A DNA stretch of 64,000 nucleotides from Candidatus Levyibacteriota bacterium. Lineage in GTDB: Bacteria; Patescibacteriota; Microgenomatia; Levybacterales; UBA12049. The DNA is taken from positions 112,236 through 176,235 of the forward strand of contig CP066685.1 of assembly GCA_016432345.1 (NCBI GenBank), given 5' to 3'. Of the stretch, positions 1 through 64,000 are shown in pieces. Numbering within the stretch: position 1 is the stretch's first letter; the number at the start of each line of letters is the position of its first letter. Both the position numbers and the translations under genes were made by a program. A model generated the notes under the pieces. The model searched no databases and was not told the origin of the DNA. It saw only the letters and a program-made list of their open reading frames with translations.

Positions 1-659
1 TCAAAGACTGTTTTATGATCTTGCGCGGCATTAATAATTCTGTAATTTTCTCCGTCGCAAAGTGCAAAAAGAGAAAATTCTTCGCCAATCATAGCCTGCT
101 CGATAAGAAATGTTTCTCCTGCCTTTCCGAATTGTGTCATGCCATCAATGGCCTTTTTGGCCTCTGCTTTTGTTTCTGCCCGAATTGCTCCTTTGCCAGA
201 GGCAAGACCAGATGCTTTTATGTAGAGCGTTTGTTCTTCGAGTTTTTCAATATATTCGTATGCTTCTTTTTGATTATTAAAAGATTTAAATTGAGGAGAA
301 GGAAGATTATACTTATTCATAAAACTTCTAGCCCAATCTTTGCTCCATTCTATTTCTGCCTGTTTTTGTGTTGGTCCAAATGTTTTTATACCAAGTTTTC
401 TAAATTTATCAACATATCCTTGTGCTAATTGTTCGTCAGTTGCTACATCAACTAGATCAACAGCTTCTTTTTTGACTAAATCGGCAATGCTTTGAAAGTC
501 ATTAACACGGATATAGGGGAAGATAAAGATTTTTTTGCTAAAAAAATCCATTAGTCCATTGCCTGGCGCAACCAATACTTTTTTCACCCGTTCGTTTTTG
601 GCATAAGCAGTGGCAAGGGCGTGTTCCCGGCCACCGGAACCGATAATTAAAACTTTCAT
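1..659 (-). CDS. purD: Phosphoribosylamine--glycine ligase (PurD), N-terminal 219 codons; 3' end lies beyond the window
   Basis: Own reverse-strand translation from ATG (complement of 657-659): MKVLIIGSGGREHALATAYAKNERVKKVLVAPGNGLMDFF... The frame stays open to position 3 (...CDGENYRIINAAQDHKTVF). It is missing from the ORF track only because there is no in-window stop. Confidence 0.85.
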   Translation of the reverse strand, partial: MKVLIIGSGGREHALATAYAKNERVKKVLVAPGNGLMDFFSKKIFIFPYIRVNDFQSIADLVKKEAVDLVDVATDEQLAQGYVDKFRKLGIKTFGPTQKQAEIEWSKDWARSFMNKYNLPSPQFKSFNNQKEAYEYIEKLEEQTLYIKASGLASGKGAIRAETKAEAKKAIDGMTQFGKAGETFLIEQAMIGEEFSLFALCDGENYRIINAAQDHKTVF

Positions 660-661
660 AT

Positions 662-1258
662 TTATCTACAAAGTTTTGTTAGTACTTCTTTGTACATTTG
701 GTTTTCTTTTTCTTTTAATCTTGTATATAACGACTCAATCGTGTCAGTAGGTAGAATTTTTTCAAAAGTGCGGGCAAGTACAGGACCAAAATCAAACTCT
801 TTTGTTAAGAGATGAATTGATGATCCAGCATAGGTATTATGATCCAAAAAATTTTGAATTGCAACTTCGGCTAGTTTTCCTTTATTCCATAAAGCATCTG
901 TTCCATCGGGATTTTTAACAACTCCGTTTATGTTGTTTGGAATAAGACCTGGATGAAGATTTAAAATTCTATTTGGATATGCATCAATAACTTGGTTTGT
1001 AACAATCTGTTTCCAGCCAGCCAAACAAATATAGTCAGGATTGAGTTTTTGCAAAAGAGGTAAAAGGTCTTCTTTTTTGGGGCAAATTTCAATAGGTAAG
1101 TTGTGTTTTTTTGCACGTTCCAAGCCTTTGGCATCTTCAGCGTCGGAGATTACCGCAGTAATGTTTGCTTTGATTTTTTCGCTTTCAACCCCATCTATAA
1201 TTGCTTGTAAATTTGTTCCGGCTCCTTTATTCGATATTAAAACAACAAGCTTTTTCAT
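662..1258 (-). CDS. purN: Phosphoribosylglycinamide formyltransferase (PurN)
   Basis: 198 aa; MKKLVVLISNKGAGTNLQAII..., NLHPGLIP formyltransferase core; lies between purD and purF. Confidence 0.85.
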   Translation of the reverse strand: MKKLVVLISNKGAGTNLQAIIDGVESEKIKANITAVISDAEDAKGLERAKKHNLPIEICPKKEDLLPLLQKLNPDYICLAGWKQIVTNQVIDAYPNRILNLHPGLIPNNINGVVKNPDGTDALWNKGKLAEVAIQNFLDHNTYAGSSIHLLTKEFDFGPVLARTFEKILPTDTIESLYTRLKEKENQMYKEVLTKLCR

Positions 1259-1485
1259 TTAAGTAGCTTTTTTATATCATTTTCGGATAAACCTGTTTGT
1301 TTGAAAATAGCTTTTAGTGTGCCTTTAGGTATGGTTCCTGGATGCATAGAAACTGATGTAGCCCGTTTTTCTTTTTGAGAATTTAATTCAAGAAAGACAT
1401 GACTTCCTTTTTTCCTTTTAACGATAAATCCAGCTTTAAGAAGGGTGCGAAGTAGTTCTTTTGGTTTTACTTGCTTTAGTATCAT
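1255..1485 (-). CDS. hicA: HicA-family mRNA interferase toxin
   Basis: 76 aa; ...LLKAGFIVKRKKGSHVFL... is the typical HicA/YcfA core. Its stop overlaps the purN ATG (ATGA). Confidence 0.75.
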   Translation of the reverse strand: MILKQVKPKELLRTLLKAGFIVKRKKGSHVFLELNSQKEKRATSVSMHPGTIPKGTLKAIFKQTGLSENDIKKLLK

Positions 1486-1757
1486 GTATACAAAAATCTA
1501 GCATGGGAAGGTGTTGGGATTTTTATAGACGTTATTACAGTCGTTTGCTCTTTTTCTACGGGTACTTTATGTCCTTCTAGGGCGAGTGATTCTATATGAA
1601 ATTTTATTAAGCTGGTAATTCTTGAGATGGCTTGATTAATTGTTTTTCCATAGTCGGCAATGCCAAGTGTTTTGCAATAAGCATTATAGACGGTTTTTCC
1701 TTTATCATCGTTTTCTTTTTCTACAACTATTCTGTAATTAAGAACCTTCTTTTCCAT
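1482..1757 (-). CDS. hicB: HicB-family antitoxin
   Basis: MEKKVLNYRIVVEKENDDKGKTVYNAYCKTLGIADYGKTINQAISRITSLIKFHIESL is a HicB N-terminal-like fold. ATG at 1757 (the track start at 1775 is a TTG). ATGA overlap with hicA. Confidence 0.65.
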   Translation of the reverse strand: MEKKVLNYRIVVEKENDDKGKTVYNAYCKTLGIADYGKTINQAISRITSLIKFHIESLALEGHKVPVEKEQTTVITSIKIPTPSHARFLYT

Positions 1758-1874
1758 ACATATATTGTAGTACAATCTTGTGTTAAAAACAAGGTAAGTT
1801 TGAGAAAATCACTTAGGAAGGTTTTGAAGGGAAAATGAAAGGTGCAAAGCTAAATTACCGAGAGGGTACTAATA

Positions 1875-2456
1875 TCATTTTGTTACTGTGATTGGTGGTG
1901 CTTTTTCTGCGGTTGCTCGTATAGTTACTTTATTGTCATCAGAAATCATTATTGAATAGCCAGTATGATAACTTTTGCAGCCTTTCGGATCTACATTATC
2001 TACAAGTGTTGAATCTCCAACTGTTGGATCTTTTGGTAGCTTTGGAAGATATTTAGGTACGAGCGCATCACAAAATGCCTCTCCTGTATATAATGTTTCT
2101 ATTTGTTTTACATAGCCAGCTCTTTCGGGTGAACCGGGAGGAAGCTTCCCCTGATTGTCATCCATGTATTGACGTACTGCAGTGAGTATTTTTCCAACAT
2201 CTTCTTGCCGTTGTAGATTATTTGTTTGTGGTGTTTTTCCAGCATTACCGAGTAAATATTGGATTAGAGGGAGGGAAATGACCAGCAATATCGGAAGAGT
2301 AAGTGAAAGAGAAATAAGAGTTTTTACCCGACTTGACCAATTTGTCCATCTATACATGAGAAAAAGTCCTACGGGAAAGACAAATAAAAGAAGAAGAACT
2401 GTTATAATTGTTTTTGTATCCTCAGAGATTTCAGTATTTGATTGTTTAGAAGCCAT
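1875..2456 (-). CDS. Two-TM membrane protein with a type IV pilin-like C-terminal domain but no prepilin leader
   Basis: After the second TM: ...NNLQRQEDVGKILTAVRQYMDDNQGKLPPG..., which matches the R-x2-D-x3-I-x2-A-x3-Y..G..P pattern found just after the N-terminal helix of type IV pilins. There is no G/FTLIE cleavage motif. Confidence 0.4.
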   Translation of the reverse strand: MASKQSNTEISEDTKTIITVLLLLFVFPVGLFLMYRWTNWSSRVKTLISLSLTLPILLVISLPLIQYLLGNAGKTPQTNNLQRQEDVGKILTAVRQYMDDNQGKLPPGSPERAGYVKQIETLYTGEAFCDALVPKYLPKLPKDPTVGDSTLVDNVDPKGCKSYHTGYSIMISDDNKVTIRATAEKAPPITVTK

Positions 2457-2473
2457 TGATAAAATTATTGCAT

Positions 2474-2480
2474 GGGGGGG
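2474..2480. repeat. G7 homopolymer (C7 on the coding strand) 18-24 nt upstream of the pilin-like gene start
   Basis: Sequence catGGGGGGGtgtc read directly. Confidence 0.9.
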
Positions 2481-2507
2481 TGTCTTGTCAATATGTATTT
2501 TTGTTTG

Positions 2508-3896
2508 TTATACCCCAAAACGAATATGTTTTGCATTATCACCAATATCAATTGGGTATTTTCCTGTAAAACAGGAAGTGCAAAACAAGCTTTCGGGTAG
2601 TTCGGTAGCTTTAATTAAAGCTTCGTATGACAAGAAATTAAGGGAATCTGCACCAACAAACTTTTCAATTTCCGAAACTGTCATATTTGCAGCGATAAGA
2701 TCCTTTTGAAATGGAGTATTGATGCCATAAAAATCCGGATATTTTACTGGTGGAGAGCTGATTAGAAGATGTACCTCTTTGGCTCCGGCATTTCTGACCA
2801 TCGAAACAATCTTTTTTGATGTTGTTCCTCGAACAATCGAATCATCAATAAGCACAACTTTTTTCCCAATAATCAGTTCTTCAATTGGATTTAATTTCAT
2901 TTGTACTCCCCGGTCGCGCAATTTTTGGTCGGGCATAATAAAGGTTCGACCAATGTAGCGATTTTTTACTAGACCAAATTCTAGTGGAATTTTTAACGCG
3001 TTTGCATAGCCGGTGGCTGCCGGGATTGAGGATTCAGGAACAGGAATTACCACATCTGCTTTGATGGGATATTCTTTGGCCAGGAGTTTTCCCAGGTTTT
3101 CTCGCATTTTATAGACACGTTTTCCAAGGAGTTTGCTGTCGGGTCTGGAAAAGTAGACAAATTCAAAAATATCAAGCTTTTGATTAGGCTTTGCTAGTAT
3201 TTGTGATTTAAGGCCTTTTTCACTAATAACTACCAATTCTCCAGGCGTAACATCTCTTAAGTTTTTTGCGCTGACTGTGTCAAGCGCGCATGTTTCTGAC
3301 GAAAAAATATACCCGCCATTTAAAGTTCCAATGGAAAGAGGTCGAATGCCATAACTGTCTCGAACCGCTGCAACTTTGTCTTTTGTCATAAAAAGCAAAG
3401 AAAATGCCCCTGTCATAAGAGGGAAGGTTTTTGCGATTGCGTTTTCCAGGGTTTCCCCATGTTTTAGATACCAACTAACTGTTGAATGGATGTGTTCGGT
3501 ATCGTTAAAACCTTCTGTATCTATGCCCTTTTCTACTAAAAAGCCTTTCAGTTTTTCAAGGCGCGGAAGGTTGCCGTTGTGCGCAGTAATAAGAATGTTG
3601 TCTTTGTCCGTTACCGGCTGGGTGTGTTGGAAGAGTGATCCGCCAGAAGTGGAGTAACGGTTATGTCCAATTGCTATATAGCCTTGGAGTTTGTGTAAAT
3701 CATCTTCTGTGTAAACCTGCGCAACCAGACCGGTGGATTTATGAGTTTTTATAGTTTTTCCGTCTCCCGTAGAAATACCAGAACTTTCTTGACCTCGGTG
3801 TTGGAGGGCATAGAGACCAAAGTAAGTCAATCTTGCTGCGTCAAGACCACGGCCATAAATACCAAATACCGCACACTTTTCGTTCAGTTTCTCCAT
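2508..3896 (-). CDS. purF: Amidophosphoribosyltransferase (PurF)
   Basis: 462 aa; short propeptide then CAVFGIYG (N-terminal nucleophile Cys), PRTase loop VVLIDDSIVRGTT, C-terminal Cys cluster CTSCFTGKYP. Confidence 0.92.
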   Translation of the reverse strand: MEKLNEKCAVFGIYGRGLDAARLTYFGLYALQHRGQESSGISTGDGKTIKTHKSTGLVAQVYTEDDLHKLQGYIAIGHNRYSTSGGSLFQHTQPVTDKDNILITAHNGNLPRLEKLKGFLVEKGIDTEGFNDTEHIHSTVSWYLKHGETLENAIAKTFPLMTGAFSLLFMTKDKVAAVRDSYGIRPLSIGTLNGGYIFSSETCALDTVSAKNLRDVTPGELVVISEKGLKSQILAKPNQKLDIFEFVYFSRPDSKLLGKRVYKMRENLGKLLAKEYPIKADVVIPVPESSIPAATGYANALKIPLEFGLVKNRYIGRTFIMPDQKLRDRGVQMKLNPIEELIIGKKVVLIDDSIVRGTTSKKIVSMVRNAGAKEVHLLISSPPVKYPDFYGINTPFQKDLIAANMTVSEIEKFVGADSLNFLSYEALIKATELPESLFCTSCFTGKYPIDIGDNAKHIRFGV

Positions 3897-3905
3897 TTTT
3901 AAAAA

Positions 3906-3940
3906 TAATTTCTAATTCTTAATTTCTAATTTCTAATCAA
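3906..3940. repeat. Heptamer tandem array, 5 units: TAATTTC TAATTCT TAATTTC TAATTTC TAATCAA
   Basis: Read directly; lies in the purF-purC spacer. Confidence 0.9.
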
Positions 3941-3952
3941 ATCCAAATGTTT

Positions 3953-4008
3953 AAAAATTAAATATTAAAAATTGAATGAAAATTAAAAATTTAAAATTGA
4001 AAATTTGT
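3953..4008. repeat. AT-rich 7-nt-phased array, 8 units: AAAAATT AAATATT AAAAATT GAATGAA AATTAAA AATTTAA AATTGAA AATTTGT
   Basis: Read directly; extends into the last codons of purC (...TNFQF*). Confidence 0.75.
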
Positions 4009-4923
4009 TAGGTTTCTCTTGATTCTTTCTTCAATATTCTCCTTTTCATCTATTAGTAATTTTTCTTCAGTTAATATTTCGTAGACATCTTGGTATCTTT
4101 TTGAAACTTGCATAATAAAATCATCCGGCATGGTTGGAGGTTCTCCGTCTCCTGTATATCCATGATCTTTAAACCAAATGCGTAAGAATTCTTTATCAAA
4201 GTTTTCTGGCTCAAGTCCTTGGGAAAAGCGTTGTTCGTAGGTATCTTTTTTCCAGAAACGGGAAGAATCTGGAGTGTGCATCTCATCAATAATTAAAACT
4301 TTTCCATCAAGCATACCAAATTCATACTTTGTATCAACCAAAATAAGACCTTTTTCTTCTGCTATTTCAGATCCCCTTTGGAAAACTCTAATTGCAGCAT
4401 CTTCTATTTGTTCCCAGACATCTTTGGCCACAATATTTCTCTCAATTATTTCTTTTCTGGTTAGTCTTTCGTCGTGCCCTGTTTCTGCTTTAGTGGTGGG
4501 AGTAATAATGGGTGTTGGGAGTTTTTGATTTTTTCGTAAACCTTCTGGAAGTTGTATGCCATAGATTGTTCTTTCTCCTTTTTGATAACTTCCCCAAATA
4601 GAAGTATTGGTAACTCCGCTTATGTATCCCCGGACAACAACTTCAATAGGTACGGGGGTAGCATTTTTTCCAATCATCACATTGGGGTCTGGGACAGAAA
4701 TCATGTGGTTGTCGATAATGTCGTTGGTTTTTGAAAACCAAAATGCAGAAAGCAGATTTAATACCTGGCCTTTGTAGGGGATGTGGCCTAAAATTCTATC
4801 GAATGCAGATATTCTATCTGTTGTGATAAGGATACGTTTGTTGTCTGCGATATACCAATCGCGAACTTTACCGCTATACTTTTTCCCAAATCCTGTTAAA
4901 TCAACAGTTTTTAAAACGTTCAT
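3991..4923 (-). CDS. purC: SAICAR synthetase (PurC), long form
   Basis: 310 aa; ...GKVRDWY...ILITTDRISAFD... SAICAR synthetase signature. Confidence 0.9.
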   Translation of the reverse strand: MNVLKTVDLTGFGKKYSGKVRDWYIADNKRILITTDRISAFDRILGHIPYKGQVLNLLSAFWFSKTNDIIDNHMISVPDPNVMIGKNATPVPIEVVVRGYISGVTNTSIWGSYQKGERTIYGIQLPEGLRKNQKLPTPIITPTTKAETGHDERLTRKEIIERNIVAKDVWEQIEDAAIRVFQRGSEIAEEKGLILVDTKYEFGMLDGKVLIIDEMHTPDSSRFWKKDTYEQRFSQGLEPENFDKEFLRIWFKDHGYTGDGEPPTMPDDFIMQVSKRYQDVYEILTEEKLLIDEKENIEERIKRNLTNFQF

Positions 4924-4941
4924 AAATGATACAATTGATAC

Positions 4942-5151
4942 ATGCGATATATTTCGCCAGTTTGGTTTAGTGTATTATCTGATTTATTTATTAATTTATC
5001 TGCAGTCTGGTTTGGTTTAGTATTCATAGAACCGCGTTTTAGCCCTGTAAGTACATTTTCAGATGTATTTTCATTGACATATAAATTTTTTCTTGCTATT
5101 CTGTCGTTGGTTATTGCAAAATATTGCAGAGAATTAGAGAGGAAATTATGA
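4942..5151 (+). CDS. Hypothetical small membrane protein (sORF-A)
   Basis: 69 aa with two hydrophobic segments. Its stop overlaps the sORF-B ATG (ATGA). Only weakly similar to sORF-B and sORF-C. Confidence 0.25.
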   Translation: MRYISPVWFSVLSDLFINLSAVWFGLVFIEPRFSPVSTFSDVFSLTYKFFLAILSLVIAKYCRELERKL

Positions 5152-5282
5152 TAGATTTTCGAAGTATTACAAATAGTATTGCGTTTTGGTATTCGTTGTT
5201 TCTGATTGTTTTTCTCCTTGTATATATTACTCTCTTTAAGAACAGGGAAAAGTATTTTAGTCGTAAGCATAGTCATAAATAA
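5148..5282 (+). CDS. Small single-TM peptide (sORF-B, 44 aa)
   Basis: Own translation: MIDFRSITNSIAFWYSLFLIVFLLVYITLFKNREKYFSRKHSHK. GAGAGG lies 8 nt upstream of the ATG. Paralogous to sORF-C. Confidence 0.45.
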   Translation: MIDFRSITNSIAFWYSLFLIVFLLVYITLFKNREKYFSRKHSHK

Positions 5283-5296
5283 TTATAGCAAAAAAT

Positions 5297-5419
5297 ATGG
5301 ATTTTACATCCCTTGCAAATAATGTTTTTGTCCAATATTTTCTCCTGTTTGTTATTGTTATTCTTATGTATATCGCATTTTGGAAGAAATCTTCTTCTCA
5401 TAAACATTCTCAAAAGTAA
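5297..5419 (+). CDS. Small single-TM peptide (sORF-C, 40 aa)
   Basis: Own translation: MDFTSLANNVFVQYFLLFVIVILMYIAFWKKSSSHKHSQK. Shares DF-S..N....Y.L.F.IV.L.YI...K..S.KHS.K with sORF-B. Confidence 0.45.
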   Translation: MDFTSLANNVFVQYFLLFVIVILMYIAFWKKSSSHKHSQK

Positions 5420-5447
5420 TGTTAGCTTTTTAGCTACGGGGAAATTA

Positions 5448-6884
5448 TTATAGAATTGTTATTCTTCCGTTTACCGCGTCTACATCTATCATATCACCAT
5501 TTTTAACAAAAGTTGTGGCGTGTTTTGTGCCGACAATGCAGGGAATGCCAAATTCTCGTGAAACAATTGCAGCATGAGATGTAATGCCGCCTTCATCGGT
5601 AACAATAGCCAAGGCCCGTCTCATGGCCGGCACATAATCCGGATGGGTAGTAACTGCTATTAAAATATTCCCAGTCTCAACATTTTTTAAATCTTTTACT
5701 CCTTTGACAATAATTGCTTTGCCTTTTACATGTCCAAGGGACGCGACTCTGCCAATTAATTCTTGATGTTTTGTCTCTTCATTTTGTAATTTAAATTGAA
5801 TAAGAGTTTTACTAACATAATCTCCTTCCAGACAAACTGTTTTTTTGTTTATGTCCAAATACATCAAAAAACCTTTTTTTCTTTGCGAAATTAAGTTTTT
5901 ATTATTTTTATTTTCTTTTGATAAAAAATCTATTATTTCTTGCTCCAAAAGATAGCTTATATCGGAAGAAGTTATCTTAAGTCTTTTTGCTATTTCGGCA
6001 AACAGGGGCAAAGCATAAAAAACTCCCTGCCTTCGGTAATCATCGCGGGCATCTTTTATGTAAACAAATCGTTTTGCCATGAGTAAATAATCAAAATCTT
6101 TTTTAGAAATTTGTAATTCTTTGGCAATTTTTTCAAATGAAATCTCATTTTTCTGCGTTACCGTTGTAAATGATTTTATATGTTCTTGAAATTCTTTTTT
6201 GGTCCACGGGCTATTATGTAAATCTAAACACGAAAGCCATTTGTATTGTTCATACAATTTTTTGAGATCTTTCCCCAAAATTTTTCCAGAATGTTTTTCG
6301 ACAATATATTGAAGTTCTAAAATTGCAGCGCGTTTTTCCGGTTTAAAAAGTGCATCATGTATATTTTGTTTTAGATTTTCTTTTTTATATTTAGTAATGT
6401 ATGAATCTATAATATTTGCTGCTTTTTCGGCAATATAATTGTTTAAAATAAAGGCGCTCCAGGCAAAATTGGAATAACGAAGTAATTTATCTTGATATTC
6501 TTTATACAATAAGGAAAGATCTTTATTTGAAAGTTTTTTTAGATTAAGACTGCCTATTTTTTTAGCGGTAGAAACATAATTTTCTCCATCCATAAAAAAT
6601 TGCTTCTCATAGCTTTCAAGATTTCTTAGATTGTTGGTATATTTTTTATTTAATCCTTCAACCAGGTTAATCCAAGATGTCTCGTCAATATAAAAGGCGG
6701 TATTTTTACCTGTTCCCGGTATAACAACTTGAATGGTTGATGTTTTTGGAAAATGGTATGAATTTTTTTCCAAAATTAAAACAGCAGCTTCGGAGTATTG
6801 CACTCCATATTCCCGCTCATAGATTTTTTTCCATGATATTTTTTTTAAATCTTTTGAAAAAATAGAATCAAGCACCTTTTTCAT
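5448..6884 (-). CDS. PEP-utilizing-enzyme family protein: C-terminal phosphohistidine swivel domain, atypical N-terminal region
   Basis: C-terminus ...AIVTDEGGITSHAAIVSREFGIPCIVGT... is the mobile His domain. The upstream helical region resembles the PpsA / rifampicin-phosphotransferase linker. ATG at 6884 (the track start is a TTG). Confidence 0.65.
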   Translation of the reverse strand: MKKVLDSIFSKDLKKISWKKIYEREYGVQYSEAAVLILEKNSYHFPKTSTIQVVIPGTGKNTAFYIDETSWINLVEGLNKKYTNNLRNLESYEKQFFMDGENYVSTAKKIGSLNLKKLSNKDLSLLYKEYQDKLLRYSNFAWSAFILNNYIAEKAANIIDSYITKYKKENLKQNIHDALFKPEKRAAILELQYIVEKHSGKILGKDLKKLYEQYKWLSCLDLHNSPWTKKEFQEHIKSFTTVTQKNEISFEKIAKELQISKKDFDYLLMAKRFVYIKDARDDYRRQGVFYALPLFAEIAKRLKITSSDISYLLEQEIIDFLSKENKNNKNLISQRKKGFLMYLDINKKTVCLEGDYVSKTLIQFKLQNEETKHQELIGRVASLGHVKGKAIIVKGVKDLKNVETGNILIAVTTHPDYVPAMRRALAIVTDEGGITSHAAIVSREFGIPCIVGTKHATTFVKNGDMIDVDAVNGRITIL

Positions 6885-6922
6885 ATTTAGCTTCCCACTT
6901 GTCAAGTGGGAACTCGAAACAT

Positions 6923-7495
6923 TTAACGAAAAACTGGCTCTGCGGGCAGTTTTAGTTCGTCTCTAACTTTTTTAATTCTATTTACATATTCTTGAAAAAT
7001 ATTTTCCGGTTTGTGCAGTTGATAAAATCCTTCTGCATTTTTATAGAGTGAGCAATCAAAAACATCGGCATCTTTGACAAGTTCGATATACGGATCATCG
7101 GTGTAGATTTCTTTTTTGCTGTGATTGGAAACAGCGTTTATGATTGTTTGTATTTCTTCGTCAGAAAATCCACCAATTTCTTTCAAGATTTTTTCGGCAA
7201 TGGGCCCGCCCAATTTTGCGTGATTTTTATATATGCCCTTAGTAATTACATAGATATCATGCAGCACGCAAGCAGTGCTGGTAAGTTCGACATTGAGTTT
7301 TCTTTTTTGGGCTAGAATTCGTCCAATTTGAGTAACTCCTGCAGCATGCATAAACTCAAAAATTTGTGAATCTTCTCTTTTTTGATCTGGTATATTTGTG
7401 GACAGGATTAGTTGTATGACTTTTCTTTCTACTTTTTCAAACCGCGTTAAGCCACTCCCTTTGTAGTGGTGAAAATCTTTAAACTTGTTTTTCAT
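6923..7495 (-). CDS. HD-domain phosphohydrolase
   Basis: ...FMHAAGV...CVLHDIY...KDADVFD... contains the H...HD...D metal-binding pattern. Confidence 0.6.
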   Translation of the reverse strand: MKNKFKDFHHYKGSGLTRFEKVERKVIQLILSTNIPDQKREDSQIFEFMHAAGVTQIGRILAQKRKLNVELTSTACVLHDIYVITKGIYKNHAKLGGPIAEKILKEIGGFSDEEIQTIINAVSNHSKKEIYTDDPYIELVKDADVFDCSLYKNAEGFYQLHKPENIFQEYVNRIKKVRDELKLPAEPVFR

Positions 7496-8003
7496 CAAGA
7501 TATTTTTTATAGCCAACTTGTTCTAATTTCTCTGCTTTTTTTTCAACTCCTTGAGCCAGGCTTTTTTTGTATGCAACAAGTTTTTCTTCAAGATTTTTAT
7601 CTGATGTGGCCAAAATTTGCACTGCTAAAAGTCCGGCATTTTTGGCATTATCAATCCCAACTGTTGCCACAGGAACTCCTGGCGGCATCTGTGCAGTTGC
7701 CAAAAACGCATCTATTCCCTCAAGCACTCCACTTTTGAGTGGTATGCCGATTACAGGAAGGGGGAAATGCGAAGCAACAACGCCTGCTAAATGAGCAGCG
7801 AGGGAGGCGCCGGCAATAATAATTTTTACACCGTTTTTGTGGGCTTTTTCAACATATTCGACTGTTTTTTGGGGAGATCTATGAGCAGAAGAGATAGTTA
7901 TTTCATAGGGGACTGCAAATTCTTCAAGTACTTTTATTGCTTCACTGATGATAGGTAAATCTGAATCAGAAGCAGCAATAATGGCAACAAGTTTATTACT
8001 CAT
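7479..8003 (-). CDS. purE: AIR carboxylase / N5-CAIR mutase (PurE)
   Basis: 174 aa; ...ITISSAHRSP...IIAGASLAAHLAGVVAS...PVIGIPL... Confidence 0.9.
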   Translation of the reverse strand: MSNKLVAIIAASDSDLPIISEAIKVLEEFAVPYEITISSAHRSPQKTVEYVEKAHKNGVKIIIAGASLAAHLAGVVASHFPLPVIGIPLKSGVLEGIDAFLATAQMPPGVPVATVGIDNAKNAGLLAVQILATSDKNLEEKLVAYKKSLAQGVEKKAEKLEQVGYKKYLDEKQV

Positions 8004-9387
8004 GATTTTTTAGTTCTTTAATTATTTTAGCACAAGATTGAGAAGCCAACCCGATATGTGTTTTGACATCAAGTAATTTTTTGACAGTATCTGTGGATAG
8101 AAAATTCATAATTCTTTTATCACGAATTATAAATTGAGTCAATGGGTTGGTGTCGTTTTCCTGTATCTCTTTCCAAGCTTTCATGGAAAGTTCTCGAATA
8201 ACCTCGTGCATGTCTTGACGATTGGCGCCTTTTTTTACAGACTCCATCATAATCGCTTCTGTTGCGGCAAATGGGCCATACGTTTCGAGATTTTTTTCAA
8301 TTCGTTTGTCGTTAATAACAAGTCCATCTATTATTTTTGTTGCGCTTTCAAGAATAGAATCAACTGCCAAAAACATCTCGGGAATATAAATGCGCCTGTT
8401 GGCCGAATCATCCAATGTTCTCTCAAGCAACATATGGGAAGCATTGTCTCGGCTTATATCTGCTAAATGAAACACTAATCTAGAAAGCGAACAAATTTGC
8501 TCGGACTTTATGGGATTTTTCTTAAATGGCATAGCCGATGATCCTACTTGTTTTGTGCCAAATGGCTCTTGCCATTCACCGATTCCCGGGGACTGCATAA
8601 GTCGTACATCGAAGGCGAATTTGTAGAGCGATTGAGCAATGGAAGAAAGGGCAGAGGCCACAAAAAATTCCAGTTTTCGCGGAGCTGTTTGAGAAGCAAT
8701 TTCTACGGCATCAATTCCAAGTTGTTTCATAACCTCATTTTCCATCTTTTGTACTCCAGTACTATGTAGTAATGAACTATAGCTGGCGCTTGTGCCGACA
8801 GCTCCCTTTAGTCCTTTGCCTTTTAATTCAGTTTTGGCAAATTCGAGAAGTTTTTTGTCGAGTAGCAGGTCTTGTGCATAAAAGGCAAAGCGGTAGCCAA
8901 GAGTTGTCGGCTCGGCAGGCTGCAAATGGGTATAGGCCATACACACAGTATCTTTATGGTCGTTAATTTTTTTGGCAAAGATTAAGATGAGTTTTTTTAG
9001 CTTTTTTTCAATAATTTGTAGAGATTCTTTTATGCGGATGGCATCGGCATTGTCTTCGATATCCATCGCGGTTGCGCCGAGATGGATTTTTCCTCCGCCG
9101 ATTTTGGCTTGAGAGGCAAAAACTTTTATTTCTGCCATTAAGTCGTGGTGAATTTCTGCTTCGATTTTGTGGGAGGCATCGATATCAATATCATTTTGGT
9201 GGGCAATAAGATCATCAAGTTCTTCTTTTGAAACCAATTCTTCTTTCGATTGCGCGCGCGCGAGAGCGACCCAAATTTGCCTCCAGATTTTTCGTTTGTT
9301 TGTTTCGGACCAGATGTGCCTCAAATCTTCCGAACCGTAGCGCCAGGTAAAAGGGGATAAATATGTAGAATAATCAAAACCAGGCAT
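7996..9387 (-). CDS. purB: Adenylosuccinate lyase (PurB)
   Basis: MPGFDYSTYLSPFTWRYGSEDLRHIWSE...; lyase signature ...GSSAMPFKKNP... ATG at 9387. Confidence 0.9.
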   Translation of the reverse strand: MPGFDYSTYLSPFTWRYGSEDLRHIWSETNKRKIWRQIWVALARAQSKEELVSKEELDDLIAHQNDIDIDASHKIEAEIHHDLMAEIKVFASQAKIGGGKIHLGATAMDIEDNADAIRIKESLQIIEKKLKKLILIFAKKINDHKDTVCMAYTHLQPAEPTTLGYRFAFYAQDLLLDKKLLEFAKTELKGKGLKGAVGTSASYSSLLHSTGVQKMENEVMKQLGIDAVEIASQTAPRKLEFFVASALSSIAQSLYKFAFDVRLMQSPGIGEWQEPFGTKQVGSSAMPFKKNPIKSEQICSLSRLVFHLADISRDNASHMLLERTLDDSANRRIYIPEMFLAVDSILESATKIIDGLVINDKRIEKNLETYGPFAATEAIMMESVKKGANRQDMHEVIRELSMKAWKEIQENDTNPLTQFIIRDKRIMNFLSTDTVKKLLDVKTHIGLASQSCAKIIKELKNHE

Positions 9388-9394
9388 ATATGTA

Positions 9395-10147
9395 TTATAG
9401 GATAAATTTGTTGATAATGTCAACTATGCCGTCGTTTTCCACAGTCGGGGCGACATAGTCGGCTATTTCTTTTAGTTCTGGCACCGCATTTCCCATGGCA
9501 ATTTTTAGTCCACAACTCATCAGTAGTGGGAAATCATTATACCCATCTCCTACACCAATCATATCATGGGTTTTAAACCCTAGCAATTTGGCAACTTCAA
9601 AAACACCATGCTGTTTGGTAGCTTTGGCATGGGTAATAGTAATGCAAAAAAAACCTTTATTCCAGGAGGGCACTTTGTGAGCAGCGATGTTTGGCAGATG
9701 CGAAATTTTTGCAATAAGACTATCTGCTTGAGGGTTTGTAAAATCATGGCCAATATAGATTTGAAAAACCCGCTTTGGAATAGATTGAAACGGCGGGTAG
9801 ATATTGGCGTTGTCGTTAGTAAACCAAAAAGAAATACCCTCTTTTGTTAAAATTTCGGAAAGTATTGCAATATCTTCCTGATCCATTGGCTGTTCCCATA
9901 CAAAATCACGTGTTGTGCTATTAATAATCTGTGATCCTCCGTTAATAGTAGAGTATCCGTTTAGAGATAAATGATCAAGAATGTTTTTGACATAAATATA
10001 TGGTCGAGAAGTGGCCAGGCAAATATGGACATGTTTTTTTGCCTTTGTTATAGCTTTTGTTACTGCAATAGAAGGTAATCCTCCTTTTTGATTAAGAATA
10101 AGCGTGCCGTCAAGATCAAGCATAAGCGCTTTATATTTTCTTTTCAT
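9395..10147 (-). CDS. HAD-superfamily (Cof-type) phosphatase
   Basis: LMLDLDGTL near the N-terminus and GVGDGYNDFPLL near the C-terminus. Confidence 0.75.
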   Translation of the reverse strand: MKRKYKALMLDLDGTLILNQKGGLPSIAVTKAITKAKKHVHICLATSRPYIYVKNILDHLSLNGYSTINGGSQIINSTTRDFVWEQPMDQEDIAILSEILTKEGISFWFTNDNANIYPPFQSIPKRVFQIYIGHDFTNPQADSLIAKISHLPNIAAHKVPSWNKGFFCITITHAKATKQHGVFEVAKLLGFKTHDMIGVGDGYNDFPLLMSCGLKIAMGNAVPELKEIADYVAPTVENDGIVDIINKFIL

Positions 10148-10155
10148 TCTGTGGG

Positions 10156-11857
<1,702 letters not shown>

Positions 11858-11868
11858 GATAGTATCGT

Positions 11869-12291
11869 TTAATATGTCAATTCTGTTTGGAGTTCTTTTT
11901 GGTTGAAAATAATAGTTTTGAAGAAACGAAAAAAACCGTAGGTTCCAAGAATAGGAATCCTATGATCAAAACTAAAGTCAACAGTAGTCTCAAAACTATA
12001 TGTGCCAATAAACATTTTTACTTTGTGTTGATAGGCAGTTATTCCTACATTTCCAATCCCCATGTGTGTTGTCGGTAATCCTTTGTTTATCTTTATCTGT
12101 AACTTTTCTCCAATATGAGCAGGAAGTAAGTTAAAATCTGCGCCTGAATCAAGAAGACATTCAATCGTGTGGGGATAAAGCCTGTGGTGCGAGCTCAAAC
12201 GGATTGGAATAATTGATTTATATATCTCATGAAACTTATCATTGTTGTCAATATAGGGACGGGGAAGATATTCAAAATTTAGGGTTGGCAT
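11869..12291 (-). CDS. Retropepsin-like aspartic protease
   Basis: 140 aa; ...ECLLDSGADFNLLP... (D-S-G-A active-site motif) and ...IPILGTYGFF... (the usual ILG-x-D/F second element). Confidence 0.65.
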   Translation of the reverse strand: MPTLNFEYLPRPYIDNNDKFHEIYKSIIPIRLSSHHRLYPHTIECLLDSGADFNLLPAHIGEKLQIKINKGLPTTHMGIGNVGITAYQHKVKMFIGTYSFETTVDFSFDHRIPILGTYGFFRFFKTIIFNQKELQTELTY

Positions 12292-12497
12292 AATGGAGAT
12301 AAAGATTTCCCAATAGGAGGGATATACGAAATAATAGCATTTGTTATTTCTAATTTATCAAGTTTTTTTTCAAGCTCCTTTATTGTTATACCAAATGCAA
12401 GTACAGATGATTTATCCCCTTTAAAGGCTACATATTGATCTTCATATTTTATTAATTTTTTTGCATCTATTTTTTTCACAATTATATTATAACACAT
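12279..12497 (-). CDS. Small protein partnered with the protease (DUF5678-like by eye)
   Basis: 72 aa; ...KYEDQYVAFKGDKSSVLAFGITIKELEKKL... Overlaps the protease gene by 13 nt. Confidence 0.45.
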   Translation of the reverse strand: MCYNIIVKKIDAKKLIKYEDQYVAFKGDKSSVLAFGITIKELEKKLDKLEITNAIISYIPPIGKSLSPLCQP

Positions 12498-12524
12498 TTT
12501 ATATTCGACTAGAAAAGTATAGAG

Positions 12525-12533
12525 TGGTACAAT
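12525..12533 (+). promoter_or_regulatory. Extended -10 (TGgTACAAT) 11 nt upstream of the coaBC ATG
   Basis: gagTGGTACAATagctgtcctatATG read directly. Confidence 0.4.
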
Positions 12534-12544
12534 AGCTGTCCTAT

Positions 12545-13723
12545 ATGAATCGGAAAACTGTAGTTGTGGGAATCACTAGCGGCATTGCCGCGTATAAGAT
12601 GTTGGATCTTATAACACTGTTAAAAAAAGATGCAAATGTCATTGTTGTGATGACAAAAAGTGCCGCAAAAATGATTTCCCCAAAAGATTTTGAAAAAGTA
12701 TCTGGGAATAAAGTGTATATAGATTTGTTTGAAAAAGATTTTGATTACAAAAAAGTTCTCAAATCACGTGAGGTCGATCACATTCGTATTGCCGATATGG
12801 CAGATTTAGTGGTTGTTGCCCCAGCCACGGCAAATGTAATTGCCAAGATAGCACACGGATTGGCAGATGATTTCTTAACTACCATGCTGCTTGCAACTCA
12901 AGCGCCGATTATGGTATTTCCCTCCATGAATGTGCATATGTGGGGGAATCCGATTGTCCAGGAAAATATCGCCAAGATTAAGTCACGAGGATTTATTATT
13001 ACTGATCCAGATAGTGGAGATTTAGCCTGCGGGTATCATGGTAAAGGGCGATTGCCAGAACCTACAGAAATCTATAGAGAAGTTTCAAAAATCTTACAAA
13101 AAACCACAAGGCTTGCGGGCAAAAAAATTATTGTTACTGCAGGCGGGACGACAGAGCCAATAGATGGTGTCCGCTATATTACTAATCATGCTTCTGGCAA
13201 AATGGGCGTTGCGATTGCCGAAAGCTGTTTTTTGCAAGGAGCAAAAGTTTTACTTGTTAGATCAAAAACATCGGTTTTAACACGCTACGATATTCCACAA
13301 ATAACATTTGAAACAGCAGGCGAATTAGAAAAAATTCTGCAAAAAGAAGTTAAAAACTATGGCACGTTGTTTCAAACAGCCGCGGTGTCTGATTTCAAAA
13401 TAGATAATAGTGCTGTTGGTAAAATCTCAAGTAACAAAGAAGTCATATTGAAATTAACTCCAAGGAAAAAAATAATAGACCAGGTTAAAATATGGAATCC
13501 AGACATTACACTTGTTGGATTTAAAGCAATGTGGGGACAAGAAAAATTGCGAGAAAGTAGCGCAGATGCAGTGGTGGTAAACGATGTTAGTAAGCCTGAT
13601 CGGGGTTTTGGGGTAGATACGAATGAAGTTACGATCATTAAAAAAGGGCTTGAGAAAAAACATATTTCTTTACGTTCAAAGCAAGAAGTAGCAGAAGAAA
13701 TTGTGTCATATCTTCTTTTTTAG
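12545..13723 (+). CDS. coaBC: Bifunctional phosphopantothenoylcysteine decarboxylase / phosphopantothenate-cysteine ligase (CoaBC)
   Basis: 392 aa; flavoprotein N-terminal domain (VVGITSGIAAYK...PATANVIAK) and DFP C-terminal domain (ITNHASGKMG). Confidence 0.9.
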   Translation: MNRKTVVVGITSGIAAYKMLDLITLLKKDANVIVVMTKSAAKMISPKDFEKVSGNKVYIDLFEKDFDYKKVLKSREVDHIRIADMADLVVVAPATANVIAKIAHGLADDFLTTMLLATQAPIMVFPSMNVHMWGNPIVQENIAKIKSRGFIITDPDSGDLACGYHGKGRLPEPTEIYREVSKILQKTTRLAGKKIIVTAGGTTEPIDGVRYITNHASGKMGVAIAESCFLQGAKVLLVRSKTSVLTRYDIPQITFETAGELEKILQKEVKNYGTLFQTAAVSDFKIDNSAVGKISSNKEVILKLTPRKKIIDQVKIWNPDITLVGFKAMWGQEKLRESSADAVVVNDVSKPDRGFGVDTNEVTIIKKGLEKKHISLRSKQEVAEEIVSYLLF

Positions 13724-13726
13724 TGT

Positions 13727-14566
13727 ATGAAAAAAACTGTTCGAGCTTTTGCTCCGGCAAATATTAGTTGTATTTTTAAGCCCCACCCCAAAAGATCGCC
13801 TAGGTGGTCTGGGTCGTTGGGTTTAGGTTTTACGTTATCTGATGGAGTTACTGTTTATGTTTCAAACGCCCAAAAAACAGAAGTATTTTTTAACAAAAAA
13901 CAAATAGACATGCCAACTGTTATGTCTGTTTTGAAGAGGCTTACTAAAAAATCAGTGTTAGTATCTATAGATACAACATTTCTTTTGGGATCTGGGTTTG
14001 GTATAAGCGGTGCCTCGGCACTAGCCACAGCCTATGCCGTAAATAGCTTGTTGAATCTAAAAAAAACCAATAAAATGTTGGCAGTTATTGCTCATACGGC
14101 AGAGGTTGAAAATAAAACAGGACTGGGGGATGTGACAAATCAATTCTTTGGGGGATTTTTATTAAAGATAAAACCAAGTTCGTATTTTGATGTCGTAAAA
14201 ATTAAAACAAAGGAAAAATACGTCTACTGCCGGGTATTTAGTCCGATTTCAACAAAAGAGGTTTTAAGTAATACCGCGCTTCTTACAAAAATCGAAAATG
14301 TAGCAGCAGAAGCTTTGCAAGCAATAGAGAATGTTTTACAGAAAAAAAACGACATAATATTGCAGGATATTTTTGCTATTTCAAAAACATTTGTTGTTGA
14401 AAGTGGACTGCTCAAAAATGCTGAAGTAAAAAAAACAATCGGAGAAATCGAAAAAAATGGGGGCAATGCCAGCATGATTATTTTGGGAAATGCTGTTATG
14501 AGTACCATTCCCTTTTTTGGCGCAACGCAATACGAAATTTCGGACAAACGGGCACAACTATTATGA
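13727..14566 (+). CDS. Pantoate kinase, archaeal type (GHMP-kinase fold)
   Basis: 279 aa; VRAFAPANISCIF..., GSGFGISGASALATAYA (GHMP motif), AHTAEVENKTGLGDV. Matches my memory of Thermococcus pantoate kinase (TK2141). Confidence 0.75.
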   Translation: MKKTVRAFAPANISCIFKPHPKRSPRWSGSLGLGFTLSDGVTVYVSNAQKTEVFFNKKQIDMPTVMSVLKRLTKKSVLVSIDTTFLLGSGFGISGASALATAYAVNSLLNLKKTNKMLAVIAHTAEVENKTGLGDVTNQFFGGFLLKIKPSSYFDVVKIKTKEKYVYCRVFSPISTKEVLSNTALLTKIENVAAEALQAIENVLQKKNDIILQDIFAISKTFVVESGLLKNAEVKKTIGEIEKNGGNASMIILGNAVMSTIPFFGATQYEISDKRAQLL

Positions 14567-15306
14567 AAATTCCAAAAACACACCCACGATATATTTCTCT
14601 TACTACCAGACATGTGTTAGAACATGGAGTAAAAACTGGCATAACGTCGTTGAATGGTCTAATTGCTCATGGTCGGGGTGAGGCGTTTGATTATTTGTTA
14701 GGTGAAAAAACCCATACGTTTGCAAAAGAGGCAATAGCAGAGGCTGCAAATGTTTTGCTTGCTGCAAAACACCCGGTTATTTCGGTTAATGGTAATACAG
14801 CAGCGCTAGTTGCAAAAGAGTTTATAATTTTATCAAAACTTCTTAGATGTCCACTTGAGGTTAATATTTTCCACACGTCAAAAAAACGAGAGCAAAAAAT
14901 TAAAAAACATTTATTAAACAAAGGGGCAAAAGATGTTTTTTTAGCAGAAAAAAAATATGTGATAGATGGTTTGCTGTCAAATAGAAGATATGTTAATGGG
15001 AAAGGTATTTATTTGGCAGATGTGGTATTTGTACCACTCGAAGATGGCGATAGGGCAGAAGCGCTTATCAAAAATGGCAAAAAAGTTATTACCATTGATT
15101 TAAATCCTTTATCGCGAACAGCAAAAACTGCCACAATTACTATTATTGATAATATTGTTCGCGCATTACCTTTGCTTGTTGGTGAGATAATAAAACAAAA
15201 AAAATCAAAAAAATTAGCATTGCAAAAGTATGATAATAAGCAAATACTAAAGCAGGCAGTTGCATTTTTAAGAAAGGGTAAATATGGATCAGGTGGCCCA
15301 AGTTAG
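14563..15306 (+). CDS. 4-phosphopantoate--beta-alanine ligase (phosphopantothenate synthetase), archaeal type
   Basis: MKIPKTHPRYISL...GLIAHGRGEAFDYLLGEKT...VISVNGNTAALV...VVFVPLEDGDRAEAL...VITIDLNPLSRTAK...TIIDNIVRA. Near-colinear with the Thermococcus enzyme (TK1686) as I remember it. Confidence 0.85.
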   Translation: MKIPKTHPRYISLTTRHVLEHGVKTGITSLNGLIAHGRGEAFDYLLGEKTHTFAKEAIAEAANVLLAAKHPVISVNGNTAALVAKEFIILSKLLRCPLEVNIFHTSKKREQKIKKHLLNKGAKDVFLAEKKYVIDGLLSNRRYVNGKGIYLADVVFVPLEDGDRAEALIKNGKKVITIDLNPLSRTAKTATITIIDNIVRALPLLVGEIIKQKKSKKLALQKYDNKQILKQAVAFLRKGKYGSGGPS

Positions 15307-17053
15307 AGAAAAAACAGATTTAGTCTCGTTTATTTCAGAGTACGTGCCGCTTAAAAAAACCGGGCGTAATTTTAAAGCGCCGTGCCCTTTCCATACCGAA
15401 AAAACGCCCTCGTTTGTTGTTTCACCAGAACGGCAGATTTGGCACTGTTTTGGGTGCCAAAAAGGCGGGGATTGTTTTACATTTCTCATGGAGTATGAAA
15501 ATTTGGAATTTCCCGAGGCTTTGCGAATTTTGGCCAAAAAAGTCGGGGTAGAATTAAGCCAAACTCCTTTTCAAAGCGGCGTTTCTTCTAAAAAAGAAAA
15601 AATTTACATTTTAAATCGGCAAGCAATGGAGTTTTATCATTACGTTTTAACAAAACATGCTGCAGGCAAAAAAGCTTTAGAGTATCTATCTAAAGATAGA
15701 CATATTAATCCAAAGGTTTTGGAGACTTTTATGGTGGGGTTTGCTCCGGCTAATGGCAATGCTCTAGCATCTTATCTGTTAACAAAGAAGAAACATGTCA
15801 AAGAAGATTTAATTGAGGCTGGTTTGTCGTTTAATAAAACAGGCAGAATTGTCGATTTTTTTGTAAATAGAATTATTTTTCCACTTTTAGATCATCGGGG
15901 GAATGTGGAGGGTTTTTCCGGACGAGTCATGGATCCCAAATTACAACCAAAATATGTTAATACGCGTGAAACTCTGGTGTATCACAAAGGCAAGGTATTT
16001 TTTGGTCTAAATATGGCAAAAGATGAAATTAAAAAAGAAGAAAGAGCCATTATTATGGAGGGGGAATTCGATGTTATGTCTTCTTTTCAAGAAGGCGTTG
16101 GCAATGCAGTTGCGGTAAAAGGTACCGCCTTAACAGAAGCTCAAGTTAATCTTATTGCCCGTTTTTGTCCAAAAGTAAGTTTGTGTTTTGATACAGACAG
16201 CGCTGGTCAGGAAGCTATAGTTAGAAGTCTTCTGGCAATTGAAAAAAAAGGGCTTTTGTGTTCGGTTGTTGTTTGTCCAAATGCCAAAGACCCAGATGAA
16301 GCAGTGCAGAAAGATTCTTTTGCATTTAAACAGGCAGTAAAACATAGTATACCAGTTTATGATTTTTTGTTAGAAAAAGTGTTATCTGAGGTAAGTGTTA
16401 AATCTGCCGAGGGAAAAAAGAGGGCAAGTGATGACTTATTGCCGATTTTTAATAATATAGAAAATGAGGTTGTTAAAGAGCATTATTTAAAAAAACTAGC
16501 ACAAGAAATAGATACAACATATGAAAGTGTTGTTAAACAAACGCAGCATTTTGCAAAACAGGCAAAAGAAGACGTGTTTATAAAAAGAGCAAAGGATGCA
16601 AGGTCTAGAAAAGAAATTATTGAAGAATATTTGCTTTCTCTTTTGCTGCAGTACAAAATTCCACAACAAATAGTTGAAAAAATACAAAAAGACAATATTC
16701 TTTTTTCTTTTTCTGTGCCATCATACCAAAAAATAGCAGAACATTTCTTTTCTTACACAAAAGCCCATTCAACAATTGATATGCAAGTGTTTCTTAAAGG
16801 GTTACCCTCGGAGTTATTTGATTCATTTGATCGTTGTTATTTATTGCCTCTCCCTTTATTTATAGACGATAAAGCGCATTTAGAGGAAATTCTAAAGATT
16901 GAAAAAGAGCTTTATTTAGTTTCGCTACGCGAGAATTTAAAAAAAATAAGTGATCAGCTTAAAAAAAATGAAAAAGAAGAAACAGAAGAATTTTTAGCCC
17001 TCCAGCAAGAGTTTTCTCGTCTAACATCTCTTCTTTCTGACGCACAAAAATAG
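15284..17053 (+). CDS. dnaG: DNA primase (DnaG)
   Basis: Zinc ribbon CPFHTEKTPSFVVSPERQIWHCFGCQKGGD; Toprim IIMEGEFDVMS...CFDTDSAGQEA. Confidence 0.92.
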   Translation: MDQVAQVREKTDLVSFISEYVPLKKTGRNFKAPCPFHTEKTPSFVVSPERQIWHCFGCQKGGDCFTFLMEYENLEFPEALRILAKKVGVELSQTPFQSGVSSKKEKIYILNRQAMEFYHYVLTKHAAGKKALEYLSKDRHINPKVLETFMVGFAPANGNALASYLLTKKKHVKEDLIEAGLSFNKTGRIVDFFVNRIIFPLLDHRGNVEGFSGRVMDPKLQPKYVNTRETLVYHKGKVFFGLNMAKDEIKKEERAIIMEGEFDVMSSFQEGVGNAVAVKGTALTEAQVNLIARFCPKVSLCFDTDSAGQEAIVRSLLAIEKKGLLCSVVVCPNAKDPDEAVQKDSFAFKQAVKHSIPVYDFLLEKVLSEVSVKSAEGKKRASDDLLPIFNNIENEVVKEHYLKKLAQEIDTTYESVVKQTQHFAKQAKEDVFIKRAKDARSRKEIIEEYLLSLLLQYKIPQQIVEKIQKDNILFSFSVPSYQKIAEHFFSYTKAHSTIDMQVFLKGLPSELFDSFDRCYLLPLPLFIDDKAHLEEILKIEKELYLVSLRENLKKISDQLKKNEKEETEEFLALQQEFSRLTSLLSDAQK

Positions 17054-17061
17054 ACAATTTG

Positions 17062-17070
17062 TGCTACAAT
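17062..17070 (+). promoter_or_regulatory. Extended -10 (TGcTACAAT) 7 nt upstream of the rpoD ATG
   Basis: gTGCTACAATaaggcttATG; the spacing puts the expected TSS on or next to the A of the ATG. Confidence 0.45.
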
Positions 17071-17077
17071 AAGGCTT

Positions 17078-18157
17078 ATGAAAAAGTCATCGGTAATGTT
17101 GTTTGAAATTGTTACATCTGCGAAAAAACGTGGGTATATTACCCAGGATGAGGTATTAAATCTTTTTCCCAAACCAGAGGAGCACATTGTTGAGCTTGAT
17201 CAACTTTATAACAAACTCATGCGTTTTAACGTTGATGTTTTTGAAAGTGTGGTTCAAGAGACTACAGATGCGCAGCCAATCGAAGCACTGGAAAAAGAGC
17301 TTGAGGCCTTGACTGTTTTGACCGAAGGATCAGTTTCCGATCCTGTTAGGATGTACTTAAAAGAGATAGGTCGAATTCCTCTTTTAACATTTGATCAGGA
17401 GATTATGCTGGCCAAACGGGTGGAAAAAAACGATCGAGAAGCCAAAAAAATCCTTATTAATTCTAATCTTAGATTAGTTGTTTCGATTGCCAAAAAGTAT
17501 GTTGGACGCGGTTTAACACTTCTAGATTTAATTCAGGAAGGAAACCAAGGGCTTATTCGGGCTGTTGAGAAGTACGATTGGAGGCGCGGATTTAAGTTTT
17601 CTACCTATGCAACGTGGTGGATTAGGCAATCTATCACTCGCGCGATTGCAGATCAGGCTCGCACAATTCGTATCCCAGTCCATATGGTTGAAAACATTAA
17701 TAGATTTTTGCGGACCTCAAGAAAACTGATGCAAGAGCTTGGTCGAGAACCAGCGCCAGAGGAAGTGGCAAAGGTTTTAGGAATTGATCCAGAGAAAGCG
17801 CTGGAGATTATTAAAATTTCGCAGGAACCAGCTAGTCTTGAATCACCAGTTGGAGATGAGGAAGACAGTAGATTAGGTGATTTTATTCACGACATCAATG
17901 CGCCAACACTTTTTGATGCCGCATCCCGTGAGCTTCTAAAAGAACAAGTGGATCAAGTATTGGCCACACTTTCGGATAGAGAGCGTCGGGTTTTGGAAGA
18001 GCGGTTTGGGTTAAAAGATGGTAAGTCAAAAACACTTGAAGAGGTAGGACGCATGTTTGCGGTAACTCGCGAGCGTATTCGACAGATTGAGGCAAAAGCC
18101 CTTCGAAAACTCCGCCACCCCTCTCGCGGCAACAAGCTCAAAGATTACCTTGGATAA
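17078..18157 (+). CDS. rpoD: RNA polymerase sigma-70 (primary sigma, short form)
   Basis: Region 2 ...[53 protein letters not shown]...; region 4 ...[30 protein letters not shown]. Confidence 0.95.
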
Positions 18158-18193
18158 GAATGTTATTTTACACACTAAATTTAGTAAGAAATG

Positions 18194-18202
18194 TGATATA
18201 AT
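18194..18202 (+). promoter_or_regulatory. Extended -10 (TGaTATAAT) 6 nt upstream of a GTG start
   Basis: atgTGATATAATatctctGTG read directly. Confidence 0.35.
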
Positions 18203-18208
18203 ATCTCT

Positions 18209-18664
18209 GTGCATAAAACCTTTTATGCAAGTGGATTTCTTTACCGCCCCAAGTCTGCGCAAATTCTCTTGCAGCAAGTAGTCAATAAGTTATCTGGTAG
18301 TTCCTCGTGGTCGATAGTCTGCGGGATAAACAAAAAAGAAGAACGTGCGCATAGCGCCTTTCAAAGGATAATATACGAGGTTTTAAAAATTAAACTTAAG
18401 AGTGATTTAATATATCCTGTTTACGATTATTTTCATAATGGGGATAATATGCTTCACTACGTATTTTATGCCGAGGTAGATGAGAAACAAACTTTTAAGA
18501 CTTCTAAAGACTCTAATTTTTCATGGTTTGCTTTTAAACAAATACCAAAATTAGTCTGTAATACTCAAACAAAGCAAGATATTGTGGTCGCCGACCGCGT
18601 AATTAAATTGAAAATAAGAGAAACGCAGGCAAAAAATGTTTACCCAAAAGAAATTAATCAATAA
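18209..18664 (+). CDS. Nudix-like protein with a degenerate Nudix box
   Basis: 151 aa; G-x5-E-x7-R-IIYEV resembles GX5EX7REUXEEXGU but lacks the EE pair. GTG start. Confidence 0.35.
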   Translation: MHKTFYASGFLYRPKSAQILLQQVVNKLSGSSSWSIVCGINKKEERAHSAFQRIIYEVLKIKLKSDLIYPVYDYFHNGDNMLHYVFYAEVDEKQTFKTSKDSNFSWFAFKQIPKLVCNTQTKQDIVVADRVIKLKIRETQAKNVYPKEINQ

Positions 18665-19832
18665 GGCTTAACGCAACGCCCTTTTTATTTGCCCGTCCTG
18701 TTCGGCCAATTCTGTGGATGTAGTCTTCGTATGATTCTGGAAGGTCGTAATTAATAACGTGCGTGACGTTATTAATATCCAAACCACGTGATGCTATATC
18801 TGTTGCCAAAAGGATATTAACTTTATTTTGCTTAAAAGCATCAAGTGCTCGTTGTCTTTGATTTTGTCTCTTATTGCCATGAATGGCTGCTACTTTAAAT
18901 CCTTTAAAGCTAAGCTGTTTTGCTAATTTTTCGATTCCCCATTTGGTGCGTCCAAAAAGCAGTACCTTGTCAAATCCTTTTTGAATAAGTAAATCGTGCA
19001 ATACATCAATTTTTAGCCTTCCATTTGTTTTGACAACATCTTGGTCAACATTAACTGCAGTATCTTGTGTCTTAACAGATATAGTAAGGGGATTTTTTAA
19101 AAATGTATGGATAATTCCTTGCGCGTCCTTAGAAATAGTGGCTGAAAAAAATAACGATTGGCGGGCATTTGGTAAATGAGAAATAATAAGCTTAACGTCG
19201 TTAATAAAACCCATATCAAGCATGCGGTCAACTTCGTCCAATACAATGTTGTTAAATAAAGCAAAATTAAGTTTTCTTTGCATATTAAGGTCTTTTAGTC
19301 TGCCTGGTGTGCCAATAACCACATTGTGGTTTCTGCGAAGAGCATAAATTTGTTTATGTATGCTGGCGCCGCCAATGCACAGCACAGAAAATATTTGTGT
19401 GTTTCGGGCAAGTGCTTTAAAATCGTCTTCAATTTGTACGGCTAATTCTCTGGTTGGCGCCACAATTAATACTTTTTGAGAATTATCCAAGATAATTTTA
19501 TTAAGAAGCGGTATTAAAAACGCCGCGGTTTTTCCAGTTCCTGTGTTGGCGATACCAACAACATCATGGCCTTTAAGTAGTTCTGGAATGGCTTGATCTT
19601 GAATAGGAGTAGGCCTACTATAGCCAAGTGTTTTAATGTTTTGTTTGATTGTTTGGTTTATCAGAAAGTTGTCAAAGGTGTTTTTTGGTTGGTAGGAATC
19701 TTCCACAATGTTTTCTGCCTTTTTTACCAGCATGGACATGTCAAATTGCCATCTCTTTCGAGATGGTCCAGAAAAACGTCTTTGTCCAAAAGGTCTGGAA
19801 AAAGGGCGATTTGTGCGTGATCTATGAAACAT
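18654..19832 (-). CDS. DEAD-box ATP-dependent RNA helicase with an Arg-rich N-terminal tail
   Basis: F..F Q-motif region, AxxGxGKT (ANTGTGKT), VLDEVD (a DEAD variant), SAT, HRIGRTGR. ATG at 19832. Confidence 0.9.
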   Translation of the reverse strand: MFHRSRTNRPFSRPFGQRRFSGPSRKRWQFDMSMLVKKAENIVEDSYQPKNTFDNFLINQTIKQNIKTLGYSRPTPIQDQAIPELLKGHDVVGIANTGTGKTAAFLIPLLNKIILDNSQKVLIVAPTRELAVQIEDDFKALARNTQIFSVLCIGGASIHKQIYALRRNHNVVIGTPGRLKDLNMQRKLNFALFNNIVLDEVDRMLDMGFINDVKLIISHLPNARQSLFFSATISKDAQGIIHTFLKNPLTISVKTQDTAVNVDQDVVKTNGRLKIDVLHDLLIQKGFDKVLLFGRTKWGIEKLAKQLSFKGFKVAAIHGNKRQNQRQRALDAFKQNKVNILLATDIASRGLDINNVTHVINYDLPESYEDYIHRIGRTGRANKKGVALSLID

Positions 19833-20051
19833 AATATTTGAGAGATGAAAGTAATAAAACTGCCTAAATAAGAAATTTATTTGTTGATGAGAAGAAAGAT
19901 ACAAATTAAAGATTATGCGAGGTATCTTAATCTTAGCTTATCAAAATAGATTTAAAATTAAGCAGATGTATTGCTTCCATCTACTATTAACAGGTAGTAT
20001 ACACTAATAAGATGTAAAAGTCAATAGACTATAGGATTTATTATTTTGTGC

Positions 20052-20198
20052 TTAGTATTGTATGCCGCCTTTGCTTGCAAGGATAAAATAGTAAACAAGC
20101 GCATAGATAATACCTCCAATAACCACATATAAAAGTATCCATTGCCAAAGTGGTCGTTTTCCGTAACCATAGCTTTTATTTTCTGTAGTTTCTTCCAT
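20052..20198 (-). CDS. Small single-TM protein (48 aa)
   Basis: MEETTENKSYGYGKRPLWQWILLYVVIGGIIYALVYYFILASKGGIQY; ATG at 20198. The longer track ORF upstream of this has no coding support. Confidence 0.4.
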   Translation of the reverse strand: MEETTENKSYGYGKRPLWQWILLYVVIGGIIYALVYYFILASKGGIQY

Positions 20199-20362
20199 TG
20201 TTTTTATAGTGGCAGTAAAATTGATAAAAGTCAAGAGTTTTTTGTTCAGAAAATTACAATAGGGAATTGAGTCAAAAACTAATATAGGTAGATTTGTAGT
20301 TAAATTGATGATAAAATAATCACACATTCCGCCGAGTCTGACTCGGTTGGAAAGTTAGACTT

Positions 20363-20437
20363 TCCGGTGTAGCTCAATGGTAGAGCAGGTCGCTGTTAAC
20401 GACAAGGTTAGAGGTCCGAGTCCTCTCGCCGGAGCCA
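20363..20437 (+). tRNA. tRNA-Asn (anticodon GTT) with encoded CCA
   Basis: Hand-folded cloverleaf: acceptor TCCGGTG/CGCCGGA, D arm GCTC-AATGGTA-GAGC, anticodon loop CT-GTT-AA, T arm AGAGG-TCCGAGT-CCTCT, discriminator G, CCA. Confidence 0.85.
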
Positions 20438-20697
20438 AGATTGTCTTATTAGAAGTTGATGCTTCTTTTTAAGCGTGGAAAAGATTGGAATTTCAACGAC
20501 TTTTGCCACTTTCTTGTCCTTAATATAGAACCTTAAACCTTGCGACTAAATCAGAAGGGAACATTCTATAAAGAATGCTAGGCGAGGTCTGGAGCTGTAT
20601 ATATTCCCTGTGTTGCTCAAAACCACTTCGGGTTGGAATGTAAGACAACACCCTCCAAAGGGAGTAGAACCCTATAGTTTATTTATGCCTTTTATAC

Positions 20698-20706
20698 TGG
20701 TATAAT
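20698..20706 (+). promoter_or_regulatory. Extended -10 (TGgTATAAT) 10 nt upstream of the CNNM/CorC gene ATG
   Basis: acTGGTATAATtacttcaaatATG read directly. Confidence 0.4.
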
Positions 20707-20716
20707 TACTTCAAAT

Positions 20717-22033
20717 ATGGAATTTATTATTCAGTTGTTATCTGTTATTTTGTTAGTTTTACTTAACGGATATTTTGTGGCTTCTGAATTTGCCCTGGTT
20801 GCTGTTAGAAAGACGCGGATAGATGAATTAGTAAGAAAGGGTAATGCAACTGCAAAATTAGTGCAAAAAGCCTTAATTGATCTTGATAGTTTTATATCGG
20901 CGACACAACTGGGCATAACGCTGGCAAGTTTGGGTCTTGGATGGATTGGAGAGCCGGCAATCGCGCATTTTCTGGAACCTTATTTTGCGTTTTTACCAAA
21001 CAATGCTTCATTTCTTACTGCTCATGCAGTATCAATAATTATTGCTTTTACTATTATTACTTTTCTTCATATAGTGCTTGGCGAGTTAGCCCCAAAGACA
21101 ATTGCTCTTCAAAGAGCAGAAATAACGTCTTTGTTTATTATTGCCCCGTTAACTGTTTTTACCAAGATTTTTAGTCCTTTTATTTGGATTCTTAATGGAG
21201 CGGGCAGCATAGTGCTTAAGCTTTTTGGTTTTACCGCTCCAACCGGTCATCAACTTGTTCACTCGGAAGAGGAAATTAGAATGATACTTGCCCAAAGCGC
21301 CCAAAGTGGAGCTATTCCCAAAAAAGAAGTTGAGATGTTGTACAGCGTTTTTAGGCTTGGCGATATTCCAGTAAAGCAGATTATGGTTCCACGAACAGAT
21401 ATTGTCGCGTTTAATGTTTCGACATCTTTAAGAAAAATAATTAAACAGGTGAAGCTACATCCTCACAGTCGTTTTCCTGTTTATGAACATTCTATAGATA
21501 CAGTAATTGGTTTTGTACATATAAAAGATATATACAAGGAGGTTTTAAAATCAAAAAAAGAAAAGAGATTATCAGAAACAAAACTTGTCCGAGTAATCAT
21601 GGGTGTGCCTGAAACAAAAAGAATTGATGAGGTGCTTTTGGATATGCGAAAGAAACGAGTGCATATTGCAGTGGTTAATGACGAATATGGAGGGACTGCG
21701 GGAATGGTAACGCTTGAGGATATTCTTGAGAGTTTGGTTGGTGAAATACAGGATGAGTTTGAACAGCCGCTACGCGACATGCAAAAACAGAAAGACGGAA
21801 GCTATCTTGTTGATGGATTAACTGCTGTGGAAAAAGTACAAAGTAAATTTAATCTATCAATGAAGGGTCAGGGTTATACCACAATTGGAGGATTGGTTTT
21901 TGGATTGCTTGGGCGACAGCCAGAACAAGGTGATACGGTACAAATTGGCACCATTATTTTTCAGGTCGAAAAAACCGAAGGTAAAAGAATTAGCATGCTT
22001 CGATTAAAGAAAGAATCAAAAAAAAGCAGATAA
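20717..22033 (+). CDS. CNNM/CorC/HlyC-family divalent-cation transporter (DUF21 + CBS pair + CorC_HlyC)
   Basis: 438 aa; N-terminal 4-TM DUF21 (...LNGYFVASEFALVAVRKTRI...GELAPK), CBS region (IMVPRTDIV...), C-terminal ...GYTTIGGLVFGLLGRQPEQGD... Confidence 0.85.
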   Translation: MEFIIQLLSVILLVLLNGYFVASEFALVAVRKTRIDELVRKGNATAKLVQKALIDLDSFISATQLGITLASLGLGWIGEPAIAHFLEPYFAFLPNNASFLTAHAVSIIIAFTIITFLHIVLGELAPKTIALQRAEITSLFIIAPLTVFTKIFSPFIWILNGAGSIVLKLFGFTAPTGHQLVHSEEEIRMILAQSAQSGAIPKKEVEMLYSVFRLGDIPVKQIMVPRTDIVAFNVSTSLRKIIKQVKLHPHSRFPVYEHSIDTVIGFVHIKDIYKEVLKSKKEKRLSETKLVRVIMGVPETKRIDEVLLDMRKKRVHIAVVNDEYGGTAGMVTLEDILESLVGEIQDEFEQPLRDMQKQKDGSYLVDGLTAVEKVQSKFNLSMKGQGYTTIGGLVFGLLGRQPEQGDTVQIGTIIFQVEKTEGKRISMLRLKKESKKSR

Positions 22034-22043
22034 CCAGAAGATA

Positions 22044-22052
22044 TGGTAGTAT
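22044..22052 (+). promoter_or_regulatory. Extended -10-like (TGgTAGTAT) 6 nt upstream of the ZIP gene ATG
   Basis: atATGGTAGTATaaaattATG read directly. Confidence 0.3.
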
Positions 22053-22058
22053 AAAATT

Positions 22059-22823
22059 ATGTCTACATTAGGCTACATTCTTATTTTTACATTTATAGGT
22101 AGTATTGGTGCGTTAGTTGGCGGTATGATACTACTTTCCTGGGAAAAACTTGCTATTAAAGTGTCGCATTTTTTGGCAAGTTTTGCAGCAGGCACATTAT
22201 TGGGCGCTGCTTTTTTCGATCTTCTGCCGGAGGCCATGCACGAAGGAGAAACTACAGAGGTAAATATATTTTTGTGGTCGCTTGTTGGTATTGTCTTTTT
22301 CTTTCTTCTTGAACGTTTTATTCATTGGTTCCATCATCACGAAGAGCATCACGAACACGAAAAAGAAGCAAAGACAACCATACCCCTTATTGTTATTAGT
22401 GATACGGTGCATAATTTTATCGATGGTGTTGTAATTGCCGCGACATTTTTAGTAAGTATTCCACTTGGGATAGTAACAACGTTTGCAGTTGCTGCTCATG
22501 AGATACCTCAAGAAATTGGCGATTTTGGTTTGTTACTTCATAAAGGTATGAAAAAGAAAAAAATTATAGTGGTAAATGTTGTTAGCGCTGCTGCGGCATT
22601 TGCCGGCGCAATATTAACTTATGTTATTGGTGACGTAATGGAAATGTATGTCCCGATATTTTTGTCTATAACCGCCGGGTTTTTTATGTATATTGCTTTG
22701 TCGGATTTGATTCCGGAAATACACTACGAAAAAAGAAAAGGCTTTGCCTTTTGGGAAAGCATATTGTTGGTATTAGGAATAGCAGTTGTTTGGCTTTCTG
22801 TTTCTTTTCTAGAGCATAGTTAA
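22059..22823 (+). CDS. ZIP-family (ZupT-like) metal transporter with a His-rich loop
   Basis: ...HWFHHHEEHHEHEKE... loop; conserved ...AAHEIPQEIGDFGLLL... ZIP signature. Confidence 0.85.
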   Translation: MSTLGYILIFTFIGSIGALVGGMILLSWEKLAIKVSHFLASFAAGTLLGAAFFDLLPEAMHEGETTEVNIFLWSLVGIVFFFLLERFIHWFHHHEEHHEHEKEAKTTIPLIVISDTVHNFIDGVVIAATFLVSIPLGIVTTFAVAAHEIPQEIGDFGLLLHKGMKKKKIIVVNVVSAAAAFAGAILTYVIGDVMEMYVPIFLSITAGFFMYIALSDLIPEIHYEKRKGFAFWESILLVLGIAVVWLSVSFLEHS

Positions 22824-23072
22824 TCTATTCATTTTAAGTTTCTTCCAGCTTAGGTGTTCATAAACACTAGACCAAAGAAAACCTAGGCTTGCGGCAAAAA
22901 GCAGTTCTTCAAGGGGTATACCAAGAATAAGAAGACCTGAAATTGCTTTTAGATTCTAAACTTGCTCCACATAGCCCGGGAACATTACAATAAGTGTCAG
23001 AAAATACACAAAGTACAAGATAGTAAATACATCTCTTTCTTTACATATCTTGTTATTAATGCAATAATATAA
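22809..23072 (-). pseudogene. Possible remnant of a small membrane-protein gene with an in-frame TAG
   Basis: Own translation of one minus frame: ...ERDVFTILYFVYFLTLIVMFPGYVEQV*NLKAISGLLILGIPLEELLFAASLGFLWSSVYEHLSWKKL... There is no plausible start codon. The TAG is at the complement of 22956-22958. Confidence 0.2.
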
Positions 23073-23107
23073 TTATCTGATGAATTTTCTCAAAAGGAGG
23101 TGAAAAT

Positions 23108-23455
23108 ATGGCAAACAAAAATAATGGTGGGAGTAATCTCGTTGTTTATCTAGTAATAGCTGTTTTGATTGGTGGTTTAATTGGTTATCTTATTGGTCAA
23201 AATAACAGGCCGTTTTCCGGAAGCTATATGAATCAAACTGCTTCAATGATGAAAGATAGCGGTTCTACTATGATGCAAATGGGAAAAATGATGATGAGCG
23301 GTGGTCAAATGATGCAACAGAAGGGTCAAGGATATGGAGATTCGGAAATGATGCAACAAGGTAAAGATCTGGAGGAGAATGGCTCTATGATGCAAAATAA
23401 AGGCAACAGTGCACTTGAAAGAGGAAGCGGTATGATGCAGATGATGGGTCAATAA
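23108..23455 (+). CDS. Membrane-anchored Met/Gln/Gly-rich repeat protein
   Basis: 115 aa; strong SD (AAGGAGGTG); N-terminal TM; 20 Met in total in MM / MMQM / MMM clusters. Confidence 0.7.
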   Translation: MANKNNGGSNLVVYLVIAVLIGGLIGYLIGQNNRPFSGSYMNQTASMMKDSGSTMMQMGKMMMSGGQMMQQKGQGYGDSEMMQQGKDLEENGSMMQNKGNSALERGSGMMQMMGQ

Positions 23456-23685
23456 TTTTTCCTTGTCGTATACTATTTCCCAATGCCTTAGCTTTGGTTA
23501 AATAGTCAGTTCGATTAAAACTAGGAATAGAAGACAGTAGGATTTAATATACCAAGTTCAGCCTCAAGGGTGGCCTTAATAGCTTTATTTCAGCTATTAT
23601 ACTGTCGGAAATAGCCTCATTTTTACAGTTGACAATGTGAGTTATATTTGCTGGTATGTTGTAAAAGGAAGCCTGTTTTCTATTT

Positions 23686-24123
23686 TTAGACTGCGGCTTT
23701 CTTTTTATAAACTCTTTTTTTATTTGGTGCGGTAGCGACAGTTTCTTTTGATTGTTTATCTTCTTGAATTATTTGAGGCAAATGAGTTTTTGGTGTTATT
23801 TCAGTAATTTCGGTAACAGGTGTTAAAATTTTTAAAATTTTATCAAGTTTGGCATGTAATGCTACAAATTGTTCTTTATATAAAGGTTGTTCGGTAGTTT
23901 TGTTTTTGTCATCGTTTCTGTTGTCAAAATTGGACCTTCTATTATTTTGGAAACAGTCTCTACAAAAGATTGGTTTGCTGCCTGTTGGTTTAAAAGGAAC
24001 TTCACAGTCTTTTTTGCAGCTACTACATACTGTTTTGTGTAATTGTAGTCTGTTAAAGTCCCGACCTCCTTGTCCTGCATTACGTCTTCGACTAAATCTA
24101 TTGTTCATGTTAAAGTTTCCCAT
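23686..24123 (-). CDS. CxxC-x17-CxxC zinc-ribbon protein with an Arg/Gly-rich N-terminus
   Basis: ...CSSCKKDCEVPFKPTGSKPIFCRDC...: two CxxC motifs exactly 17 residues apart. Confidence 0.6.
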   Translation of the reverse strand: MGNFNMNNRFSRRRNAGQGGRDFNRLQLHKTVCSSCKKDCEVPFKPTGSKPIFCRDCFQNNRRSNFDNRNDDKNKTTEQPLYKEQFVALHAKLDKILKILTPVTEITEITPKTHLPQIIQEDKQSKETVATAPNKKRVYKKKAAV

Positions 24124-24195
24124 AACACATTATAACACGAAGCCACAAATTTGTTAGACCAATTTTGTTTGACAAATGTATATCATTCTGTTTAA

Positions 24196-24795
24196 ATGAG
24201 TAGAGATATGAAATGGATCAATAGATTATATATTTTGTTTTTAGGTATTATTTTATCTATTACAACAGGATTTGGGGTTGCGGCATTTTATCCACAGCCT
24301 GTAGCTCCTGCATATCCTTCATCGCCCTATGCAAGTATAGTTCCACAAAGTTGTTATGCAACACCAGAAACTCAATCCTCCCCTGACTGTCAAAAAGCAT
24401 TACAAGGGCAGCAGGTTAAGCAAAAAGAAGACGAAGTAAAGCGACAGCAGTACAATAATGAATATAAAATATATCAAGAAAAAAATTCAAGTTATACACG
24501 TACAGCAATCTTTTTTGGCATTGTTATTGGAGCGATTTTTGCGATTATTGGACTTGGGTTAATAAAGAAATCAAAGTTAATTACAACAGGATTGTTGTTA
24601 GGAGGCGTATTAACAGCTATTTTAACAAGGCTTCTTATTGGACTTGCTTCTTTTGGAGCATCGGTTACAAGCACATCAAGTCCAGATTCACTAGCGTATG
24701 TAGAGTTTGGTATATTATTTATTCTTTCAGTGGCAGTAATAGTTGTTGGGTTATTTAATTTAAAAGACCATGATGAGTTTGTTAATTCACCATAG
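24196..24795 (+). CDS. Hypothetical membrane protein (about 4 TM) with a Pro-rich extracytoplasmic loop
   Basis: 199 aa; hydrophobic segments at residues 10-30, 105-125, 130-155 and 170-190. No family recognised. Confidence 0.5.
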   Translation: MSRDMKWINRLYILFLGIILSITTGFGVAAFYPQPVAPAYPSSPYASIVPQSCYATPETQSSPDCQKALQGQQVKQKEDEVKRQQYNNEYKIYQEKNSSYTRTAIFFGIVIGAIFAIIGLGLIKKSKLITTGLLLGGVLTAILTRLLIGLASFGASVTSTSSPDSLAYVEFGILFILSVAVIVVGLFNLKDHDEFVNSP

Positions 24796-24797
24796 CC

Positions 24798-24822
24798 TTC
24801 TATAGTAGTATAGAAATTTTCT
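24798..24822 (+). terminator. Weak AT-rich hairpin plus U-rich tail after the 24196-24795 gene
   Basis: TTCTATA-gtag-TATAGAA followed by ATTTTCT. Confidence 0.3.
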
Positions 24823-24907
24823 ATCCAGATTTCTGTAAAGGGGAAGATTACCCGCTACCCATTTTCGATCCAATTCATAAAATAAAGCTGAAATAGATTT
24901 TTACTTC

Positions 24908-24916
24908 TGATATACT
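24908..24916 (+). promoter_or_regulatory. Extended -10 (TGaTATACT) 9 nt upstream of the EEP gene ATG
   Basis: tcTGATATACTaccaaaactATG read directly. Confidence 0.4.
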
Positions 24917-24925
24917 ACCAAAACT

Positions 24926-25681
24926 ATGAAGATACTCTCTTGGAATGTGTGGAGCGAGAATGTATCGATAACAAAAGCTATACGCTTTCTAAAAAAACAA
25001 AAAGCAGATATTATTTGTTTGCAGGAAGTTTCAAAAAAATTTTTGCAAAAATTAAAAAAACTTCCTAAATACCAGCTAGTTTGCGCAATTGATTTTTACT
25101 ACATAAAAAGTAAAAAAAGAAAGACTCCTTATTTTCTAGTCATGCTATCCAAAATTTCAATTGACACACATAAGGCGTTTCAGATTCCAACCGTGCAATA
25201 TGACTCAATTATTGCGCAAATCTTTGGCCTTGAAGAATGTATAGAAGGACAATACATAGACGTTATGTATAAAGACCAAAAGATCAGAATATTTAACGTT
25301 CATTTTCAATCCTATGTTCGGCCAAAAATTAGACTTAGACAATTTGAAAGTGTAATTCAGCAGTTTAATAATACGACACATAATATTGTTTGCGGCGATT
25401 TTAATACATTTGGATTTTGGCATTTTAATGTGGTGGTTGGGTGGATTTATAATTATTCCTGGGAAGAATTTTTTATGGATGAAAAAACACTGCTTGATGA
25501 AAGGCTTAAAAGATATAAACTTATTAATATATTTAATTGGGAAGTAACGTATCCTTGGCTTGGAGTGCAATTAGATTTTATATTAACGCAAAAAAATGCA
25601 AAAGTTCGCGGCAAACAAGTATTTCAAGAGACATTTGGATCAGATCATAGACCGATATTAGCAAATGTGCATATCACATAG
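24926..25681 (+). CDS. Endonuclease/exonuclease/phosphatase (EEP) family protein
   Basis: MKILSWNVW...DIICLQEV...CGDFNTF...GSDHRPILANV. Confidence 0.8.
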   Translation: MKILSWNVWSENVSITKAIRFLKKQKADIICLQEVSKKFLQKLKKLPKYQLVCAIDFYYIKSKKRKTPYFLVMLSKISIDTHKAFQIPTVQYDSIIAQIFGLEECIEGQYIDVMYKDQKIRIFNVHFQSYVRPKIRLRQFESVIQQFNNTTHNIVCGDFNTFGFWHFNVVVGWIYNYSWEEFFMDEKTLLDERLKRYKLINIFNWEVTYPWLGVQLDFILTQKNAKVRGKQVFQETFGSDHRPILANVHIT

Positions 25682-26246
25682 GAGATTGTTTTAATCTAAA
25701 TAGATATCCAATTCTTGTTGAGATAAGATGCAAGATAAACCATACAATAGTTAAAGTTATATACAAGTTGATAGGTAAGGGAATATAAAATACGGTAGTA
25801 ATTATTCCTCCAATAATATAATCAAGCTGGTCAAAAGGAAACCATAATTGCCCAGATGGAATACCCTTTTGTCTTTTAAAAAAGCTTTTTGTAGCGTCTC
25901 CGCCGAGTGCTCCAAGTCCACTTAATATCCCAAAAATCCATGAATTTATGGTTTCATAATTAATAAAAACAAAGGAGTGAATAAAAACAAATTTTGAATA
26001 GAGATATTTTTGTAAAAAAATAACTGCAATCGCAACAAGAATTCCTGTAATAAATCCTCTTATTGTTTTGTGGTTGTCAAATAGTCTTTTTCCACGAAAC
26101 AAAAGATAGCAGTCTAATGGGTATGACCAGTTTTTTAAGATGGGAATTTTGGCAACAAAAATCGGCGTGCAGTTGGCAAGGCCAGCCGGTAAAAAGAACC
26201 AGATTGCAAAGAGTATATCCTGTGGGATAGAATAAGCAAAAGACAT
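25674..26246 (-). CDS. carS: CDP-archaeol synthase-like protein (CarS / DUF46 family)
   Basis: ...LPAGLANCTPIFVAK...YPLDCYLLFRGKRLFDNHKTIRGF... and ...GGDATKSFFKRQKGIPSGQLWFPFDQLDY... match the CarS-family motifs as I recall them. Confidence 0.7.
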   Translation of the reverse strand: MSFAYSIPQDILFAIWFFLPAGLANCTPIFVAKIPILKNWSYPLDCYLLFRGKRLFDNHKTIRGFITGILVAIAVIFLQKYLYSKFVFIHSFVFINYETINSWIFGILSGLGALGGDATKSFFKRQKGIPSGQLWFPFDQLDYIIGGIITTVFYIPLPINLYITLTIVWFILHLISTRIGYLFRLKQSPM

Positions 26247-26820
26247 GAATTACCTCCTTCGTATTATATCTTATCCATTTCTGGGAGTTAATCCTAATAT
26301 CATTACAGTAATTGGGCTACTTTTTAGCTTTATATTTTTTGTCCTCATGATTTTCCATATGTATGTATTAGCATTTTTTGCTATTTTTGCGTCAATATTT
26401 GATGCAGTTGATGGGTATGTGGCTCGAAAAACTGGCAGGGTGTCGCGTTTTGGCGGTTTTTTTGACGCCACATCTGATAGAATTGCTGATTTTTTATATA
26501 TCACAGCATTTGGTTATGCAGGAATCGCTGCATGGAAAATTGTTGTTTTTGTCCTTTTTACAACAATGCTTGTTAGTTATACACGCGCTCGAGCGGAAGC
26601 TGCGTTTTTAGGCAAGTTAAAATTTAATAATGGATTATTGCAAAGAGCAGGCCGTATATTTTTAATTGGATTATCTTTACTTCTTTTTCTTGTTTTTCCA
26701 AATATTTCCATATTTGGTTTTAATAGTGTGGCAGCAGCATTTTTGCTGGTGAGTTTTTTAAACGTAATTACAGTAATACAGCGGACTATTTTTACCTACA
26801 AAATGGCGTCTGGCAATTAA
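26245..26820 (+). CDS. CDP-alcohol phosphatidyltransferase
   Basis: DAVDGYVARKTGRVSRFGGFFDATSDRIAD equals D-G-x2-A-R-x8-G-x3-D-x3-D. Confidence 0.85.
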   Translation: MNYLLRIISYPFLGVNPNIITVIGLLFSFIFFVLMIFHMYVLAFFAIFASIFDAVDGYVARKTGRVSRFGGFFDATSDRIADFLYITAFGYAGIAAWKIVVFVLFTTMLVSYTRARAEAAFLGKLKFNNGLLQRAGRIFLIGLSLLLFLVFPNISIFGFNSVAAAFLLVSFLNVITVIQRTIFTYKMASGN

Positions 26821-27464
26821 TTAACAGAGAAAACAGTAAGTTTAAGAGCATCTTCATTATAGGCAAATCTAAAAACAACAGATTTGTTTTGGTTGTTTTT
26901 AATATATAGATTTTGCTTCGAATTTGCTCCAGTTTCTCCAGGGGCATTGTAAATAGATACGCCGTACTCACGAGGCACATCGGGAATTTCTCGGAAATCA
27001 TGATTTGTTGGTGCTACAGCCTCAAGTTTAGCTTCTTTGGCCGCCCAGTACATAAGTGAGGCTAAATGGCAGACTCCATCGCCAAACAGGTAGCCATCAG
27101 ATTTAAACCCTTCTTGGTAGTTAAAGTGAGCGTTTGATGTTTTTGCTACTTTCCCCTTATATTCAGTTAGTACATCGTCGTGGAAAGCAAACATTTCCCG
27201 AGGCTTTAAAGTAAATTCATAGGAGAAGGGTTTTTTTTCATCAATTAAGCCTGGCTTAGCTTCATTTTTCATATAGGCAATAGTAAGTAAAATATTGTCT
27301 TTAAATACCTTGTTTACCCAGGCATCCGGATAGCGGTTTTCAAGCGACATAGTGCGTTTTGCAAGCACGGCTTGCTGTAGTTGAGCTTGGGGGGGGCTAG
27401 CCACGTTAAGAAATACTGCTGAAGCTGTTGCGATAGAAGTGATCGTGTTAAATATGTTTTCCAT
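26817..27464 (-). CDS. VanW-like secreted protein
   Basis: ...GDGVCHLASLMYWAAKEAKLEAVAPTNHDF...NLYIKNN...VVFRF... resembles the VanW core (GGGxCQxSxTLYxAA...NH). N-terminal signal-like segment. Confidence 0.55.
   Translation of the reverse strand: MENIFNTITSIATASAVFLNVASPPQAQLQQAVLAKRTMSLENRYPDAWVNKVFKDNILLTIAYMKNEAKPGLIDEKKPFSYEFTLKPREMFAFHDDVLTEYKGKVAKTSNAHFNYQEGFKSDGYLFGDGVCHLASLMYWAAKEAKLEAVAPTNHDFREIPDVPREYGVSIYNAPGETGANSKQNLYIKNNQNKSVVFRFAYNEDALKLTVFSVN
27389..27396. repeat. G8 homopolymer (C8 in the coding strand) in the signal-peptide region of the VanW-like gene
   Basis: cttGGGGGGGGctag; encodes ...ASPPQAQ..., currently in frame. Confidence 0.9.
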
Positions 27465-27525
27465 AAGTATTCAAAACAGAAGCAGGAGTATACCATACTA
27501 TAAGATAAAAGTCAATGGTAATGTA

Positions 27526-27554
27526 TTGACAAGCAATAACAAATCTACTATCTT
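27526..27554 (+). promoter_or_regulatory. sodN promoter: TTGACA, 17 nt, TATCTT, with the ATG 11 nt downstream
   Basis: TTGACAagcaataacaaatctacTATCTTtaaattttagtATG. Confidence 0.45.
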
Positions 27555-27565
27555 TAAATTTTAGT

Positions 27566-27985
27566 ATGATATTTTTTTTCAAAAAGCTATATAAACTTTT
27601 TCCTTCACAAACTGTTTATGCCCATTGTGATGTACCGTGCGGTATTTACGATCCAAAAGCAGCGCAGGTGGCAGCGGCAACGGTTTTAAAAATGGTGCAA
27701 AAGTTGCAAGAATATGCGCCGGATGATTTTAATAATCGCGTGCGAGCAGTATGGACAAAAGAAGAGCATGCGAGAAAATGTAAAGAAGAACTGCTTATTT
27801 TATGGACCGATTATTTTAAGCCCGAGCACCTGGAAAAATTTCCGAGTATCCACGATATATTTTGGAAAGCGGCAAAGTTGTGCAGTAAAAATAAGCAATC
27901 TGTTGATATGCAAACAGCAAAAGATTTGGTAAAAGCAGTTGATGAAATTGCCGATATCTTCCAAAAAAGTAAATCCTCAAAATGA
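27566..27985 (+). CDS. sodN: Nickel superoxide dismutase precursor (SodN)
   Basis: 19-aa leader followed by HCDVPCGIYDP, the Ni-hook motif HCDxPCGxY. Confidence 0.88.
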   Translation: MIFFFKKLYKLFPSQTVYAHCDVPCGIYDPKAAQVAAATVLKMVQKLQEYAPDDFNNRVRAVWTKEEHARKCKEELLILWTDYFKPEHLEKFPSIHDIFWKAAKLCSKNKQSVDMQTAKDLVKAVDEIADIFQKSKSSK

Positions 27986-28272
27986 TTTTCCTCAACAAGT
28001 TTGTGGTTTCTGGTCATAGCATGGAGCCAACTATACTTGCAGGTACAACACTTTTAGTTAGTTCAATCCCATATTTCTTTAAAGAGCCAAAAGTTGGAGA
28101 TATCGTTGTTTTTAAGAGACTTAGAAAGACGTTTGTAAAACGAATTAAAAAAAAAGAGAAACAACAATATTTTCTTGCAGGCGATAACATAAGTGATAGT
28201 CTAGATAGTAGAAAATTAGGTTGGGTTAGAAGAGATGATATTTTAGGAAAATTATTATGGACATTATCTTAA
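27982..28272 (+). CDS. sodX: NiSOD maturation protease (SodX, S26 signal-peptidase-like)
   Basis: ...VVSGHSMEPTI... (Ser nucleophile) and ...VKRI... (Lys). ATGA overlap with sodN. Confidence 0.75.
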   Translation: MIFLNKFVVSGHSMEPTILAGTTLLVSSIPYFFKEPKVGDIVVFKRLRKTFVKRIKKKEKQQYFLAGDNISDSLDSRKLGWVRRDDILGKLLWTLS

Positions 28273-28784
28273 TAAATATAATTTTGTTAATAGTAATTAT
28301 TTTTTTACTTATCGTCTTGTCCTGGGTTTGGCCGCCGGATAGCCCGTGGGCGCCGTGGTGGAAGACATCAAAAGAAAAGTCGCGGGCTATTTGCAGGTTG
28401 GCAAACGTCTCCTCGAAAGACATTGTGTACGAGCTTGGGTCGGGAAATGGTACAACACTTATTGTTGCTGCGAAAGAATTTGGAGCAAAGGGAATAGGAA
28501 TAGAAATTGACCCTTTGCGGGTTTTGGTATCAAAGATTAAAATTTGGCAAGAAGAATTGACAGACAAAATTACGATAAAGCGAAAAAATTTCTTTGATGA
28601 GGATTTGTCAAAAGCAACAGTAGTTTATGTGTATCTGGTGCCAAAAGCACTGGAAAGACTAAAGCCAAAGTTACTAAAAGAATTAAAAAAAGGAACAAGA
28701 CTTGTGAGTCTAAATTACGAAATTAGTCTGCCACTTACAAAGTTTGACAAAAAAAACAACCTCCGACTCTACAAAATTTCTTAA
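28257..28784 (+). CDS. Class I SAM-dependent methyltransferase with an N-terminal TM anchor
   Basis: ...VYELGSGNGTTLIVAAKEFGAKGIGIEIDP... (motif I / post-I). Confidence 0.7.
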   Translation: MDIILINIILLIVIIFLLIVLSWVWPPDSPWAPWWKTSKEKSRAICRLANVSSKDIVYELGSGNGTTLIVAAKEFGAKGIGIEIDPLRVLVSKIKIWQEELTDKITIKRKNFFDEDLSKATVVYVYLVPKALERLKPKLLKELKKGTRLVSLNYEISLPLTKFDKKNNLRLYKIS

Positions 28785-29152
28785 AGTTTTTCTCCAGTAA
28801 GAAACATATAGGCAAAATATCCTACTGACATAATCGCAAAAATTATCCAGGAGTACTTATTTGCTTCGCTGGCTTTTTTAGGAAACTTATTCTTCAAACT
28901 ATAATAATAAAAAGCACCCGCAATAACTGGTGTAGTAATTTCAGTTATCATCACTCGAGTTTTTTCGCTTTCTGTTAATGATGAACTATTGCCACTTCCT
29001 CTTAAAATTTTATTGATTGAATCATTAGTAAACCATAAGCCTACTAATCCAGCGACATTTAAAGCCAGATATAAATAGTCCCCATCTGTAAAACTAAAGA
29101 AAGCACCCGATGCTGCAATAATCATAAAAATAATAAAAAAGATTGTACGCAT
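28781..29152 (-). CDS. Hypothetical membrane protein (4 TM)
   Basis: 123 aa; hydrophobic profile only. Confidence 0.45.
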   Translation of the reverse strand: MRTIFFIIFMIIAASGAFFSFTDGDYLYLALNVAGLVGLWFTNDSINKILRGSGNSSSLTESEKTRVMITEITTPVIAGAFYYYSLKNKFPKKASEANKYSWIIFAIMSVGYFAYMFLTGEKL

Positions 29153-29172
29153 ATTAAATTATTACCTCCTTT

Positions 29173-29703
29173 TCATAGTCCCGTATTTCTTGCTTTTTGG
29201 GATTTACTAATTAACTCTTCTCTTATTTCTTCTGCTTCTTGTGGGGATACACCATTTAAATCGGTGCCTTCCGTTCCTGCGGTTTCTACATATAGACTAG
29301 ATAACCCTAACATACGTTCGAATGGACCTCGTTGAATGGTAACATCTTGAATACGACTATATGGTATTGTGATATATTCTTTCCAAATGACACCAGATTC
29401 TTTTTTTAATCCTACCTCATCTAATTTATATTTGTAATTTCGGTATGCAAGTTGAGCCTGAATAAAACTAAGTACTACTAATGGTACTATTAGTGTCCAA
29501 AACCAGTTTGCCATTCCAAAAATAAATATTTTTGCTATTAAAGGTAAATCTGATCTAGATGCTGCTTCACTTAATTCAGATAAGCTGATATCAGATATAA
29601 AGAATCTTATTCCAAGAAAAACAGCCATAATAAGAAGAAAACTCACTACTCCCAAAGAATTAAATAAGAATAACCACGATGCTTTTGGATTTAATTTTTT
29701 CAT
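29173..29703 (-). CDS. Bacterial PH-domain (YdbS/YdbT-like, bPH_2) membrane protein
   Basis: ...YITIPYSRIQDVTIQRGPFERMLGLSSLYVETAG...; ATG at 29703. Confidence 0.65.
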   Translation of the reverse strand: MKKLNPKASWLFLFNSLGVVSFLLIMAVFLGIRFFISDISLSELSEAASRSDLPLIAKIFIFGMANWFWTLIVPLVVLSFIQAQLAYRNYKYKLDEVGLKKESGVIWKEYITIPYSRIQDVTIQRGPFERMLGLSSLYVETAGTEGTDLNGVSPQEAEEIREELISKSQKARNTGL

Positions 29704-29871
29704 TATTGTTTTGTCATCCCGACCCAAAGAAATAAGTACATGTATATTATTTTGGTGACTTTTTAGAGCGATTGTTGAGTGATGGATATACGAGAATAGC
29801 AAGAGCAAGCAAAAGTATTGCTCCAATAAGAAAAAACTGCATGAGTCCTTGTGAAACTGTTTCTGGTGTAA

Positions 29872-30081
29872 TCATTTTTTCCCTTTCCCGTTTGCTTTAA
29901 CAAGCAAAATACTTGTTATCCAACAAAACAGTGTTAGTCCTAATCCAGATGGTAGCACCCAAGGACTTATTCTGTCAATCCCGCCAAAAAGAAATGGTAC
30001 CATCGTTGCTGCAAAGAAAACCTGACCTGCATCTGCTACGATAGCTGAGAGAGTCTTGAGTTGTTCTTTTGTAAGTTTCAT
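29872..30081 (-). CDS. Small 2-TM membrane protein
   Basis: MKLTKEQLKTLSAIVADAGQVFFAATMVPFLFGG...; the ATG at 30081 forms an ATGA overlap with the FemAB stop. Confidence 0.45.
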   Translation of the reverse strand: MKLTKEQLKTLSAIVADAGQVFFAATMVPFLFGGIDRISPWVLPSGLGLTLFCWITSILLVKANGKGKK

Positions 30082-31055
30082 GTGAGGCGTTTTATTTTCA
30101 AATATATCCACCGGAGTTTGTCGGCGAGTTTGTATAATTGATACAACATAAGATTAATTACTAAATCAAAACTTCCAATAAATTCTACATGTTGTGGTCC
30201 GTAGCCTTGTTTAAACTTATGAAACCCAAACCACGGGTCTTTTGGGTCGGGGTTTGGGCCGAGCGCCCCCCACATATCAAACTTTTTTAAACCCATTTTT
30301 TTTCCATATTTTATTACTTCCCACATTAGAAGATTACTTGCCATAGTTTCGCGATGGGTACTACTTGATGCGCCATATGGATAGTAAAGTGTATCACCAT
30401 AAACAAATATAATCCAAGCAGCGAGAGCTTCGTTTTTATATTTTGCCAGAAAAAGATGGGCAATATCAGGATGTAACGTATGCCACATGAGTCGGTGATA
30501 GTTTTCGGTGTGGGTGTAAAAACCTTGACGTTGTGTAGTCTCGTGAGTAAGTTTAAGATATTCCTCAAAAGCCTCATCTGAATTATCTTCAACAATTTCC
30601 ACACCATGTTTTTGGGCGATTTTAATGTTGTAGCGGGTTTTCGGATGCATGTTTTTTAAGAGTTCATCCTCATTTTTTGTAAGATCAAGAATAAAAGTAT
30701 ATTTGGTGAAGAGAGGATGGAAAGAAGGACGAAGGCCGAGATTTTTCAACTTCACCTCGGAGGAGTCATGCCCTTCGATAGGCTCAGGGCTGCCACCATC
30801 CGAGGTGTTTGCGGGAACATTCGGTTCTAATTGGATAAAAATGCAGTGTTCTTCTTTACCTATTTTTGTAAGTTCGTCAACCATTTCTTTATCGGGCAAT
30901 GGCCCTTTTGGCAGATAGCCAATAGTCCACGGTGTATGAGGTATTCTATGAATAGTTATTTGCAATCCATTTTTTTGGACAACTTTAACGCCTGTTTTTT
31001 TTCGAAATTCACCCCATTCTTTCGACTGTAATGGATGTAAAGACACAGTTCTCAT
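30078..31055 (-). CDS. FemAB-family peptidyltransferase (peptidoglycan interpeptide-bridge formation)
   Basis: 325 aa; ...FLAKYKNEALAAWIIFVYGDTLYYPYGASS...NLLMWEVIKYGKKMGLKKFDMWGA... is a typical FemAB core. Confidence 0.75.
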   Translation of the reverse strand: MRTVSLHPLQSKEWGEFRKKTGVKVVQKNGLQITIHRIPHTPWTIGYLPKGPLPDKEMVDELTKIGKEEHCIFIQLEPNVPANTSDGGSPEPIEGHDSSEVKLKNLGLRPSFHPLFTKYTFILDLTKNEDELLKNMHPKTRYNIKIAQKHGVEIVEDNSDEAFEEYLKLTHETTQRQGFYTHTENYHRLMWHTLHPDIAHLFLAKYKNEALAAWIIFVYGDTLYYPYGASSSTHRETMASNLLMWEVIKYGKKMGLKKFDMWGALGPNPDPKDPWFGFHKFKQGYGPQHVEFIGSFDLVINLMLYQLYKLADKLRWIYLKIKRLT

Positions 31056-32875
31056 AGAAATTCCGGCACGTCATCACTTTTTACCAAAATATGCGCATGT
31101 TGATTAATAACTCTTTCGGGAAGATCCATAATAAAACGGGAAACGGAATTTGATGTTTTTTGTCCAAAGAAAATTCTGTGTCTTGCATAGGTTAAAAACA
31201 ATTTTTGTTTGGCTCTGGTAATGCCAACGTAGCACAGCCTTCGTTCTTCCTCAAGTTCGCTCCTATCCATGAGGCTTCTGCTATGTGGAAAAAGTCCTTC
31301 TTCCATTCCAACCATAAAGACAACAGGGAATTCCAGTCCTTTTGCCGCATGCAGAGTCATAAGTGTTACGGCATTTCGTTTTTCGTCTCCGATAGGTTTG
31401 TCCGGCATATACTCTTGTTCAACAAGGGCAACATTTTCTAAAAATTGTGACAGGTCTGGATATTCAATAGCCACACTCCTTAATTCTTTAATGTTTTCAA
31501 GTCGTTGGCGGTCGTCCTCGTCCTTTTCATCATACAAGGAAAGATAGTCTGTTTTTTGCAGTACTGTATCGAGTAGTTCGAGTGTGGGAACTGATTGTAT
31601 ATTAGTTATTGATTGTTGTAGAGACAAGAATTTTTCTAAACGGCCTTTACCGAGTTTTTCTATACGTTTGTACGATACCGTATCTTTTGGGTTGGCTAGT
31701 ATTCGTAAATACGAGAGGACATCTTTAATTTCTTTTCTTTCGTAAAATCTGGTTCCTCCAATGAGTGTATATGGAATTCCTTGGTGGAGAAAAACCTCCT
31801 CGATAGTACGGGATTGCGCATTAGTGCGGTATAAAACGGCCATATCGGTAAGCTCTCTTTTCATAAAAGATATTTGATTGACAATAAATTCAGCTTCCTG
31901 GTATCCGTTTGTCGCTTCATAAATACTTATGTCATCGCCGTTTGGATTTTGGGTCCACAGTTTTAGTATGGGATGACTTTTATTTTTACTAATTACAGAG
32001 GATGCTGCATCGAGGATTTTTTGGGTAGAGCGGTAATTTTGAGAAAGCGGAAACGTTTTAACATTCGAAAAATCGTTTTTAAAACGGGTAATATTTTGAA
32101 AATCTGCGCCACGCCACGAGTAAATGCTTTGGGAAAAATCTCCTACGACACAAATGTTATTCCATTTTTTGGCGAGTAGCTTAGTTAGTTGATATTGGGC
32201 AAAATTCGTATCTTGATATTCGTCAACCAAAATATACTGGAAGCGATTTTGATATTTTTCTAAAACTTCTGGAGCTTTTTCAAAAAGTTCAAGGACACAA
32301 AGCAGTAGGTCATCAAAATCAAGAGCGTCATTTTCTTTTAATATTTTTTGGTATTCTCGATATACATTTGCTGTAACTTCTTGAAAGTGGCCCCTGGCAT
32401 ATTTTGGGTATTCATCTGCGCGAATTAGCTGGTTTTTTGCCTGGGAAATTGTTGCAAGTATCGAGCCGGGTTTATACTCTTTTGGAGAAAGATTAAGTTT
32501 TTTCATAACCTCTTTGATTGCATCTAACTGGTCTTGGCTGTCGTAGATTATAAATTGAGAAGAAATGCCAATATGCTTGCCGTCAATCCGCATGATTTTT
32601 GCACATAAGGCATGGAAGGTAGTGACAAGTGGCTGGTCTTTTTCTTGAAACATTTTGCGAATTCGCTCCTTCATCTCGTTTGCAGCTTTATTCGTAAATG
32701 TTACAGCGACTATATGAAGTGGATCGATACCTTTTTCGATAAGATGCAAAATTCTATAGGTAATTACCCGTGTTTTTCCGCTTCCAGCTCCAGCTAAGAC
32801 GATAAGTGGTCCATCTGTTTGTAGAACAGCGTTTTGTTGTTCTATATTTAGTCCATTGAGAAAATCTTTCTGCAT
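31052..32875 (-). CDS. pcrA: UvrD/PcrA-type ATP-dependent DNA helicase (short form)
   Basis: LNIEQQNAV...AGAGSGKT...FTNKAANEM...VDEYQDTN...; ATG at 32875. Confidence 0.88.
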   Translation of the reverse strand: MQKDFLNGLNIEQQNAVLQTDGPLIVLAGAGSGKTRVITYRILHLIEKGIDPLHIVAVTFTNKAANEMKERIRKMFQEKDQPLVTTFHALCAKIMRIDGKHIGISSQFIIYDSQDQLDAIKEVMKKLNLSPKEYKPGSILATISQAKNQLIRADEYPKYARGHFQEVTANVYREYQKILKENDALDFDDLLLCVLELFEKAPEVLEKYQNRFQYILVDEYQDTNFAQYQLTKLLAKKWNNICVVGDFSQSIYSWRGADFQNITRFKNDFSNVKTFPLSQNYRSTQKILDAASSVISKNKSHPILKLWTQNPNGDDISIYEATNGYQEAEFIVNQISFMKRELTDMAVLYRTNAQSRTIEEVFLHQGIPYTLIGGTRFYERKEIKDVLSYLRILANPKDTVSYKRIEKLGKGRLEKFLSLQQSITNIQSVPTLELLDTVLQKTDYLSLYDEKDEDDRQRLENIKELRSVAIEYPDLSQFLENVALVEQEYMPDKPIGDEKRNAVTLMTLHAAKGLEFPVVFMVGMEEGLFPHSRSLMDRSELEEERRLCYVGITRAKQKLFLTYARHRIFFGQKTSNSVSRFIMDLPERVINQHAHILVKSDDVPEFL

Positions 32876-32879
32876 GTCG

Positions 32880-32885
32880 TATAAT
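32880..32885 (+). promoter_or_regulatory. TATAAT 6 nt upstream of the tpiA ATG, inside a 16-nt divergent gap
   Basis: catgtcgTATAATgataccATG; the -35 position falls within pcrA coding sequence. Confidence 0.35.
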
Positions 32886-32891
32886 GATACC

Positions 32892-33554
32892 ATGAAGAAG
32901 ATATTAATTGTTGGAAATTGGAAATCAAACAAGACAGAGATTGAAACCAATGAATGGTTTCAGAGATTTACGATTTACGATTTACGATTTACGAATAAAG
33001 AAATCATCATTTGTCCGCCGTTTACATTATTATCAAATCTTAAATCATCAATCTTAAATCATAAATCTTTTATTAAGTTGGGTGCGCAGGATATTTCGCC
33101 GTTTGATGAAGGTGCTTATACGGGCGAGGTAAACGGGAAGCAAATTAAAGAGTTTGCCGACTATGTGATTATCGGCCATTCAGAACGAAGACGGTATTTT
33201 GGGGAAAGCGAAGATATAATTGTTAAAAAAATAGAAATGGCGCAAAAATACGAATTAACTCCAATAGTCTGTGTATCAGATATTAAGCAAGCTGAAAACT
33301 ATACGCGCTATACGCTAATTATCGCTTATGAACCGTTGTTTGCAATTGGTTCGGGAAACCCCGATACGCCGGAGAATGCAAATGAGATGGCCAAGAAAAT
33401 AAAAGAAATAATTGATGCTCCTGTTATCTATGGAGGGAGTGTAACCTCGCAAAATGTAAAGAGTTTTACTCAAATGCCAAGTATTGATGGCGTATTGCCT
33501 GGAAAGGCAAGTCTTGATGCTAACGAATTTGCAAGCATTATTGAGAAAGCATAA
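32892..33554 (+). CDS. tpiA: Triosephosphate isomerase
   Basis: MKKILIVGNWKSNKT...IIGHSERR...IAYEPLFAIGSG...YGGSV. Confidence 0.9.
   Translation: MKKILIVGNWKSNKTEIETNEWFQRFTIYDLRFTNKEIIICPPFTLLSNLKSSILNHKSFIKLGAQDISPFDEGAYTGEVNGKQIKEFADYVIIGHSERRRYFGESEDIIVKKIEMAQKYELTPIVCVSDIKQAENYTRYTLIIAYEPLFAIGSGNPDTPENANEMAKKIKEIIDAPVIYGGSVTSQNVKSFTQMPSIDGVLPGKASLDANEFASIIEKA
32965..32999. repeat. Heptamer array inside tpiA: GATTTAC x4 then GAATAAA
   Basis: Read directly; encodes ...RFTIYDLRFTNK... Confidence 0.95.
33035..33069. repeat. Heptamer array inside tpiA: AAATCTT AAATCAT CAATCTT AAATCAT AAATCTT
   Basis: Read directly; encodes ...SNLKSSILNHKSF... Confidence 0.9.
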
Positions 33555-34638
33555 AAAAGCTTTTATTGTTTTTCTCATCCTTATTTTCTTCGCAGTTTTT
33601 GGAAGACTGTTTTTTGAGGCGATAAGATGGTCGCCGGTATTTGTTGACTTCTTTTTCAAGCGAGAGATCGAGCTTAAAAAAACTGATAAGAGAGTAAATA
33701 TACTCATTTTAGGGATTGGGGGGGAAAGGCATGATGGACCGCTTTTAACAGATACAATTATTTATGCGGCAGTAGATCCAATAAAACTAAAAACAACACT
33801 TGTTTCTTTGCCCAGAGATCTTTGGGCGCCAGAGCTTAAAGCTAAAATTAATACAGCATATGCATACGGTGAAGATAAGCAAAAAGGCGGAGGAATAATT
33901 TTAGCCAAGGCAGTGGTGGAAAAAATACTTGGTCAGCCTGTTAATTATGTTATTAGAGTTGATTTCCGTGGTTTTATTCAAGCTATAGATTTACTTGGCG
34001 GAATTGATGTGGATGTAGAGCAAAGTTTTGATGACTACGAATACCCAATTGTTGGTAAAGAGGTAGATACATGTGGTTTTGAAGGGGAAGAGTTTGAGAA
34101 GCGGGCAACTGCATCAGCGCAGCTTGAGGCATTTCCATGTAGATATCAGCATGTAAGTTTTGAAAAAGGTTTACAGCATATGGATGGGGAGACTGCGCTT
34201 TTCTTTGTTAGATCTCGGCATGCAAAAGGAGACGAAGGTACAGATATGGCTCGCTCAAAACGGCAGGAAAAAGTAATTACGGCATTTAAAGAAAAAGTGT
34301 TTTCTACAGGAACACTGCTTAATCCTATGAAGGTACTTAGTCTTTATGATACTTTCCAGGCAAGTATAGATACCGATATTCAAAAAAGTGAATATGATGA
34401 TTTTTTAAGACTGTTTCGTAAAATGCAGTATGCAAAAACAGAAAGTATAGTATTTTTCTATGCAACAGAGAATGAAAAGGAAATACAGACGCTTTTGATA
34501 AATCCTAAACCAAGCGAGGAATATAATAATCAGTGGGTAATTATTCCAAGAGCTGGAAATGGCAATTTTTCCGAGATACAAAATTATGCTTCGTGCGTTC
34601 TTATAAAAGACTTAAAAGATGCATGTCCAATAAGGTAG
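33517..34638 (+). CDS. LytR-CpsA-Psr (LCP) family cell-envelope phosphotransferase
   Basis: ...NILILGIGGERHDGPLLTDTIIYAAVDP...LVSLPRDLW...FVRSRH... The start is uncertain (ATG at 33517 or TTG at 33541); both overlap the tpiA 3' end. Confidence 0.8.
   Translation: MLTNLQALLRKHKKAFIVFLILIFFAVFGRLFFEAIRWSPVFVDFFFKREIELKKTDKRVNILILGIGGERHDGPLLTDTIIYAAVDPIKLKTTLVSLPRDLWAPELKAKINTAYAYGEDKQKGGGIILAKAVVEKILGQPVNYVIRVDFRGFIQAIDLLGGIDVDVEQSFDDYEYPIVGKEVDTCGFEGEEFEKRATASAQLEAFPCRYQHVSFEKGLQHMDGETALFFVRSRHAKGDEGTDMARSKRQEKVITAFKEKVFSTGTLLNPMKVLSLYDTFQASIDTDIQKSEYDDFLRLFRKMQYAKTESIVFFYATENEKEIQTLLINPKPSEEYNNQWVIIPRAGNGNFSEIQNYASCVLIKDLKDACPIR
33718..33724. repeat. G7 homopolymer inside the LCP gene (in frame, encodes GIGGE)
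   Basis: attGGGGGGGaaagg read directly. Confidence 0.9.
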
Positions 34639-34643
34639 TATTT

Positions 34644-36113
34644 TTATTGAGAGTTTTGGAGGAAAAATTTGTAATCTTGTTCATTAACTAATCCATCTTT
34701 ATTAAAATCAACAGCATTTTTATCCAAACACGATGATGTATTTGCTTTTTCTTTGAAACAGTTAGTAAATATTTGGTATATACTTTGTGATTTTAAGTCA
34801 CTGTTATTGGCGGCATTTAAACACGATGCTTTTATATTAGCGTTAATAAAAGGGAATTGGTTGCCAGTTTTGCTTAAAAGGTTAAAAACTTTTATGTCTG
34901 TAGGATTTGGATTATTTTTTTGATACATCTCCCATTTAACCCATCCCCATTCCTTGCTATAATAAAAATTTTCAAAATTATCTCCGTAGTCATATTTTAA
35001 AACAATAATATCCTGAATTCCTAAATCTCCACCAAGGTTATATGCAGGATCATGTTTTTCCAATGTAATTTTATAGGAAAAAGGTCCAGAGTTTATAATT
35101 GTGTCTAGTGTTTCTCCTTTTGTATTTACTGCTTTACTACTTGATCTCTTGATGCATTTTAAATTAGATAGATTTTGGTCGTATAACTGAAGCAGATTAC
35201 TATTTCCAACTTCGATGGTTTCTCCAACGTTCATCTGTCTTTTCATCCATCTTCCGTCGGAAAAAGTCATTGACGGAACTGCAAGAAGAGTTCGATCTTC
35301 TTTTAGATAGATATATTGGTCATCCCATGTGTGGAGTTCATAAAAGAGTGGACTATCGCCTTTGACGTAGTAAGAAATTCTTTTGTTGGTATCAATTGTT
35401 TGACTTATAAGATGATTACCATTTAGATTTTCGTTAGGATGATGTGTGAGAAAATACGATAACGTATCTATTTTTGTTTGTGGTGGTGTAGATTGATTTG
35501 TGTTTGTTGTCGGAGCAATAAGAAATACAGTAGCTGTTAAGGTTTTGTATGTTATTTGATCAAATAATGTTATTTGTACCATTCTTTGTGCTTGTGATTC
35601 ATTATCTTTTAACTCATTTAGCCTCCATGGAATAGATTGAGAGAGAGCTTGAATTAAGTTATCTGTAATTTCTAGTGGTTGGTTTCCTTTTATGCCATTG
35701 TCAATATTTTCAATGCGTATCTTTTTTAAGATATGCGTTGTTGGCGCTTTTGATGATACTGGTTGAATTGGTTGTTGTGTTGCAGGAATATCTGGTTTAC
35801 TACTGCCAATACCGATAAACTGTTGCTTAGGTAATTGTGTCGGTAGTGGTTGTTGTGTGGGAATATTTGTTGATGTTGGTTGTATACAGTGTTGTCGGTA
35901 GAGTTTTGGTTCGTATGTTTTTGCACAAGCACACCATATAGGAGATCCTGCAGAATCAGGGCCAAAATCTGTTCCTGGAGTGCCTAAGAAACTTCCATCT
36001 GTCGCACAACGGGCACACAAGTTTGGATAAAACTTGTTTGATTCACATATAGGTTTTGGTGTTGGAATTGCTGTTGGTTGTTGTGGGGGGGGGTATATTA
36101 CAAGAGCCAACAC
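34644..36113 (-). CDS. C-terminal ~470 aa of a split Cys-/Pro-Gln-rich surface protein, with a dockerin/EF-hand-like tail
   Basis: Begins inside the C9 tract; ...PPPQQPTAIPTPKPICESNKF...; ends ...DFNKDGLVNEQDYKFF. The track's 'MLALVIY' start is an out-of-frame reading of the upstream ORF. Confidence 0.6.
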   Translation of the reverse strand: MLALVIYPPPQQPTAIPTPKPICESNKFYPNLCARCATDGSFLGTPGTDFGPDSAGSPIWCACAKTYEPKLYRQHCIQPTSTNIPTQQPLPTQLPKQQFIGIGSSKPDIPATQQPIQPVSSKAPTTHILKKIRIENIDNGIKGNQPLEITDNLIQALSQSIPWRLNELKDNESQAQRMVQITLFDQITYKTLTATVFLIAPTTNTNQSTPPQTKIDTLSYFLTHHPNENLNGNHLISQTIDTNKRISYYVKGDSPLFYELHTWDDQYIYLKEDRTLLAVPSMTFSDGRWMKRQMNVGETIEVGNSNLLQLYDQNLSNLKCIKRSSSKAVNTKGETLDTIINSGPFSYKITLEKHDPAYNLGGDLGIQDIIVLKYDYGDNFENFYYSKEWGWVKWEMYQKNNPNPTDIKVFNLLSKTGNQFPFINANIKASCLNAANNSDLKSQSIYQIFTNCFKEKANTSSCLDKNAVDFNKDGLVNEQDYKFFLQNSQ

Positions 36114-36555
36114 AGAGTCCGCCGCGGCACCAAGTAAAGCCTTCTGGACACCATGATTGGCAATTTCCTACATCGCCATTACATTGTTCTTGTGTACAGG
36201 TTTTTCCGTTTGGAGCAGCACAGATACCAGATGGTAATGGTTCTTGGGCATAGGCATTTTTGATAATATTGTTGTTTCTGCTTTGGGTAGGAAGTTGCCA
36301 GGTAGAAGGGAGAGCTATTTGAAGATACACAACAGGGTCTGATGTTTGAGAAATTGGAATTCCAGTTGCATCAACAATTTTAATAACATCGTTACTTGAG
36401 GCTTTTTGTGTGAGGTTTTGGACTGTGAGAGCTGCGCCGATGGTGACGGGAAGAATAAAGGTAATGGCAAGGATAATAAAGAGACGCTTTTTGTCTGGGT
36501 TTGCTTCCAGAAAAAACTTGAAACGAGCAATATGCTGTTTTATTGTTTGATACAT
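36043..36555 (-). CDS. N-terminal part of the same surface protein (signal anchor plus Cys-rich module)
   Basis: MYQTIKQHIARFKFFLEANPDKKRLFIILAITFILPVTIGAAL...ICAAPNGKTCTQEQCNGDVGNCQSWCPEGFTWCRGGLCVGSCNIPPP, then 13 out-of-frame codons and a stop. Confidence 0.6.
   Translation of the reverse strand: MYQTIKQHIARFKFFLEANPDKKRLFIILAITFILPVTIGAALTVQNLTQKASSNDVIKIVDATGIPISQTSDPVVYLQIALPSTWQLPTQSRNNNIIKNAYAQEPLPSGICAAPNGKTCTQEQCNGDVGNCQSWCPEGFTWCRGGLCVGSCNIPPPTTTNSNSNTKTYM
36085..36093. repeat. G9 homopolymer (C9 on the coding strand) at the junction of the two ORFs
   Basis: ttgtGGGGGGGGGtatatt read directly. Confidence 0.95.
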
Positions 36556-36587
36556 TATTTTTACAGTAGCATCGGGAGTATATAATG

Positions 36588-38738
36588 TCAATAGACTTGG
36601 TAGATTTTTGTCTGATTATTTTGGTAAATAATTTTTCCTAAACGATCAAATTTTTTGATATTAAGATTTGGGTATTTTTGGCGTTCTAGGTCGCCTATAA
36701 ATATGAGGGAAATCTTGTATTTATCCATGAGTTGTTTTGTGCTGGTAAGATCACTTGTTTCATAAAGCATTTTTACTTCGTTAATTCGGGGTGCTGGAAT
36801 ATCGTATGTTCCCCGCCACAGCCATTCATGGACTGTCCATCCCAAAACCGTTGGCAAACCGGTATTGCTGGAAACTCGTGCATAGTCGGTGTACGAATCC
36901 CCTTGTGCCTCGAGGATTACCGGTTGTCCTTTTATATTTTTATTTAACCACCCAATTGCATTGTAGTCAGTCGGATATTGTTTTTTAAGGTATGCTGTTC
37001 CGTCAAGACCATAATATGTTTGCAAATTACCATAGTAAGAATTGATAGCAAAGTAAGGGTAAATAGATACGAGCAATACAAGAATTGTAGCAAGTAGTAT
37101 ATAGCATGTAGTACGTACATAATACCTAATACTTAATACTATCCGAAGGATAATATATCCCGAGGAGAGAGAAAGCATCATAAAGGATTGATAGACAAGT
37201 TTAAACATGGTATTGGCTCTGTAGTGGGCAGGGTAGATATCTTTTACATAGATAAATTCGGGGAGGATGATCAAAACAGCGGATAGGAGAATTAAGAGTA
37301 AGACGAAAACATCACTAGCGTATAGCGTATAGTGTTTAGTTTTTAGTTTTTTCCAGATAAAAATAAGAAAGGATACTGCCCAGAAGCAAAAAAAACCATA
37401 CAATATAAGCATCTGCCACCAGGGCGAGTGTTGACAGTGGTCTTTCTCAAATAAAAAAGGTCCAATTTTTCCAATATCCGTTAAAAAATTGGGCGCACAT
37501 AAGACGCCTATGCCGGAAACAAATGGTTTGAAATGTAACGAAAATGGAAGGGAAAAAAGAAAAAAACCAGCCAGGATTAGCGTATAGCGTATAGCGTATA
37601 GCGTATAGTTTTTGGAGCGATGAGCAAGATAGAAAAAGATAAACAATGTTAGTAGTCCATAAATAATGCCATCCCAGGCATTGGTCATATACATGATTGC
37701 TAATAAGAAGCTTATTAGCAAAATTTGAAATTTGAAATTTGAAATTTGAAATGAATTTTTATTTTTATAATTTTTAATTTGATTGAAAATTGAAAATTGA
37801 AAATTGAAAATTAAAGAGAGTAGTACTGCTATTGTCATCAACACAAACGGAATGTCTATAACATGACCGTGGAGATCGGAAACAACAAATGAGTACATGG
37901 GGAATTCGTGAATAGTGTTGTGAATAAAACGGGTAGCATTTGGGTACCAGTAGTTATTTGGGAGAGTATTTGGAGAAAAAGCAAGTTGCCAGACAGGAAC
38001 GGGATTTTCGTTGGTATAAGGTTTGAAAAAGGTGTAGATAGTATGTAAATTTCCAGCCATAGATACTAGAAATGCTGTCAGTACCCCTCCAATTATTAAA
38101 ACTTTTAAGTTTTGAATTTTGAGTTGATTGATGAGATTTGCACCGATAGAAAAAGAGCAGGTAAAAGTAAAAGCAAAAATTGTTGCCAGCATAAGATTGT
38201 AGGTCATGTTTGATGGAAGCATTGATGCTTTTGTCAAAACAGCAGTTACCAAATGACCAAAGTAATAGTAGTTGATCGAGAAGGGAGTAAACCACATATC
38301 TTTTGGTGGGAAATAATCGGCTCGAAGAATTGAATTAATAAATCCAAAATCCATGTATTTTTCCAGTCCGTGAATATCTGGTTGAAAACCACGAATGTAT
38401 GACCAAAATACTATTCCTGCAAAGAAAAGCAGTTCTTCAAAAAGAAAAATACGTATTGTTGACTTAGTATTCTTTTTTAGAATAAATGTGTTTATTGCAA
38501 CAAATAAACTTGCTATTAAGAAGATAGTTGAGAATGTAAAAGGAAGAATTTTTAACGTTCCTAAAACAAAAACAGCGTAGCTTACAAAAGCCATGCCCAG
38601 TATTTTAGAGAAGATATATCCTTTATCAAAAAAGTTTGAAAATATCAGGGTGGTTATCGGGAGGAAAATAATCCCTATTAAAAAAAATACAAACCACCAC
38701 TGGATAACAAAATAAAAATCAGATAAAGACATATGCAC
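36588..38738 (-). CDS. Large polytopic membrane protein, DUF2298 / 'YYY' family (GT-C-like)
   Basis: 716 aa; ...FSINYYYFGHLVTAVLTK... is the YYY signature; C-terminal soluble domain ...GQPVILEAQGDSYTDYARVSSNTGLPTVLGW... Confidence 0.6.
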   Translation of the reverse strand: MHMSLSDFYFVIQWWFVFFLIGIIFLPITTLIFSNFFDKGYIFSKILGMAFVSYAVFVLGTLKILPFTFSTIFLIASLFVAINTFILKKNTKSTIRIFLFEELLFFAGIVFWSYIRGFQPDIHGLEKYMDFGFINSILRADYFPPKDMWFTPFSINYYYFGHLVTAVLTKASMLPSNMTYNLMLATIFAFTFTCSFSIGANLINQLKIQNLKVLIIGGVLTAFLVSMAGNLHTIYTFFKPYTNENPVPVWQLAFSPNTLPNNYWYPNATRFIHNTIHEFPMYSFVVSDLHGHVIDIPFVLMTIAVLLSLIFNFQFSIFNQIKNYKNKNSFQISNFKFQILLISFLLAIMYMTNAWDGIIYGLLTLFIFFYLAHRSKNYTLYAIRYTLILAGFFLFSLPFSLHFKPFVSGIGVLCAPNFLTDIGKIGPFLFEKDHCQHSPWWQMLILYGFFCFWAVSFLIFIWKKLKTKHYTLYASDVFVLLLILLSAVLIILPEFIYVKDIYPAHYRANTMFKLVYQSFMMLSLSSGYIILRIVLSIRYYVRTTCYILLATILVLLVSIYPYFAINSYYGNLQTYYGLDGTAYLKKQYPTDYNAIGWLNKNIKGQPVILEAQGDSYTDYARVSSNTGLPTVLGWTVHEWLWRGTYDIPAPRINEVKMLYETSDLTSTKQLMDKYKISLIFIGDLERQKYPNLNIKKFDRLGKIIYQNNQTKIYQVY
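37121..37141. repeat. Heptamer array AATACCT AATACTT AATACTA
   Basis: Read directly; lies inside the YYY gene. Confidence 0.8.
37317..37351. repeat. Heptamer array AGCGTAT x2, AGTGTTT, AGTTTTT x2
   Basis: Read directly; the sense strand encodes ...KTKHYTLYAS... Confidence 0.95.
37579..37613. repeat. Heptamer array AGCGTAT x4 then AGTTTTT
   Basis: Read directly; the sense strand encodes ...KNYTLYAIRYTL... Confidence 0.95.
37699..37719. repeat. Perfect 9-bp inverted repeat GCTAATAAG-aag-CTTATTAGC next to the arrays
   Basis: Read directly; lies within coding sequence (...LLISFLLAI...). Confidence 0.9.
37721..37755. repeat. Heptamer array AAATTTG x4 then AAATGAA
   Basis: Read directly; the sense strand encodes ...FQISNFKFQ... 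Confidence 0.95.
37782..37816. repeat. Heptamer array ATTGAAA x4 then ATTAAAG
   Basis: Read directly; the sense strand encodes ...FNFQFSIFNQ... Confidence 0.95.
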
Positions 38739-38746
38739 TTATACTT

Positions 38747-40276
38747 TCAAAAAGTTTGTGTTTTGAATATAAAAAACTGTGTAGATCCATTAATATCTTT
38801 TATATCAAAAATTCTACCATCAGGAAAAATACTTTTTAATTCATCCACTTTAAAATAATACTGAGGGTACAGAATATACACACTGCTTTTATTTCTTATT
38901 ATAGAGGAACCTAAGACAGTGTTGTTTTGGGAATAGTTATTAAAAATAAGATCGGTTCTATTTGATTCCGGAGCGAGAAACCGGAGTGTACCGAAGTTCG
39001 AGTAACCTTCGTACGGAGTTACAAAAATTATTCGTGTTGATGGAGGTAGAGATTGAAGGTAATAAGAAATCTTAGTTGCTGCGCGCGCATTTAAATCACC
39101 TACAACCTGATTGGGGTAAATGAAAAAGTATGTATAAAGGTTACTACCAATCATTGTAATAATTAAAGATGCTGCTATTATTCTGTGGTTGTTCTTTCCC
39201 TTAATATGTTGAATAAACATCTCAATGCCTAGGGCAACAAAAGTAAAAAGTACAGGTAGGCTTATTACAAAACGAGGTAGAAAAATGGGGGTTGGTACAG
39301 TAGTAAATATCTGCCCAAGTATAGCAAGAAATAACCACAAAAAGAGAAATGAATATGGAAACGAAAAAAATCTTTTCGCTCCATAGAAAAGGCCAAGACA
39401 TAAAAATACCAGCGTTGTGTAATCTATGAGTTGTCCTTTGAAACCGTATTGTGTACTGTTGTCCCCAGCAAAAATATTAAACGTTTTTTTTGTTTGTTCA
39501 AAAATGATTTCACTCTCTGATTTTTGATAGTTTGTCCATTTTCTACCAGAGTCAGAAAAAATATAGACACTTTTTGTTCTACTAAAGAAAGTTTCTGGAT
39601 GATCTAAAAAAAATTTTCCTTGTGGAGCAAAGATAACTAGTACCCCAAGTGTAAAAATAAAGAGGTTAAGAACCTTATTCAGAGAGAATTTTTTTACATA
39701 GTGAATGAAGATAGGTAATATCATGATTGGGATTATTCGGACTGCATAATATGAATAAAGGCTTAATCCCATAAAGCAGCCTGCAACAAAAAAATAAATC
39801 ATGTGTTCTTTTTTAATCGCCTTAAAGAGAAAGTACAGCGTTATTAATGCTAAAAATGTTGCTTGTACATATGTTATTCCAACTCTACTTAAAGCAAGCC
39901 ACATATGTGATGTCCCAAGAAGTATAGTTGCAAAAAATGCAATTCGAGGAGTGAAGAGAAGTTTTAGAAGAAGATAAAATACAGGAAGAGTTAATAAGCC
40001 AAAAATCACAGAACCCATTCTATTCCCTACTGCATTTTCGCCAAATATAGCCATCCCTAGTGCGTGAGGAGCAAATGATAATATAGGTAAATCAAACCAG
40101 CCAACTCCAAAAATATTTACAGAGCGTGTAACAATTTTAAGAGCCTGAAGCGCAGTTTCTCCCTCGTCTCCATGCACGCTCGTGGGTATTGTATTAAGTT
40201 TTATAATATATAGGCTTATGATACCTAATGAAATTAGTAAAATAGTAAAAATTTTAACAACCCGTTTGTAGTGCAT
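38747..40276 (-). CDS. GT-C membrane glycosyltransferase (family 39 / ArnT-PMT-like)
   Basis: 509 aa, about 11 TM; first-loop acidic motif ...HGDEGETALQAL... Confidence 0.65.
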   Translation of the reverse strand: MHYKRVVKIFTILLISLGIISLYIIKLNTIPTSVHGDEGETALQALKIVTRSVNIFGVGWFDLPILSFAPHALGMAIFGENAVGNRMGSVIFGLLTLPVFYLLLKLLFTPRIAFFATILLGTSHMWLALSRVGITYVQATFLALITLYFLFKAIKKEHMIYFFVAGCFMGLSLYSYYAVRIIPIMILPIFIHYVKKFSLNKVLNLFIFTLGVLVIFAPQGKFFLDHPETFFSRTKSVYIFSDSGRKWTNYQKSESEIIFEQTKKTFNIFAGDNSTQYGFKGQLIDYTTLVFLCLGLFYGAKRFFSFPYSFLFLWLFLAILGQIFTTVPTPIFLPRFVISLPVLFTFVALGIEMFIQHIKGKNNHRIIAASLIITMIGSNLYTYFFIYPNQVVGDLNARAATKISYYLQSLPPSTRIIFVTPYEGYSNFGTLRFLAPESNRTDLIFNNYSQNNTVLGSSIIRNKSSVYILYPQYYFKVDELKSIFPDGRIFDIKDINGSTQFFIFKTQTF

Positions 40277-41882
40277 AAATGATTAATTGAGTATTTGGAT
40301 TTTCATATGATTTTACAAAATTTATATCAAAAAAGTCTTTATTAATTATAAAATCTCTGCTGGGATCATTTTCTATACTTACATACATGAGATTGTGTTT
40401 TTTTATAGACTGACAAAAGTCAGGTAAAGATGACTCATTAAATAGTTTCTTTCTTAGTAAGTCTCGTTCAAGCGTATTGTATCCTAAAGACCAAGAAAAG
40501 TAGGGCCAACCTAAAAATATCTTACGCCCAGCTAAAGATGCAGGATGATACAAATACGAAGAATTAAGAAACACTGCTTTTTTGGGTGTATGTTTCATAA
40601 TCCATGCAACGTCGGGATTTTTAGGATAATCTGCAAGTTCCATATAGCTATCATTTTTGATTGGAAAAAAATCAATAATTCCAGAAAGCATAAGGAAAAA
40701 TAGAGCAAAAATCACAAGCGGTTTTGTAAAAAGGTGCAGTTTCCAAAACTTTACAAGTAAAAATGCACTATACATATTTCCTCCAATAAGGAATGCATTA
40801 AAAAATTTGTGATTTGCTGCAATTTCTAAACTTAGCTGCACAGAGTGCCCTACAAAAAAGATAAGAAGAAATGGAATAAATACTTTTTTTGCTAATTTTG
40901 GAGAAAGCATAACTCCAAGAGGAATAAGAAAAAATGAGAGGCCAAGATTAAAAAACCAATACCTAAAAAACGATAAGAAAGTAAGCTTTTCTTGAATAAG
41001 GTAAGTAAGGTTAATGTATGGTGTAAATGTTGCTGTTTCTTTTAAGAAAAGGATACGAGGAAGAGAAAGAAGTCCTCCTAAAACAAGTATCATAAAAACT
41101 GCTTTTCTTTGCCGAGGAAAAAGGAGAAAAAATGTTACAAGTGTTAACCCAAACATAATAAAGACGCCTGAGTGAAAAAAGGGGAGCAATCCTAACAGTA
41201 AACCAAAGACTGTTGATAAAAAAAGGGGAAGGACCTTTTTCTGTTGGTCATATTTTACAATATAGAAAACAAATAGTAAGAAAAGTCCGAGGGGAAGAGC
41301 CAAGTGTCTTTGATTGGTGTAAATATTTAAATTCCAAAATGCTGATACAATTTTTCCATCATACGGTCCAAATGAAGGAAATGCTGTGTTTGTAAAAACA
41401 TCATGTATTATAGTAAAAGATATTGGGTGGATTTTAAAAAACTCCAAAAAAGAGAGCGAGCCGTTAAAAAGGAATAGAAAAACCGAAAGAAAACCAACCG
41501 CTCTGCTTTGGAAAAGCGTTGTTGCCAAGTAATAAATTGTAAGAATAAGAAGAAAAAAAGATATGCTGCTTGGGATATTGAATGCCCAATCAATTTGCAA
41601 GCCTAGTTTTTCTAGTAATCCAACAAAGAAGTAGAAAAGAAAATGGTATCGGATTGGCTCTCCTGGAAAGAGCGGGTACTCTGGAGGAATATTATTTCCA
41701 AACGAAAAGGAGCGAATAAGGGGGATATGACCACCAAAATCACTCCATGCCTTAGTAGCTATCTGCATTGTTCCATTTGAATATGAAAATGTATGAAACA
41801 TTAACCAAAAACTGAAAATTATAATACAGGGTAAAAAGATCCAATTGAAAGGAGTAATATGGGATTTAATACGCTTAAACAT
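40254..41882 (-). CDS. Polytopic membrane protein, probably a GT-C-fold glycosyltransferase
   Basis: 542 aa, more than 12 TM, C-terminal soluble domain; ...WSDFGGHIPLIRSF...PGEPIRYHF... No firm family assignment. Confidence 0.45.
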   Translation of the reverse strand: MFKRIKSHITPFNWIFLPCIIIFSFWLMFHTFSYSNGTMQIATKAWSDFGGHIPLIRSFSFGNNIPPEYPLFPGEPIRYHFLFYFFVGLLEKLGLQIDWAFNIPSSISFFLLILTIYYLATTLFQSRAVGFLSVFLFLFNGSLSFLEFFKIHPISFTIIHDVFTNTAFPSFGPYDGKIVSAFWNLNIYTNQRHLALPLGLFLLFVFYIVKYDQQKKVLPLFLSTVFGLLLGLLPFFHSGVFIMFGLTLVTFFLLFPRQRKAVFMILVLGGLLSLPRILFLKETATFTPYINLTYLIQEKLTFLSFFRYWFFNLGLSFFLIPLGVMLSPKLAKKVFIPFLLIFFVGHSVQLSLEIAANHKFFNAFLIGGNMYSAFLLVKFWKLHLFTKPLVIFALFFLMLSGIIDFFPIKNDSYMELADYPKNPDVAWIMKHTPKKAVFLNSSYLYHPASLAGRKIFLGWPYFSWSLGYNTLERDLLRKKLFNESSLPDFCQSIKKHNLMYVSIENDPSRDFIINKDFFDINFVKSYENPNTQLIIYALQTGC

Positions 41883-42540
41883 TTTTTACTAAAAAAACAT
41901 TTATTAAAGAAAGCCGGGACGAAAATGGAATAGGTAACGATATTTTTTTTTCAATAACAGGGAAAACCTGTTCTATATCTGAAGGATAAATAGCATGGAT
42001 ATGGTCTGGAGAATGGAGAGGAAATTTTAATTGTAAGAGCCGAGCAAATTCCCAAAGGTCTTCATTTGGAATACCAAAAATAATATATCCATTTTTTTTC
42101 ACAACTCGTTTAAGTTCTTTAAATAGCGTCTGAGGGGATAATACATGTTCAACTATATCGCAGGCTAGCGCCGCATCAAATGCATTAGCCTTAAAAGGCA
42201 TTTTTGTTACATCTCCTTTAATAAGCGTTACATTTTTTCTTTTAATTTTTTTAATATATTTTTTTGCTTCTGTAATTTGCGTTGGAGAAATATCAATACC
42301 AGTATAGGCAACTTGTTTATCGATTTCATCAATAAGCCTTCCATCTCCACATCCTGCATCGAGAATGTTAGTAATAGGGAGAGGAGCAAGAATTTTTTTT
42401 ATTATTTTTTTCTTATTTGTCCATAAGGTTCTTTCTAGAGGATTTGGAGAATCATAATGCGTTCTCATAGGTGAGGTTTTTGCGACATCTTCATTTGCCA
42501 GGTAAAATTCATCAAAACTTGTTCTCTTAATTATTTTCAT
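41875..42540 (-). CDS. Class I SAM-dependent methyltransferase
   Basis: ...ILDAGCGDGRLIDEI...YTGIDISPTQ...ACDIVEHV...; ATG at 42540. Confidence 0.8.
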   Translation of the reverse strand: MKIIKRTSFDEFYLANEDVAKTSPMRTHYDSPNPLERTLWTNKKKIIKKILAPLPITNILDAGCGDGRLIDEIDKQVAYTGIDISPTQITEAKKYIKKIKRKNVTLIKGDVTKMPFKANAFDAALACDIVEHVLSPQTLFKELKRVVKKNGYIIFGIPNEDLWEFARLLQLKFPLHSPDHIHAIYPSDIEQVFPVIEKKISLPIPFSSRLSLINVFLVKNV

Positions 42541-42560
42541 GAAATTAGATTCTACTTGTT

Positions 42561-43787
42561 TTAGATAATTTGTGCAATTTTTTCTCCAAGTTCTACCGCG
42601 TAGTTTGTGCCGCGATCCCAAGGATAGACCTGTTGCATATTAGCAAGGAAAACATTTTTTAATGGTGTTTCTAGTGTTGGTATTATTTTTGAATAATAGG
42701 TAGGAATAATCGGCTGGGCGAAAGGAGCTTTAAACAGCGTATAGTTAATAGCGTCTAGCGTATAGTTTGGATTTATTTTTCGTAGATAAGGATCATAGAT
42801 TTTTAGAAGTTCATTAGCAGATAATTTCATGTAGGGGTGGTCGTGGGGAACATAATTGCCAAGATAAACGATATGTTCATTATTATAATGTTTAGAATCC
42901 ATAAAATTAGTGTGTTCGACAATTGCCATGATGGGAGATTCTTTGTCACAAATACTTAGCCAATAGGTATTGTCAGGTAAAAATGGTTTTTTGAGACGAA
43001 GAATAAGGTTTATTGCACCTAATCCTTTTAATTGCAGCAGGTTTTGTTTATAAACATTTGGTAGTTGTGGAGCGATTTTGACAAAATAAAACGATGGTAA
43101 AGTGACGATGATCTTATCAAAATTTTTCAACTGTTTTATTTCTCTAATTTCGGTATTAAATAAAAATTTTCCCCCATTTTCTTCAATTTTTTTTACCAAT
43201 GCATTTGCGAAAGTAAGGAAACCGCCCGATGGATAGGCAAGTTGTGCTGTTCGTTTATTAATCCTTGCCCAAAACCAGGCCAGCGAAATATCATCGGCAT
43301 AATCCCCAAATTTATTATGAAGTTGGGGCTCCCAAATTGTTTGATAGGCATTTTTCCCCATGGCGTTTTGTAAAAATTCATTCGTTTTTATACTCTCGAG
43401 TGGTTGCCAAAAGGGATTGTATTTTAAGCTTCCAAGAATTGCAGCCATCCGCAAACGATCATAAATCTTTAGTTTGGGAAATTGGAGTAGATGGAGCGGA
43501 GAGTCGAATTGATAGATTTCACTATCAACGTAGACAGATGTTTTGGGCCGTTTTATGATAATTTTATGATCAATTTTTCTTGCCAGCGAAAGAATAGAGT
43601 TATCGTTTGTAAACCAATGATGATAATGCTTTTCCAATGTCCATTCCCAGTTTTTTTCTAAATAGCCAACTGCCAGTCCGCCGGGATTTTGGTCTTTCTC
43701 AAAAACATAAACTTTGTGTTTTTCTTGAGAAATATAATAAGCTGCAGAAAGACCGGTAAATCCTGCGCCGATAATAGCTATTTTCAT
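42561..43787 (-). CDS. FAD/NAD(P)-binding oxidoreductase (amine-oxidase / protoporphyrinogen-oxidase / UDP-galactopyranose-mutase-like superfamily)
   Basis: MKIAIIGAGFTGLSAAYY...VFEKDQNPGGLA (dinucleotide fold); ...HYHHWFTND... and ...IVEHTNF... are reminiscent of mutase-type members. Confidence 0.7.
   Translation of the reverse strand: MKIAIIGAGFTGLSAAYYISQEKHKVYVFEKDQNPGGLAVGYLEKNWEWTLEKHYHHWFTNDNSILSLARKIDHKIIIKRPKTSVYVDSEIYQFDSPLHLLQFPKLKIYDRLRMAAILGSLKYNPFWQPLESIKTNEFLQNAMGKNAYQTIWEPQLHNKFGDYADDISLAWFWARINKRTAQLAYPSGGFLTFANALVKKIEENGGKFLFNTEIREIKQLKNFDKIIVTLPSFYFVKIAPQLPNVYKQNLLQLKGLGAINLILRLKKPFLPDNTYWLSICDKESPIMAIVEHTNFMDSKHYNNEHIVYLGNYVPHDHPYMKLSANELLKIYDPYLRKINPNYTLDAINYTLFKAPFAQPIIPTYYSKIIPTLETPLKNVFLANMQQVYPWDRGTNYAVELGEKIAQII
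42735..42769. repeat. 35-nt heptamer-phased element AGCGTAT AGTTAAT AGCGTCT AGCGTAT AGTTTGG
   Basis: Read directly; the sense strand encodes ...PNYTLDAINYTLF... Confidence 0.9.
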
Positions 43788-45148
43788 GAGACGTATTTAT
43801 TACGAAGAAATCGTAAGATAATAAGTCCTGTAATTATAGCACTGAAAGCAGAGATGCCTATAGGAAAAATTGAAGAGTTTCCTGGCGGTTCGATAGGAGG
43901 AAAGATTTGTGTTTTTGTTGGAGTTGGGATACCTGTTGGTTTGAGTGTTGGTGTCGGAGTTTCTGTTGGGGAAGGTTTGGCAATTGTTGGCGTTGGTGAA
44001 GAAGTTATGCTTGCTTTTGGAGTAAGCGTTGCGGAAGGCGTTGCAGATTGGTTTACTTGCGACCCTTGCGCATAAACTGTAAAACTTTGTTTGATAGTTT
44101 TTAGAATTCCAAACTGATCTCTGGTGGTGATTAGAATTGTGTGTTTTCCAGGAGAAAGCGGATTTTTTGGTCTAAATGACCATGATCCATTTTTATCGGA
44201 TGTAACAGACGTTTTGATTTCTTCTTCTGAATTGATTTCTATTTTTACTTCTGTTCCTGGTGAGGCAACACCTTTAAAGGTGGGTTGAGTATCGGTAAAT
44301 GATTCATTCTTTTTAGGGCTAATAATTTTGGTAGCCTTTGAGGCCGAAGGACTTGCTGTAAAAGATGGAAAACCAATTGTTTCATCGAGGACATGAATAG
44401 GTTTATCGTTTATGGTAAAGTCGTAATCTTTGGAAATAATAATTAACGGTACAGAATTTGCCTGACTTGCAAAAAGCGCTACATTAGATTTTTCAGAAGT
44501 TCCAACAATAAGCATAGTGATAACATCATTTTTTGATAAAGAAATATAAGAAGTTAAATCCTGTCCTCGTAAAGAACTAAGATTAAATGTGTAGGCGCCG
44601 TCTTGTTTTACATGCGTTGAGAAAACTTGAGAATTTGGACTTGTTATATAAATAATTGCGTCCTTTTGCATGGTATCTAAAAAAATAATTGAGCCGCGCA
44701 TCTCTACTGTTGCTGAAGATAAATTAAGCGTTGGGCCAGTCGTTACGGTAAAAGGCTTCCCGTTGTTAAGAAATGTGGTTTCTCCGCTTAGTATAGAAAA
44801 GTAATAATTTGTTGATGGTTGTAAATTAGCAATAGTTATATTATGAATAAGTCGGGGTTGGACGCTTTTTGTATTACTATCTTCATCGTCTATTGCAGTA
44901 TTTTCCATTTTGTCATTTGGGCTGTACATTATTGATCCTAAGAAAGGAGACGAGGTAGTATATGATACGGTGAATGAGGTGTCAGTTATATTTGTAACTC
45001 GTATATTTTCTGGTGTTTCGGATATAGATGCTTTACTTATAAAAGGAATGCCTTTTTTGGTAAAAAAAGATGTTAATGCAATACCAACAAGAATTAACAT
45101 TATGCCAAGAAGGGTAGGTATTTTTATTTGCCAAATTGTATTTTTCAT
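43784..45148 (-). CDS. Surface protein: N-terminal anchor, FN3-like and Ig-like domains, Pro/Thr linker, C-terminal hydrophobic anchor
   Basis: ...PENIRVTNITDTSFTVSYTT...NLQPSTNYYF... (FN3-like); ...SATPSATLTPKASITSSPTPTIAKPSPTETPTPTLKPTGIPTPTKT...; tail EPPGNSSIFPIGISAFSAIITGLIILRFLRNKYVS. Confidence 0.6.
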   Translation of the reverse strand: MKNTIWQIKIPTLLGIMLILVGIALTSFFTKKGIPFISKASISETPENIRVTNITDTSFTVSYTTSSPFLGSIMYSPNDKMENTAIDDEDSNTKSVQPRLIHNITIANLQPSTNYYFSILSGETTFLNNGKPFTVTTGPTLNLSSATVEMRGSIIFLDTMQKDAIIYITSPNSQVFSTHVKQDGAYTFNLSSLRGQDLTSYISLSKNDVITMLIVGTSEKSNVALFASQANSVPLIIISKDYDFTINDKPIHVLDETIGFPSFTASPSASKATKIISPKKNESFTDTQPTFKGVASPGTEVKIEINSEEEIKTSVTSDKNGSWSFRPKNPLSPGKHTILITTRDQFGILKTIKQSFTVYAQGSQVNQSATPSATLTPKASITSSPTPTIAKPSPTETPTPTLKPTGIPTPTKTQIFPPIEPPGNSSIFPIGISAFSAIITGLIILRFLRNKYVS

Positions 45149-45429
45149 GGTTTTAGTGAAGCAGATACAGTTGACTGTTTTACAGCAGACGATGTTCCAA
45201 TAGGTGGTGTTGGATTTGTATTAATTTCAAAAACAGGCGAGACTTTTTTTCTTTTTCTAACCTCGTCAATTGTTTTTGTGTCGAATGATGGAGATATTGG
45301 CGCTATTTGAATGCTTGTTGCTTCGGGAATTGTTGAAGTTTTCGCATTGTGATAAATATTGAAAGTAATCCAAACAACAGCAATAATAAAGCCAGATATC
45401 ATGAGAAATAATAAATCTTTTCTATTCAT
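45145..45429 (-). CDS. Small single-TM protein in the pilus-like operon
   Basis: 94 aa; MNRKDLLFLMISGFIIAVVWITFNIY...; ATGA overlaps on both sides. Confidence 0.5.
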   Translation of the reverse strand: MNRKDLLFLMISGFIIAVVWITFNIYHNAKTSTIPEATSIQIAPISPSFDTKTIDEVRKRKKVSPVFEINTNPTPPIGTSSAVKQSTVSASLKP

Positions 45430-46037
45430 GGTTTAAAGTAAGCTTTTCCTTGCAGGCTAATCTGCAAATTATCTTTTTCTTTAACACTTCCAAAAGAAAT
45501 AGTATCAATTGAGATTATCCGTTCAAAGTCAACCAAAGAAGAAAGAAATGAGTTAAGATTGTTTTGCGTCCCTTTTAAATCCAGAGTAAAACCAAAAGAG
45601 CCATAGTTTTTTTGACTGTTTGTATTGTTTGTATTGTTAGAAATTTCAACTTGAAAAATCTGCAAACGAGCAATATTTATATTATTGGCTTGCGCAACAC
45701 TTTGCAGTTGAGCGGCAAAAAGCGGCACAGTTGGTTTTTTTGGGATTGCATTTAAAATAGTCGGACGCACATCTTCAAGTAAAGCATATCTATTTTGCAA
45801 TGTGTTAAGACTTTCTATTTTTTCTTGTAGTTTTTCTTCAATAAATTTATTGTCCGACAACTGTTTTTGCAGGTGTGCGATTGTTGATATAGTTGGATTA
45901 ATTGCAAATACCCCAAAAAGAGAGAGCGCTGTAAGCGTAAAAAAAATAGTTGAATATTTTTGCGCCTTTTTTTCTTTTATAAATGGCGCAAATGTTTTAT
46001 ATATATCTTTTAGTTCTCTATTTGTTGTTGGTTTCAT
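45426..46037 (-). CDS. PilO-like type IV pilus assembly protein
   Basis: 203 aa; short cytoplasmic N-terminus, one TM, a coiled coil (...LQKQLSDNKFIEEKLQEKIESLNTLQNRY...), then ...AIPKKPTVPLFAAQLQSVAQANNINIARLQI... Confidence 0.45.
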   Translation of the reverse strand: MKPTTNRELKDIYKTFAPFIKEKKAQKYSTIFFTLTALSLFGVFAINPTISTIAHLQKQLSDNKFIEEKLQEKIESLNTLQNRYALLEDVRPTILNAIPKKPTVPLFAAQLQSVAQANNINIARLQIFQVEISNNTNNTNSQKNYGSFGFTLDLKGTQNNLNSFLSSLVDFERIISIDTISFGSVKEKDNLQISLQGKAYFKP

Positions 46038-46588
46038 TTATTTTCTCCTCCTTTTATTTTTGTTATAGCAGTAACACTAACAATAATCGTTGCGCTTTTT
46101 GTTCTGTTTTCTATTTTATCCAAACTTACAGATTGGATTTTGGGATTTTCTTTTAGAGTTTTTATAAAATTAGTCAGCGTTGAAACTGATTGTACATTTG
46201 CATTAATTTTTATTTGATTTTCAGATAGAAATACATTATTAAATGAAATATCTGAAGATGGGAAGTTAACAATATCCGAAAAAAGCGTAATAGTTTGTTT
46301 GCCGCTATTTGTTATTTCAGATATAAGAGATAATCTGTCTTGCAGATTTCTAAATGTATCTTCATTATTTTTGAGTAATTTGACAAGTGCTTGTTTCTGT
46401 TTTATCTTTCCGTGTATATCTATCAGTTGTTGATCTAGAACAAAACGATATAAAAAAGCAGAAAGCGCAATAGCTTCTGTGAGAATAACTACAATGCGTC
46501 CAATGGTAAGCGCCCATTTCATGAAGCGGTCGAGAAAACTTCCTTTTCTGCTTTTAAAAAGATTAATTGAGGGTTTTACTAAAATCAT
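46034..46588 (-). CDS. PilN-like type IV pilus assembly protein
   Basis: 184 aa; N-terminal ...SINLFKSRK... (compare INLLP), one TM, a coiled coil. No pilM lies upstream. Confidence 0.4.
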   Translation of the reverse strand: MILVKPSINLFKSRKGSFLDRFMKWALTIGRIVVILTEAIALSAFLYRFVLDQQLIDIHGKIKQKQALVKLLKNNEDTFRNLQDRLSLISEITNSGKQTITLFSDIVNFPSSDISFNNVFLSENQIKINANVQSVSTLTNFIKTLKENPKIQSVSLDKIENRTKSATIIVSVTAITKIKGGENK

Positions 46589-46631
46589 ACTGGTATATCC
46601 AGTCTAGGAGAATTTTAGAAGTTTGTCAAAG

Positions 46632-46889
46632 CTAAAAATTAGAAGGTTTTTTATCAGAAGATAGAAGTTTTGATAGAGCGGATTTGATGCGGGAAGCTTT
46701 ATTTTTGTGGATGATATGATTTTTGGCGGCTTTATCCAAAGCTGTAGCAGCTTCTTTAACAGTTTTTTCTACAAGGTTTTTTTTGGCCTTTTTAATAAGA
46801 TTTTTAAGATTTGTCCTAATCTTTTGGTTATGCAAAGTTTTCTTTTTGTCTTTTCTTAGTTTCTTTTTAGCAGATTTTATTACTGGCAT
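46632..46889 (-). CDS. rpsT: 30S ribosomal protein S20
   Basis: MPVIKSAKKKLRKDKKKTLHNQKIRTNLKNLIKKAKK...HKNKASRIKSAL. Confidence 0.9.
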   Translation of the reverse strand: MPVIKSAKKKLRKDKKKTLHNQKIRTNLKNLIKKAKKNLVEKTVKEAATALDKAAKNHIIHKNKASRIKSALSKLLSSDKKPSNF

Positions 46890-46904
46890 GGAGGCATTTT
46901 AGCA

Positions 46905-46913
46905 TGGTATACT
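46905..46913 (+). promoter_or_regulatory. Extended -10 (TGgTATACT) 10 nt upstream of the murJ ATG
   Basis: caTGGTATACTctaaattacaATG read directly. Confidence 0.4.
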
Positions 46914-46923
46914 CTAAATTACA

Positions 46924-48588
46924 ATGCCAAAAAATTTTTTACAAAAAAGCTGGAATCTTTTATTACAGCGTCAAACCAACATTCTTTCCGCGGCATTTGT
47001 GATTATGGGGACTGTTTTTTTGTCCCAAGTTTTAGGTCTTATTCGTCAGAGATTGCTGGTATCTATTTTTGGCGCTTCAAATACTTTGGGTGTTTATTTA
47101 ACTGCCAATAGATTTCCGGATTTGTTGTTTCAAATTATTATTGCTGGCGCGCTATATTCGGCCTTTATTCCTGTATTTTCGGATTATATGGCAAAAAACA
47201 GGGAAAAAGACGCACACAAAATGGCTTCAACATTTCTGGCGTTAAGCTGTGTAATTTTTTTATTGTTTTCCTTATTTCTTTTTATTTTCGCCCCATTTTT
47301 TCTGAGCTTTTTTAATATTGGCGGAAAGTATTCTTTAGAACAAATGATTCTGATGACAAATTTAACCCGCATTATCCTGGCGGCGCAGTTTTTGTTTATA
47401 GCAGCAACATTTTTTTCGGCCCTTTTGCAATCTTACAACCACTTTTTTATTCCGGGAATTGCCGCGGCAACATATAATTTAGGAATAATTATTGGCATAC
47501 TAACACTTTCTTCATCTTTTGGTATTTATGCTCCAGCTTATGGATGTATTTTAGGCGCCTCTTTTTTTATTCTTGCTCAAATTCCTATGGTAAAAAAAAT
47601 TGGATTTCGATTTACTTTCTCATTTGAGTTTAAAACATCAGGGGTGATGGATGTAATACACTTAATGTGGCCAAGAACTTTGTCTAATGGTGTTTTTCAA
47701 ATAGGCACATTGGCAATAGCGGCATTGATTTCGTTTTTGTCAGAGCCTGGGCGAAATTACACAATTTTTGATTATGCTCAAACATTGGCGTTTGCTCCAG
47801 TTGGGCTTGTTGGGCAAACAATTGCTCAAGCGGCGTTTCCTGTACTTTCCCGAGAGCGGGAAAAACTGGCTGAATTTAGGACGACATTTCTGACCAGCTT
47901 TACACAGATTCTTTATTTAGTTCTTCCTATTTCTATACTTTTACTGGTGCTTCGTATACCTGTTGTTAGACTTGTGTTTGGAGCAGGCCTTTTTGATTGG
48001 CAAGCAACTGTATTAACGGGAAGAGTGTTAGCACTTTTATCTTTATCTATTTTTGCGCAATCTCTTATTGCTCTTGTTTCTCGCGGATTTTATGCTTTAC
48101 ATAATACAAAAGTTCCTCTTATTGTAGGAACAATTACAACTGTATTAATGGTAATGCTTGGAGGAGTTTTTGTTATTTTTTATAAACTAGGAATAGAAGG
48201 GATTGCTATTTCATATGCTTTTGCCGTTATTTGTAATTTAATTACCCTTTTTATTATTTTGGATCGAAAAGTTGGCGGTTTCGATAAAAGGGCACTTTTT
48301 GTTAGGGTATTAAAAATTTTTATTGCATCAGCATTTACAGGAATAGCTATATATATACCAATAAAACTTTTAGATCAACTGGTATTTGATACCACAAGAA
48401 CAATTAATCTTCTTCTTTTAACTGGTATTTCAAGCGTAGCAGGTCTTGCTATTTATCTTTTTCTAACCTGGTTTTTAAATGTGAAGGAAGCTCTTGCTTT
48501 TGTAATTTTGTTTAAAAAGCTTGGAAACTGGAGAGAGATTTTGGGAAAATCTGATGAGGTTATTGACGGCACCCGTTTTAACCCTTAA
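46924..48588 (+). CDS. murJ: Lipid II flippase MurJ (MviN)
   Basis: 554 aa, 14 TM; ...FLSQVLGLIRQRLLVSIFGAS...DLLFQIIIAGALYSAFIPVF... Confidence 0.88.
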   Translation: MPKNFLQKSWNLLLQRQTNILSAAFVIMGTVFLSQVLGLIRQRLLVSIFGASNTLGVYLTANRFPDLLFQIIIAGALYSAFIPVFSDYMAKNREKDAHKMASTFLALSCVIFLLFSLFLFIFAPFFLSFFNIGGKYSLEQMILMTNLTRIILAAQFLFIAATFFSALLQSYNHFFIPGIAAATYNLGIIIGILTLSSSFGIYAPAYGCILGASFFILAQIPMVKKIGFRFTFSFEFKTSGVMDVIHLMWPRTLSNGVFQIGTLAIAALISFLSEPGRNYTIFDYAQTLAFAPVGLVGQTIAQAAFPVLSREREKLAEFRTTFLTSFTQILYLVLPISILLLVLRIPVVRLVFGAGLFDWQATVLTGRVLALLSLSIFAQSLIALVSRGFYALHNTKVPLIVGTITTVLMVMLGGVFVIFYKLGIEGIAISYAFAVICNLITLFIILDRKVGGFDKRALFVRVLKIFIASAFTGIAIYIPIKLLDQLVFDTTRTINLLLLTGISSVAGLAIYLFLTWFLNVKEALAFVILFKKLGNWREILGKSDEVIDGTRFNP

Positions 48589-48633
48589 CCTATTTGCTTT
48601 TCCTTTTGATCCCCTTTATACTCTTTTCAATCT

Positions 48634-50397
48634 ATGAAACGTGAACAGATTCGTAATTTTGCCATTATTGCCCACATTGATCATGGAAAATCAACTTTGT
48701 CGGATCGTTTTTTAGAGATTTGCCACACGATATCTAAAGAAAAAATGAAGCCGCAATTGTTAGATTCCTTGGCGCTTGAGCGAGAGAGAGGAATAACTAT
48801 AAAACTAGCTCCAGTGCAAATGCACTATACGCTAAACGCTGTAAACTATACGCTAAACTTGATTGATACGCCTGGTCATGTTGATTTTTCCTACGAGGTA
48901 TCTAGGGCATTGGCTGCTGTTGAGGGAGCGATTTTACTGATTGATGCAACACAGGGAATTCAGGCCCAGACGCTTTCGCATGGACTTTCTGCCCTATCGC
49001 AAAATTTGCGGCTTATTCCTGTTATTAACAAAATTGATTTGGCCAATGCGAATATCGAAGCTTGCAAAAAACAATTTATAGAGACGTTTGGTTTTTCGGA
49101 AGAAGAAATTATTTTGGCGTCAGGTAAGTCTGGAGTTGGAGTTATAGAAATTATTCAGGCCATTGTTGATCGAATTCCACCTCCTACCGTTGACACAGAA
49201 AAACCACTTCGGGCGTTAATTTTTGATTCTTTTTTTGACGCTTATAAAGGGGTTATAGCGCAAGTAAAAATTGTTGATGGGGAAGTTCCATCGCCCGGAC
49301 AAAAGATAAGATTTCTTGGAACAAAAGCAATGGGTGAGGTTTTAGAAAAGGGGTATTTTTCTCCAAGCCTTAAACCTATCGAAACACTTATCTCGGGAGA
49401 AATTGGGTATATTGCAACAGGTATTAAAGAACCAGATAAGGTGCATGTTGGTGATACGATAGCTGTGAGTGATATTGCGCCATTGCCTGGTTATAAAGAA
49501 GTTAAGCCAATGGTATATGTTGGATTGTACCCGATAGACCAATCGGAGTTTCACCAATTAAAAGATGTATTAGGGAAATTTAGATTAACGGATCCGGCTT
49601 TTTCTTACGCCTTGGAACATTCTGCGGCGCTGGGCGCTGGTTTTCGGTGTGGGTTTTTAGGGCTTTTACATGCCGAAGTTGTCCAACAGCGATTGTCAGA
49701 AGAATTTGGGATGGATTTATTGGCAACTACCCCATCTGTTGAATATCTTAATGGGGACGAAAAAATTACCAGTCCTGCGGATATTGATCCAATGTCAACT
49801 GAAAAATTAAAGGAGCCATGGGTATCTATACAGATTTTTAGCCCAAAAATTTACATCGGTAGTATTATGGAGGAAATGGCAAAAAAGCGTGGCGTTTTCC
49901 AAAATCAGAAATATTTTGGTTCGTCCGTTGAGCTTCAATACCTTATGCCGTTGGCAGAGATGATTACTGATTTTTATGATAAATTAAAGTCTGTTTCGTC
50001 GGGTTTTGCCTCTTTGGATTGGGAATTTTTGGAATTTCGTCCTGTTGACGCGGTTAGAATAGATTTTTTAGTGGGTGGAGAAAAAGTGGATGCTTTGTCA
50101 ACCATTGTGGTTAGGAATAAGGCAGAAGGAATTGGGCGGAAATTAGTGGAGAAACTAAAAGATGTACTGCCTCGGCAAAACTTTGAGATTGCAGTTCAAG
50201 CGGCAATTGGTGGAAAAATTATTGCTAGAGAAACAGTGTCTGCATATCGAAAAGATGTTTTAAAGAAAATGTCCGGCGGAGACAGAACCAGAAAAGACAA
50301 ACTTTTGGAAAAGCAAAAAAAGGGCAAGAAAAAAATGAAGATGGTAGGGCGGGTCGAAATACCCCAAGAAGCTTTTTTAAGTATTTTAAAATCCTAG
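48634..50397 (+). CDS. lepA: Elongation factor 4 (LepA)
   Basis: IRNFAIIAHIDHGKSTLSDR...LIDTPGHVDF...NKIDL... plus the LepA C-terminal domain. Confidence 0.95.
   Translation: MKREQIRNFAIIAHIDHGKSTLSDRFLEICHTISKEKMKPQLLDSLALERERGITIKLAPVQMHYTLNAVNYTLNLIDTPGHVDFSYEVSRALAAVEGAILLIDATQGIQAQTLSHGLSALSQNLRLIPVINKIDLANANIEACKKQFIETFGFSEEEIILASGKSGVGVIEIIQAIVDRIPPPTVDTEKPLRALIFDSFFDAYKGVIAQVKIVDGEVPSPGQKIRFLGTKAMGEVLEKGYFSPSLKPIETLISGEIGYIATGIKEPDKVHVGDTIAVSDIAPLPGYKEVKPMVYVGLYPIDQSEFHQLKDVLGKFRLTDPAFSYALEHSAALGAGFRCGFLGLLHAEVVQQRLSEEFGMDLLATTPSVEYLNGDEKITSPADIDPMSTEKLKEPWVSIQIFSPKIYIGSIMEEMAKKRGVFQNQKYFGSSVELQYLMPLAEMITDFYDKLKSVSSGFASLDWEFLEFRPVDAVRIDFLVGGEKVDALSTIVVRNKAEGIGRKLVEKLKDVLPRQNFEIAVQAAIGGKIIARETVSAYRKDVLKKMSGGDRTRKDKLLEKQKKGKKKMKMVGRVEIPQEAFLSILKS
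48827..48861. repeat. 35-nt heptamer-phased element (sense) ATACGCT AAACGCT GTAAACT ATACGCT AAACTTG
   Basis: Read directly; encodes ...HYTLNAVNYTLNL... just before the IDTPGH motif. Confidence 0.9.
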
Positions 50398-51641
50398 AGG
50401 GCGAAGAAGAGAATTGTGCCTACAATAATAAGTGCTGCTCCAACTCCGCCAATTCCCAAAAATGTGTCTCCAGGGCCTGGTTGTTCTTTAAACTCTTTTT
50501 TTGGTAGAGGTGTTGGTGTATCTTGTGCAATAACAATTGGTGTTGGGGAAAGCGTTGATATTACAGTTCCTCCACCTGTTCCAGTAGGCGCGGGATTTAC
50601 CGTAATTGTTTGTTTGCAAGTGCTGCTTTCTGCGCTAAGTCCTCCTTTGTTATCGGTAAGTGTTGCTTTGGCTGTAAACGTTGTTGAATTATTATATGTG
50701 TGAGCTTTGGCTACGCTGATTGTTTTTGAACCAATGCCTCCCCCTGTGGTTACTGTCTCAACCGGTCCATCTCCAAAATCAAAGGTAACACTACTTATTG
50801 TGCCGTCTGGATCATTGCCATTAGCCGTAAAGGTAATAGAGAAGGGTGCGTTGCCAGATGTGGCGCGATCTATATTAAGCCCTGTACATATTGGTAGTTG
50901 ATTTGGTGTTGAGGCGCCTGGTTGTGTTGCGGGGATAGGCGTTGCTGAAGGTTGTCCTGGTATGGGAGTATTGATTGGTGTTGTACCTGCGGCAGCTGCA
51001 ATTTTTACAAGAGCAGGTAGCACCGAGGATAGTACATTTACTTCAGGATCAATAGTTGAAGTGGCATTTGATTTGGTTTGATCAAAAGAAATACTTACTC
51101 CTTCTGGCGCTGCAGCAAGTGTTTTAAACGTGATAGTTGCTATTTTTGTTTTCTGGGAAATTGCTTTTAGCGCGTCTGTGCCAACAGAAAGAGTGACAGA
51201 TGCATTGCCAGATGTATATGCTGGTGGAACAAGGGCGTTGCTGCCAAAACCTTGAGAGGCAGGGATTGATACTGGAAAGGTAAAGCCAAGTCCGGTACCT
51301 TTTGACGGATCTGCTTCTAATTTACTATTGTCGTAATTTATGTTAATTGTGGCGACAACAATTTTGTTTTTTTCCACTCCTGTGCCGCCAGTTGGATCAA
51401 GATAAATATCAAGCGAAATATTTTCATCAATATTTTTTTGAACAGGTGTTGTGGTGTTAAGACAAGTGCCATTAGTTTGAGGAAGGGTAAAACAAAGAAT
51501 AGTTGCTTGTTCGGCGCCTGATTTGGTGCGAGTTTGATTCTGAAGAAAAAAGACCGTGATGGGGATGACAGTAAGTAACGTTGCCAGAAACCCAAAGATA
51601 AGCAGTTTTTTGGTACTTAAAAACGTCATAGATACATCCAT
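50394..51641 (-). CDS. Secreted/anchored protein with a PKD domain and a C-terminal hydrophobic anchor
   Basis: N-terminal signal anchor; ...FTANGNDPDGTISSVTFDFGDGP... (PKD); tail ...QPGPGDTFLGIGGVGAALIIVGTILFFAL. Its stop shares the palindrome CTAG with the lepA stop. Confidence 0.6.
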   Translation of the reverse strand: MDVSMTFLSTKKLLIFGFLATLLTVIPITVFFLQNQTRTKSGAEQATILCFTLPQTNGTCLNTTTPVQKNIDENISLDIYLDPTGGTGVEKNKIVVATININYDNSKLEADPSKGTGLGFTFPVSIPASQGFGSNALVPPAYTSGNASVTLSVGTDALKAISQKTKIATITFKTLAAAPEGVSISFDQTKSNATSTIDPEVNVLSSVLPALVKIAAAAGTTPINTPIPGQPSATPIPATQPGASTPNQLPICTGLNIDRATSGNAPFSITFTANGNDPDGTISSVTFDFGDGPVETVTTGGGIGSKTISVAKAHTYNNSTTFTAKATLTDNKGGLSAESSTCKQTITVNPAPTGTGGGTVISTLSPTPIVIAQDTPTPLPKKEFKEQPGPGDTFLGIGGVGAALIIVGTILFFAL

Positions 51642-51701
51642 CGTATAGGAATTAAAAGATGCGTGTCAAGTAGAATCAACCGAGTAAGTTACTATAGGGT
51701 C

Positions 51702-51730
51702 TTGACAAAGGGAAAAAGATTTTGTATAAA
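51702..51730 (+). promoter_or_regulatory. groESL promoter: TTGACA, 17 nt, TATAAA
   Basis: cTTGACAaagggaaaaagattttgTATAAA read directly. Confidence 0.6.
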
Positions 51731-51757
51731 TTAGCAGTCACTAATTGTTAGTGATAT
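51731..51757 (+). promoter_or_regulatory. Degenerate CIRCE (HrcA operator) in the groES leader
   Basis: TTAGCAGTC-actaattgt-TAGTGATAT versus consensus TTAGCACTC-N9-GAGTGCTAA (8/9 and 6/9 matches). Confidence 0.5.
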
Positions 51758-51780
51758 TTTTTCGACAAATTTACTAATAT

Positions 51781-53720
<1,940 letters not shown>

Positions 53721-53751
53721 AGCCTCTCTATGGTATAGTAGAGAGACTTTT

Positions 53752-54594
53752 ATGAAGAAGGTTTTTTTGTTTCTTCTTCCACCTCTTATTGCTGTTATTG
53801 CTTTTTTATTACTCGTATTTTTTCTAAATAAAGAATCTGTTAAAGGAGCGCTTCAGGTAACCGCCAGTCTAAAAAGTAAAGTTTACTTAGATGGAAAACT
53901 GGTTGGCGAAACACCATTTTGCAAATGCGAAGGTGAAGATATGTTAAAAGTTGGTAGTTACACAGTTCGTCTTGTGCCAAAGGATGAAGGATTTTCTCCA
54001 TACGAGGAAAAAATTACTATTGGCCCATCAGTTTTAACAGTAGTAGATCGGATTTTTGGAAGCTCGGATTTAGGAGAGGGAAAAGTTATTACCTTGACGA
54101 AACTTCCTGACAAAGATAAATTAGAGCTTTTGGTAGTTTCTTTGCCGGAAGGGGTAGGTATATATCTTGATAACGTAGAAGTTGGAAAAACACCATACAA
54201 AAATACATCGTTAACAGCTTCTGATCATGAACTTAGATTAGTGCGAGATGGATATAGAGAAAAAACAATTCGAATTCGTACAGTTTTGGGATATAGAGTT
54301 ACTATTGCGGCAACTTTGGGTGTTTTTCCTAATTTAACAACAGCTACATCTTCTGCGGAAACACAAATAGCGACTGAATCGGCGTTACCCTCTGTTACTA
54401 AAATTATCATTGTGAATACACCAACTGGTTTTTTGCGTGTTAGAGAAAGCGGGTCTTTGTCTTCTTCGGAAATTGCCAGAGTAAATCCTGGGGAAACTTA
54501 TGATTTGGTGGAAGAAAAAGAAGGTTGGTTTTCGATTAAGCTTAAAGATGGAAAAGTTGGCTGGGTAAGTAACCAGTACGCAAAGAAACAATAG
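53752..54594 (+). CDS. Membrane-anchored protein with two PEGA domains and a C-terminal SH3b domain
   Basis: ...VYLDGKLVGETPF... and ...PEGVGIYLDNVEVGKTPY... (PEGA); ...GFLRVRESGS...GWFSIKLKDGKVGWVSNQY (SH3_3). ATG at 53752. Confidence 0.7.
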   Translation: MKKVFLFLLPPLIAVIAFLLLVFFLNKESVKGALQVTASLKSKVYLDGKLVGETPFCKCEGEDMLKVGSYTVRLVPKDEGFSPYEEKITIGPSVLTVVDRIFGSSDLGEGKVITLTKLPDKDKLELLVVSLPEGVGIYLDNVEVGKTPYKNTSLTASDHELRLVRDGYREKTIRIRTVLGYRVTIAATLGVFPNLTTATSSAETQIATESALPSVTKIIIVNTPTGFLRVRESGSLSSSEIARVNPGETYDLVEEKEGWFSIKLKDGKVGWVSNQYAKKQ

Positions 54595-54596
54595 TT

Positions 54597-55541
54597 TTAT
54601 CCTCCAAATAAGTAAATGGTGGAAATAACTAGAACTACCCAAATAATAACTGTTATTAAAAGCGGTCTATCGGATAGAAGCACTTTGTCTGGGCTTTCGC
54701 CTTCGTGTTTTTCGTAGATGTCTTGCAGATAGCGCATGAGGCCGTAAACCACAGGGATAATAGTGATCATCAGCCACTTTTTTTGTAAAAACTCTGGCAA
54801 AAATTGAGGCATAAGAAAACCAAATGATGGTTTATATCCTGTTTGATTCTCTAAAAAAGTAAACAGGGCATAGGTAATAAATGTCGAGGTGGCAAAAATT
54901 GAGGCATATACGTCAAGTAGCCTTTCTGAATAATGAGAAAGAGATGAGCGAACTAGTTTTTTTTGAGCATCTGAGTATTTGGAAATAAGGGTAAGTTCCG
55001 AACGTCTTTTCCCAATAGCTAAAAAAAGCGAGATAGAAATTGTAGTTAGAAGTAACCATACTGATATATGAAGTCCTGTGGCAAATTCACCAGCATAGAC
55101 TCTTAATATATATCCTCCAGCCAGAGCCAAAATATCAATAATGGCAATGTGTTTTAATACCATAGAATAATATACTTGAAGAAAAAGATAAGTGATCATT
55201 AAAATAAAAAATCCTTTTCCAATAGATGAGCCAGCCCACAGAGATAGAGCAGTTAACACAAAGGCAATAATTAGAGCGAAAGAAATAGAAAGCGACCGAT
55301 TGGCCAGTGGTCTAAACTTTTTAAATGGATGAAGGCGGTCTTTTTCGATATCAAAAATGTCATTCATAATATAGATTGCTGAAGATAAACCACAAAATAT
55401 GAAAAATGCAACAAGAACCTGTTGGAGAAGGACTGTATTTAAAAGTCCGCCGTTAAAAGTAATAGCAGCAAAAACGGCCAAATTTTTAATCCATTGCCTA
55501 GGTCGAAGTAATTTTAGTGTGCTAAATGCTTTTTTTATCAT
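54597..55541 (-). CDS. UbiA-family prenyl-phosphate phosphoribosyltransferase, decaprenyl-phosphate phosphoribosyltransferase (DPPR synthase)-like
   Basis: ...LRPRQWIKNL...; NDIFDIEKDRLHPFKKFRPLA closely parallels the NDxxDxxxDRxHPxKxxRPxA motif of the Rv3806c subfamily as I recall it. Confidence 0.7.
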   Translation of the reverse strand: MIKKAFSTLKLLRPRQWIKNLAVFAAITFNGGLLNTVLLQQVLVAFFIFCGLSSAIYIMNDIFDIEKDRLHPFKKFRPLANRSLSISFALIIAFVLTALSLWAGSSIGKGFFILMITYLFLQVYYSMVLKHIAIIDILALAGGYILRVYAGEFATGLHISVWLLLTTISISLFLAIGKRRSELTLISKYSDAQKKLVRSSLSHYSERLLDVYASIFATSTFITYALFTFLENQTGYKPSFGFLMPQFLPEFLQKKWLMITIIPVVYGLMRYLQDIYEKHEGESPDKVLLSDRPLLITVIIWVVLVISTIYLFGG

Positions 55542-56589
55542 TGCTTCCTTTCATAAGGAATTGCAAGGCAAGAATTGCGCCTCCTGTAACAATAGCAATC
55601 ATAAGGATTGCGAATAGTTTGCCGCGGCTTGGAAGCATTAACGAAACAAGACCAAATATAGCAGAAACAATCCAGTAAAACAATGCAATGCGCGGAGCAT
55701 CCAACCCAAGGCGAAGCAGCAGGTGATGAAAATGTTTATTGTCATGTTTGAAGGGAGAATGTCCTGTTGCAATGCGTCTTGTGATAGTAACAATTCCATC
55801 AATCATCGGGATAGCCATAACCATAATGGCGGTGGCAAGCTTTACGCCTGAAAGAATAGAAACAACAGCTAGTAGCATATACATAGCAGTTGCTCCATAG
55901 CCTGGAAAAATTCGGGCCGGATAAAAATTAAATAGTAAAAATCCTAAAGAACTTCCGGCAATAATAAAAGAAAGCGTTGCGGCGATAAATGTGTTTTCAT
56001 CCGAAATTGGAAATCGTAGACTTAAAATACCAATAACAATAGCCGAGATGGCAACTATTCCTGGCATTTGACCGTCTACTCCGGTGCTCCAGTTAATCAT
56101 GTTGGTTACCCAGACAATCCAGATAATTGCAATAATAGAGGTAAGATTAAAAGTATAGGTAAAAAAGGGCAGTATAACTTTGTCAAGATGAAGTATGCCT
56201 CCTAAAGGATTAGTAATAAATGGTATGTTTGTACCTGCCCAAACAACAAGTATGGCGCAAAAAATGTTTACTCCAAATCTTAGGTATGGTGAAATATCGT
56301 ATTTATCATCAAGTACGCCAACGATAAGAGCGATAAATGCGGATAAAAAAAGCACCATCACCATTGGTGTAAAGGGTAAAAAGAGCATTGCAGGTATAAA
56401 CATGCCAATAAAAAGAGGTATGCCGCCACCTCTCGGAATTGGTTTTTTGTGAATTATAGCTGGATGTTTGTGTTTTTTGGGATCGTCAAGAATTTTTAAA
56501 GACCGCATAAGCGGCAGGGAAAAAGCAGTTGCAGTGGCGCTGACTATAAATGAAGCAAGAATGGAGAAAAAAATACTAGTAAATTCCAT
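55522..56589 (-). CDS. Polyprenyl-phosphate sugar-1-phosphate transferase (GT4; MraY/WecA family)
   Basis: ...IPRGGGIPLF...VGVLDDKYDISP...; 10-11 TM. Confidence 0.8.
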   Translation of the reverse strand: MEFTSIFFSILASFIVSATATAFSLPLMRSLKILDDPKKHKHPAIIHKKPIPRGGGIPLFIGMFIPAMLFLPFTPMVMVLFLSAFIALIVGVLDDKYDISPYLRFGVNIFCAILVVWAGTNIPFITNPLGGILHLDKVILPFFTYTFNLTSIIAIIWIVWVTNMINWSTGVDGQMPGIVAISAIVIGILSLRFPISDENTFIAATLSFIIAGSSLGFLLFNFYPARIFPGYGATAMYMLLAVVSILSGVKLATAIMVMAIPMIDGIVTITRRIATGHSPFKHDNKHFHHLLLRLGLDAPRIALFYWIVSAIFGLVSLMLPSRGKLFAILMIAIVTGGAILALQFLMKGSNDKKSI

Positions 56590-56592
56590 GAT

Positions 56593-56958
56593 TTAAATAA
56601 TAATAAACACTGTTCTGATAATAAGAATGAATGAAAAAAACGCAACAAGAAAACTTGTCATGCAAAGAAATCTAGCCACCAGCGGCATTTTATTATAAAT
56701 AAAATAGGAGCAAAAAAAATTGCTAATTACAATAAAAACAGACATCAAAAGTGGAATAAAAATTTGTGATTTTGTGGCGAGTCTTTCTTCTCCCCAAGGC
56801 ATTTGATTATAAAGGGGAATAACTGGAGGAAATTTAGGAAGATAAAAAAGTAAAAAGAAGAGTTGTAATATGCAAAAAAAAGCCGAAAGCGCAATACTGC
56901 CAAATATAATTTTGTCTTCTAGGAGATCTTTAAAATTTTTTCTCATAAACTTGAGCAT
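56593..56958 (-). CDS. Hypothetical 4-TM membrane protein
   Basis: 121 aa; hydrophobic profile only. Overlaps the upstream GT-C stop by 29 nt. Confidence 0.4.
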   Translation of the reverse strand: MLKFMRKNFKDLLEDKIIFGSIALSAFFCILQLFFLLFYLPKFPPVIPLYNQMPWGEERLATKSQIFIPLLMSVFIVISNFFCSYFIYNKMPLVARFLCMTSFLVAFFSFILIIRTVFIII

Positions 56959-58387
56959 CGTAAATCATAATTTGTTCCTGATAGTCTTTTATAGAAAATG
57001 GTATAGATTGATTGTGGGACGAAACAATAAAAGTTGGTTTTATTTTATTTATTGCTATTTGTGTTTCTGCAAGTGTCTGCGGCGATGATGTTATATGGTA
57101 TGCAACGATAAATCGGCCGGGGGGAAGTTCATTTAGAAGCGCATACACTTGTCCATTATTTCCCCAAATAAATACTGTGTCATTTTTTTCCATGTGTGTT
57201 TTAAGATAGCTTGCAATTGCATAATCGGCTGGTGTATGTTTGTCAAAAAAACTTTGGTATGCAGCTACACTTTTTTTGTTAGCAACAAAAGATAAATAAT
57301 TTTCGTAATAAGAGAATATTTTTGTATAAAAAGTGAAGTTTAATCCAACAATAATTATTGTAAAGAAAAGCATAAGACCGACAATTTTTTTATATGCTTT
57401 TGTTTTGTTTTCTGTTAGAAAGAGTCCTAGCATAAGAGAGAAACTTGGGAGTAAAATCAGCAGATAATGCGTGTATGGTCTTTGAGAAAAAAAGGTATTA
57501 AAAAGGGAAAATATAAACCAAATGAAAATGAAAAGTTCAGATGAAGAGAATAAATTTCTTTTTTTGAAAAGAAAAATAGAGCCAGAAAATAAGAAGAAAA
57601 GTTTTAACAAGAGTAATCCTTGTGGAATGAGGAGACGATTGCCATAACTTACGTAGCCAATATTTTGACGAAGCGTTGCTTCTAAAAAGGGCGTGAAAGC
57701 GCCTTTAAAGAAGAAAAACGCTGCTGTAAGAAAAAGAGGAACTGCAAATGCAGCAAAAAATAACATAAGATGTTTTATAATTTGGTTTATAGATTTACTG
57801 CTGTTTTTTTCTATATAAATAAGAAAGAGGGTAAATGCCGCAAAATCAAAAATGGCGACAATTTTAAAAAGAAAAGCAAGAGAAAGGAAGAAGCCAGCAA
57901 TAATAAGCGTATAGGGTTTAGCGTTTAGCGTATAGTTGTAAATTAAAAATCCTGCGAGAATAATTGGAAGGAGCATAAAGTTTTCGGCATTGGCGATGTT
58001 GCCTTCTAAAAGAGGAAGTCCAAATAAAAGCGCAAAAAAACCAACGGATAAAAAAACTGCTTTTTCAGCTTTTAATAGTTTCTTCGAAATTAAATAAAAA
58101 GTAAAAACTGCCAGAATTCCAAATACAAAAGATAAAACTCGTAAACTAAATTGATCTGAGGAAAAAAGAGCATAGATAATATAGAGAAGCGGAGGCTTGT
58201 TGTCCCAAATATCTTTATAAAGCAATCTATTCTCATTTAACGCAATGCCAATGACTTGGTAAATTCCTTCGTCGCCATACCAATATGGTTCTATAAACGA
58301 AGGAAGACGCAATAAGAAAAATACTACAGTTACGCCAATTAAAAACCAGCAGTCTTTAGTTTTCTCGATTTTTGTCAGTAATTTCAT
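56930..58387 (-). CDS. GT-C membrane glycosyltransferase (ArnT/PMT-like)
   Basis: 485 aa; first loop ...YWYGDEGIY...DIWDNKPPLLY... is typical of family 39/83-like enzymes. Confidence 0.65.
   Translation of the reverse strand: MKLLTKIEKTKDCWFLIGVTVVFFLLRLPSFIEPYWYGDEGIYQVIGIALNENRLLYKDIWDNKPPLLYIIYALFSSDQFSLRVLSFVFGILAVFTFYLISKKLLKAEKAVFLSVGFFALLFGLPLLEGNIANAENFMLLPIILAGFLIYNYTLNAKPYTLIIAGFFLSLAFLFKIVAIFDFAAFTLFLIYIEKNSSKSINQIIKHLMLFFAAFAVPLFLTAAFFFFKGAFTPFLEATLRQNIGYVSYGNRLLIPQGLLLLKLFFLFSGSIFLFKKRNLFSSSELFIFIWFIFSLFNTFFSQRPYTHYLLILLPSFSLMLGLFLTENKTKAYKKIVGLMLFFTIIIVGLNFTFYTKIFSYYENYLSFVANKKSVAAYQSFFDKHTPADYAIASYLKTHMEKNDTVFIWGNNGQVYALLNELPPGRFIVAYHITSSPQTLAETQIAINKIKPTFIVSSHNQSIPFSIKDYQEQIMIYDAQVYEKKF
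57907..57941. repeat. 35-nt heptamer-phased element AGCGTAT AGGGTTT AGCGTTT AGCGTAT AGTTGTA
   Basis: Read directly; the sense strand encodes ...YNYTLNAKPYTLII... Confidence 0.9.
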
Positions 58388-59881
58388 TTATAACTTTTCG
58401 GTAACTTTATATTCAAGTCGCTTCCCAAACATCAGTTGGGTATGGGAAATAATAGCTGGAAGCGTTGATAGAAAAAATCCAACTATTGGTAAAAGGACAA
58501 ACTCAAGCGGAAAAAGAAATTGTTTAGCTGTAGAAACACGGGTGTCTTTTGGTCGTTGGCGATAATCAATTATTATCATAATAAGTGTGGCAAAAAGACA
58601 AAAGGTAAGAATAATGCCAGCCAGTCGTGGAAGATTGTACCCAAGTGTTGTTCGTGAGAAAGCAGGGTTTATAAAGGGCATAATGTTGGCCGCAACGGTA
58701 ATAATGAACCAATTAACAGGCCAGAGAAAATGGTCCAAAAGCACGTAGAAAAGCATCATGGTTTTTTGTACAAATGGCACACCAGGAACTGTTAGCCACC
58801 ATTTAATAAATACTGGGTCGTCTGATACTCCCCACGACCATCGTCTCTCTTGATCATACTTATTTTTAAGGGTTTTTAAGTATGTTGAAGACAATGGTGC
58901 ATCCATGGAGGTTTTTAAGAAAATTGGCTCTACATAGGCGTTGCCTTTGAGTATATAAAATGCCTTAAAAAAGATGCGGTAATCTTCTGGAATAACATCT
59001 GTATCCCAAAAATCAATTTGCCGCAAGAGCCGCAATGAGAGCGAGTAGGTGGAGTTGGCAACCAAGCGATCTTTCTGAACCAAAAGACCTGTTCGCCACA
59101 GACTGCCAAAAAAGGATAAAACGCGGATAGGAGCTGGAACTTTCCAGAAATTATTATAATTAACATTTGCAGATTGCCAAAATGTGTTGTATTTATTTTT
59201 GTTGGAGAGAAATTTGTGTGTTAGATACGCAAAATACTGCCTATCAAAAATGGAGTCGGCATCAACGGAAGAGATGGTGGCAAAGTCCTCGTTAATAACG
59301 CCCTTTTCTACCCAAACTATATAGGCTTTTTTAGCGGCAAATGCTTGGTTTGATGATTTTCCTTTTACTTCTCCTGGCATATCTGTATGGAAGGTGGCAA
59401 TCATTCCGCCAAATTTATAGCCAAATTCTTGGATAAGAGTATTAGCTTTTTGTTGGACATCTTGTTCTCTCTCTTCCATCCCCAAAACGACAAAGAGCTT
59501 TTTTGTGGTAATGGTTTGATTTGCAATAGAAGCAATTGATTGGCGAAGCTTTTCAATACTTTCTTTATAGTTGGGAATAACAATTACGTGGGTTATTTTT
59601 TTAAACTCTTTTAGCGTTTTTACTTCTTTTACCCAATCTTGCGCTTCGGCCCTTCGAATGCGGCGTGAAGCTATAAAGGCGGTTATTGCCAAGGAGAATG
59701 ATTTGTAAAACCAATAGACATCAAAAAAAAGAATAAAATAAGCAAGGGCAAGAGGGAAAAAAAGCGATCCCCAGATTGGGAAAAAGATTAGCGTCCAAGA
59801 AATTACTCCTGGCAATAGCTCAAGAGCACGTCGTGTTTTGACAGGATAGCGAGTAAAAATTCTATCGAAAAAATGGGTCAT
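58388..59881 (-). CDS. Membrane-embedded family-2 glycosyltransferase (processive, cellulose/chitin-synthase-like)
   Basis: ...VIVIPNYKE...SVDADS...QERRWSWG (D, DxD, Q-x2-RW pattern); TM segments on both sides. Confidence 0.75.
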   Translation of the reverse strand: MTHFFDRIFTRYPVKTRRALELLPGVISWTLIFFPIWGSLFFPLALAYFILFFDVYWFYKSFSLAITAFIASRRIRRAEAQDWVKEVKTLKEFKKITHVIVIPNYKESIEKLRQSIASIANQTITTKKLFVVLGMEEREQDVQQKANTLIQEFGYKFGGMIATFHTDMPGEVKGKSSNQAFAAKKAYIVWVEKGVINEDFATISSVDADSIFDRQYFAYLTHKFLSNKNKYNTFWQSANVNYNNFWKVPAPIRVLSFFGSLWRTGLLVQKDRLVANSTYSLSLRLLRQIDFWDTDVIPEDYRIFFKAFYILKGNAYVEPIFLKTSMDAPLSSTYLKTLKNKYDQERRWSWGVSDDPVFIKWWLTVPGVPFVQKTMMLFYVLLDHFLWPVNWFIITVAANIMPFINPAFSRTTLGYNLPRLAGIILTFCLFATLIMIIIDYRQRPKDTRVSTAKQFLFPLEFVLLPIVGFFLSTLPAIISHTQLMFGKRLEYKVTEKL

Positions 59882-60693
59882 AGTCTAAAAATTGCTTTGG
59901 CGTTTTTGGTTGTTTGCGTATCAACTTCCTCAAGCGAAATACCTTTAATTTTGGCTATTTCTTGCCCTACTAGTATAGCATATTGCGGTTCGTTTCTCTT
60001 GCCCCTATAGGGTATTGGAGTAAGGTAGGGACTATCTGTCTCGATAACAATTCGATCAAGAGGTACGTAGTTTACAAGTTCGGAAAGTTCGGTATCCTCA
60101 CCAGGAGCTAATCCTTTATAGGTAATATTACCGTCAAAGCCTACATAAAAGCCTAAATCAAGCACTTTTTTGGTGAATCCAATATTTCCTGAAAAACAAT
60201 GAAACATTCCAGGAGGATTAAAGATTAATGATTTATGATTAATGAGAATATCTAAAATTTCTTTTCCGGCGTGGCGGTTGTGGATTTGCAAAGGTAATTT
60301 AAGCTTATGAGCAAGTTCAATTTGCTGTATAAAAATTTCTGCTTGTAATTTTGGGTCGGTAATGCCGTTTGATTGGTATCGGTAGTTATCCATACCAATT
60401 TCGCCAATAGCCACTACTTTTTTGCTCGATTTTGCTATGGTTTTAAGTTGTGTAAGCCAATCTGTTCCAAGTTCGATTTTGTCTGCATGGTGGGGGTGAA
60501 CGCCCACAATGGCATACATTTCGCCAGCTGGCGAATCGTATTTTTCTGCCAGTTCGACAGCCTTCTGGCTGGAATCAATCTTGGTGCCAACATTTATAAT
60601 GGTTGTTACACCGGCCGCAAAAGCACGTTTTGCAACCTCATCGTAGTCATTATCATAAGCTTGAAAATTAAGGTGGCAATGGATATCAATCAT
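59878..60693 (-). CDS. tatD: TatD-family metal-dependent hydrolase
   Basis: MIDIHCHLNF...GEIGMD...HNRHA...ETDSPYL. Confidence 0.88.
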   Translation of the reverse strand: MIDIHCHLNFQAYDNDYDEVAKRAFAAGVTTIINVGTKIDSSQKAVELAEKYDSPAGEMYAIVGVHPHHADKIELGTDWLTQLKTIAKSSKKVVAIGEIGMDNYRYQSNGITDPKLQAEIFIQQIELAHKLKLPLQIHNRHAGKEILDILINHKSLIFNPPGMFHCFSGNIGFTKKVLDLGFYVGFDGNITYKGLAPGEDTELSELVNYVPLDRIVIETDSPYLTPIPYRGKRNEPQYAILVGQEIAKIKGISLEEVDTQTTKNAKAIFRL

Positions 60694-60721
60694 AGATTCT
60701 ATTATAATAGATTCTATTATA
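60692..60721. repeat. Perfect 15-nt tandem duplication ATAGATTCTATTATA x2
   Basis: Read directly. Spans the tatD start codon and the tatD/SemiSWEET divergent spacer. Each copy carries a TATTATA(A) -10-like box. Confidence 0.9.
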
Positions 60722-60738
60722 CTCGTAATTATTCAAAA

Positions 60739-61002
60739 ATGAACACAGTTCAAATTGCAGATATGTTTGGTTATGCGGCAGCCGGAATTGGTATTGTTAT
60801 GTTTATACCCCAAGTATTGCAGTGTATGAAGACTAAAGATACCAAAGCCATTTCAACTTTTACCTTTTTTCTTTTCGCACTCGCTTCATTGCTGTGGTTA
60901 ATATATGGAGTTTTGCTAAAAGCGTATCCAGTTATTCTTGTAAACAGCGTTCTTTTGGTTCTCAGTCTTTTTATCCTTTTCCTCAAACGTAAATACGGGT
61001 AG
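60739..61002 (+). CDS. SemiSWEET (single PQ-loop / MtN3) sugar transporter
   Basis: 87 aa, 3 TM; ...GIVMFIPQVLQCMKTKDTKAIS... (PQ motif). Only the C-terminal part of track ORF 60373-61002 is real. Confidence 0.75.
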   Translation: MNTVQIADMFGYAAAGIGIVMFIPQVLQCMKTKDTKAISTFTFFLFALASLLWLIYGVLLKAYPVILVNSVLLVLSLFILFLKRKYG

Positions 61003-61039
61003 TGATTAAAAGTAAGGTAGGGTATTTTGTAATTTTGAT

Positions 61040-61294
61040 TCAATAAATCTCATGTGTGCCTACAGTATGGAACCAAATTACATCTTTTTCTTTAAATTCA
61101 AACAAAATTCTATACTGATAATTAATAGAAAAAGCCCAGAAATCTTTTAATTTTCCTGTCAATTTGTGAGTTTTTAGCCTTATATCACGAGGGTTTTTTC
61201 GGAAAATTTTTTCTTTTTTCTCTGCTTCGTCTTTAATTTTCTTAGGTAATTGTTTATATGCTTTAACAAATCTACTCGAATAATATATTTTCAT
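61040..61294 (-). CDS. RelE/ParE-superfamily toxin
   Basis: 84 aa; ...KTHKLTGKLKDFWAFSINYQYRILFEFKEKDVIWFHTVGTHEIY. Confidence 0.75.
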   Translation of the reverse strand: MKIYYSSRFVKAYKQLPKKIKDEAEKKEKIFRKNPRDIRLKTHKLTGKLKDFWAFSINYQYRILFEFKEKDVIWFHTVGTHEIY

Positions 61295-61298
61295 TTTC

Positions 61299-61595
61299 CT
61301 ATCGGAGATCGCGAAGAGATTTTAAAATTTGACCTTTTCCTGCGTTTAATTCTTTTCTACTTTCCTGCAATTCTGTGCGGATTTTATCAATTAATCGATA
61401 CGCATCTTTTTCTGATAAGTTGACAATTTGAGCAGAAGTTTTAATTGCAAGATAATCCTCGTCTATCTTACCTGCGGTAAGACTTTTTGCCACGCCTTTA
61501 ATTCCCGTTCCAAAAACAGTCAAAAATTTTGTTATTTCCCAAAGCTCGCCTCCTGTAATTCCTGGAGTAGGAGAATAGGTTAATAATGCTGTCAT
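61299..61595 (-). CDS. Putative cognate antitoxin with an unusual N-terminal extension
   Basis: 98 aa; C-terminal ...EKDAYRLIDKIRTELQESRKELNAGKGQILKSLRDL is antitoxin-like. The N-terminal 55 aa are unrecognised. Ends 4 nt before the toxin gene. Confidence 0.4.
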   Translation of the reverse strand: MTALLTYSPTPGITGGELWEITKFLTVFGTGIKGVAKSLTAGKIDEDYLAIKTSAQIVNLSEKDAYRLIDKIRTELQESRKELNAGKGQILKSLRDLR

Positions 61596-61596
61596 A

Positions 61597-62013
61597 CTAA
61601 TTTGTTTTCCTTTCTTCTACTATAAATGATTTACTCTCAATATCTTTTCCATCTACATAAATAATTAAAGAATATTTACCAAAAGTCTTAAAGTCCAAAT
61701 TGCCTATATCAAAAATAAAGTTAACATCACCTTCATTTTTTGTCGCATTTGCAGGCATGGAGAATTCAACAAACAGAGGGGATGCAAGTTGCAGTTCCTT
61801 TTTATTTGCATCAAATATTTTGATCTGGATTTTCGTAGGATTTTTTTCTGTCTTTATAAAAGACACGTTTCCTACCACTGTAAATTTTAGAAACTTACTG
61901 GGTACCTTTGGCAAGAATACTCTACTAAAAATTCCTAAAATACTAATTTTTCCTAAGTTGTCTACGCTTGCAGCATCGCACAAGTGCAGAAAATTAAGTT
62001 TTAGTTTTTCCAT
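61597..62013 (-). CDS. Hypothetical beta-rich protein
   Basis: MEKLKLNFLHLCDAASVDNLGKISILGIFSRVFLPKVP...; ATG at 62013. Separated by 1 nt from the downstream gene. Confidence 0.45.
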   Translation of the reverse strand: MEKLKLNFLHLCDAASVDNLGKISILGIFSRVFLPKVPSKFLKFTVVGNVSFIKTEKNPTKIQIKIFDANKKELQLASPLFVEFSMPANATKNEGDVNFIFDIGNLDFKTFGKYSLIIYVDGKDIESKSFIVEERKTN

Positions 62014-62052
62014 ATGCTTGTATGGTAGCAAAAATAAGAGTTGAAGACAACC

Positions 62053-63474
62053 TCAAACTATTCGGGGAAACAGTCCTTCTTTTGAGGTTATTTTTGGCCC
62101 TTTGAATTGTTCTTGTATTTTTTTAGCAGTTTCGGGAAGAAATGGTTGAATATTATATCCAATGAGCTGAATTATTTCTACTGCTTCTTTCAATATGGGT
62201 TCAGCTTTTTCTTTAGAAAGTTCCCAGAGTTTTTTATCATTAATTTCTTTATTAAGTTCTGCAATTAATTCCCAAACACTAGCTAAAGCATCATTAAACT
62301 TAAATTCTTCCAAGAATTTTTTGACTCCTGGATTAAACCATAATTTTCTTTCGCTAATCTTAAAATCATTAATTTCGCAAAGTTTTGCAACTCGTGCTAC
62401 CAGGTTTCCCAGGCCATTTGCTAAATCGGCGTTATAGACTTCTTTAAATTTATCTTCGGAAAAATCTCCATCTATAAAAGGGGAAATATGATGTAAAAAG
62501 TAATAACGCAATGGGTCGGTTCCATATTTTTCGATAAGCATTAAAGGATCAATCACATTTCCTAACGTTTTTGACATTTTTTGTCCATTGATTGTTATGT
62601 ATTCGTGTACAAGAATGGACTTTTCAACAGGTAATTTTGCAGAAAGCAAAAATGCTGGCCAATAAATTGCGTGGAATCGAAGAATACCTTTCCCGATTAC
62701 CTGTACATCTGCCGGCCACCATTTGCTATATTTTTCTTCGTTCCATCCAAATCCAATACCACTTTGATAAATATTTAACGCGTCAAACCAAACATACATT
62801 CGTTGTGTTGGATCGTTTGGCACCTGTACTCCCCAATCTTTTGCCCGCTTGTTAGAACGGGAAATGCTAATGTCTTTTACTTCCTGGTTTAAAAAGGCAA
62901 GCGCTTCGTTTTTTCGATTATCAGGAATAATTTTTAGTTTATTGGATTCGATAAGATTTTTTATTTGATTTTTGTATGACGATAGCTTGAAAAAGTAATT
63001 TTCTTCGGATACTTCTTCTAATTTTTTACCAGGATGTTCAAAACACTCGCCGTTATTATCGAGTTCTTCTTTTTCGTAAAATAATTCACATCCAACACAG
63101 TATAAGCCTGTATATGCCTTTTTGTAGATATCACCATTTTTGTAGCATAGCTCCCACAATTTTTGGGAAGAGAGATGATGATTTTTATCGCTTCCTTTTT
63201 GAAAAATATCAAATTGTACTCCCAATTTTTTTGCTAAATCTTCAAACAATTTTGCGTTTGTGTCAATAAATGTTTGTAATGGAATCCTCGCTTTTTCTGC
63301 GGCTTGGACATTTTTAATTGCATTTTCATCTGATCCGCAAAGATACAACGTCTCATCGCCAATAATTTTGTGGTATCTGGCAATAACATCTGCCTGAACA
63401 AATTCAAGGGCGTGGCCAATATGCGGTTTGGCATTCACATAAGGAATAGCAGAAGTTAGGTAAAATTTAGCCAT
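62053..63474 (-). CDS. metG: Methionyl-tRNA synthetase (short form, no C-terminal tRNA-binding domain)
   Basis: ...AIPYVNAKPHIGHALE... (HIGH) and ...KMSKTLGNVIDP (KMSKS). Confidence 0.93.
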   Translation of the reverse strand: MAKFYLTSAIPYVNAKPHIGHALEFVQADVIARYHKIIGDETLYLCGSDENAIKNVQAAEKARIPLQTFIDTNAKLFEDLAKKLGVQFDIFQKGSDKNHHLSSQKLWELCYKNGDIYKKAYTGLYCVGCELFYEKEELDNNGECFEHPGKKLEEVSEENYFFKLSSYKNQIKNLIESNKLKIIPDNRKNEALAFLNQEVKDISISRSNKRAKDWGVQVPNDPTQRMYVWFDALNIYQSGIGFGWNEEKYSKWWPADVQVIGKGILRFHAIYWPAFLLSAKLPVEKSILVHEYITINGQKMSKTLGNVIDPLMLIEKYGTDPLRYYFLHHISPFIDGDFSEDKFKEVYNADLANGLGNLVARVAKLCEINDFKISERKLWFNPGVKKFLEEFKFNDALASVWELIAELNKEINDKKLWELSKEKAEPILKEAVEIIQLIGYNIQPFLPETAKKIQEQFKGPKITSKEGLFPRIV

Positions 63475-63486
63475 TGTTTGATTCTA

Positions 63487-63828
63487 TCATTTTTTTTGGC
63501 TGAAAGTAAGTTCGATAGTTGCAAAAATGGCAATAAGAATAATTAGGAAAAAAATATTTCGTAGGCCAAAAAAGCGCAAGAGTAAATACACAACAATGCT
63601 TGTTCCCAAAAGTATTCCCCGACGGACATTATGAAATAGGTAGCCAGAAAACGAAGAAAAGAAAATAAAAACTAAAACAAAAAAAGTTGCAGCCGATGGG
63701 ATATCTATTTTTGGTTTTTGTATATTTATAAGACTGGAAGGGGAATAAGAGAAAACAATATAGGAAAGTGCGGCAAAAGATAAAATACTTATAAGTAAAA
63801 GAAAAAGTGGTCTTTTTTTTCTCCGCAT
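63487..63828 (-). CDS. Hypothetical 3-4-TM membrane protein
   Basis: MRRKKRPLFLLLISILSFAAL...; ATG at 63828. Confidence 0.4.
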   Translation of the reverse strand: MRRKKRPLFLLLISILSFAALSYIVFSYSPSSLINIQKPKIDIPSAATFFVLVFIFFSSFSGYLFHNVRRGILLGTSIVVYLLLRFFGLRNIFFLIILIAIFATIELTFSQKK

Positions 63829-63857
63829 ACAGCAAGTGTATAGGTAAGAACCCCCTC

Positions 63858-63894
63858 TTGACAATCTCTGGCACTCGTGTTATATTACTGCTAA
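63858..63894 (+). promoter_or_regulatory. hrcA promoter (TTGACA, 17 nt, TATATT) overlapped by a CIRCE-like operator
   Basis: TTGACAatctCTGGCACTC-gtgttatat-TACTGCTAA; the half-sites match TTAGCACTC and GAGTGCTAA at 7/9 each. Confidence 0.5.
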
Positions 63895-63901
63895 TTAGGC
63901 T

Positions 63902-64000
63902 ATGAACGATTTAACCCAACGACAAATTCAAATCCTTAGAGCTATCATCGAAGAATATATCGAAACCGCAGAAGCTGTGGGATCAGAAACTCTGGAAAAA
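63902..64000 (+). CDS. hrcA: Heat-inducible transcription repressor HrcA, N-terminal 33 codons (continues beyond the window)
   Basis: Own translation: MNDLTQRQIQILRAIIEEYIETAEAVGSETLEK, the canonical HrcA winged-helix N-terminus. Confidence 0.8.
   Translation, partial: MNDLTQRQIQILRAIIEEYIETAEAVGSETLEK

Follow-up and report, generated by a model that had tools for sequence, protein, structure and literature searches.

The tpiA gene of Candidatus Levyibacteriota carries DNA with a period of 7 nt inside the coding sequence of triosephosphate isomerase (TPI), which raises the question of how this periodicity arose and whether it belongs to the DNA or to the encoded peptide. A preliminary description, made from the sequence letters alone, had reported two heptamer arrays of 35 nt and a further repeat copy in this gene, and had proposed that segments of the enzyme were overwritten by period-7 DNA while the reading frame was kept. 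Here we follow up this proposal in the window, by which we mean the whole analysed stretch of 64,000 nt, and in orthologues and related contigs (L numbers below).

Heptanucleotide repeats have been recognised since 1990 and 2007, and to our knowledge no mechanism or function has been established for them and they have been treated as intergenic. The short tandemly repeated repetitive (STRR) heptanucleotide sequences of cyanobacteria were reportedly described by Mazel and colleagues in 1990, and cyanobacterial small dispersed repeats are said to have been the subject of work by Elhai and colleagues in 2008 (cited in PMC3116915). Among the long simple-sequence repeats of prokaryotes, heptamers are presented as the most over-represented, with polymerase slippage as the proposed origin, in those passages of PMC4692102 and PMC4679880 that refer to Mrazek (2007), and the relevant passage of PMC4692102 also cites the STRR heptanucleotide repeats of Calothrix PCC 7601. 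Further heptamer repeats are TAACTGA in marine Beggiatoaceae (PMC4679880) and GGGAATC or GGGGAYT in Xanthomonas and Nostoc (PMC4692102). Our search of the literature on heptamer repeats in the Candidate Phyla Radiation (CPR) or Patescibacteria found nothing relevant.

An intact triosephosphate isomerase

The assignment of the gene to TPI was borne out by a full-length match to the Pfam TIM profile (PF00121, E = 2.4e-60, residues 5-219 of 220), and a protein search found the product to be 100% identical to the NCBI protein 'MAG: triosephosphate isomerase [Candidatus Levyibacteriota bacterium]', although an exact-protein look-up had returned no record. Its source is thus a member of the CPR and not a (heterocystous) cyanobacterium. 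In an alignment of 28 orthologues, including that of the window, N9, K11, H96, E147, G153, Y180-S183 and S207-L208 are invariant, a set that covers the catalytic Asn and Lys (NWK), His (GHSERR) and Glu (YEP) and the phosphate-binding loops (AIGSG, YGGS, ASL). The AF2 model of the enzyme (pLDDT 88.3) and an alignment with its best PDB match, 6bve (E = 8e-42), place the three arrays in helix 1 and its loop, in helix 2 and its loop and in the loop before strand 6, in agreement with the surface position that had been supposed. The spacing of an ordinary TPI was likewise recovered against 6bve, with no added length at site 1 and a difference of 2 residues at site 2. TPI probably tolerates the arrays because these segments lie on the solvent side, without contact to catalytic or phosphate-binding residues, and with its catalytic residues intact the enzyme looks functional.

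Both 35-nt arrays are present as described (Table 1). GATTTAC occurs four times at 32965-32992, the exact period-7 run reaches 32994 and the degenerate GAATAAA follows up to 32999; the translation is RFTIYDLRFTNK (residues 25-36), and TRF gave period 7, 4.3 copies, 100% matches and a score of 60. Array 2 reads AAATCTT, AAATCAT, CAATCTT, AAATCAT and AAATCTT, five units with the C at 33049 as single mismatch, and is best described by TRF as period 14 with 2.5 copies, 90% matches and a score of 63. Promoters inside the arrays were also considered and set aside, as only weak 9/12 matches were found, with a frequency close to that in shuffles (6 against 3.0 +/- 1.7).

Table 1. Position of tpiA, its arrays and related heptamer arrays in the window
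Feature	Positions	Strand	Remarks
Promoter-like TTGAGA-18-TATAAT	32856-32885	+	11/12 consensus bases; consensus match only; ends 6 nt before tpiA ATG
tpiA, triosephosphate isomerase, 220 aa	32892-33554	+	ATG at 32892; Pfam TIM match
Array 1, GATTTAC x4 and degenerate GAATAAA	32965-32999	+	Encodes R25-K36: end of helix 1, loop, start of strand 2
Array 2, five (W)TAAATC-family units (AAATCTT/AAATCAT)	33035-33069	+	Encodes S48-F60: helix 2 and following loop
Array 3, AAAACTATACG-CGCTATACGCTAAT	33295-33319	+	Encodes NYTRYTL, loop before strand 6
Second, shorter CTATACG array (HYTLYA)	37316-37332	-	DUF2298
Canonical CTATACG x4.4 cassette AAAACTATACGCTATACGCTATACGCTATACGCTAAT (NYTLYAIRYTL)	37576-37612	-	DUF2298 membrane-protein gene; closest relative of array 3
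Two more DUF2298 arrays, TTTCAAA x4.6 and TTTTCAA x4.9 (coding strand)	37721-37815	-	
CTATACG-family 30-mer (NYTLDAINYTL)	42736-42765	-	Amine-oxidase gene; end units exact, middle diverged
CTATACG-family 30-mer (HYTLNAVNYTL)	48825-48854	+	LepA
CTATACG-family 30-mer (NYTLNAKPYTL)	57906-57935	-	PMT_2 glycosyltransferase gene
ATTAATC/ATAAATC array (LINHKSLIFN)	60216-60245	-	TatD; unit family of tpiA array 2; in-frame TAA patched to AAA

The periodicity resides in the DNA

Orthologues at 47-72% identity retain the 7-nt periodicity at the same tpiA sites. Where the residue is the same as in the window, arrays 1 and 2 use the codon of the window in 103 of 117 cells (88%), compared to 511 of 1031 (50%) elsewhere in the gene, the orthologues not being independent samples; the residue-matched expectation for the two arrays is 62.9 (54%), and none of 20,000 simulations reached 103. 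The periodicity of tpiA therefore resides in the DNA and not in the peptide, as the preliminary description had held, and orthologues share both the 7-nt period and the codons. The outcome that would have refuted that description, equal peptides written in other codons with no 7-nt period, was not observed.

Different lineages carry at site 1 at least 8 distinct but related units, which lie in register, are perfect in several cases and differ between lineages by 1-3 substitutions. Perfect or near-perfect arrays consist of GATTTAC (window), GAATTAC (L104), AATTTTC (L081, L094) or CAATTTC (L088, L108), a mixed GATTTAC/GAATTAY array occurs in L082, L084 and L089, and the GATTWAA array of L095 is less uniform. 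Site 1 measures 36 nt in most genes, with longer versions built of ACAATTA (L099), AAATCTC (L116) or AGAGTTY (L113). Its length differences amount to 3, 6, 9, 15, 24 nt and more, with no preference for steps of 21 nt (three units). The sole informative pair of close strains, L103 and L104 (98% identical), has equal copy numbers and differs by one base in the first unit, and lends no support to the suggested gain or loss of three units. This variety of units, uniform within each array, looks like the outcome of concerted evolution, and the arrays at sites 1 and 2 of these lineages appear to evolve in concert. They are common to many lineages (TPIs 56-72% identical), and the overwriting is neither recent nor peculiar to this tpiA; members of the repeat family also occur in numerous other genes of the lineage.

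Selection on the peptide (LKSxILNHKS, YTLxxxxYTL loops), with the DNA periodicity as a mere by-product, would account for the site 1 and site 2 peptides being recognisably alike across orthologues and for the LepA hairpin motif YTLNxxxYTLN, which is found CPR-wide at constant length. It does not account for a codon identity far above the residue-matched expectation, nor for four different site 1 peptides (IYDLRF, IFNFQF, NFQFPI, NYELRI) that are each encoded by a perfect DNA array, and an array of four units encodes just 1.3 periods of the peptide. Two further observations from the wider family, namely an enrichment that is confined to period 7 and absent at periods 6 and 9, and stop-containing units that are present with minimal patches, are set out below. 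The peptide-only reading is contradicted by the codon identity, the site 1 units, the period specificity and the stop patches, and we regard it as very improbable.

A family of period-7 arrays and the reading frame

With a threshold of at least 19/21 matches, 4 arrays were found at lag 7 in the window, 0 in 20 shuffles and 0 at lags 4-6 and 8-12. A survey of lags 5-11 returned 7 arrays in the window at lag 7 and 0 at the other lags, and in 228 kb of Levybacteria-like loci all 60 arrays were of lag 7, with 0 at lags 5, 6, 8, 9, 10 and 11. A contig profile scan with generic TPI motifs returned no Levybacteria, and its loci served instead as a control of 1.27 Mb. The length of near-perfect arrays ranges from 21 to 35 nt, with a maximum of 5.0 units, and 93-94 of 99 arrays (~95%) lie inside ORFs of at least 100 aa. 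The host genes include TPI, LepA, a UvrD-type helicase, TatD and FemAB. The units AATTTTC, AAATTTC, AATTTCC, AACTCTC and AAATCAT are common to several genes and genomes, and the TTTTCAA unit of DUF2298 is also the site 1 unit of tpiA in L081, L091 and L094. As a side observation, both ends of the Logan contig L084 fall inside arrays, and short k-mer assemblies appear to break at heptamer arrays.

In 38 arrays the consensus unit contains a stop codon, and one base has changed where this stop would fall in frame. Stops expected in frame from perfect arrays are thus each removed by one substitution, as also seen at site 2 of tpiA, where the lone mismatch of the window turns a would-be in-frame TAA into TCA and other lineages share this TCA or have TAT or TAC instead.

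That the arrays might be contingency loci, i.e. on/off switches driven by slippage, or else artefacts of assembly, is barely credible to us. A precedent does exist in Haemophilus influenzae, where heptanucleotide repeats drive hmw1A phase variation according to the passage of PMC8262952 concerned, and the Logan contig that starts and ends within arrays could be taken to point to an artefact. The hosts, however, are housekeeping genes and not surface or host-interaction genes, the copy number appears fixed at about 4, and the arrays are in frame in every independent assembly (NCBI, ENA, JGI, Logan).

An inverted pair in tpiA

The segments 32964-32994 and 33038-33068 form an inverted pair of 31 nt with 84% complementarity, and the pairing of arrays 1 and 2 lies above that of shuffles in the window, L082, L084, L087 and L095. 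To judge from its sequence, array 2 is array 1 copied in inverse orientation, with one in-frame TAA altered at one base. Among orthologues, the presence or absence of arrays makes no difference to the length of sites 1 and 2. At site 2, L086 carries DNA of the same length that lacks the period, and the contigs L116 and L118, which are 99.8% identical, differ by a length-neutral inverted overwrite in tpiA. The notion of overwriting with preservation of the frame thus fits site 2. We propose that array 2 may have arisen when template switching between the arms of a quasi-palindrome wrote array 1, in inverted form and without change of length, into site 2. Mutagenesis of this kind, in which one arm of an imperfect inverted repeat is rewritten from the other at unchanged length, is said to have been studied by Ripley and by the Lovett laboratory. 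Array 2, in its relation to array 1, and the L118 variant show this pattern, but the process is known as a mechanism of point or complex mutation in E. coli and phage T4 and is not known as a generator of repeat families.

The same pair could also be read as a sign of function, the arrays being DNA or mRNA cis-elements laid over coding sequence (heptamer binding sites or a regulatory hairpin in the tpiA mRNA) with their nucleotides under purifying selection, which we hold to be unlikely, if by no means negligible. The pairing above shuffles in five loci speaks for it, as do the conserved synonymous sites inside arrays and the occurrence of the same units in many genes, and a precedent is given by the cold-shock protein CspB, of which one protomer is bound per heptamer repeat (PMC4679880). 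We rejected the mRNA hairpin as a conserved structure, since folding predicts a weak stem that is not significant (-17.6 kcal/mol; z = -1.42; 18 of 200 shuffles fold equally well) and no consistent covariation is seen among orthologues; the site 1 unit varies (at least 8 units) while array 2 is constant, so that compensatory covariation between sites 1 and 2 is lacking. The many units would moreover need many readers or a reader of periodicity only, and we identified no candidate reader.

CTATACG cassettes in unrelated genes

The core of array 3, CTATACG-CG-CTATACGCT, lies at 33299-33316. By string comparison, the 25-mer of array 3 differs from the 37-nt cassette of DUF2298, a gene 4 kb away, solely by an in-frame internal deletion of 12 nt, and the match takes in flanking bases too (4 nt on the 5' side, 3 nt on the 3' side). 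Overwriting in frame thus also fits site 3, where 25 nt are copied from the cassette of a neighbouring gene. In the window, CTATACGCT is present 14 times compared to 0.25 expected, a count reached in 0 of 100 shuffles. The same YTL-coding DNA had been reported from five other genes, which we could confirm for four, namely DUF2298 (twice), amine oxidase, LepA and the PMT_2 glycosyltransferase; the fifth instance (24978) is a single 9-mer read as AIR. The window holds six CTATACG loci, and the unit was also found in L085, L087 and L171.

Although they lie in unrelated genes, the six arrays share one codon phase, for which the chance is about (1/3)^5 = 0.004. Four unrelated genes carry near-identical 30-mers of the form CTATACGCT-12 nt-CTATACGCT in identical codon phase, and in three of the CTATACG-family 30-mers the end units are exact and the middle has diverged. 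Conservation is seen at the nucleotide level: five genomes keep the DUF2298 cassette, and with it ACG and CTA as the codons of either YTL, and the CTATACG DNA of LepA is base-identical in the LepA of Amesbacteria (9/9 same-residue codons identical, compared to 0/12 in the flanks, where every synonymous site differs). The codons ACG and CTA in the LepA cassette look atypical for a genome of 36% GC. This conservation, together with the preserved ends and diverged middles of the three 30-mers, speaks for functional cis-elements, whereas the distance between the two CTATACG units, which is 21 nt in three genes but 9 nt in tpiA, speaks against them. Two other readings of these motifs were discarded: a DNA-uptake sequence model for CTATACGCT fits the common phase and the placement in loops and leaves the tandem arrays and the many other units unexplained, and an N-glycosylation sequon (N-Y-T) is inapplicable to cytosolic TPI and LepA.

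The recurrence of near-identical 30-mers in one codon phase in four unrelated genes might also indicate mobile or copy-paste cassettes of about 30 nt, which spread by ectopic short-patch gene conversion or by insertion and survive in frame in tolerant loops. Array 3 as a deleted copy of the DUF2298 cassette, flanks included, fits such a process. So do the entirely different units at tpiA site 3 of relatives (CTCAAAA, GATTWAM, AATTCAT, ATGCAAA), the presence of CTATACG arrays in unrelated IMG/VR contigs of 42-70% GC, and GC-rich palindromes or hairpins (CGCCAGCTGGCG and kin) inserted with length change in the same tpiA loops of relatives, where they add 6 nt in L085 and 21 nt in L084 and L088. 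Only these palindromes add length, however. At tpiA sites 1 and 2 and in LepA, genes with arrays match array-free orthologues in length, so that these arrays are not simple insertions. Site 1 units lie 1-3 substitutions apart in register, as evolution in place predicts, we saw neither terminal repeats or target duplications nor a transposase or integrase associated with the arrays, and AT-rich units free of stops (AATTTTC, for example) are drawn from a small vocabulary and can recur by convergence. Overall, cassette spread strikes us as rather unlikely.

A proposed copying process filtered by the reading frame

The explanation that we favour, with somewhat better than even confidence, is that the tpiA arrays are part of a lineage-wide family of heptamer arrays resembling the cyanobacterial STRR, shaped by templated copying and a reading-frame filter. 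A DNA copying process specific to period 7 would make the arrays and keep their units uniform, the units within an array probably being homogenised by slipped or misaligned templated synthesis, and selection for an intact protein would filter the products. Since 7 is not a multiple of 3, copy changes of one or two units would be frameshifts and would be purged, so that intragenic arrays may be stuck at about 4 units while their sequence is still homogenised. Array 3 may have been copied from the CTATACG cassette of DUF2298, or may share a common origin with it, and would then have lost 12 nt.

Several points stand against this copying model. The codon comparison was made with orthologues that are not independent of each other, and no polymorphism of arrays, in copy number or in sequence, could be demonstrated with the one informative strain pair. 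Homogenisation within arrays leaves the identity of units across deep divergence (LepA, Amesbacteria) unexplained, simple slippage does not predict the exact ends and diverged middles or the shared codon phase of the CTATACG arrays, and the model gives no route to a first array of four units in an essential gene that avoids frameshifted intermediates.

Known repeat systems share parts of the pattern. Tandem repeats in the ORFs of Borgs are reportedly made of units whose length is a multiple of three, in freely varying copy numbers; as in the present case they are fast-evolving tandem DNA repeats that generate new peptide segments, whereas the heptamer arrays have a 7-nt unit and a copy number that appears fixed. 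Rickettsia palindromic elements and small dispersed repeats are 21-150 nt long, non-tandem, often palindromic and add length. They are likewise in-frame, DNA-level repeats in genes, tolerated at the protein surface, and the GC-rich palindromes described above are similar to them; the tpiA arrays, in contrast, are tandem 7-mers without added length at sites 1 and 2.

Closest are the cyanobacterial STRR, which also consist of tandem 7-nt units in few to several copies with strong specificity for period 7, and which reuse a limited set of units at many loci and in different genera. They are mostly intergenic and up to 95 nt long, whereas 95% of the Levybacteria arrays lie in ORFs, in frame, with at most about 5 units, and in essential genes. 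A cyanobacterial control (272 kb of tpiA neighbourhoods) gave 48 arrays of up to 95 nt, 20/48 in ORFs and 28/48 outside; as 82% of the bases lie under an ORF, arrays are depleted in ORFs there. The repeats of Beggiatoaceae, Xanthomonas and Nostoc are heptamer direct repeats in 2-6 or more copies too, with a scattered phylogeny, occasional inverted pairs and stop codons that decide which orientation is allowed in coding sequence; they differ in having one dominant unit per genome, in intergenic positions and often just upstream of starts, compared to many units in coding sequence here. The heptanucleotide repeats considered by Mrazek share the favoured period of 7 and the proposed origin by replication slippage, but in our case the genes themselves are pervaded by a non-triplet unit, which stays conserved over deep divergences.

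Significance

Intragenic arrays are useful objects of study, as the reading frame would freeze their copy number, orthologues provide the ancestral context and synonymous sites serve as an internal neutral control. The rate of array homogenisation, copying between loci and selection on nucleotides are now directly testable. As a tentative and in our judgement unlikely extension, Microgenomates (Levybacteria, Amesbacteria, Curtissbacteria) might carry a conserved heptamer writer, which overwrites loop-coding DNA with about four templated units, or a factor that binds the arrays. If so, a second code at the nucleotide level would be superimposed on essential genes, and over class-level divergence its sequence, that of the CTATACG cassette for instance, would show stronger conservation than synonymous sites do. 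For the reduced genomes of the CPR, the arrays mean that segments of core enzymes may be shaped by a process at the DNA level and not by the needs of the protein, which matters both for annotation and for the understanding of protein evolution.

Results

The array-bearing ORF encodes a triosephosphate isomerase of 220 residues (Pfam TIM profile match at E = 2.4e-60), identical to an NCBI protein of a Candidatus Levyibacteriota MAG, and relatives keep the gene order of an opposite-strand UvrD-type helicase followed by TIM, a LytR_cpsA_psr protein and DUF2298. On re-reading the sequence, the coordinates and translations given for the tpiA arrays in the preliminary description proved correct. The exact period-7 run of array 1 extends to 32994 and is followed by a degenerate GAATAAA unit; array 2 holds one mismatch. 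We counted 14 copies of the array 3 string CTATACGCT in the window, where chance predicts 0.25. Lag-7 runs with at least 19/21 matches number four in the window and none in shuffles, and lags 4-6 or 8-12 give none in the window. At a threshold of 18/21, we found 7 period-7 arrays in the window and 60 in a further 228 kb of Levybacteria-like loci, and none in either set at periods 5, 6, 8, 9, 10 or 11; three other CPR loci hold 0.16 arrays per 10 kb.

Coordinates of the features (window nucleotides unless a locus, i.e. an L-numbered locus or contig from a relative or control genome, is named; TPI elements are residues of the AlphaFold2 model)
Feature	Position	Strand	Unit or detail
tpiA	32892-33554	+	
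Promoter-like site	32856-32885 (32856-32894 with the tpiA ATG)		TTGAGA-18-TATAAT
Array 1	32965-32992		GATTTAC x4
Array 2	33035-33069		AAATCTT, AAATCAT, CAATCTT, AAATCAT, AAATCTT
Array 3	33299-33316		CTATACG-CG-CTATACGCT
Inverted arms	32964-32994 / 33038-33068		
Site 3 25-mer	33295-33319		
DUF2298	36588-38738	-	
37-nt cassette (DUF2298)	37576-37612	-	AAAACTATACG(CTATACGCTATA)CGCTATACGCTAAT
DUF2298 arrays	37116-37140, 37316-37332, 37330-37351, 37578-37608, 37721-37752, 37782-37815		
Intergenic arrays	3906-4005		
Gene beside intergenic arrays	2508-3896	-	
TatD	59878-60693	-	
TatD palindrome	60520-60535		TTCGCCAGCTGGCGAA
Site 1, window			GATTTAC, perfect
Site 1, L104			GAATTAC, perfect
Site 1, L081, L091, L094			AATTTTC
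Site 1, L088, L108			CAATTTC
Site 1, L095			GATTWAA, less uniform
Site 1 (longer), L099; L116; L113			ACAATTA; AAATCTC; AGAGTTY
L084 end arrays	1-30; 3345-3367		AGTTGAG x4.3; AATTTCC x3.3
L076 array	16148-16182		GAATTAC x3.5
L087 DUF2298	11776-14160		
L116 counterpart of L118 overwrite	6030-6043		codons 10-15
L104 insertion	about 6735-6860		
CTATACG contigs, IMG/VR			L172/L178 (IMGVR_UViG_3300031651_000021); L173 (GC 0.70); L174/L176 (291-kb UViG)
Helix 1; helix 2; short helix	16-27; 44-56; 131-135		
Strand 2; strand 3; strand 6	36-41; 62-65; 143-146		

The arrays lie in a conserved enzyme, of which residues N9, K11, H96 and E147 and the phosphate-binding loops are invariant in the orthologue alignment. 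In an AlphaFold2 model built from 28 orthologues (mean pLDDT 88.3), array 1 (residues 25-36) maps to the end of helix 1 and a loop, array 2 (48-60) covers most of helix 2 and a loop, and array 3 (136-142) forms the loop preceding strand 6. Compared with PDB 6bve, site 1 has no added length and site 2 differs by 2 residues, and canonical helix 5, near site 3, is mostly absent throughout this TPI clade. Model and lengths bear out the earlier guess that the arrays occupy helix and loop segments. Because the promoter-like site ends 6 nt upstream of the tpiA ATG, the transcript may have little or no leader; in the ORF listing, the longest reading frame of the divergent helicase gene extends into this region.

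We compared tpiA DNA from 31 further distinct relatives (47-72% protein identity). Rather than encoding the same peptides with other codons, the orthologues retain the 7-nt periodicity. In arrays 1 and 2, the codon is identical to that of the window in 103 of 117 same-residue cells (511/1031 in the rest of the gene), whereas 62.9 are expected after matching for residue and 20,000 simulations never reached 103; the orthologues in this codon test are non-independent, and all eight show the same direction. Conservation of the arrays at the protein level is therefore rejected.

Site 1 has the same 36-nt length in most genes, with its units in register, and the unit varies by lineage. Three loci (L082, L084, L089) carry mixed arrays (GATTTAC GAATTAY GATTTAM GATTTAC), and periodicity is absent at this site in L117, L097, L100 and L102. 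The main 36-nt units are separated by 1-3 substitutions, and arrays with different units are intermingled in a poorly resolved tree, the pattern characteristic of a long-standing array that undergoes repeated homogenisation of its units (concerted evolution). The site 1 unit of L103/L104 also occurs as an array in a Bacteroidales MAG (L076).

Array 2 is an inverted copy of array 1, with 84% complementarity between the two 31-nt arms. Read this way round, the unit is (W)TAAATC and so includes a TAA; in the one unit where this triplet would fall in frame, the window, L081, L091 and L101 have TCA and seven other lineages have TAT or TAC, each one base from TAA. Since L086 has at site 2 non-periodic DNA of exactly equal length (LDWRIKNQKLG), the periodic DNA replaced native sequence and was not inserted. 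A conserved RNA structure was considered and rejected, because the stem is thermodynamically weak (z = -1.42) and complementarity is lost in lineages whose site 1 switched unit; we thus read the inversion as a trace of the array's making. A length-neutral inverted overwrite, as proposed for site 2, distinguishes the tpiA genes of two 99.8% identical contigs, L116 and L118: 14 nt of L118 are replaced by the sequence just downstream in reverse complement, yielding a perfect 19-bp hairpin and destroying the catalytic NWK motif, so that this tpiA represents a dead allele or an artefact. The difference itself stems either from a template-switch mutation or from an artefact of snap-back or assembly.

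The site 3 25-mer equals the 37-nt DUF2298 cassette minus its bracketed 12 nt and, judged by sequence, is a copy of this neighbouring cassette. At site 3, roughly half of the orthologues show a short 'IPxGV' form that lacks repeats, and the remainder have arrays of the unlike units CTCAAAA, GATTWAM, AATTCAT and ATGCAAA. The cassette is identical to the base in five genomes, codons ACG and CTA included; DUF2298 itself holds at least six arrays with five different units, and in its orthologues the matching loop positions are likewise occupied by arrays and GC-rich inserts. The LepA peptide YTLNxxxYTLN, a hairpin whose length does not vary throughout the CPR, is encoded with 9/9 identical same-residue codons in the window and a Candidatus Amesbacteria genome; among the 14 flanking codons the figure is 0/12 (Fisher p = 3.4e-6). 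A Curtissbacteria LepA carries another array, AACCATT x3.5, at this position. The same codon phase is found in six CTATACG arrays from unrelated genes, and three of these arrays have exact end units with diverged middle units. Arrays of 3-7 CTATACG units are also present in unrelated IMG/VR 'viral' contigs of 42-70% GC, so the unit recurs across phyla; one of these contigs is also densely filled with arrays of other heptamers (AGTCAGT, TTCTGTM, ACGCTGA). Simple slippage explains neither the base-level conservation in DUF2298 and LepA, the common phase and preserved ends of CTATACG, the AACCATT array, nor the IMG/VR occurrences. Particular units are conserved deeply, which keeps alive the reading of the arrays as a functional cis-element, a reading we consider unlikely.

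The 27 Levybacteria-like loci together hold 99 arrays, 93-94 of them inside ORFs of at least 100 aa, a share matching the fraction of bases under such ORFs, and near-perfect arrays span 21-35 nt, never exceeding 5.0 units. Among the host genes are DUF2298, which has six arrays in the window, UvrD-type helicase, FemAB, amine oxidase, PMT_2, TatD and LepA. Thirty-eight arrays have a stop-containing consensus unit, each patched at the in-frame position. In cyanobacterial control loci, by contrast, arrays are depleted in ORFs, which hold 20/48 of them and cover 82% of bases, and lengths of up to 95 nt occur. A few arrays were also seen in control loci of Nitrospirota (L034, 93 nt) and Verrucomicrobia (L023). 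Two adjoining intergenic arrays lie just upstream of the start codon of a minus-strand gene of the window: read on the gene strand, one is ATTAGAA x4.6 and stops ~10 nt short of the ATG, and the other is of AATTTTN type with ~8 units. The family therefore also occupies the little intergenic DNA present. The 3.4-kb Logan contig L084 (SRR22388331_8063313) starts and ends within arrays, which suggests that short-k-mer assemblies break at dispersed heptamer arrays.

Other small elements were observed as well. The window TatD contains a perfect GC-rich palindrome, whose 12-nt core CGCCAGCTGGCG interrupts the array at site 1 of L085 (CCGCCAGCTGGCGG, +6 nt); L082 site 3 contains CCGTCAGCTGACGG, and L084 and L088 have in common, at site 2, a hairpin-forming insert of 21 nt, C(T/C)GCCTGCCGGCGAGGCAGG (peptide PAGEAG). 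Very small palindromic elements, inserted in frame, thus seem to make up a second family in these genomes. In L087, DUF2298 carries a GC-rich peptide-coding insert three times in loops (GQARMTKERN, GQARMTSSWQLRAKR, SGQARMTSSWGVKRLQN), suggesting a dispersed in-frame element distinct from the heptamers. Downstream of tpiA, L104 has a ~129-nt insertion not found in the 98% identical strain L103 (6726); with its flanking direct repeat AATTTTCAATGAA and long internal hairpin, it may be a miniature mobile element.

Discussion

The tpiA arrays are best explained as members of a DNA-level, period-7-specific repeat family of the kind known from cyanobacteria (short tandemly repeated repetitive sequences, STRR) and from prokaryotic simple-sequence-repeat surveys. 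On this account, the family is maintained by templated copying in three forms, namely misaligned copying inside an array, template switches from one inverted arm to the other and, now and then, copying from locus to locus, with the reading frame and the tolerance of the TIM barrel acting as filters on copied arrays. As 7 is not divisible by 3, the number of units within a gene is frozen, which explains the narrow range of array sizes.

Heptamer repeats have been described for cyanobacteria, Xanthomonas, Beggiatoaceae and Haemophilus promoters. Our literature search found no report of them for CPR bacteria and no description of in-frame heptamer arrays in core genes.

Follow-up and report, generated by a model that had tools for sequence, protein, structure and literature searches.

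Heptanucleotides are the most over-represented of the longer simple repeats in prokaryotes, and period 7 is favoured over its neighbours, according to the survey of Mrazek et al. 2007 as it is relayed in PMC4692102 and PMC4679880. It has been suggested that prokaryotic heptanucleotide repeats originate by slippage connected with a polymerase footprint of 7 nt, while the units found within coding sequence are, so far as these accounts of the survey go, multiples of three (PMC4692102, PMC4679880). The arrays described here from Levybacteria, which are uncultured CPR bacteria, share with the long simple sequence repeats of that survey a tandem iteration above chance; the survey's non-triplet units, as relayed, are mainly non-coding, whereas in Levybacteria the period that dominates coding DNA is not a triplet one. 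The Levybacteria trait is on or off between related clades, which would not be expected of a property common to all polymerases.

The STRR heptanucleotide repeats of heterocystous cyanobacteria, to which the heptamer repeats GGGGA(T/C)T and GGGAATC of Nostoc and Xanthomonas are related (PMC4692102), had been proposed as the closest analogue in an initial annotation of this DNA, and the comparison is a fair one. Both systems consist of tandem 7-nt units, with many arrays per genome and a lineage-specific abundance. STRR, however, use a few fixed units genome-wide, whereas 161 Levybacteria arrays fall into 81 canonical unit classes, the commonest of which comprises 13 arrays. Furthermore, STRR-type arrays are mostly intergenic and vary extensively in length even between close relatives (PMC4692102), whereas 96% of the Levybacteria arrays lie in open reading frames (ORFs) and, unlike STRR, they are size-quantised at 31–33 nt.

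A translated heptanucleotide repeat is known from NeuO, the phage-borne O-acetyltransferase of E. coli K1, where an AAGACTC repeat of variable number (VNTR) in the 5' part of the coding sequence has been shown to act as a phase switch: full translation requires a repeat number that is a multiple of 3, copy numbers range from 3 to 53 and 66% of genomes are out of frame (PMC13001214). The Levybacteria arrays share with NeuO translation, the three-unit frame rule and the reading of all three unit frames; NeuO, however, is a single gene with one unit, whereas in Levybacteria many genes and units are involved, at ~4.4 copies and essentially always in frame. The TAACTGA direct repeats of marine Beggiatoaceae, Cyanobacteria and Bacteroidetes are likewise short heptamer arrays (2–6 copies) abundant in particular lineages, yet they have one unit, lie mostly just upstream of start codons and are a proposed regulator binding site (PMC4679880).

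The Levybacteria unit measures 7 nt, so that only a triple unit is frame-neutral. This is unlike the tandem repeats of Borg elements, whose in-ORF units are reportedly multiples of three. The likeness to the Borg repeats (PMC9879509) lies in perfect, fast-evolving tandem repeats inside ORFs that add low-complexity peptide, which in Borgs creates disordered protein regions. The Levybacteria arrays thus resemble STRR and NeuO but differ from each, and our literature search found no published description for this lineage, in line with the initial annotation, which was aware of none. The Levybacteria form is unusual in being within genes, translated, size-quantised and kept as perfect as stop codons allow.

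Five arrays in a DUF2298 membrane protein gene

The window, by which we mean the whole stretch of 64,000 nt analysed here, contains a gene with five heptamer arrays, laid out as follows.

36588..38738 (-), DUF2298/YYY membrane protein gene; 716 aa; Pfam PF10060, E 2.7e-99; carries the five arrays
37121..37141 (-), short AATACYT x3 array (AATACCT AATACTT AATACTA; sense AGTATTA); encodes IVLSIRYY, aa 533–540
37317..37351 (-), composite array AGCGTAT x2 / AGTGTTT / AGTTTTT x2; encodes KKLKTKHYTLYA, aa 463–474, loop
37579..37613 (-), AGCGTAT x4 + AGTTTTT array (sense ATACGCT); encodes KNYTLYAIRYTL, aa 376–387, loop
37699..37719, 9-bp inverted repeat GCTAATAAG-aag-CTTATTAGC; a chance feature outside the array phenomenon
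37721..37755 (-), AAATTTG x4 + AAATGAA array (sense ATTTCAA); encodes NSFQISNFKFQIL, aa 328–340, loop
37756..37781 (-), spacer between two arrays; itself a decayed, AAATTAA-like period-7 tract
37782..37816 (-), ATTGAAA x4 + ATTAAAG array (sense TTTCAAT); encodes SLIFNFQFSIFN, aa 308–319

The product is identical to NCBI protein HYV37_00870 of a Candidatus Levyibacteriota metagenome-assembled genome (MAG); the closest protein in a database of 5.8 billion proteins is 73% identical, and a near-identical strain was not found there. All five arrays, first reported in the initial annotation, could be retraced unit by unit, their quoted peptides are correct, and they sit in inter-TM loops, between hydrophobic TM-like segments; array 37782–37816 is placed where a TM segment ends and a loop begins. 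Tandem Repeats Finder recovers the same five arrays and joins 37721–37809 into a single period-7 tract of 13.4 copies with 78% matches. Arrays elsewhere in the window are of equal size, as had been noted. The earlier description of four good units and one decayed unit is accurate, although four units plus the first 3–5 nt of a fifth describes the arrays better, and the fifth unit, supposedly decayed, probably represents microhomology in the flank of the original seed rather than the outcome of decay.

Each of these sites recurs in related loci (numbered L001 onwards). Array 37782–37816 lies at an orthologous hot spot with arrays in 8 genomes and is 97–100% identical across L001, L002 and L003, among which the spacer can also be aligned. 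At the hot spot of 37721–37755, 11 genomes have arrays with 8 different units; the array at 37579–37613 is also present at this site in L001 and L065; the hot spot of 37317–37351 is common to L005, L014 and L029, with other units there; and arrays occur at the site of 37121–37141 in 9 other genomes, including one with a matching unit (L004:11683). L029, the nearest relative, has only ~1.4-copy seeds at the double-array site of the window and a loop 17 aa shorter; depending on the genome, this loop measures 40, 42, 55, 59, 71 or 73 aa.

Between the window and L001, the arrays are 93% identical, compared with 54% at third codon positions of conserved residues. Conservation beyond synonymous sites, together with hot spots kept across many genomes, would be expected if selection acted on a product, either a peptide with a 7-residue period or an RNA, for example with sites for cold-shock-type proteins of one heptamer each; binding to direct repeats of a heptamer is reported for CspB (PMC4679880). 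Against this reading, which we regard as very unlikely, unit sequences vary freely at one site and no motif common to all units was found. Moreover, the repeats match as nucleotides, at synonymous positions too, a degree of identity that selection on a peptide does not call for, and related clades have equivalent loops of unchanged length without arrays.

The 9-bp palindrome at 37699–37719 is present as annotated, yet it does not exceed chance: perfect inverted repeats with 9-bp arms and a loop of at most 6 nt give 9 matches in the window (7 distinct repeats, two being counted at two loop sizes), against a simulated mean of 5.4 and a maximum of 13. The site encodes part of a hydrophobic TM helix (LLISFLLA) and its palindromy is absent in orthologs. 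A hairpin or other special role was rejected, as the frequency of such repeats is no higher than simulated chance.

Period, size and coding location of the arrays

We surveyed the window together with 80 related Levybacteria loci, 1.45 Mb in all. This sample holds 161 period-7 arrays, against 0–16 for periods 5, 6 and 8–15 (12, 16, 7 and 2 for periods 5, 6, 8 and 9); periods 6, 9 and 12 are rare, unlike in the triplet-compatible repeats of the Borg type. In the window alone, 4 perfect period-7 runs reach 21 nt or more, as does no run of period 5, 6, 8 or 9, whereas 200 second-order Markov simulations of the window gave a mean of 0.01 and a maximum of 1. A real size mode, as the initial annotation had supposed, is evident in the window plus the 80 loci: the lengths of perfect runs fall geometrically from 14 to 21 nt, are nearly absent between 22 and 30 nt and peak at 31 nt (14 runs), 32 nt (8) and 33 nt (5), and no such peak was found in other periods. 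Arrays with a 14-nt sub-period do not differ from the others in total length. With the arrays masked, runs of 8 or more consecutive lag-7 matches still number 121 per Mb in array-rich loci, versus 43 per Mb in loci free of arrays; the excess is about twofold at lag 14 (the harmonic of lag 7) and smaller at lag 8, while most other lags are similar.

The trait is concentrated in one block of the neighbour-joining (NJ) tree, where 23/23 leaves have arrays at a density of 2.24 per 10 kb, compared with 0.54 per 10 kb elsewhere. An effect of composition was rejected: array density shows no relation to GC content (Spearman 0.08) and the most A+T-rich loci are without arrays. This, with the simulations above, also speaks against chance arising from an A+T-rich composition. 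All sequences are MAGs, which could raise the suspicion of an assembly or sequencing artefact, but 44 independent assemblies, produced by different projects, have arrays at orthologous positions, with intact ORFs; we assign a negligible likelihood to artefact or chance.

The remaining arrays of the window show that the phenomenon is not a speciality of one membrane protein.

3906..4005, two imperfect period-7 arrays (TAATTTC x4.6; TTAAAAA/AAAATTN x8) between a purF-like gene and purC; the window's only arrays outside a long ORF
32965..32994 (+), perfect GATTTAC x4.3 array within the triosephosphate isomerase gene 32856..33554 (+) (Pfam TIM, E 3e-60); encodes RFTIYDLRFTN; a hot spot with arrays in 8 genomes
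33035..33069 (+), AAATCWT x5 array with a 14-nt sub-period, in the same isomerase gene; encodes SNLKSSILNHKSF
42736..42765 (-), degenerate array of AGCGTAT units within a flavin amine-oxidase-like gene; peptide NYTLDAINYTL
57906..57935 (-), degenerate array of AGCGTAT units within a PMT_2 glycosyltransferase gene; peptide NYTLNAKPYTL
60216..60245 (-), GATTAAT x4.3 array (sense TCATTAA) in a TatD gene; encodes LINHKSLIFN

Across the sample, 154/161 arrays (96%) are located in stretches of 600 nt or more that lack a stop, versus 86.8% of random 31-nt windows (binomial p 1.6e-4); the 6–7 non-coding arrays are too few for a comparison of the size mode outside ORFs. Array-bearing genes, some with Pfam support, include soluble housekeeping enzymes and encode triosephosphate isomerase, TatD, FemAB and amine oxidase. 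In metagenomes, at least 120 contigs carry an ATACGCT array, and the 30–34 nt class of (ATACGCT)n is over-represented in a coding context (18/46 versus 4/40, p 0.0026); this is a loose, single-unit control, and the (ATACGCT)3 scan behind it gave mixed organisms with GC 0.22–0.69.

The first base of the arrays falls on the three codon positions in 41, 49 and 64 cases, and the underlying process is thus blind to frame. Many arrays depart from perfection only at the base that would yield an in-frame stop. The consensus unit would create an in-frame stop in 46/79 imperfect coding arrays, and in these 46 the would-be stop codon, 10% of the positions, takes up 62% of the mismatches; in 27 arrays all mismatches are confined to it. 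In the TatD array, one of three mismatches abolishes the would-be in-frame TAA.

A non-triplet repeat within an ORF is the classical design of a switch, and several array-bearing genes encode envelope glycosyltransferase-like proteins; one may thus think of contingency loci in which gain or loss of one unit switches genes by phase variation, as for NeuO. Yet the 154 arrays lie in intact long ORFs, differences between genomes (of relatives, not strains) are mainly 0 or 21 nt and not 7 or 14, and ~4.4 copies stand against the 3–53 copies and 66% OFF genomes of NeuO. Since the arrays are, in addition, not confined to surface or modification genes, as the enzymes listed above illustrate, and as many as five occur in one gene, we find phase variation very improbable.

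Hot spots and length changes

Orthologous comparison locates 114/161 arrays at 22 hot spots, at which units differ between genomes. For the most part, the arrays are not insertions relative to orthologs: the modal length difference between array and ortholog is 0, without a peak at 30–35 nt, and the insertion of a ~35-nt element was rejected on these grounds. The amine-oxidase segment 42736–42765 is a case in point, as its 11 codons hold arrays of other units in L060, L009 and L006 and non-periodic DNA in L012 and L031, at a length that is constant across all compared genomes, array or not. Among close pairs (flank identity of 0.78 or higher), 41 comparisons give a local length difference of 0 and 5 give +21 nt; +7 nt is seen once, 14 nt never, and other values occur 1–4 times each. 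Explicit 21-nt gaps are found for L014 versus L009 and L036 versus L002, each corresponding to one unit that changes from 1 to 4 copies; a unit replaced at constant length was also observed for L009 versus L014.

In the FemAB loop, the unit is seeded by conserved flanking sequence and the long variants consist of a fresh perfect array adjoining an old decayed one. A contracted state (13 aa) was found in none of 46 genomes. Variants shared between units, in block and alternating patterns, account for 19/64 variable columns.

Local seeding alone is insufficient, because units recur more often than composition predicts: identical units make up 4.0% of pairs within a genome and 1.7% between genomes, against an expected 0.39%. 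A strong genome-specific template is only weakly supported by the difference between 4.0% and 1.7%. The excess sharing, the ATACGCT array that occurs in constant register at four window sites and in the metagenome contigs, and the double-array element, which is more conserved than the remainder of the DUF2298 gene, could point to small mobile elements inserted in frame, like Rickettsia palindromic elements or cyanobacterial small dispersed repeats. We hold this to be highly improbable in view of the 81 unit classes, of units derived from local conserved sequence and of flanks that differ between arrays, with neither conserved termini nor target duplications. The modal ortholog difference of 0 and the commonest non-zero difference in close pairs, 21 nt and not the 31–35 nt of an array, argue likewise. 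Homology of the DUF2298 and PMT_2 proteins as the source of their shared array and flank was rejected, the BLASTP match being not significant.

Possible origins of the arrays

The period specificity, size quantisation, coding location, hot spots, 21-nt differences, stop-avoiding mismatches and clade specificity observed here are best accommodated, in our opinion, by clade-wide slipped-strand mispairing in a 7-nt register that is filtered by the reading frame, and we consider this origin rather probable. In one group of Levybacteria, strands would mispair 7 nt out of register, with two outcomes. A unit may be corrected to match its neighbour at unchanged length, a concerted evolution that would keep arrays as perfect as selection permits. 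Alternatively, units may be gained or lost, in which case the frame would survive only a three-unit change, that is 21 nt or 7 codons; only such changes would pass, because almost the whole genome is coding. A 7-mer with 3–5 nt of flanking microhomology (~1.4 copies, 10–12 nt) would thereby jump to ~4.4 copies (31–33 nt), where the array would be trapped, since each single-unit step is a frameshift. Arrays would persist only where 7–11 arbitrary residues are tolerated, in loops and surface segments, and this restriction would explain why the same positions carry arrays of different units in many genomes.

From these patterns we infer slippage with conversion, and with it the logic of the frame trap. 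Since close relatives differ by 21 nt or 0, the array size is best explained by frame-filtered slippage; the earlier argument that a fixed size points to a common process stands, but its use against slippage does not, given these 21-nt differences. Constant-length replacement of units would require conversion or rapid cycles of gain plus loss, because most ortholog comparisons lack a length difference. Further points also weigh against the mechanism: stop-containing units cannot arise by simple 1-to-4 amplification without a null-allele intermediate, and periods 3, 6 and 9, frame-neutral at every step, are rare while period 7 is common.

An alternative that we judge unlikely is a clade-specific 'writer' that overwrites a fixed ~31–33 nt, or three helical turns, with a locally derived 7-mer in tandem; the role could fall to a polymerase, a primase or a repair pathway that works in a 7-nt register and has a molecular ruler, and such a writer might serve as a diversifier of loops. 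Such a process would fit the sharp size mode whatever the unit sequence, the equal total length of the 14-nt sub-period arrays, the replacement of equal-length sequence by most arrays, the seeding of units from conserved flanks, the on-or-off, clade-specific trait among relatives and the different units at one loop across genomes. However, the 21-nt differences and frame logic make a ruler unnecessary to explain the size, neither an enzyme nor a template came to light as a candidate, and arrays also occur in housekeeping enzymes, where diversification lacks an obvious use. We likewise attach a low probability to the broader proposition of a DNA-metabolic activity in the sub-clade, absent from sister clades, that rewrites ~30-nt coding stretches as tandem repeats of a 7-mer from the same locality and keeps them homogeneous. 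If it existed, a sequence-agnostic writer of 7-nt register would act on membrane and cytoplasmic proteins alike and would be a built-in generator of new 7–11-residue segments at tolerant loops, as distinct from passive replication slippage.

Under the preferred reading of frame-filtered slippage, the arrays would exemplify in nature how the reading frame can both filter and trap a non-triplet microsatellite, and would offer loops of conserved proteins, triosephosphate isomerase included, a way to gain and renew short peptide segments. The setting is tractable because closely related clades have or lack arrays at the same loci, and this contrast offers comparative genomics a handle on the responsible factor. 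On the practical side, such arrays in CPR genomes will confound alignment, dN/dS analysis and the annotation of repeats.

An Rfam scan of the window returned tRNA only. At several other Levybacteria loci, but not in the window, a G+C-rich element of ~24 nt, CCCTTCGGCTTCGCTCAGGGCRAG, lies inside heptamer arrays. It resembles the small dispersed repeats (SDR) that Elhai et al. 2008 are said to have described nested in the heptameric repeats of Nostoc punctiforme; unlike in that case, array and nested element are both translated in Levybacteria.

Heptamer arrays of the DUF2298 gene and its surroundings

The five period-7 arrays that the initial annotation placed within 37121-37816 are present exactly as it listed them, and all are hosted by a single open reading frame (36588..38738, minus strand) whose product, a DUF2298/YYY membrane protein of 716 aa (Pfam E 2.7e-99), has the same sequence as HYV37_00870 from a Candidatus Levyibacteriota MAG. 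The encoded peptides (SLIFNFQFSIFN, NSFQISNFKFQIL, KNYTLYAIRYTL, KKLKTKHYTLYA and IVLSIRYY) fall between hydrophobic 19-mers in a simple hydropathy scan, which puts them in short loops that separate TM-like segments, as proposed. The window contains four perfect period-7 runs of 21 nt or more, compared to a simulated mean of 0.01, and none at periods 5, 6, 8 or 9. The 9-bp palindrome at 37699-37719 does exist, yet it has no special status, as nine such repeats are observed against a simulated mean of 5.4 (maximum 13). It codes for part of a TM helix, and the orthologs are not palindromic there. Elsewhere in the window, arrays share the size of those in the DUF2298 gene, as had been claimed.

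Heptamer arrays of the window outside the DUF2298 gene
3906-4005: two imperfect arrays in an intergenic stretch
32965-32994 and 33035-33069: two arrays in the triosephosphate isomerase gene (32856-33554, plus strand; Pfam TIM E 3e-60)
42736-42765: one array in a flavin amine-oxidase-like gene
57906-57935: one array in a PMT_2 glycosyltransferase gene
60216-60245: one array in a TatD gene

Triosephosphate isomerase is a highly conserved enzyme; its arrays lie near the N terminus (residues 37-47 and 60-72), and the ortholog at locus L010, from another Levybacteria genome, carries a different array at the first of these sites. A 25-nt x1.9 repeat (3954-4001) overlies the intergenic heptamer tract, and the start of the TatD gene contains a perfect 15-nt x2 tandem duplication (60692-60721; ATAGATTCTATTATA). 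Neighbours of the DUF2298 gene (38747-41882 and 54597-59881) include several envelope glycosylation genes, all on the minus strand, encoding two PMT_2 proteins, a 542-aa membrane protein without Pfam match, GT2-like and GT4 enzymes and a UbiA prenyltransferase. Directly downstream lie two mutually overlapping ORFs (34644-36113 and 36043-36591, both minus strand); the 489-aa one of the two matches no Pfam family, and P, T and Q are frequent in its N-terminal part. GC skew is positive across nearly the entire window (1-64000), the cumulative skew starting at 0 and reaching 1.7 without a turning point, and the window falls inside one replichore.

Size, coding location and orthologous hot spots

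Arrays of every period were catalogued, using our own calling thresholds, in the window and in 80 loci around DUF2298 orthologs of other Levybacteria genomes (1.39 Mb), all of them neighbourhoods of one gene. Period 7 yields 161 arrays (89 with four copies or more), while periods 5, 6, 8 and 9 yield 12, 16, 7 and 2, and hardly any are seen at longer periods; arrays are present in 44 of the 81 sources and built from 81 different units. When long open frames are taken as coding, 154 of the 161 arrays lie in stretches of 600 nt or more that are free of stops, compared to 86.8% of random positions (p 1.6e-4); this makes the arrays translated portions of genes and not intergenic junk. Their first base uses all three codon positions, and the units repeat each other nucleotide for nucleotide, so the process acts on DNA, not on the peptide. 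Selection on a peptide or RNA product does not explain repeats that are nucleotide-perfect while their units vary freely. Between 14 and 21 nt, the number of perfect period-7 runs falls off geometrically; such runs are near-absent at 22-30 nt and peak at 31 (14 runs), 32 (8) and 33 nt (5), with nothing comparable at other periods of the same catalogue. The initial description of four good units and a decayed fifth matches this class, which is better stated as four units plus 3-5 nt.

Altogether, 114 of the 161 arrays group into 22 clusters at orthologous positions, and these hot spots include the sites of all five DUF2298 arrays of the window. In a FemAB-family gene (Pfam), a single loop holds an array in 16 genomes, which together use at least 12 different units there; this array adjoins a conserved NLGL motif, and its unit extends that local sequence. 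That orthologous sites bear arrays in 44 independent assemblies contradicts an assembly artefact. The amine-oxidase gene has an 11-codon segment, NP|NYxLxxINYxL|FK, which four genomes encode by AAATTAT, CAACTAT, AACTTTG or ATACGCT arrays and others by non-periodic DNA, at equal length in all. More generally, array-bearing segments differ in length from their counterparts by 0 (the mode) or by small multiples of three, with no peak at 30-35 nt; at some hot spots, contracted loops were not found. That the arrays are mobile mini-elements is unlikely, given 81 units, ends that are not conserved and a modal length difference of 0.

When the closest genome pairs are compared (flank identity at least 0.78), 41 cases show no local length difference and five a difference of +21 nt, each other value being seen 1-4 times. 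Alignments of relatives reveal one unit increasing from 1 to 4 copies beside older decayed units (L014 vs L009, L036 vs L002), a perfect array facing an equally long decayed one, and one site occupied at the same length by two different units. Opposite the window's double array in DUF2298, the nearest relative of the window's gene (L029) has only ~1.4-copy seeds (TTAATTTTTAAT; AAAATTTTAAATT...) in a loop 17 aa shorter. Depending on the genome, this loop measures 40, 42, 55, 59, 71 or 73 aa and is visibly made of successive heptamer tracts; similarly, long versions of the FemAB loop comprise a fresh perfect array next to a decayed one. Phase variation is an unlikely role for arrays that leave ORFs intact, form short tracts, differ by 0 or 21 nt and also occur in housekeeping genes.

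Homogenisation and a proposed slippage mechanism

Perfect arrays make up 75 of the 154 coding arrays. In 46 of the 79 imperfect ones the consensus unit would create an in-frame stop, and there 62% of the mismatches lie in the would-be stop codon, which represents 10% of positions; in 27 arrays every mismatch is confined to it. Thus, about two thirds of the arrays are as perfect as the reading frame permits. In addition, 19 of 64 variable columns hold variants common to two or more units. Between the window and L001, identity is 54% at third codon positions of conserved residues and 93% in array segments, and the double array is 97-100% identical among the window, L001, L002 and L003. Stop-limited mismatches, shared variants and array conservation appear to call for ongoing unit-to-unit correction at constant length, i.e. 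a concerted evolution without length change, besides amplification and subsequent decay.

Judging from these sequence patterns, we think that slipped-strand mispairing in a 7-nt register generates the arrays; through it, a unit would either be corrected to match its neighbour or be gained or lost. In an almost all-coding genome, the frame would survive only three-unit (21-nt) changes, so that a 10-12 nt seed (a 7-mer plus 3-5 nt of flanking microhomology) would jump to 31-33 nt and remain trapped there, because every single-unit step would be a frameshift. Slippage with such a frame filter would explain why array sizes have a mode, why relatives differ by 21 nt, why coding DNA holds an excess of arrays, why codon phase is uniform, why mismatches avoid stops and why arrays concentrate in loops tolerating 7-11 arbitrary residues. 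A loose metagenome control for (ATACGCT)3 points in the same direction, with the 30-34 nt class enriched in coding context (18/46 vs 4/40, p 0.0026). A dedicated 'writer' of fixed-length arrays seems to us rather improbable. Slippage with a frame filter does not explain why 7 nt is preferred to the frame-neutral periods 3, 6 and 9, how arrays with stop-containing units originate, why contracted loops are missing at some hot spots or why some units, ATACGCT in particular, are reused.

Clade distribution, unit sharing and related repeats

In a neighbour-joining tree of DUF2298 proteins, the window belongs to a contiguous 23-leaf block whose members all carry arrays (2.24 per 10 kb); the remaining 58 leaves average 0.54 per 10 kb, 37 of them having none. 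Array density tracks phylogeny, not composition (Spearman 0.08 with GC), and the most A+T-rich loci lack arrays. With arrays masked, lag-7 runs of at least eight consecutive matches number 121 per Mb in array-rich vs 43 per Mb in array-free loci; other lags are mostly similar, with a smaller excess at lag 8 and a roughly twofold one at lag 14, a harmonic of lag 7. The clade-bound density and the residual lag-7 excess therefore make the 7-nt bias a trait of the clade, not of general bacterial replication.

According to passages in PMC4692102 and PMC4679880 citing Mrazek 2007, heptanucleotide repeats are the most over-represented longer simple repeats of prokaryotes, and their proposed cause is a polymerase footprint of 7 nt. 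STRR, the G-rich repeats of Nostoc and Xanthomonas (PMC4692102) and TAACTGA of Beggiatoaceae (PMC4679880) are mostly intergenic and built from fixed units, with variable length or copy number in those cases where this has been described, whereas the Levybacteria arrays are mostly coding, use 81 units and are size-quantised. The closest translated case is the AAGACTC repeat of NeuO, in frame only with a copy number divisible by three; however, that repeat has 3-53 copies and concerns only one gene, which is phase-variable (PMC13001214), while the Levybacteria arrays lie in many genes. In agreement with the initial annotation, literature searches on CPR or Levybacteria gave no account of such arrays. 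Heptanucleotide repeats as such are known; the clade-wide, coding-embedded, frame-quantised and homogenised form of this microsatellite appears to be new.

Unit sharing exceeds the 0.39% expected from composition, and ATACGCT occupies four sites in the window, all in the same register. The ATACGCT arrays of the DUF2298 (37540-37650) and PMT_2 (57870-57980) genes, both on the minus strand, have a common register and also a similar downstream flank (YTLILAGFF vs YTLIIAGFF), the two proteins showing no significant similarity; ectopic conversion, an ancient homologous loop and coincidence are possible explanations. The unit is common far outside Levybacteria: at least 120 metagenome contigs (L081-L200; GC 0.22-0.69) contain (ATACGCT)n arrays, in coding and non-coding contexts, with perfect runs up to 69 nt and imperfect tracts up to 213 nt.

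A G+C-rich element of ~24 nt (CCCTTCGGCTTCGCTCAGGGCRAG), absent from the window, is found in coding DNA of other Levybacteria loci, several copies lying in the middle of a heptamer array.

Copies of the ~24-nt element, by locus
L003: 11555-11573
L005: 8121-8139
L010: 15141-15159
L014: 10646-10664
L018: 8201-8219, minus strand
L019: 4734-4752

Its position inside arrays recalls Nostoc, where small dispersed repeats are reportedly nested in heptamer repeats. At L015, the DUF2298 loop between DIPFVL and MYMTN (~10480-10620), the same loop that bears heptamer arrays, contains an in-frame, G+C-rich palindromic insert (CCTGCCTCGCCGGCAGGCAGG, encoding PASPAGRR), which may be another small element exploiting array-tolerant loops.

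Follow-up and report, generated by a model that had tools for sequence, protein, structure and literature searches.

Arrays of the heptanucleotide repeat CTAnnCG within coding sequences of a Levybacteria genome

In a 64,000-nt stretch of DNA from a Levybacteria bacterium (Candidatus Levyibacteriota; hereafter the window), we found arrays of a 7-nt repeat with the unit CTAnnCG, which overwrote tolerant beta-hairpin or loop segments of unrelated genes and left protein length unchanged. We regard the arrays as a variant form of the heptanucleotide simple-sequence repeats that repeat dynamics at the DNA level keep in place, an explanation that we give about an even chance of being correct. The excess of heptanucleotide repeats in bacteria was recognised in the STRR work and in a 2007 survey of long simple-sequence repeats, and such repeats have been treated as intergenic. 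What is new is the CTAnnCG family itself, which occurs across more than 10 mostly uncultured phyla, and the finding that heptamer arrays overwrite conserved coding sequence in compact CPR genomes and evolve in concert. Rfam at the gathering threshold gave tRNAs only for the window and 19 array-bearing loci, and the family had no description in the literature searched (the tandem-sequence string; CPR and heptamer topics).

The host is a very compact Levybacteria (CPR) genome of 762,565 nt, and the window, which contains proteins QQG40856 to QQG40880, is about 89% coding. CTATACGCT occurred 14 times in the window against 0.25 copies expected, and none of 100 shuffled sequences reached 14; the chance expectation ranged from 0.25 to 0.45 copies per window. 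A previous sequence-only reading of this DNA had counted 13 copies and had put the chance expectation at 0.5 or fewer; the enrichment holds, and the count was one short. CTATACGCTA was the commonest of the enriched 10-mers. The copies of CTATACGCT are spread over seven loci (about 0.1 per kb), all of them intragenic, and at all seven the motif lies on the sense strand of the host ORF, as that reading had stated.

The sequence-only reading had also described a dispersed 35-nt element. The underlying object is instead a head-to-tail array of about four 7-nt units, of which CTATACG and CTAAACG are the commonest, and it is one among many period-7 arrays in the lineage. TRF and register analysis found units in tandem: one DUF2298 array is perfect, with 4.4 units, and the composites in the FAD, lepA and GT39 genes are degenerate arrays of four units (Table 1) that share the pattern CTATACG CTA[A/G]ACG CTnnnnn CTATACG CT. 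The three composites are near-identical, as had been stated; the positions given for them were off by about 1 nt. The gene previously called YYY encodes a DUF2298 membrane protein. The related array reported in tpiA does contain copies of the unit, but their spacing is 9 nt and not 7. Every multi-unit locus is read in the frame xxC-TAT-ACG-CTx; the frame TAT-ACG-CTN, which had been claimed for every locus, does not extend to the singleton in the Exo_endo_phos gene, which may be a chance copy.

Table 1. Heptamer arrays and CTATACGCT copies in the window.
Feature	Position	Strand	Units, product and copies
Composite, FAD-dependent oxidoreductase gene	42736..42765	-	CTATACG CTAGACG CTATTAA CTATACG CT; encodes NYTLDAINYTL; CTATACGCT at 42736 and 42757
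Composite, lepA	48825..48854	+	CTATACG CTAAACG CTGTAAA CTATACG CT; encodes beta-hairpin HYTLNAVNYTL; CTATACGCT at 48825 and 48846
Composite, GT39/PMT_2 glycosyltransferase gene	57906..57935	-	CTATACG CTAAACG CTAAACC CTATACG CT; encodes NYTLNAKPYTL; CTATACGCT at 57906 and 57927
Perfect tandem, DUF2298 membrane protein loop	37578..37608	-	(CTATACG) x4.4; encodes NYTLYAIRYTL; CTATACGCT from 37579 to 37600
Array, DUF2298 gene	37316..37339	-	CTAAACA CTATACG CTATACG CTA; runs on from an (AAAAACT)n array at 37330-37351; CTATACGCT at 37317 and 37324
Two copies, 9 nt apart, tpiA	33299..33316	+	CTATACG; encodes NYTRYTL, then IIAYEP strand; CTATACGCT at 33308
Lone copy, Exo_endo_phos gene	24978..24986	+	CTATACGCT; frame GCT-ATA-CGC
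Perfect tandem within tpiA	32964..32996	+	(GATTTAC) x4.3; overprint with a different unit, no length gain
Arrays of other units, DUF2298 loop	37720..37815	-	(CAAATTT)n and (CAATTTT)n

Comparison with homologues showed that the arrays replaced sequence and did not lengthen it. At the array site, LepA is one residue shorter than Thermus EF4, TpiA has gained no residues, and for the FAD oxidoreductase 119 of 120 homologues align there without a gap. At both the lepA and the FAD site, Y-x7-Y-x-L is already present in homologues that lack the array. These results bear on the proposal that a small mobile element was inserted in frame, in the manner of the Rickettsia palindromic elements. Near-identical modules of 30-32 nt do lie in unrelated genes and genomes, and the Rickettsia elements likewise carry repeated DNA in frame into unrelated ORFs. 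However, the latter are palindromic, 100-150 bp long and add residues, whereas the CTAnnCG arrays are 30-35 nt, are not palindromic and add none. In addition, orthologous sites hold other units, and when the three composites and the perfect array were folded on both strands, none was better than its shuffles (z-scores from -0.67 to +0.75). Insertion of such an element is scarcely credible, and a structured RNA or hairpin element was rejected on the folding result.

The orientation of the arrays might be taken as a sign of function. The opposite strand reads TAG-N4, which places stops in all three frames at four of the seven loci and in two of three frames in lepA. Since TAG recurs every 7 nt on that strand, the sense-only orientation is mostly forced and says little about function. 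An RNA site of the HutP type, (UAG-N4)3 on a transcribed leader, was rejected because the UAG-N4 periodicity in the window is found only on the antisense strand of host genes and because intergenic arrays in other genomes are divided 34 to 35 between the strands, that is, without preference. Primase initiation at CTA or another replication-strand effect was also rejected, as arrays are found on either strand of a single stretch in which the GC skew is uniform. CGGGTAGCGTT resembles the RfaH ops sequence only imperfectly.

Codon usage indicates at which level the loci resemble each other. In the window, a count of Tyr-Thr-Leu tripeptides gave 11, nine of them encoded by TAT-ACG-CTN (TATACGCTN), although ACG makes up only 11% of the Thr codons and CTA 11% of the Leu codons. 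Because rare codons are reused identically, the identity between loci is at the level of DNA and is not protein convergence; on this point the codon argument of the sequence-only reading, and its preference for copying of DNA, are borne out.

The array in lepA allows this question to be followed through a clade. The encoded hairpin directly precedes NLIDTPGH, and the array is common to Microgenomates, in which NYTLNAxxYTLNLIDTPGH is found clade-wide; both YTL motifs are present in 48 of about 111 close LepA homologues with a readable hairpin. Such conservation, together with the Y-x7-Y-x-L of array-less homologues, is what would be seen if a Tyr-Thr-Leu hairpin were conserved or had converged at the protein level and the DNA similarity were incidental. 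Against this, synonymous sites are conserved inside the array and not at flanking invariant residues: in Levy- and Daviesbacteria the mean synonymous conservation is 0.84 in the first half of the array and about 0.55 in the flanks. The heptamer register is kept at the DNA level in Daviesbacteria too, and the identical reuse of rare codons points the same way. A protein-level explanation is thus very unlikely. The two Thr codons of the lepA array co-vary within each gene (ACG/ACG, ACC/ACC or ACT/ACT). A role as N-glycosylation sequon (N-Y-T) was rejected, since LepA and TpiA are cytoplasmic.

Heptamer arrays are frequent in the lineage. In 819 kb of related Levybacteria DNA, a set not selected for the motif, there were 59 arrays of period 7, 23 of period 6 and 2 of period 8, and in the window itself the numbers were 6, 2 and 0, respectively. 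ORFs hold 47 of the 58 distinct period-7 arrays of the related DNA and the window taken together. The (CAAATTT)n and (CAATTTT)n arrays of the DUF2298 gene are the same phenomenon as the CTAnnCG arrays with other units. At the FAD site, the same 11 codons are built in other lineages from AAGTTAC, TTTGAAC, CAGTTGT, CTTATCG, AATTATA or CAACTAT, and different units at the same codons imply concerted evolution. Of 72 orthologous FAD sequences, 12 had an identity of 0.65 or more at lag 7, and none did at lags 5, 6, 8, 9 and 10. The DUF2298 array orthologous to the one at 37316 reads CTAGACC CTAAACG CTATACG CTAAATG in L130, and the FAD loop of L143 holds a module near-identical to the GT39 composite of the window. 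One 32-mer is common to the FAD gene of the window and the lepA gene of another genome, and near-identical 30-32-mers occur in different genes of different genomes. Gene conversion among arrays, which the sequence-only reading had listed among its possibilities, or homogenisation fits the co-varying Thr codons, the shared 32-mer and the differing units at orthologous sites. Paralogy of the DUF2298 and GT39 proteins as the source of their shared YTLI(I/L)AGFFL flank was rejected: their similarity fell short of significance (E = 0.066), and the two flanks have different bases at synonymous sites.

Among long bacterial simple-sequence repeats, heptamers are the over-represented class, an excess for which polymerase slippage has been proposed (Mrazek 2007 as cited in PMC4679880; PMC4692102). 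On the explanation that we prefer, the units within an array would be homogenised by slippage, or by transient misalignment, in steps of 7 nt, short-patch conversion would act between arrays that share CTATACGCT ends, and selection would discard only those versions in which the frame, the length or a key residue (such as Tyr or Leu) is lost. The identity between loci and the synonymous conservation would then come from DNA repeat dynamics and not from protein-level selection, and the coding copies would probably have no dedicated function. Slippage by one unit shifts the frame, so that length-neutral overprinting would need paired events, events of 21 nt or templated substitutions. The presence of one unit family at seven loci, in several genomes and in more than 10 phyla is not obviously predicted by pure mutation.

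Slippage could also be put to use. In contingency loci, genes for envelope glycosylation (DUF2298, GT39 and, in the same cluster, FAD) would have their frame toggled by 7-nt slippage or a loop altered in steps of 21 nt, resulting in phase or antigenic variation. Repeats of 7 bp drive phase variation of the HMW adhesins in Haemophilus (PMC8262952). The array host genes are clustered with GT39, GT2 and MurJ genes, the two DUF2298 regions at 37578-37608 and 37720-37815 hold perfect arrays of at least four units, and in orthologues the loops of DUF2298 and the first loop of the FAD protein, which differ in length, are made of heptamer arrays. A perfect tract with a unit length not divisible by three is found in the ORFs of DUF2298 and, with another unit, of tpiA. 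The lepA, FAD and GT39 composites, however, are degenerate and would slip poorly. Moreover, lepA and tpiA are housekeeping genes, although tpiA nonetheless has the perfect GATTTAC tract. We consider contingency loci quite unlikely.

Outside this lineage, a scan for this unit family found it in more than 10 phyla, with at least 110 genomes carrying it, including those of Atribacterota, Omnitrophota, Planctomycetota, Elusimicrobiota, Patescibacteria, Bacillota and Acidobacteriota. In these phyla the arrays lie mostly between genes and at gene boundaries (86 of 126 matches intergenic). The intergenic copies lie on the coding strand just past stops and on the non-coding strand just ahead of starts, and intergenic loci show both direct arrays and inverted pairs. 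The median array length is 31 nt, and the middle units conform to the pattern in 112 of 124 matches. An origin from phage, a check that had been suggested, is not supported: viral contigs gave seven matches, with true arrays in one UViG only.

This breadth also bears on the idea of a DNA-uptake signal. Uptake signals (USS or DUS) are lineage-specific and consist of a single 9-12-mer at about one copy per kb. If a naturally competent CPR bacterium tolerated such a signal in those coding frames that give acceptable peptides, a 9-10-mer as strongly over-represented as the one found here, with CTATACGCTA as the top enriched 10-mer, and its location at poorly conserved protein positions, as for USS, would be expected; type IV pilus genes are present in the window. 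The family, however, occurs in more than 10 unrelated phyla and so is not restricted to a lineage, its heptamer-tandem architecture is unlike USS or DUS, and the window, 64 kb of a 762-kb genome, has seven loci, about 0.1 per kb. Across the related Levybacteria DNA (819 kb), the 8-mer occurred 21 times where 25 copies were expected and so was not enriched overall. A lineage-specific uptake motif, which had also been put forward earlier, is therefore highly improbable.

In an alternative that we consider rather unlikely, the CTAnnCG heptads would be functional sites for a trans-acting factor, which would bind runs of contiguous 7-bp heptads whichever way they face. The model is the ribbon-helix-helix (RHH) protein omega, the ParB of pSM19035. 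No other well-understood system reads DNA in a 7-bp register. The operators or parS sites of omega are contiguous heptads, direct or inverted, and at least four are needed in any orientation (PMC9499535). Selection for sites would then have moulded the coding sequences, and the dialects CTATACG and CTATACC would track the specificity of the factor. Consistent with this, the arrays are typically of about four contiguous units, direct and inverted; the even division of intergenic arrays between the strands points to a role at the DNA level; and the wide family keeps its middle units. In the few genomes checked, the lepA unit matches that of a second array of the same genome (CTATACC in L218; CTATACG in L220, L140 and the window). 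This agreement and the synonymous conservation in lepA are explained as well by selection through a trans-acting factor as by repeat dynamics. On the other hand, the dialect evidence comes from about five genomes, and it is not obvious why a protein should bind within lepA and tpiA. Because other units occupy the orthologous sites in the FAD and DUF2298 genes, any heptad is tolerated there, and this speaks against recognition of a fixed sequence. The likeness to omega is architectural only, since its heptad is WATCACW, its sites lie in plasmid promoter regions and its cognate protein is known. In a bolder form, which we think improbable, a conserved 7-bp-register factor would be shared by many mostly uncultured phyla with drifting specificity (CTATACG or CTATACC), site selection would have rewritten essential genes such as lepA throughout Microgenomates, and NYTLNAxxYTL would be dictated by a DNA signal.

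Two groups of known heptanucleotide repeats resemble the arrays. Like the CTAnnCG arrays, the TAACTGA repeats known from Beggiatoaceae, Cyanobacteria and Bacteroidetes (MacGregor 2015, PMC4679880) and the cyanobacterial STRR heptamers have a 7-nt unit in 2-6 copies, carry stops in all three frames of one strand and so lie in ORFs only in the 'reverse' orientation, are found at gene boundaries where they overlap the stop codons of upstream genes, and are scattered over distant phyla (PMC4679880). The CTAnnCG unit differs from these in sequence and has two variable positions, and its arrays show length-neutral overprinting and synonymous-site conservation. An excess of heptamers over other periods is likewise shared with the long simple-sequence repeats (LSSRs) of Mrazek 2007, as cited, and with the GGGNATC repeats found in Xanthomonas and Nostoc (Rehm 2015, PMC4692102); about four GGGNATC units are preferred, and between genes they follow the same geometry, on the coding strand after stops and the non-coding strand before starts (PMC4692102). 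In contrast, the CTAnnCG unit is neither rich in G nor capable of forming a G-quadruplex. STRR, TAACTGA and GGGNATC repeats are mainly intergenic, and GGGNATC is depleted in ORFs (PMC4692102), whereas all window copies of CTAnnCG are intragenic, in conserved housekeeping genes and not at protein termini.

The arrays appear to dictate the conserved LepA hairpin across Microgenomates. They also offer a natural test system, because orthologous units differ and unit variants may track genomes, which could separate 7-nt polymerase slippage from a heptad-reading factor. In practice, such arrays can mimic 'conserved protein motifs' in alignments, and they break short-read assemblies. The 90% protein clusters of the host proteins have one member each, and proteins at the edges of the window led to short Logan contigs only. 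Short-read Logan contigs stop at the arrays, and two of them (L215 and L216) end at 37784, inside the long array region of the DUF2298 gene.

The DNA belongs to a Candidatus Levyibacteriota (Microgenomates, CPR) MAG, on a contig of 762,565 nt; the window has a GC content of about 36% and a coding fraction of about 89%. CTATACGCT occurs 14 times in the window against 0.25 expected, a number reached in 0 of 100 shuffles, and the enrichment is thus real. The copies are spread over seven loci, all on the sense strand. What the sequence-only reading had described as a single 35-nt element breaks down at all loci into 7-nt CTAnnCG units (e.g. CTATACG CTAGACG CTATTAA CTATACG CT), and its 'YYY gene' encodes a DUF2298 membrane protein. 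The claim of one frame everywhere holds for all multi-unit loci (xxC-TAT-ACG-CTx) but not for the singleton. As that reading had proposed, the loci are alike at the DNA level, because, of 11 Tyr-Thr-Leu tripeptides counted across the window, nine are encoded by TAT-ACG-CTN, although ACG makes up 11% of Thr codons and CTA 11% of Leu codons.

Short-repeat features of the window (window positions)
Feature	Position	Gene	Remark
Isolated CTATACGCT	24978	Exo_endo_phos gene	frame GCT-ATA-CGC
CTATACGCT x2	33299 and 33308	tpiA	spaced 9 nt
(GATTTAC) x4.3, perfect	32964-32996	tpiA	no length gain vs solved TIM structures
(AAATCWT) x4.7	33035-33069	tpiA	about 2 residues more than solved TIM structures
Array	37316-37339	DUF2298 membrane protein
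Array	37578-37608	DUF2298 membrane protein
Four-unit composite	42736-42765	FAD-dependent oxidoreductase	near-identical to lepA and GT39 composites
Four-unit composite	48825-48854	lepA	near-identical to FAD and GT39 composites
Four-unit composite	57906-57935	GT39/PMT_2 glycosyltransferase	near-identical to FAD and lepA composites
Further period-7 arrays	37116-37140, 37330-37351, 37720-37815, 60216-60245, 3906-4005		units TACTTAA, TAGTTTT, AAATTTG/AAAATTG x13, GATTAAT, TAATTTC, TTAAAAA

Every copy lies in sense, as first noted, but this rule is largely forced, since the opposite strand reads TAG-N4-TAG-N4. Stops close every frame of that strand at four loci (FAD, GT39 and the two in DUF2298), two frames in lepA and one in tpiA. 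The strand bias left after stop correction has a chance probability of about 0.2 by rough estimate. The same stop-codon argument was made by MacGregor for the orientation of TAACTGA repeats (PMC4679880). The nearest known repeats are STRR, TAACTGA (PMC4679880), GGGNATC (PMC4692102) and the long simple-sequence repeats of Mrazek. The CTAnnCG arrays share with known heptanucleotide families the unit length, stop-codon asymmetry, placement at gene boundaries and scattered phylogeny; they differ in being a new unit family, in overprinting conserved housekeeping genes from within and in showing evidence of concerted evolution.

The arrays overprint coding sequence and are not, as had been proposed, inserted in frame. 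The lepA array encodes a beta-hairpin between GITIK and NLIDTPGH, where LepA has one residue fewer than Thermus EF4. TpiA gains no length at its CTATACG site or at the perfect (GATTTAC) array, and 120 aligned FAD-oxidoreductase homologues show no gap at the FAD site, apart from one with a 7-residue insertion. In DUF2298, the arrays occupy loops that differ in length from one orthologue to another. Insertion of a mobile element is hardly credible, as LepA, TpiA and the FAD protein gain no length at the CTAnnCG sites. The comparison with Rickettsia palindromic elements fails for the same reason, and the arrays contain no palindrome and fold no better than shuffles. The essential glycolytic gene tpiA carries three separate short-repeat overprints, and the DUF2298 gene alone contains five arrays.

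A period-7 excess runs through the lineage. We gathered 80 metagenomic loci (819 kb) via the FAD protein alone, blind to the motif, and counted arrays of at least 3 copies with at most 1 mismatch: 59 had period 7, 23 period 6 and 2 period 8. Once the arrays of the window itself are added, there are 58 distinct period-7 arrays, of which 47 fall inside ORFs. More distant FAD homologues carry DYKKNLIGYELF at the position of the window's element, and in the closest lineages arrays of differing units (AAGTTAC x4.5, TTTGAAC, CAGTTGT x4, CTTATCG/A, AATTATA, CAACTAT x5, CAAATTT) make up the same 11 codons of the FAD gene. Of 72 distinct sequences at this site, 12 show a lag-7 identity of 0.65 or more, and none reaches that value at lags 5, 6, 8, 9 or 10; the pattern is alike in a second loop of the FAD protein and in the DUF2298 loops. 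Units are more alike within one array than between orthologous arrays, the mark of arrays that evolve in concert, in a 7-nt register and with no net change in length. Phase variation of envelope genes, to which the membrane protein and glycosyltransferase arrays might point, is unlikely. The related units GAAATTG and CAATTTT reappear at non-orthologous loci of other Levybacteria contigs. Independent short-read Logan contigs (k=31) of the window's organism break exactly inside arrays (locus L001 starts at 42739; L215 and L216 end at 37784), so that FAD, tpiA and DUF2298 are absent as full-length proteins from these assemblies. Heptamer arrays are thus a practical cause of assembly artefact.

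Among the best 120 LepA homologues, from Microgenomates wherever a source is named, about 111 have a readable hairpin, with YTL on both strands in 48 and on one in 42. DNA of lepA loci picked independently of the motif shows that this protein motif is, as read from sequence, the translation of a heptad array. The Levy type (window, L220, L140, L130) reads CTATACG ... CTATACG and the Daviesbacteria type (L217, L218) CTATACC CTAAACG CTATACC CTAYACY; the Thr codon pair co-varies per gene (ACG/ACG, ACC/ACC or ACT/ACT). Synonymous sites are conserved: third positions in the array's first half have a mean majority fraction of 0.84 vs about 0.55 in flanking invariant residues, with CTA used for Leu in 6 of 8 sequences and GCT for Ala in 6 of 6, whereas divergent lepA genes share only 34-47% third-position identity overall. 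As an explanation of the likeness between loci, conservation at the protein level, which the hairpin itself might suggest, is very improbable beside such codon choice.

A second array can be seen in roughly five genomes, a small sample, and there it has the same unit variant as lepA (CTATACC x4 in another gene of L218; CTATACG in L220, L140, L130 and the window), suggesting a genome-specific unit; CTAnnCG units possibly co-vary genome-wide. The main rival explanation, tentative in our view, is that heptads are candidate sites of a factor reading 7-bp units, whose specificity the variants would follow; the RHH omega/ParB protein of pSM19035 reads such units (PMC9499535).

The account we consider most likely, with moderate confidence, combines slippage, inter-array conversion and purifying selection. 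Replication that slips, or is transiently misaligned, in a 7-nt register would homogenise adjacent units, conversion would spread particular array versions, and selection would retain frame, length and key residues. Homogenisation slows divergence and could explain the conserved synonymous sites. Any perfect TAY-containing heptamer automatically encodes Y-x-(L/I/V), in agreement with the Y-x7-Y-x-L hairpins of array-free homologues. In L101 the lepA array matches exactly the 32-mer AACTATACGCTAGACGCTATTAACTATACGCT found in the FAD gene of the window; lepA of L140 and intergenic arrays of L140 and L016 are nearly identical to it, and the GT39 module is seen again in L143, in the FAD loop. Such sharing would follow from short-patch conversion between arrays that have CTATACGCT at their ends, or from selection for a defined sequence.

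Several Microgenomates LepA proteins (that of L130, and P0128, P0130, P0152, P0166, P0169, P0199, P0228 and P0241) have 6-14 extra residues exactly between the YTL-encoding heptads, and in the one case read as DNA, L130, the flanking CTATACG units are retained; indels may be concentrated in mid-array. In L218, a Microgenomates genome with the CTATACC variant, a diversity-generating retroelement (bAvd + reverse transcriptase; 9421-10805) lies about 3 kb downstream of lepA and is probably unrelated to the heptamers.

The family crosses phyla. A scan for CTATACGCT-N12-CTATACGCT, one genome per species, found at least 120 stretches, and among the matches listed the unconstrained middle also fits CTAnnCG in 112 of 124, so most are family members and not chance. 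The matches listed include Atribacterota, Omnitrophota, Planctomycetota, Elusimicrobiota, Patescibacteria, Bacillota, Acidobacteriota, Aerophobetes and others; 86 of 126 are intergenic, inverted pairs are frequent, and between co-directional genes the orientations number 34 vs 35. Among them, TAG-oriented arrays adjoin or provide the upstream stop codon (median gap 3 nt), and CTA-oriented arrays lie about 27 nt ahead of the next predicted start, a figure biased by ORF calling. An uptake signal, which the over-representation of CTATACGCT might suggest, is very unlikely. Arrays were barely present in the phage contigs searched, an Rfam search gave no matching family, and a literature string search for the tandem sequence found no paper. 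In Elusimicrobia (L032 2812-3000 and L035), CTAGGGG-unit arrays adjoin a 21-nt repeat, CTATACGCTAGCCCCTCGCCC x5, which shows that CTATACG heptads can lie within longer 21-nt super-repeats.

Other repeats also occur in the window. The palindrome GCCGCGGC, which contains CCGCGG, is found at 11032, 36121, 47461 and 55621 (8 counted on both strands vs 0.14 expected). There are six GCGGCATTT/AAATGCCGC sites, and words of the (A/T)GCCGC type exceed expectation too. At 60692-60721, at the end of ORF 59878-60693, ATAGATTCTATTATA x2 forms a perfect direct repeat of 15 nt.
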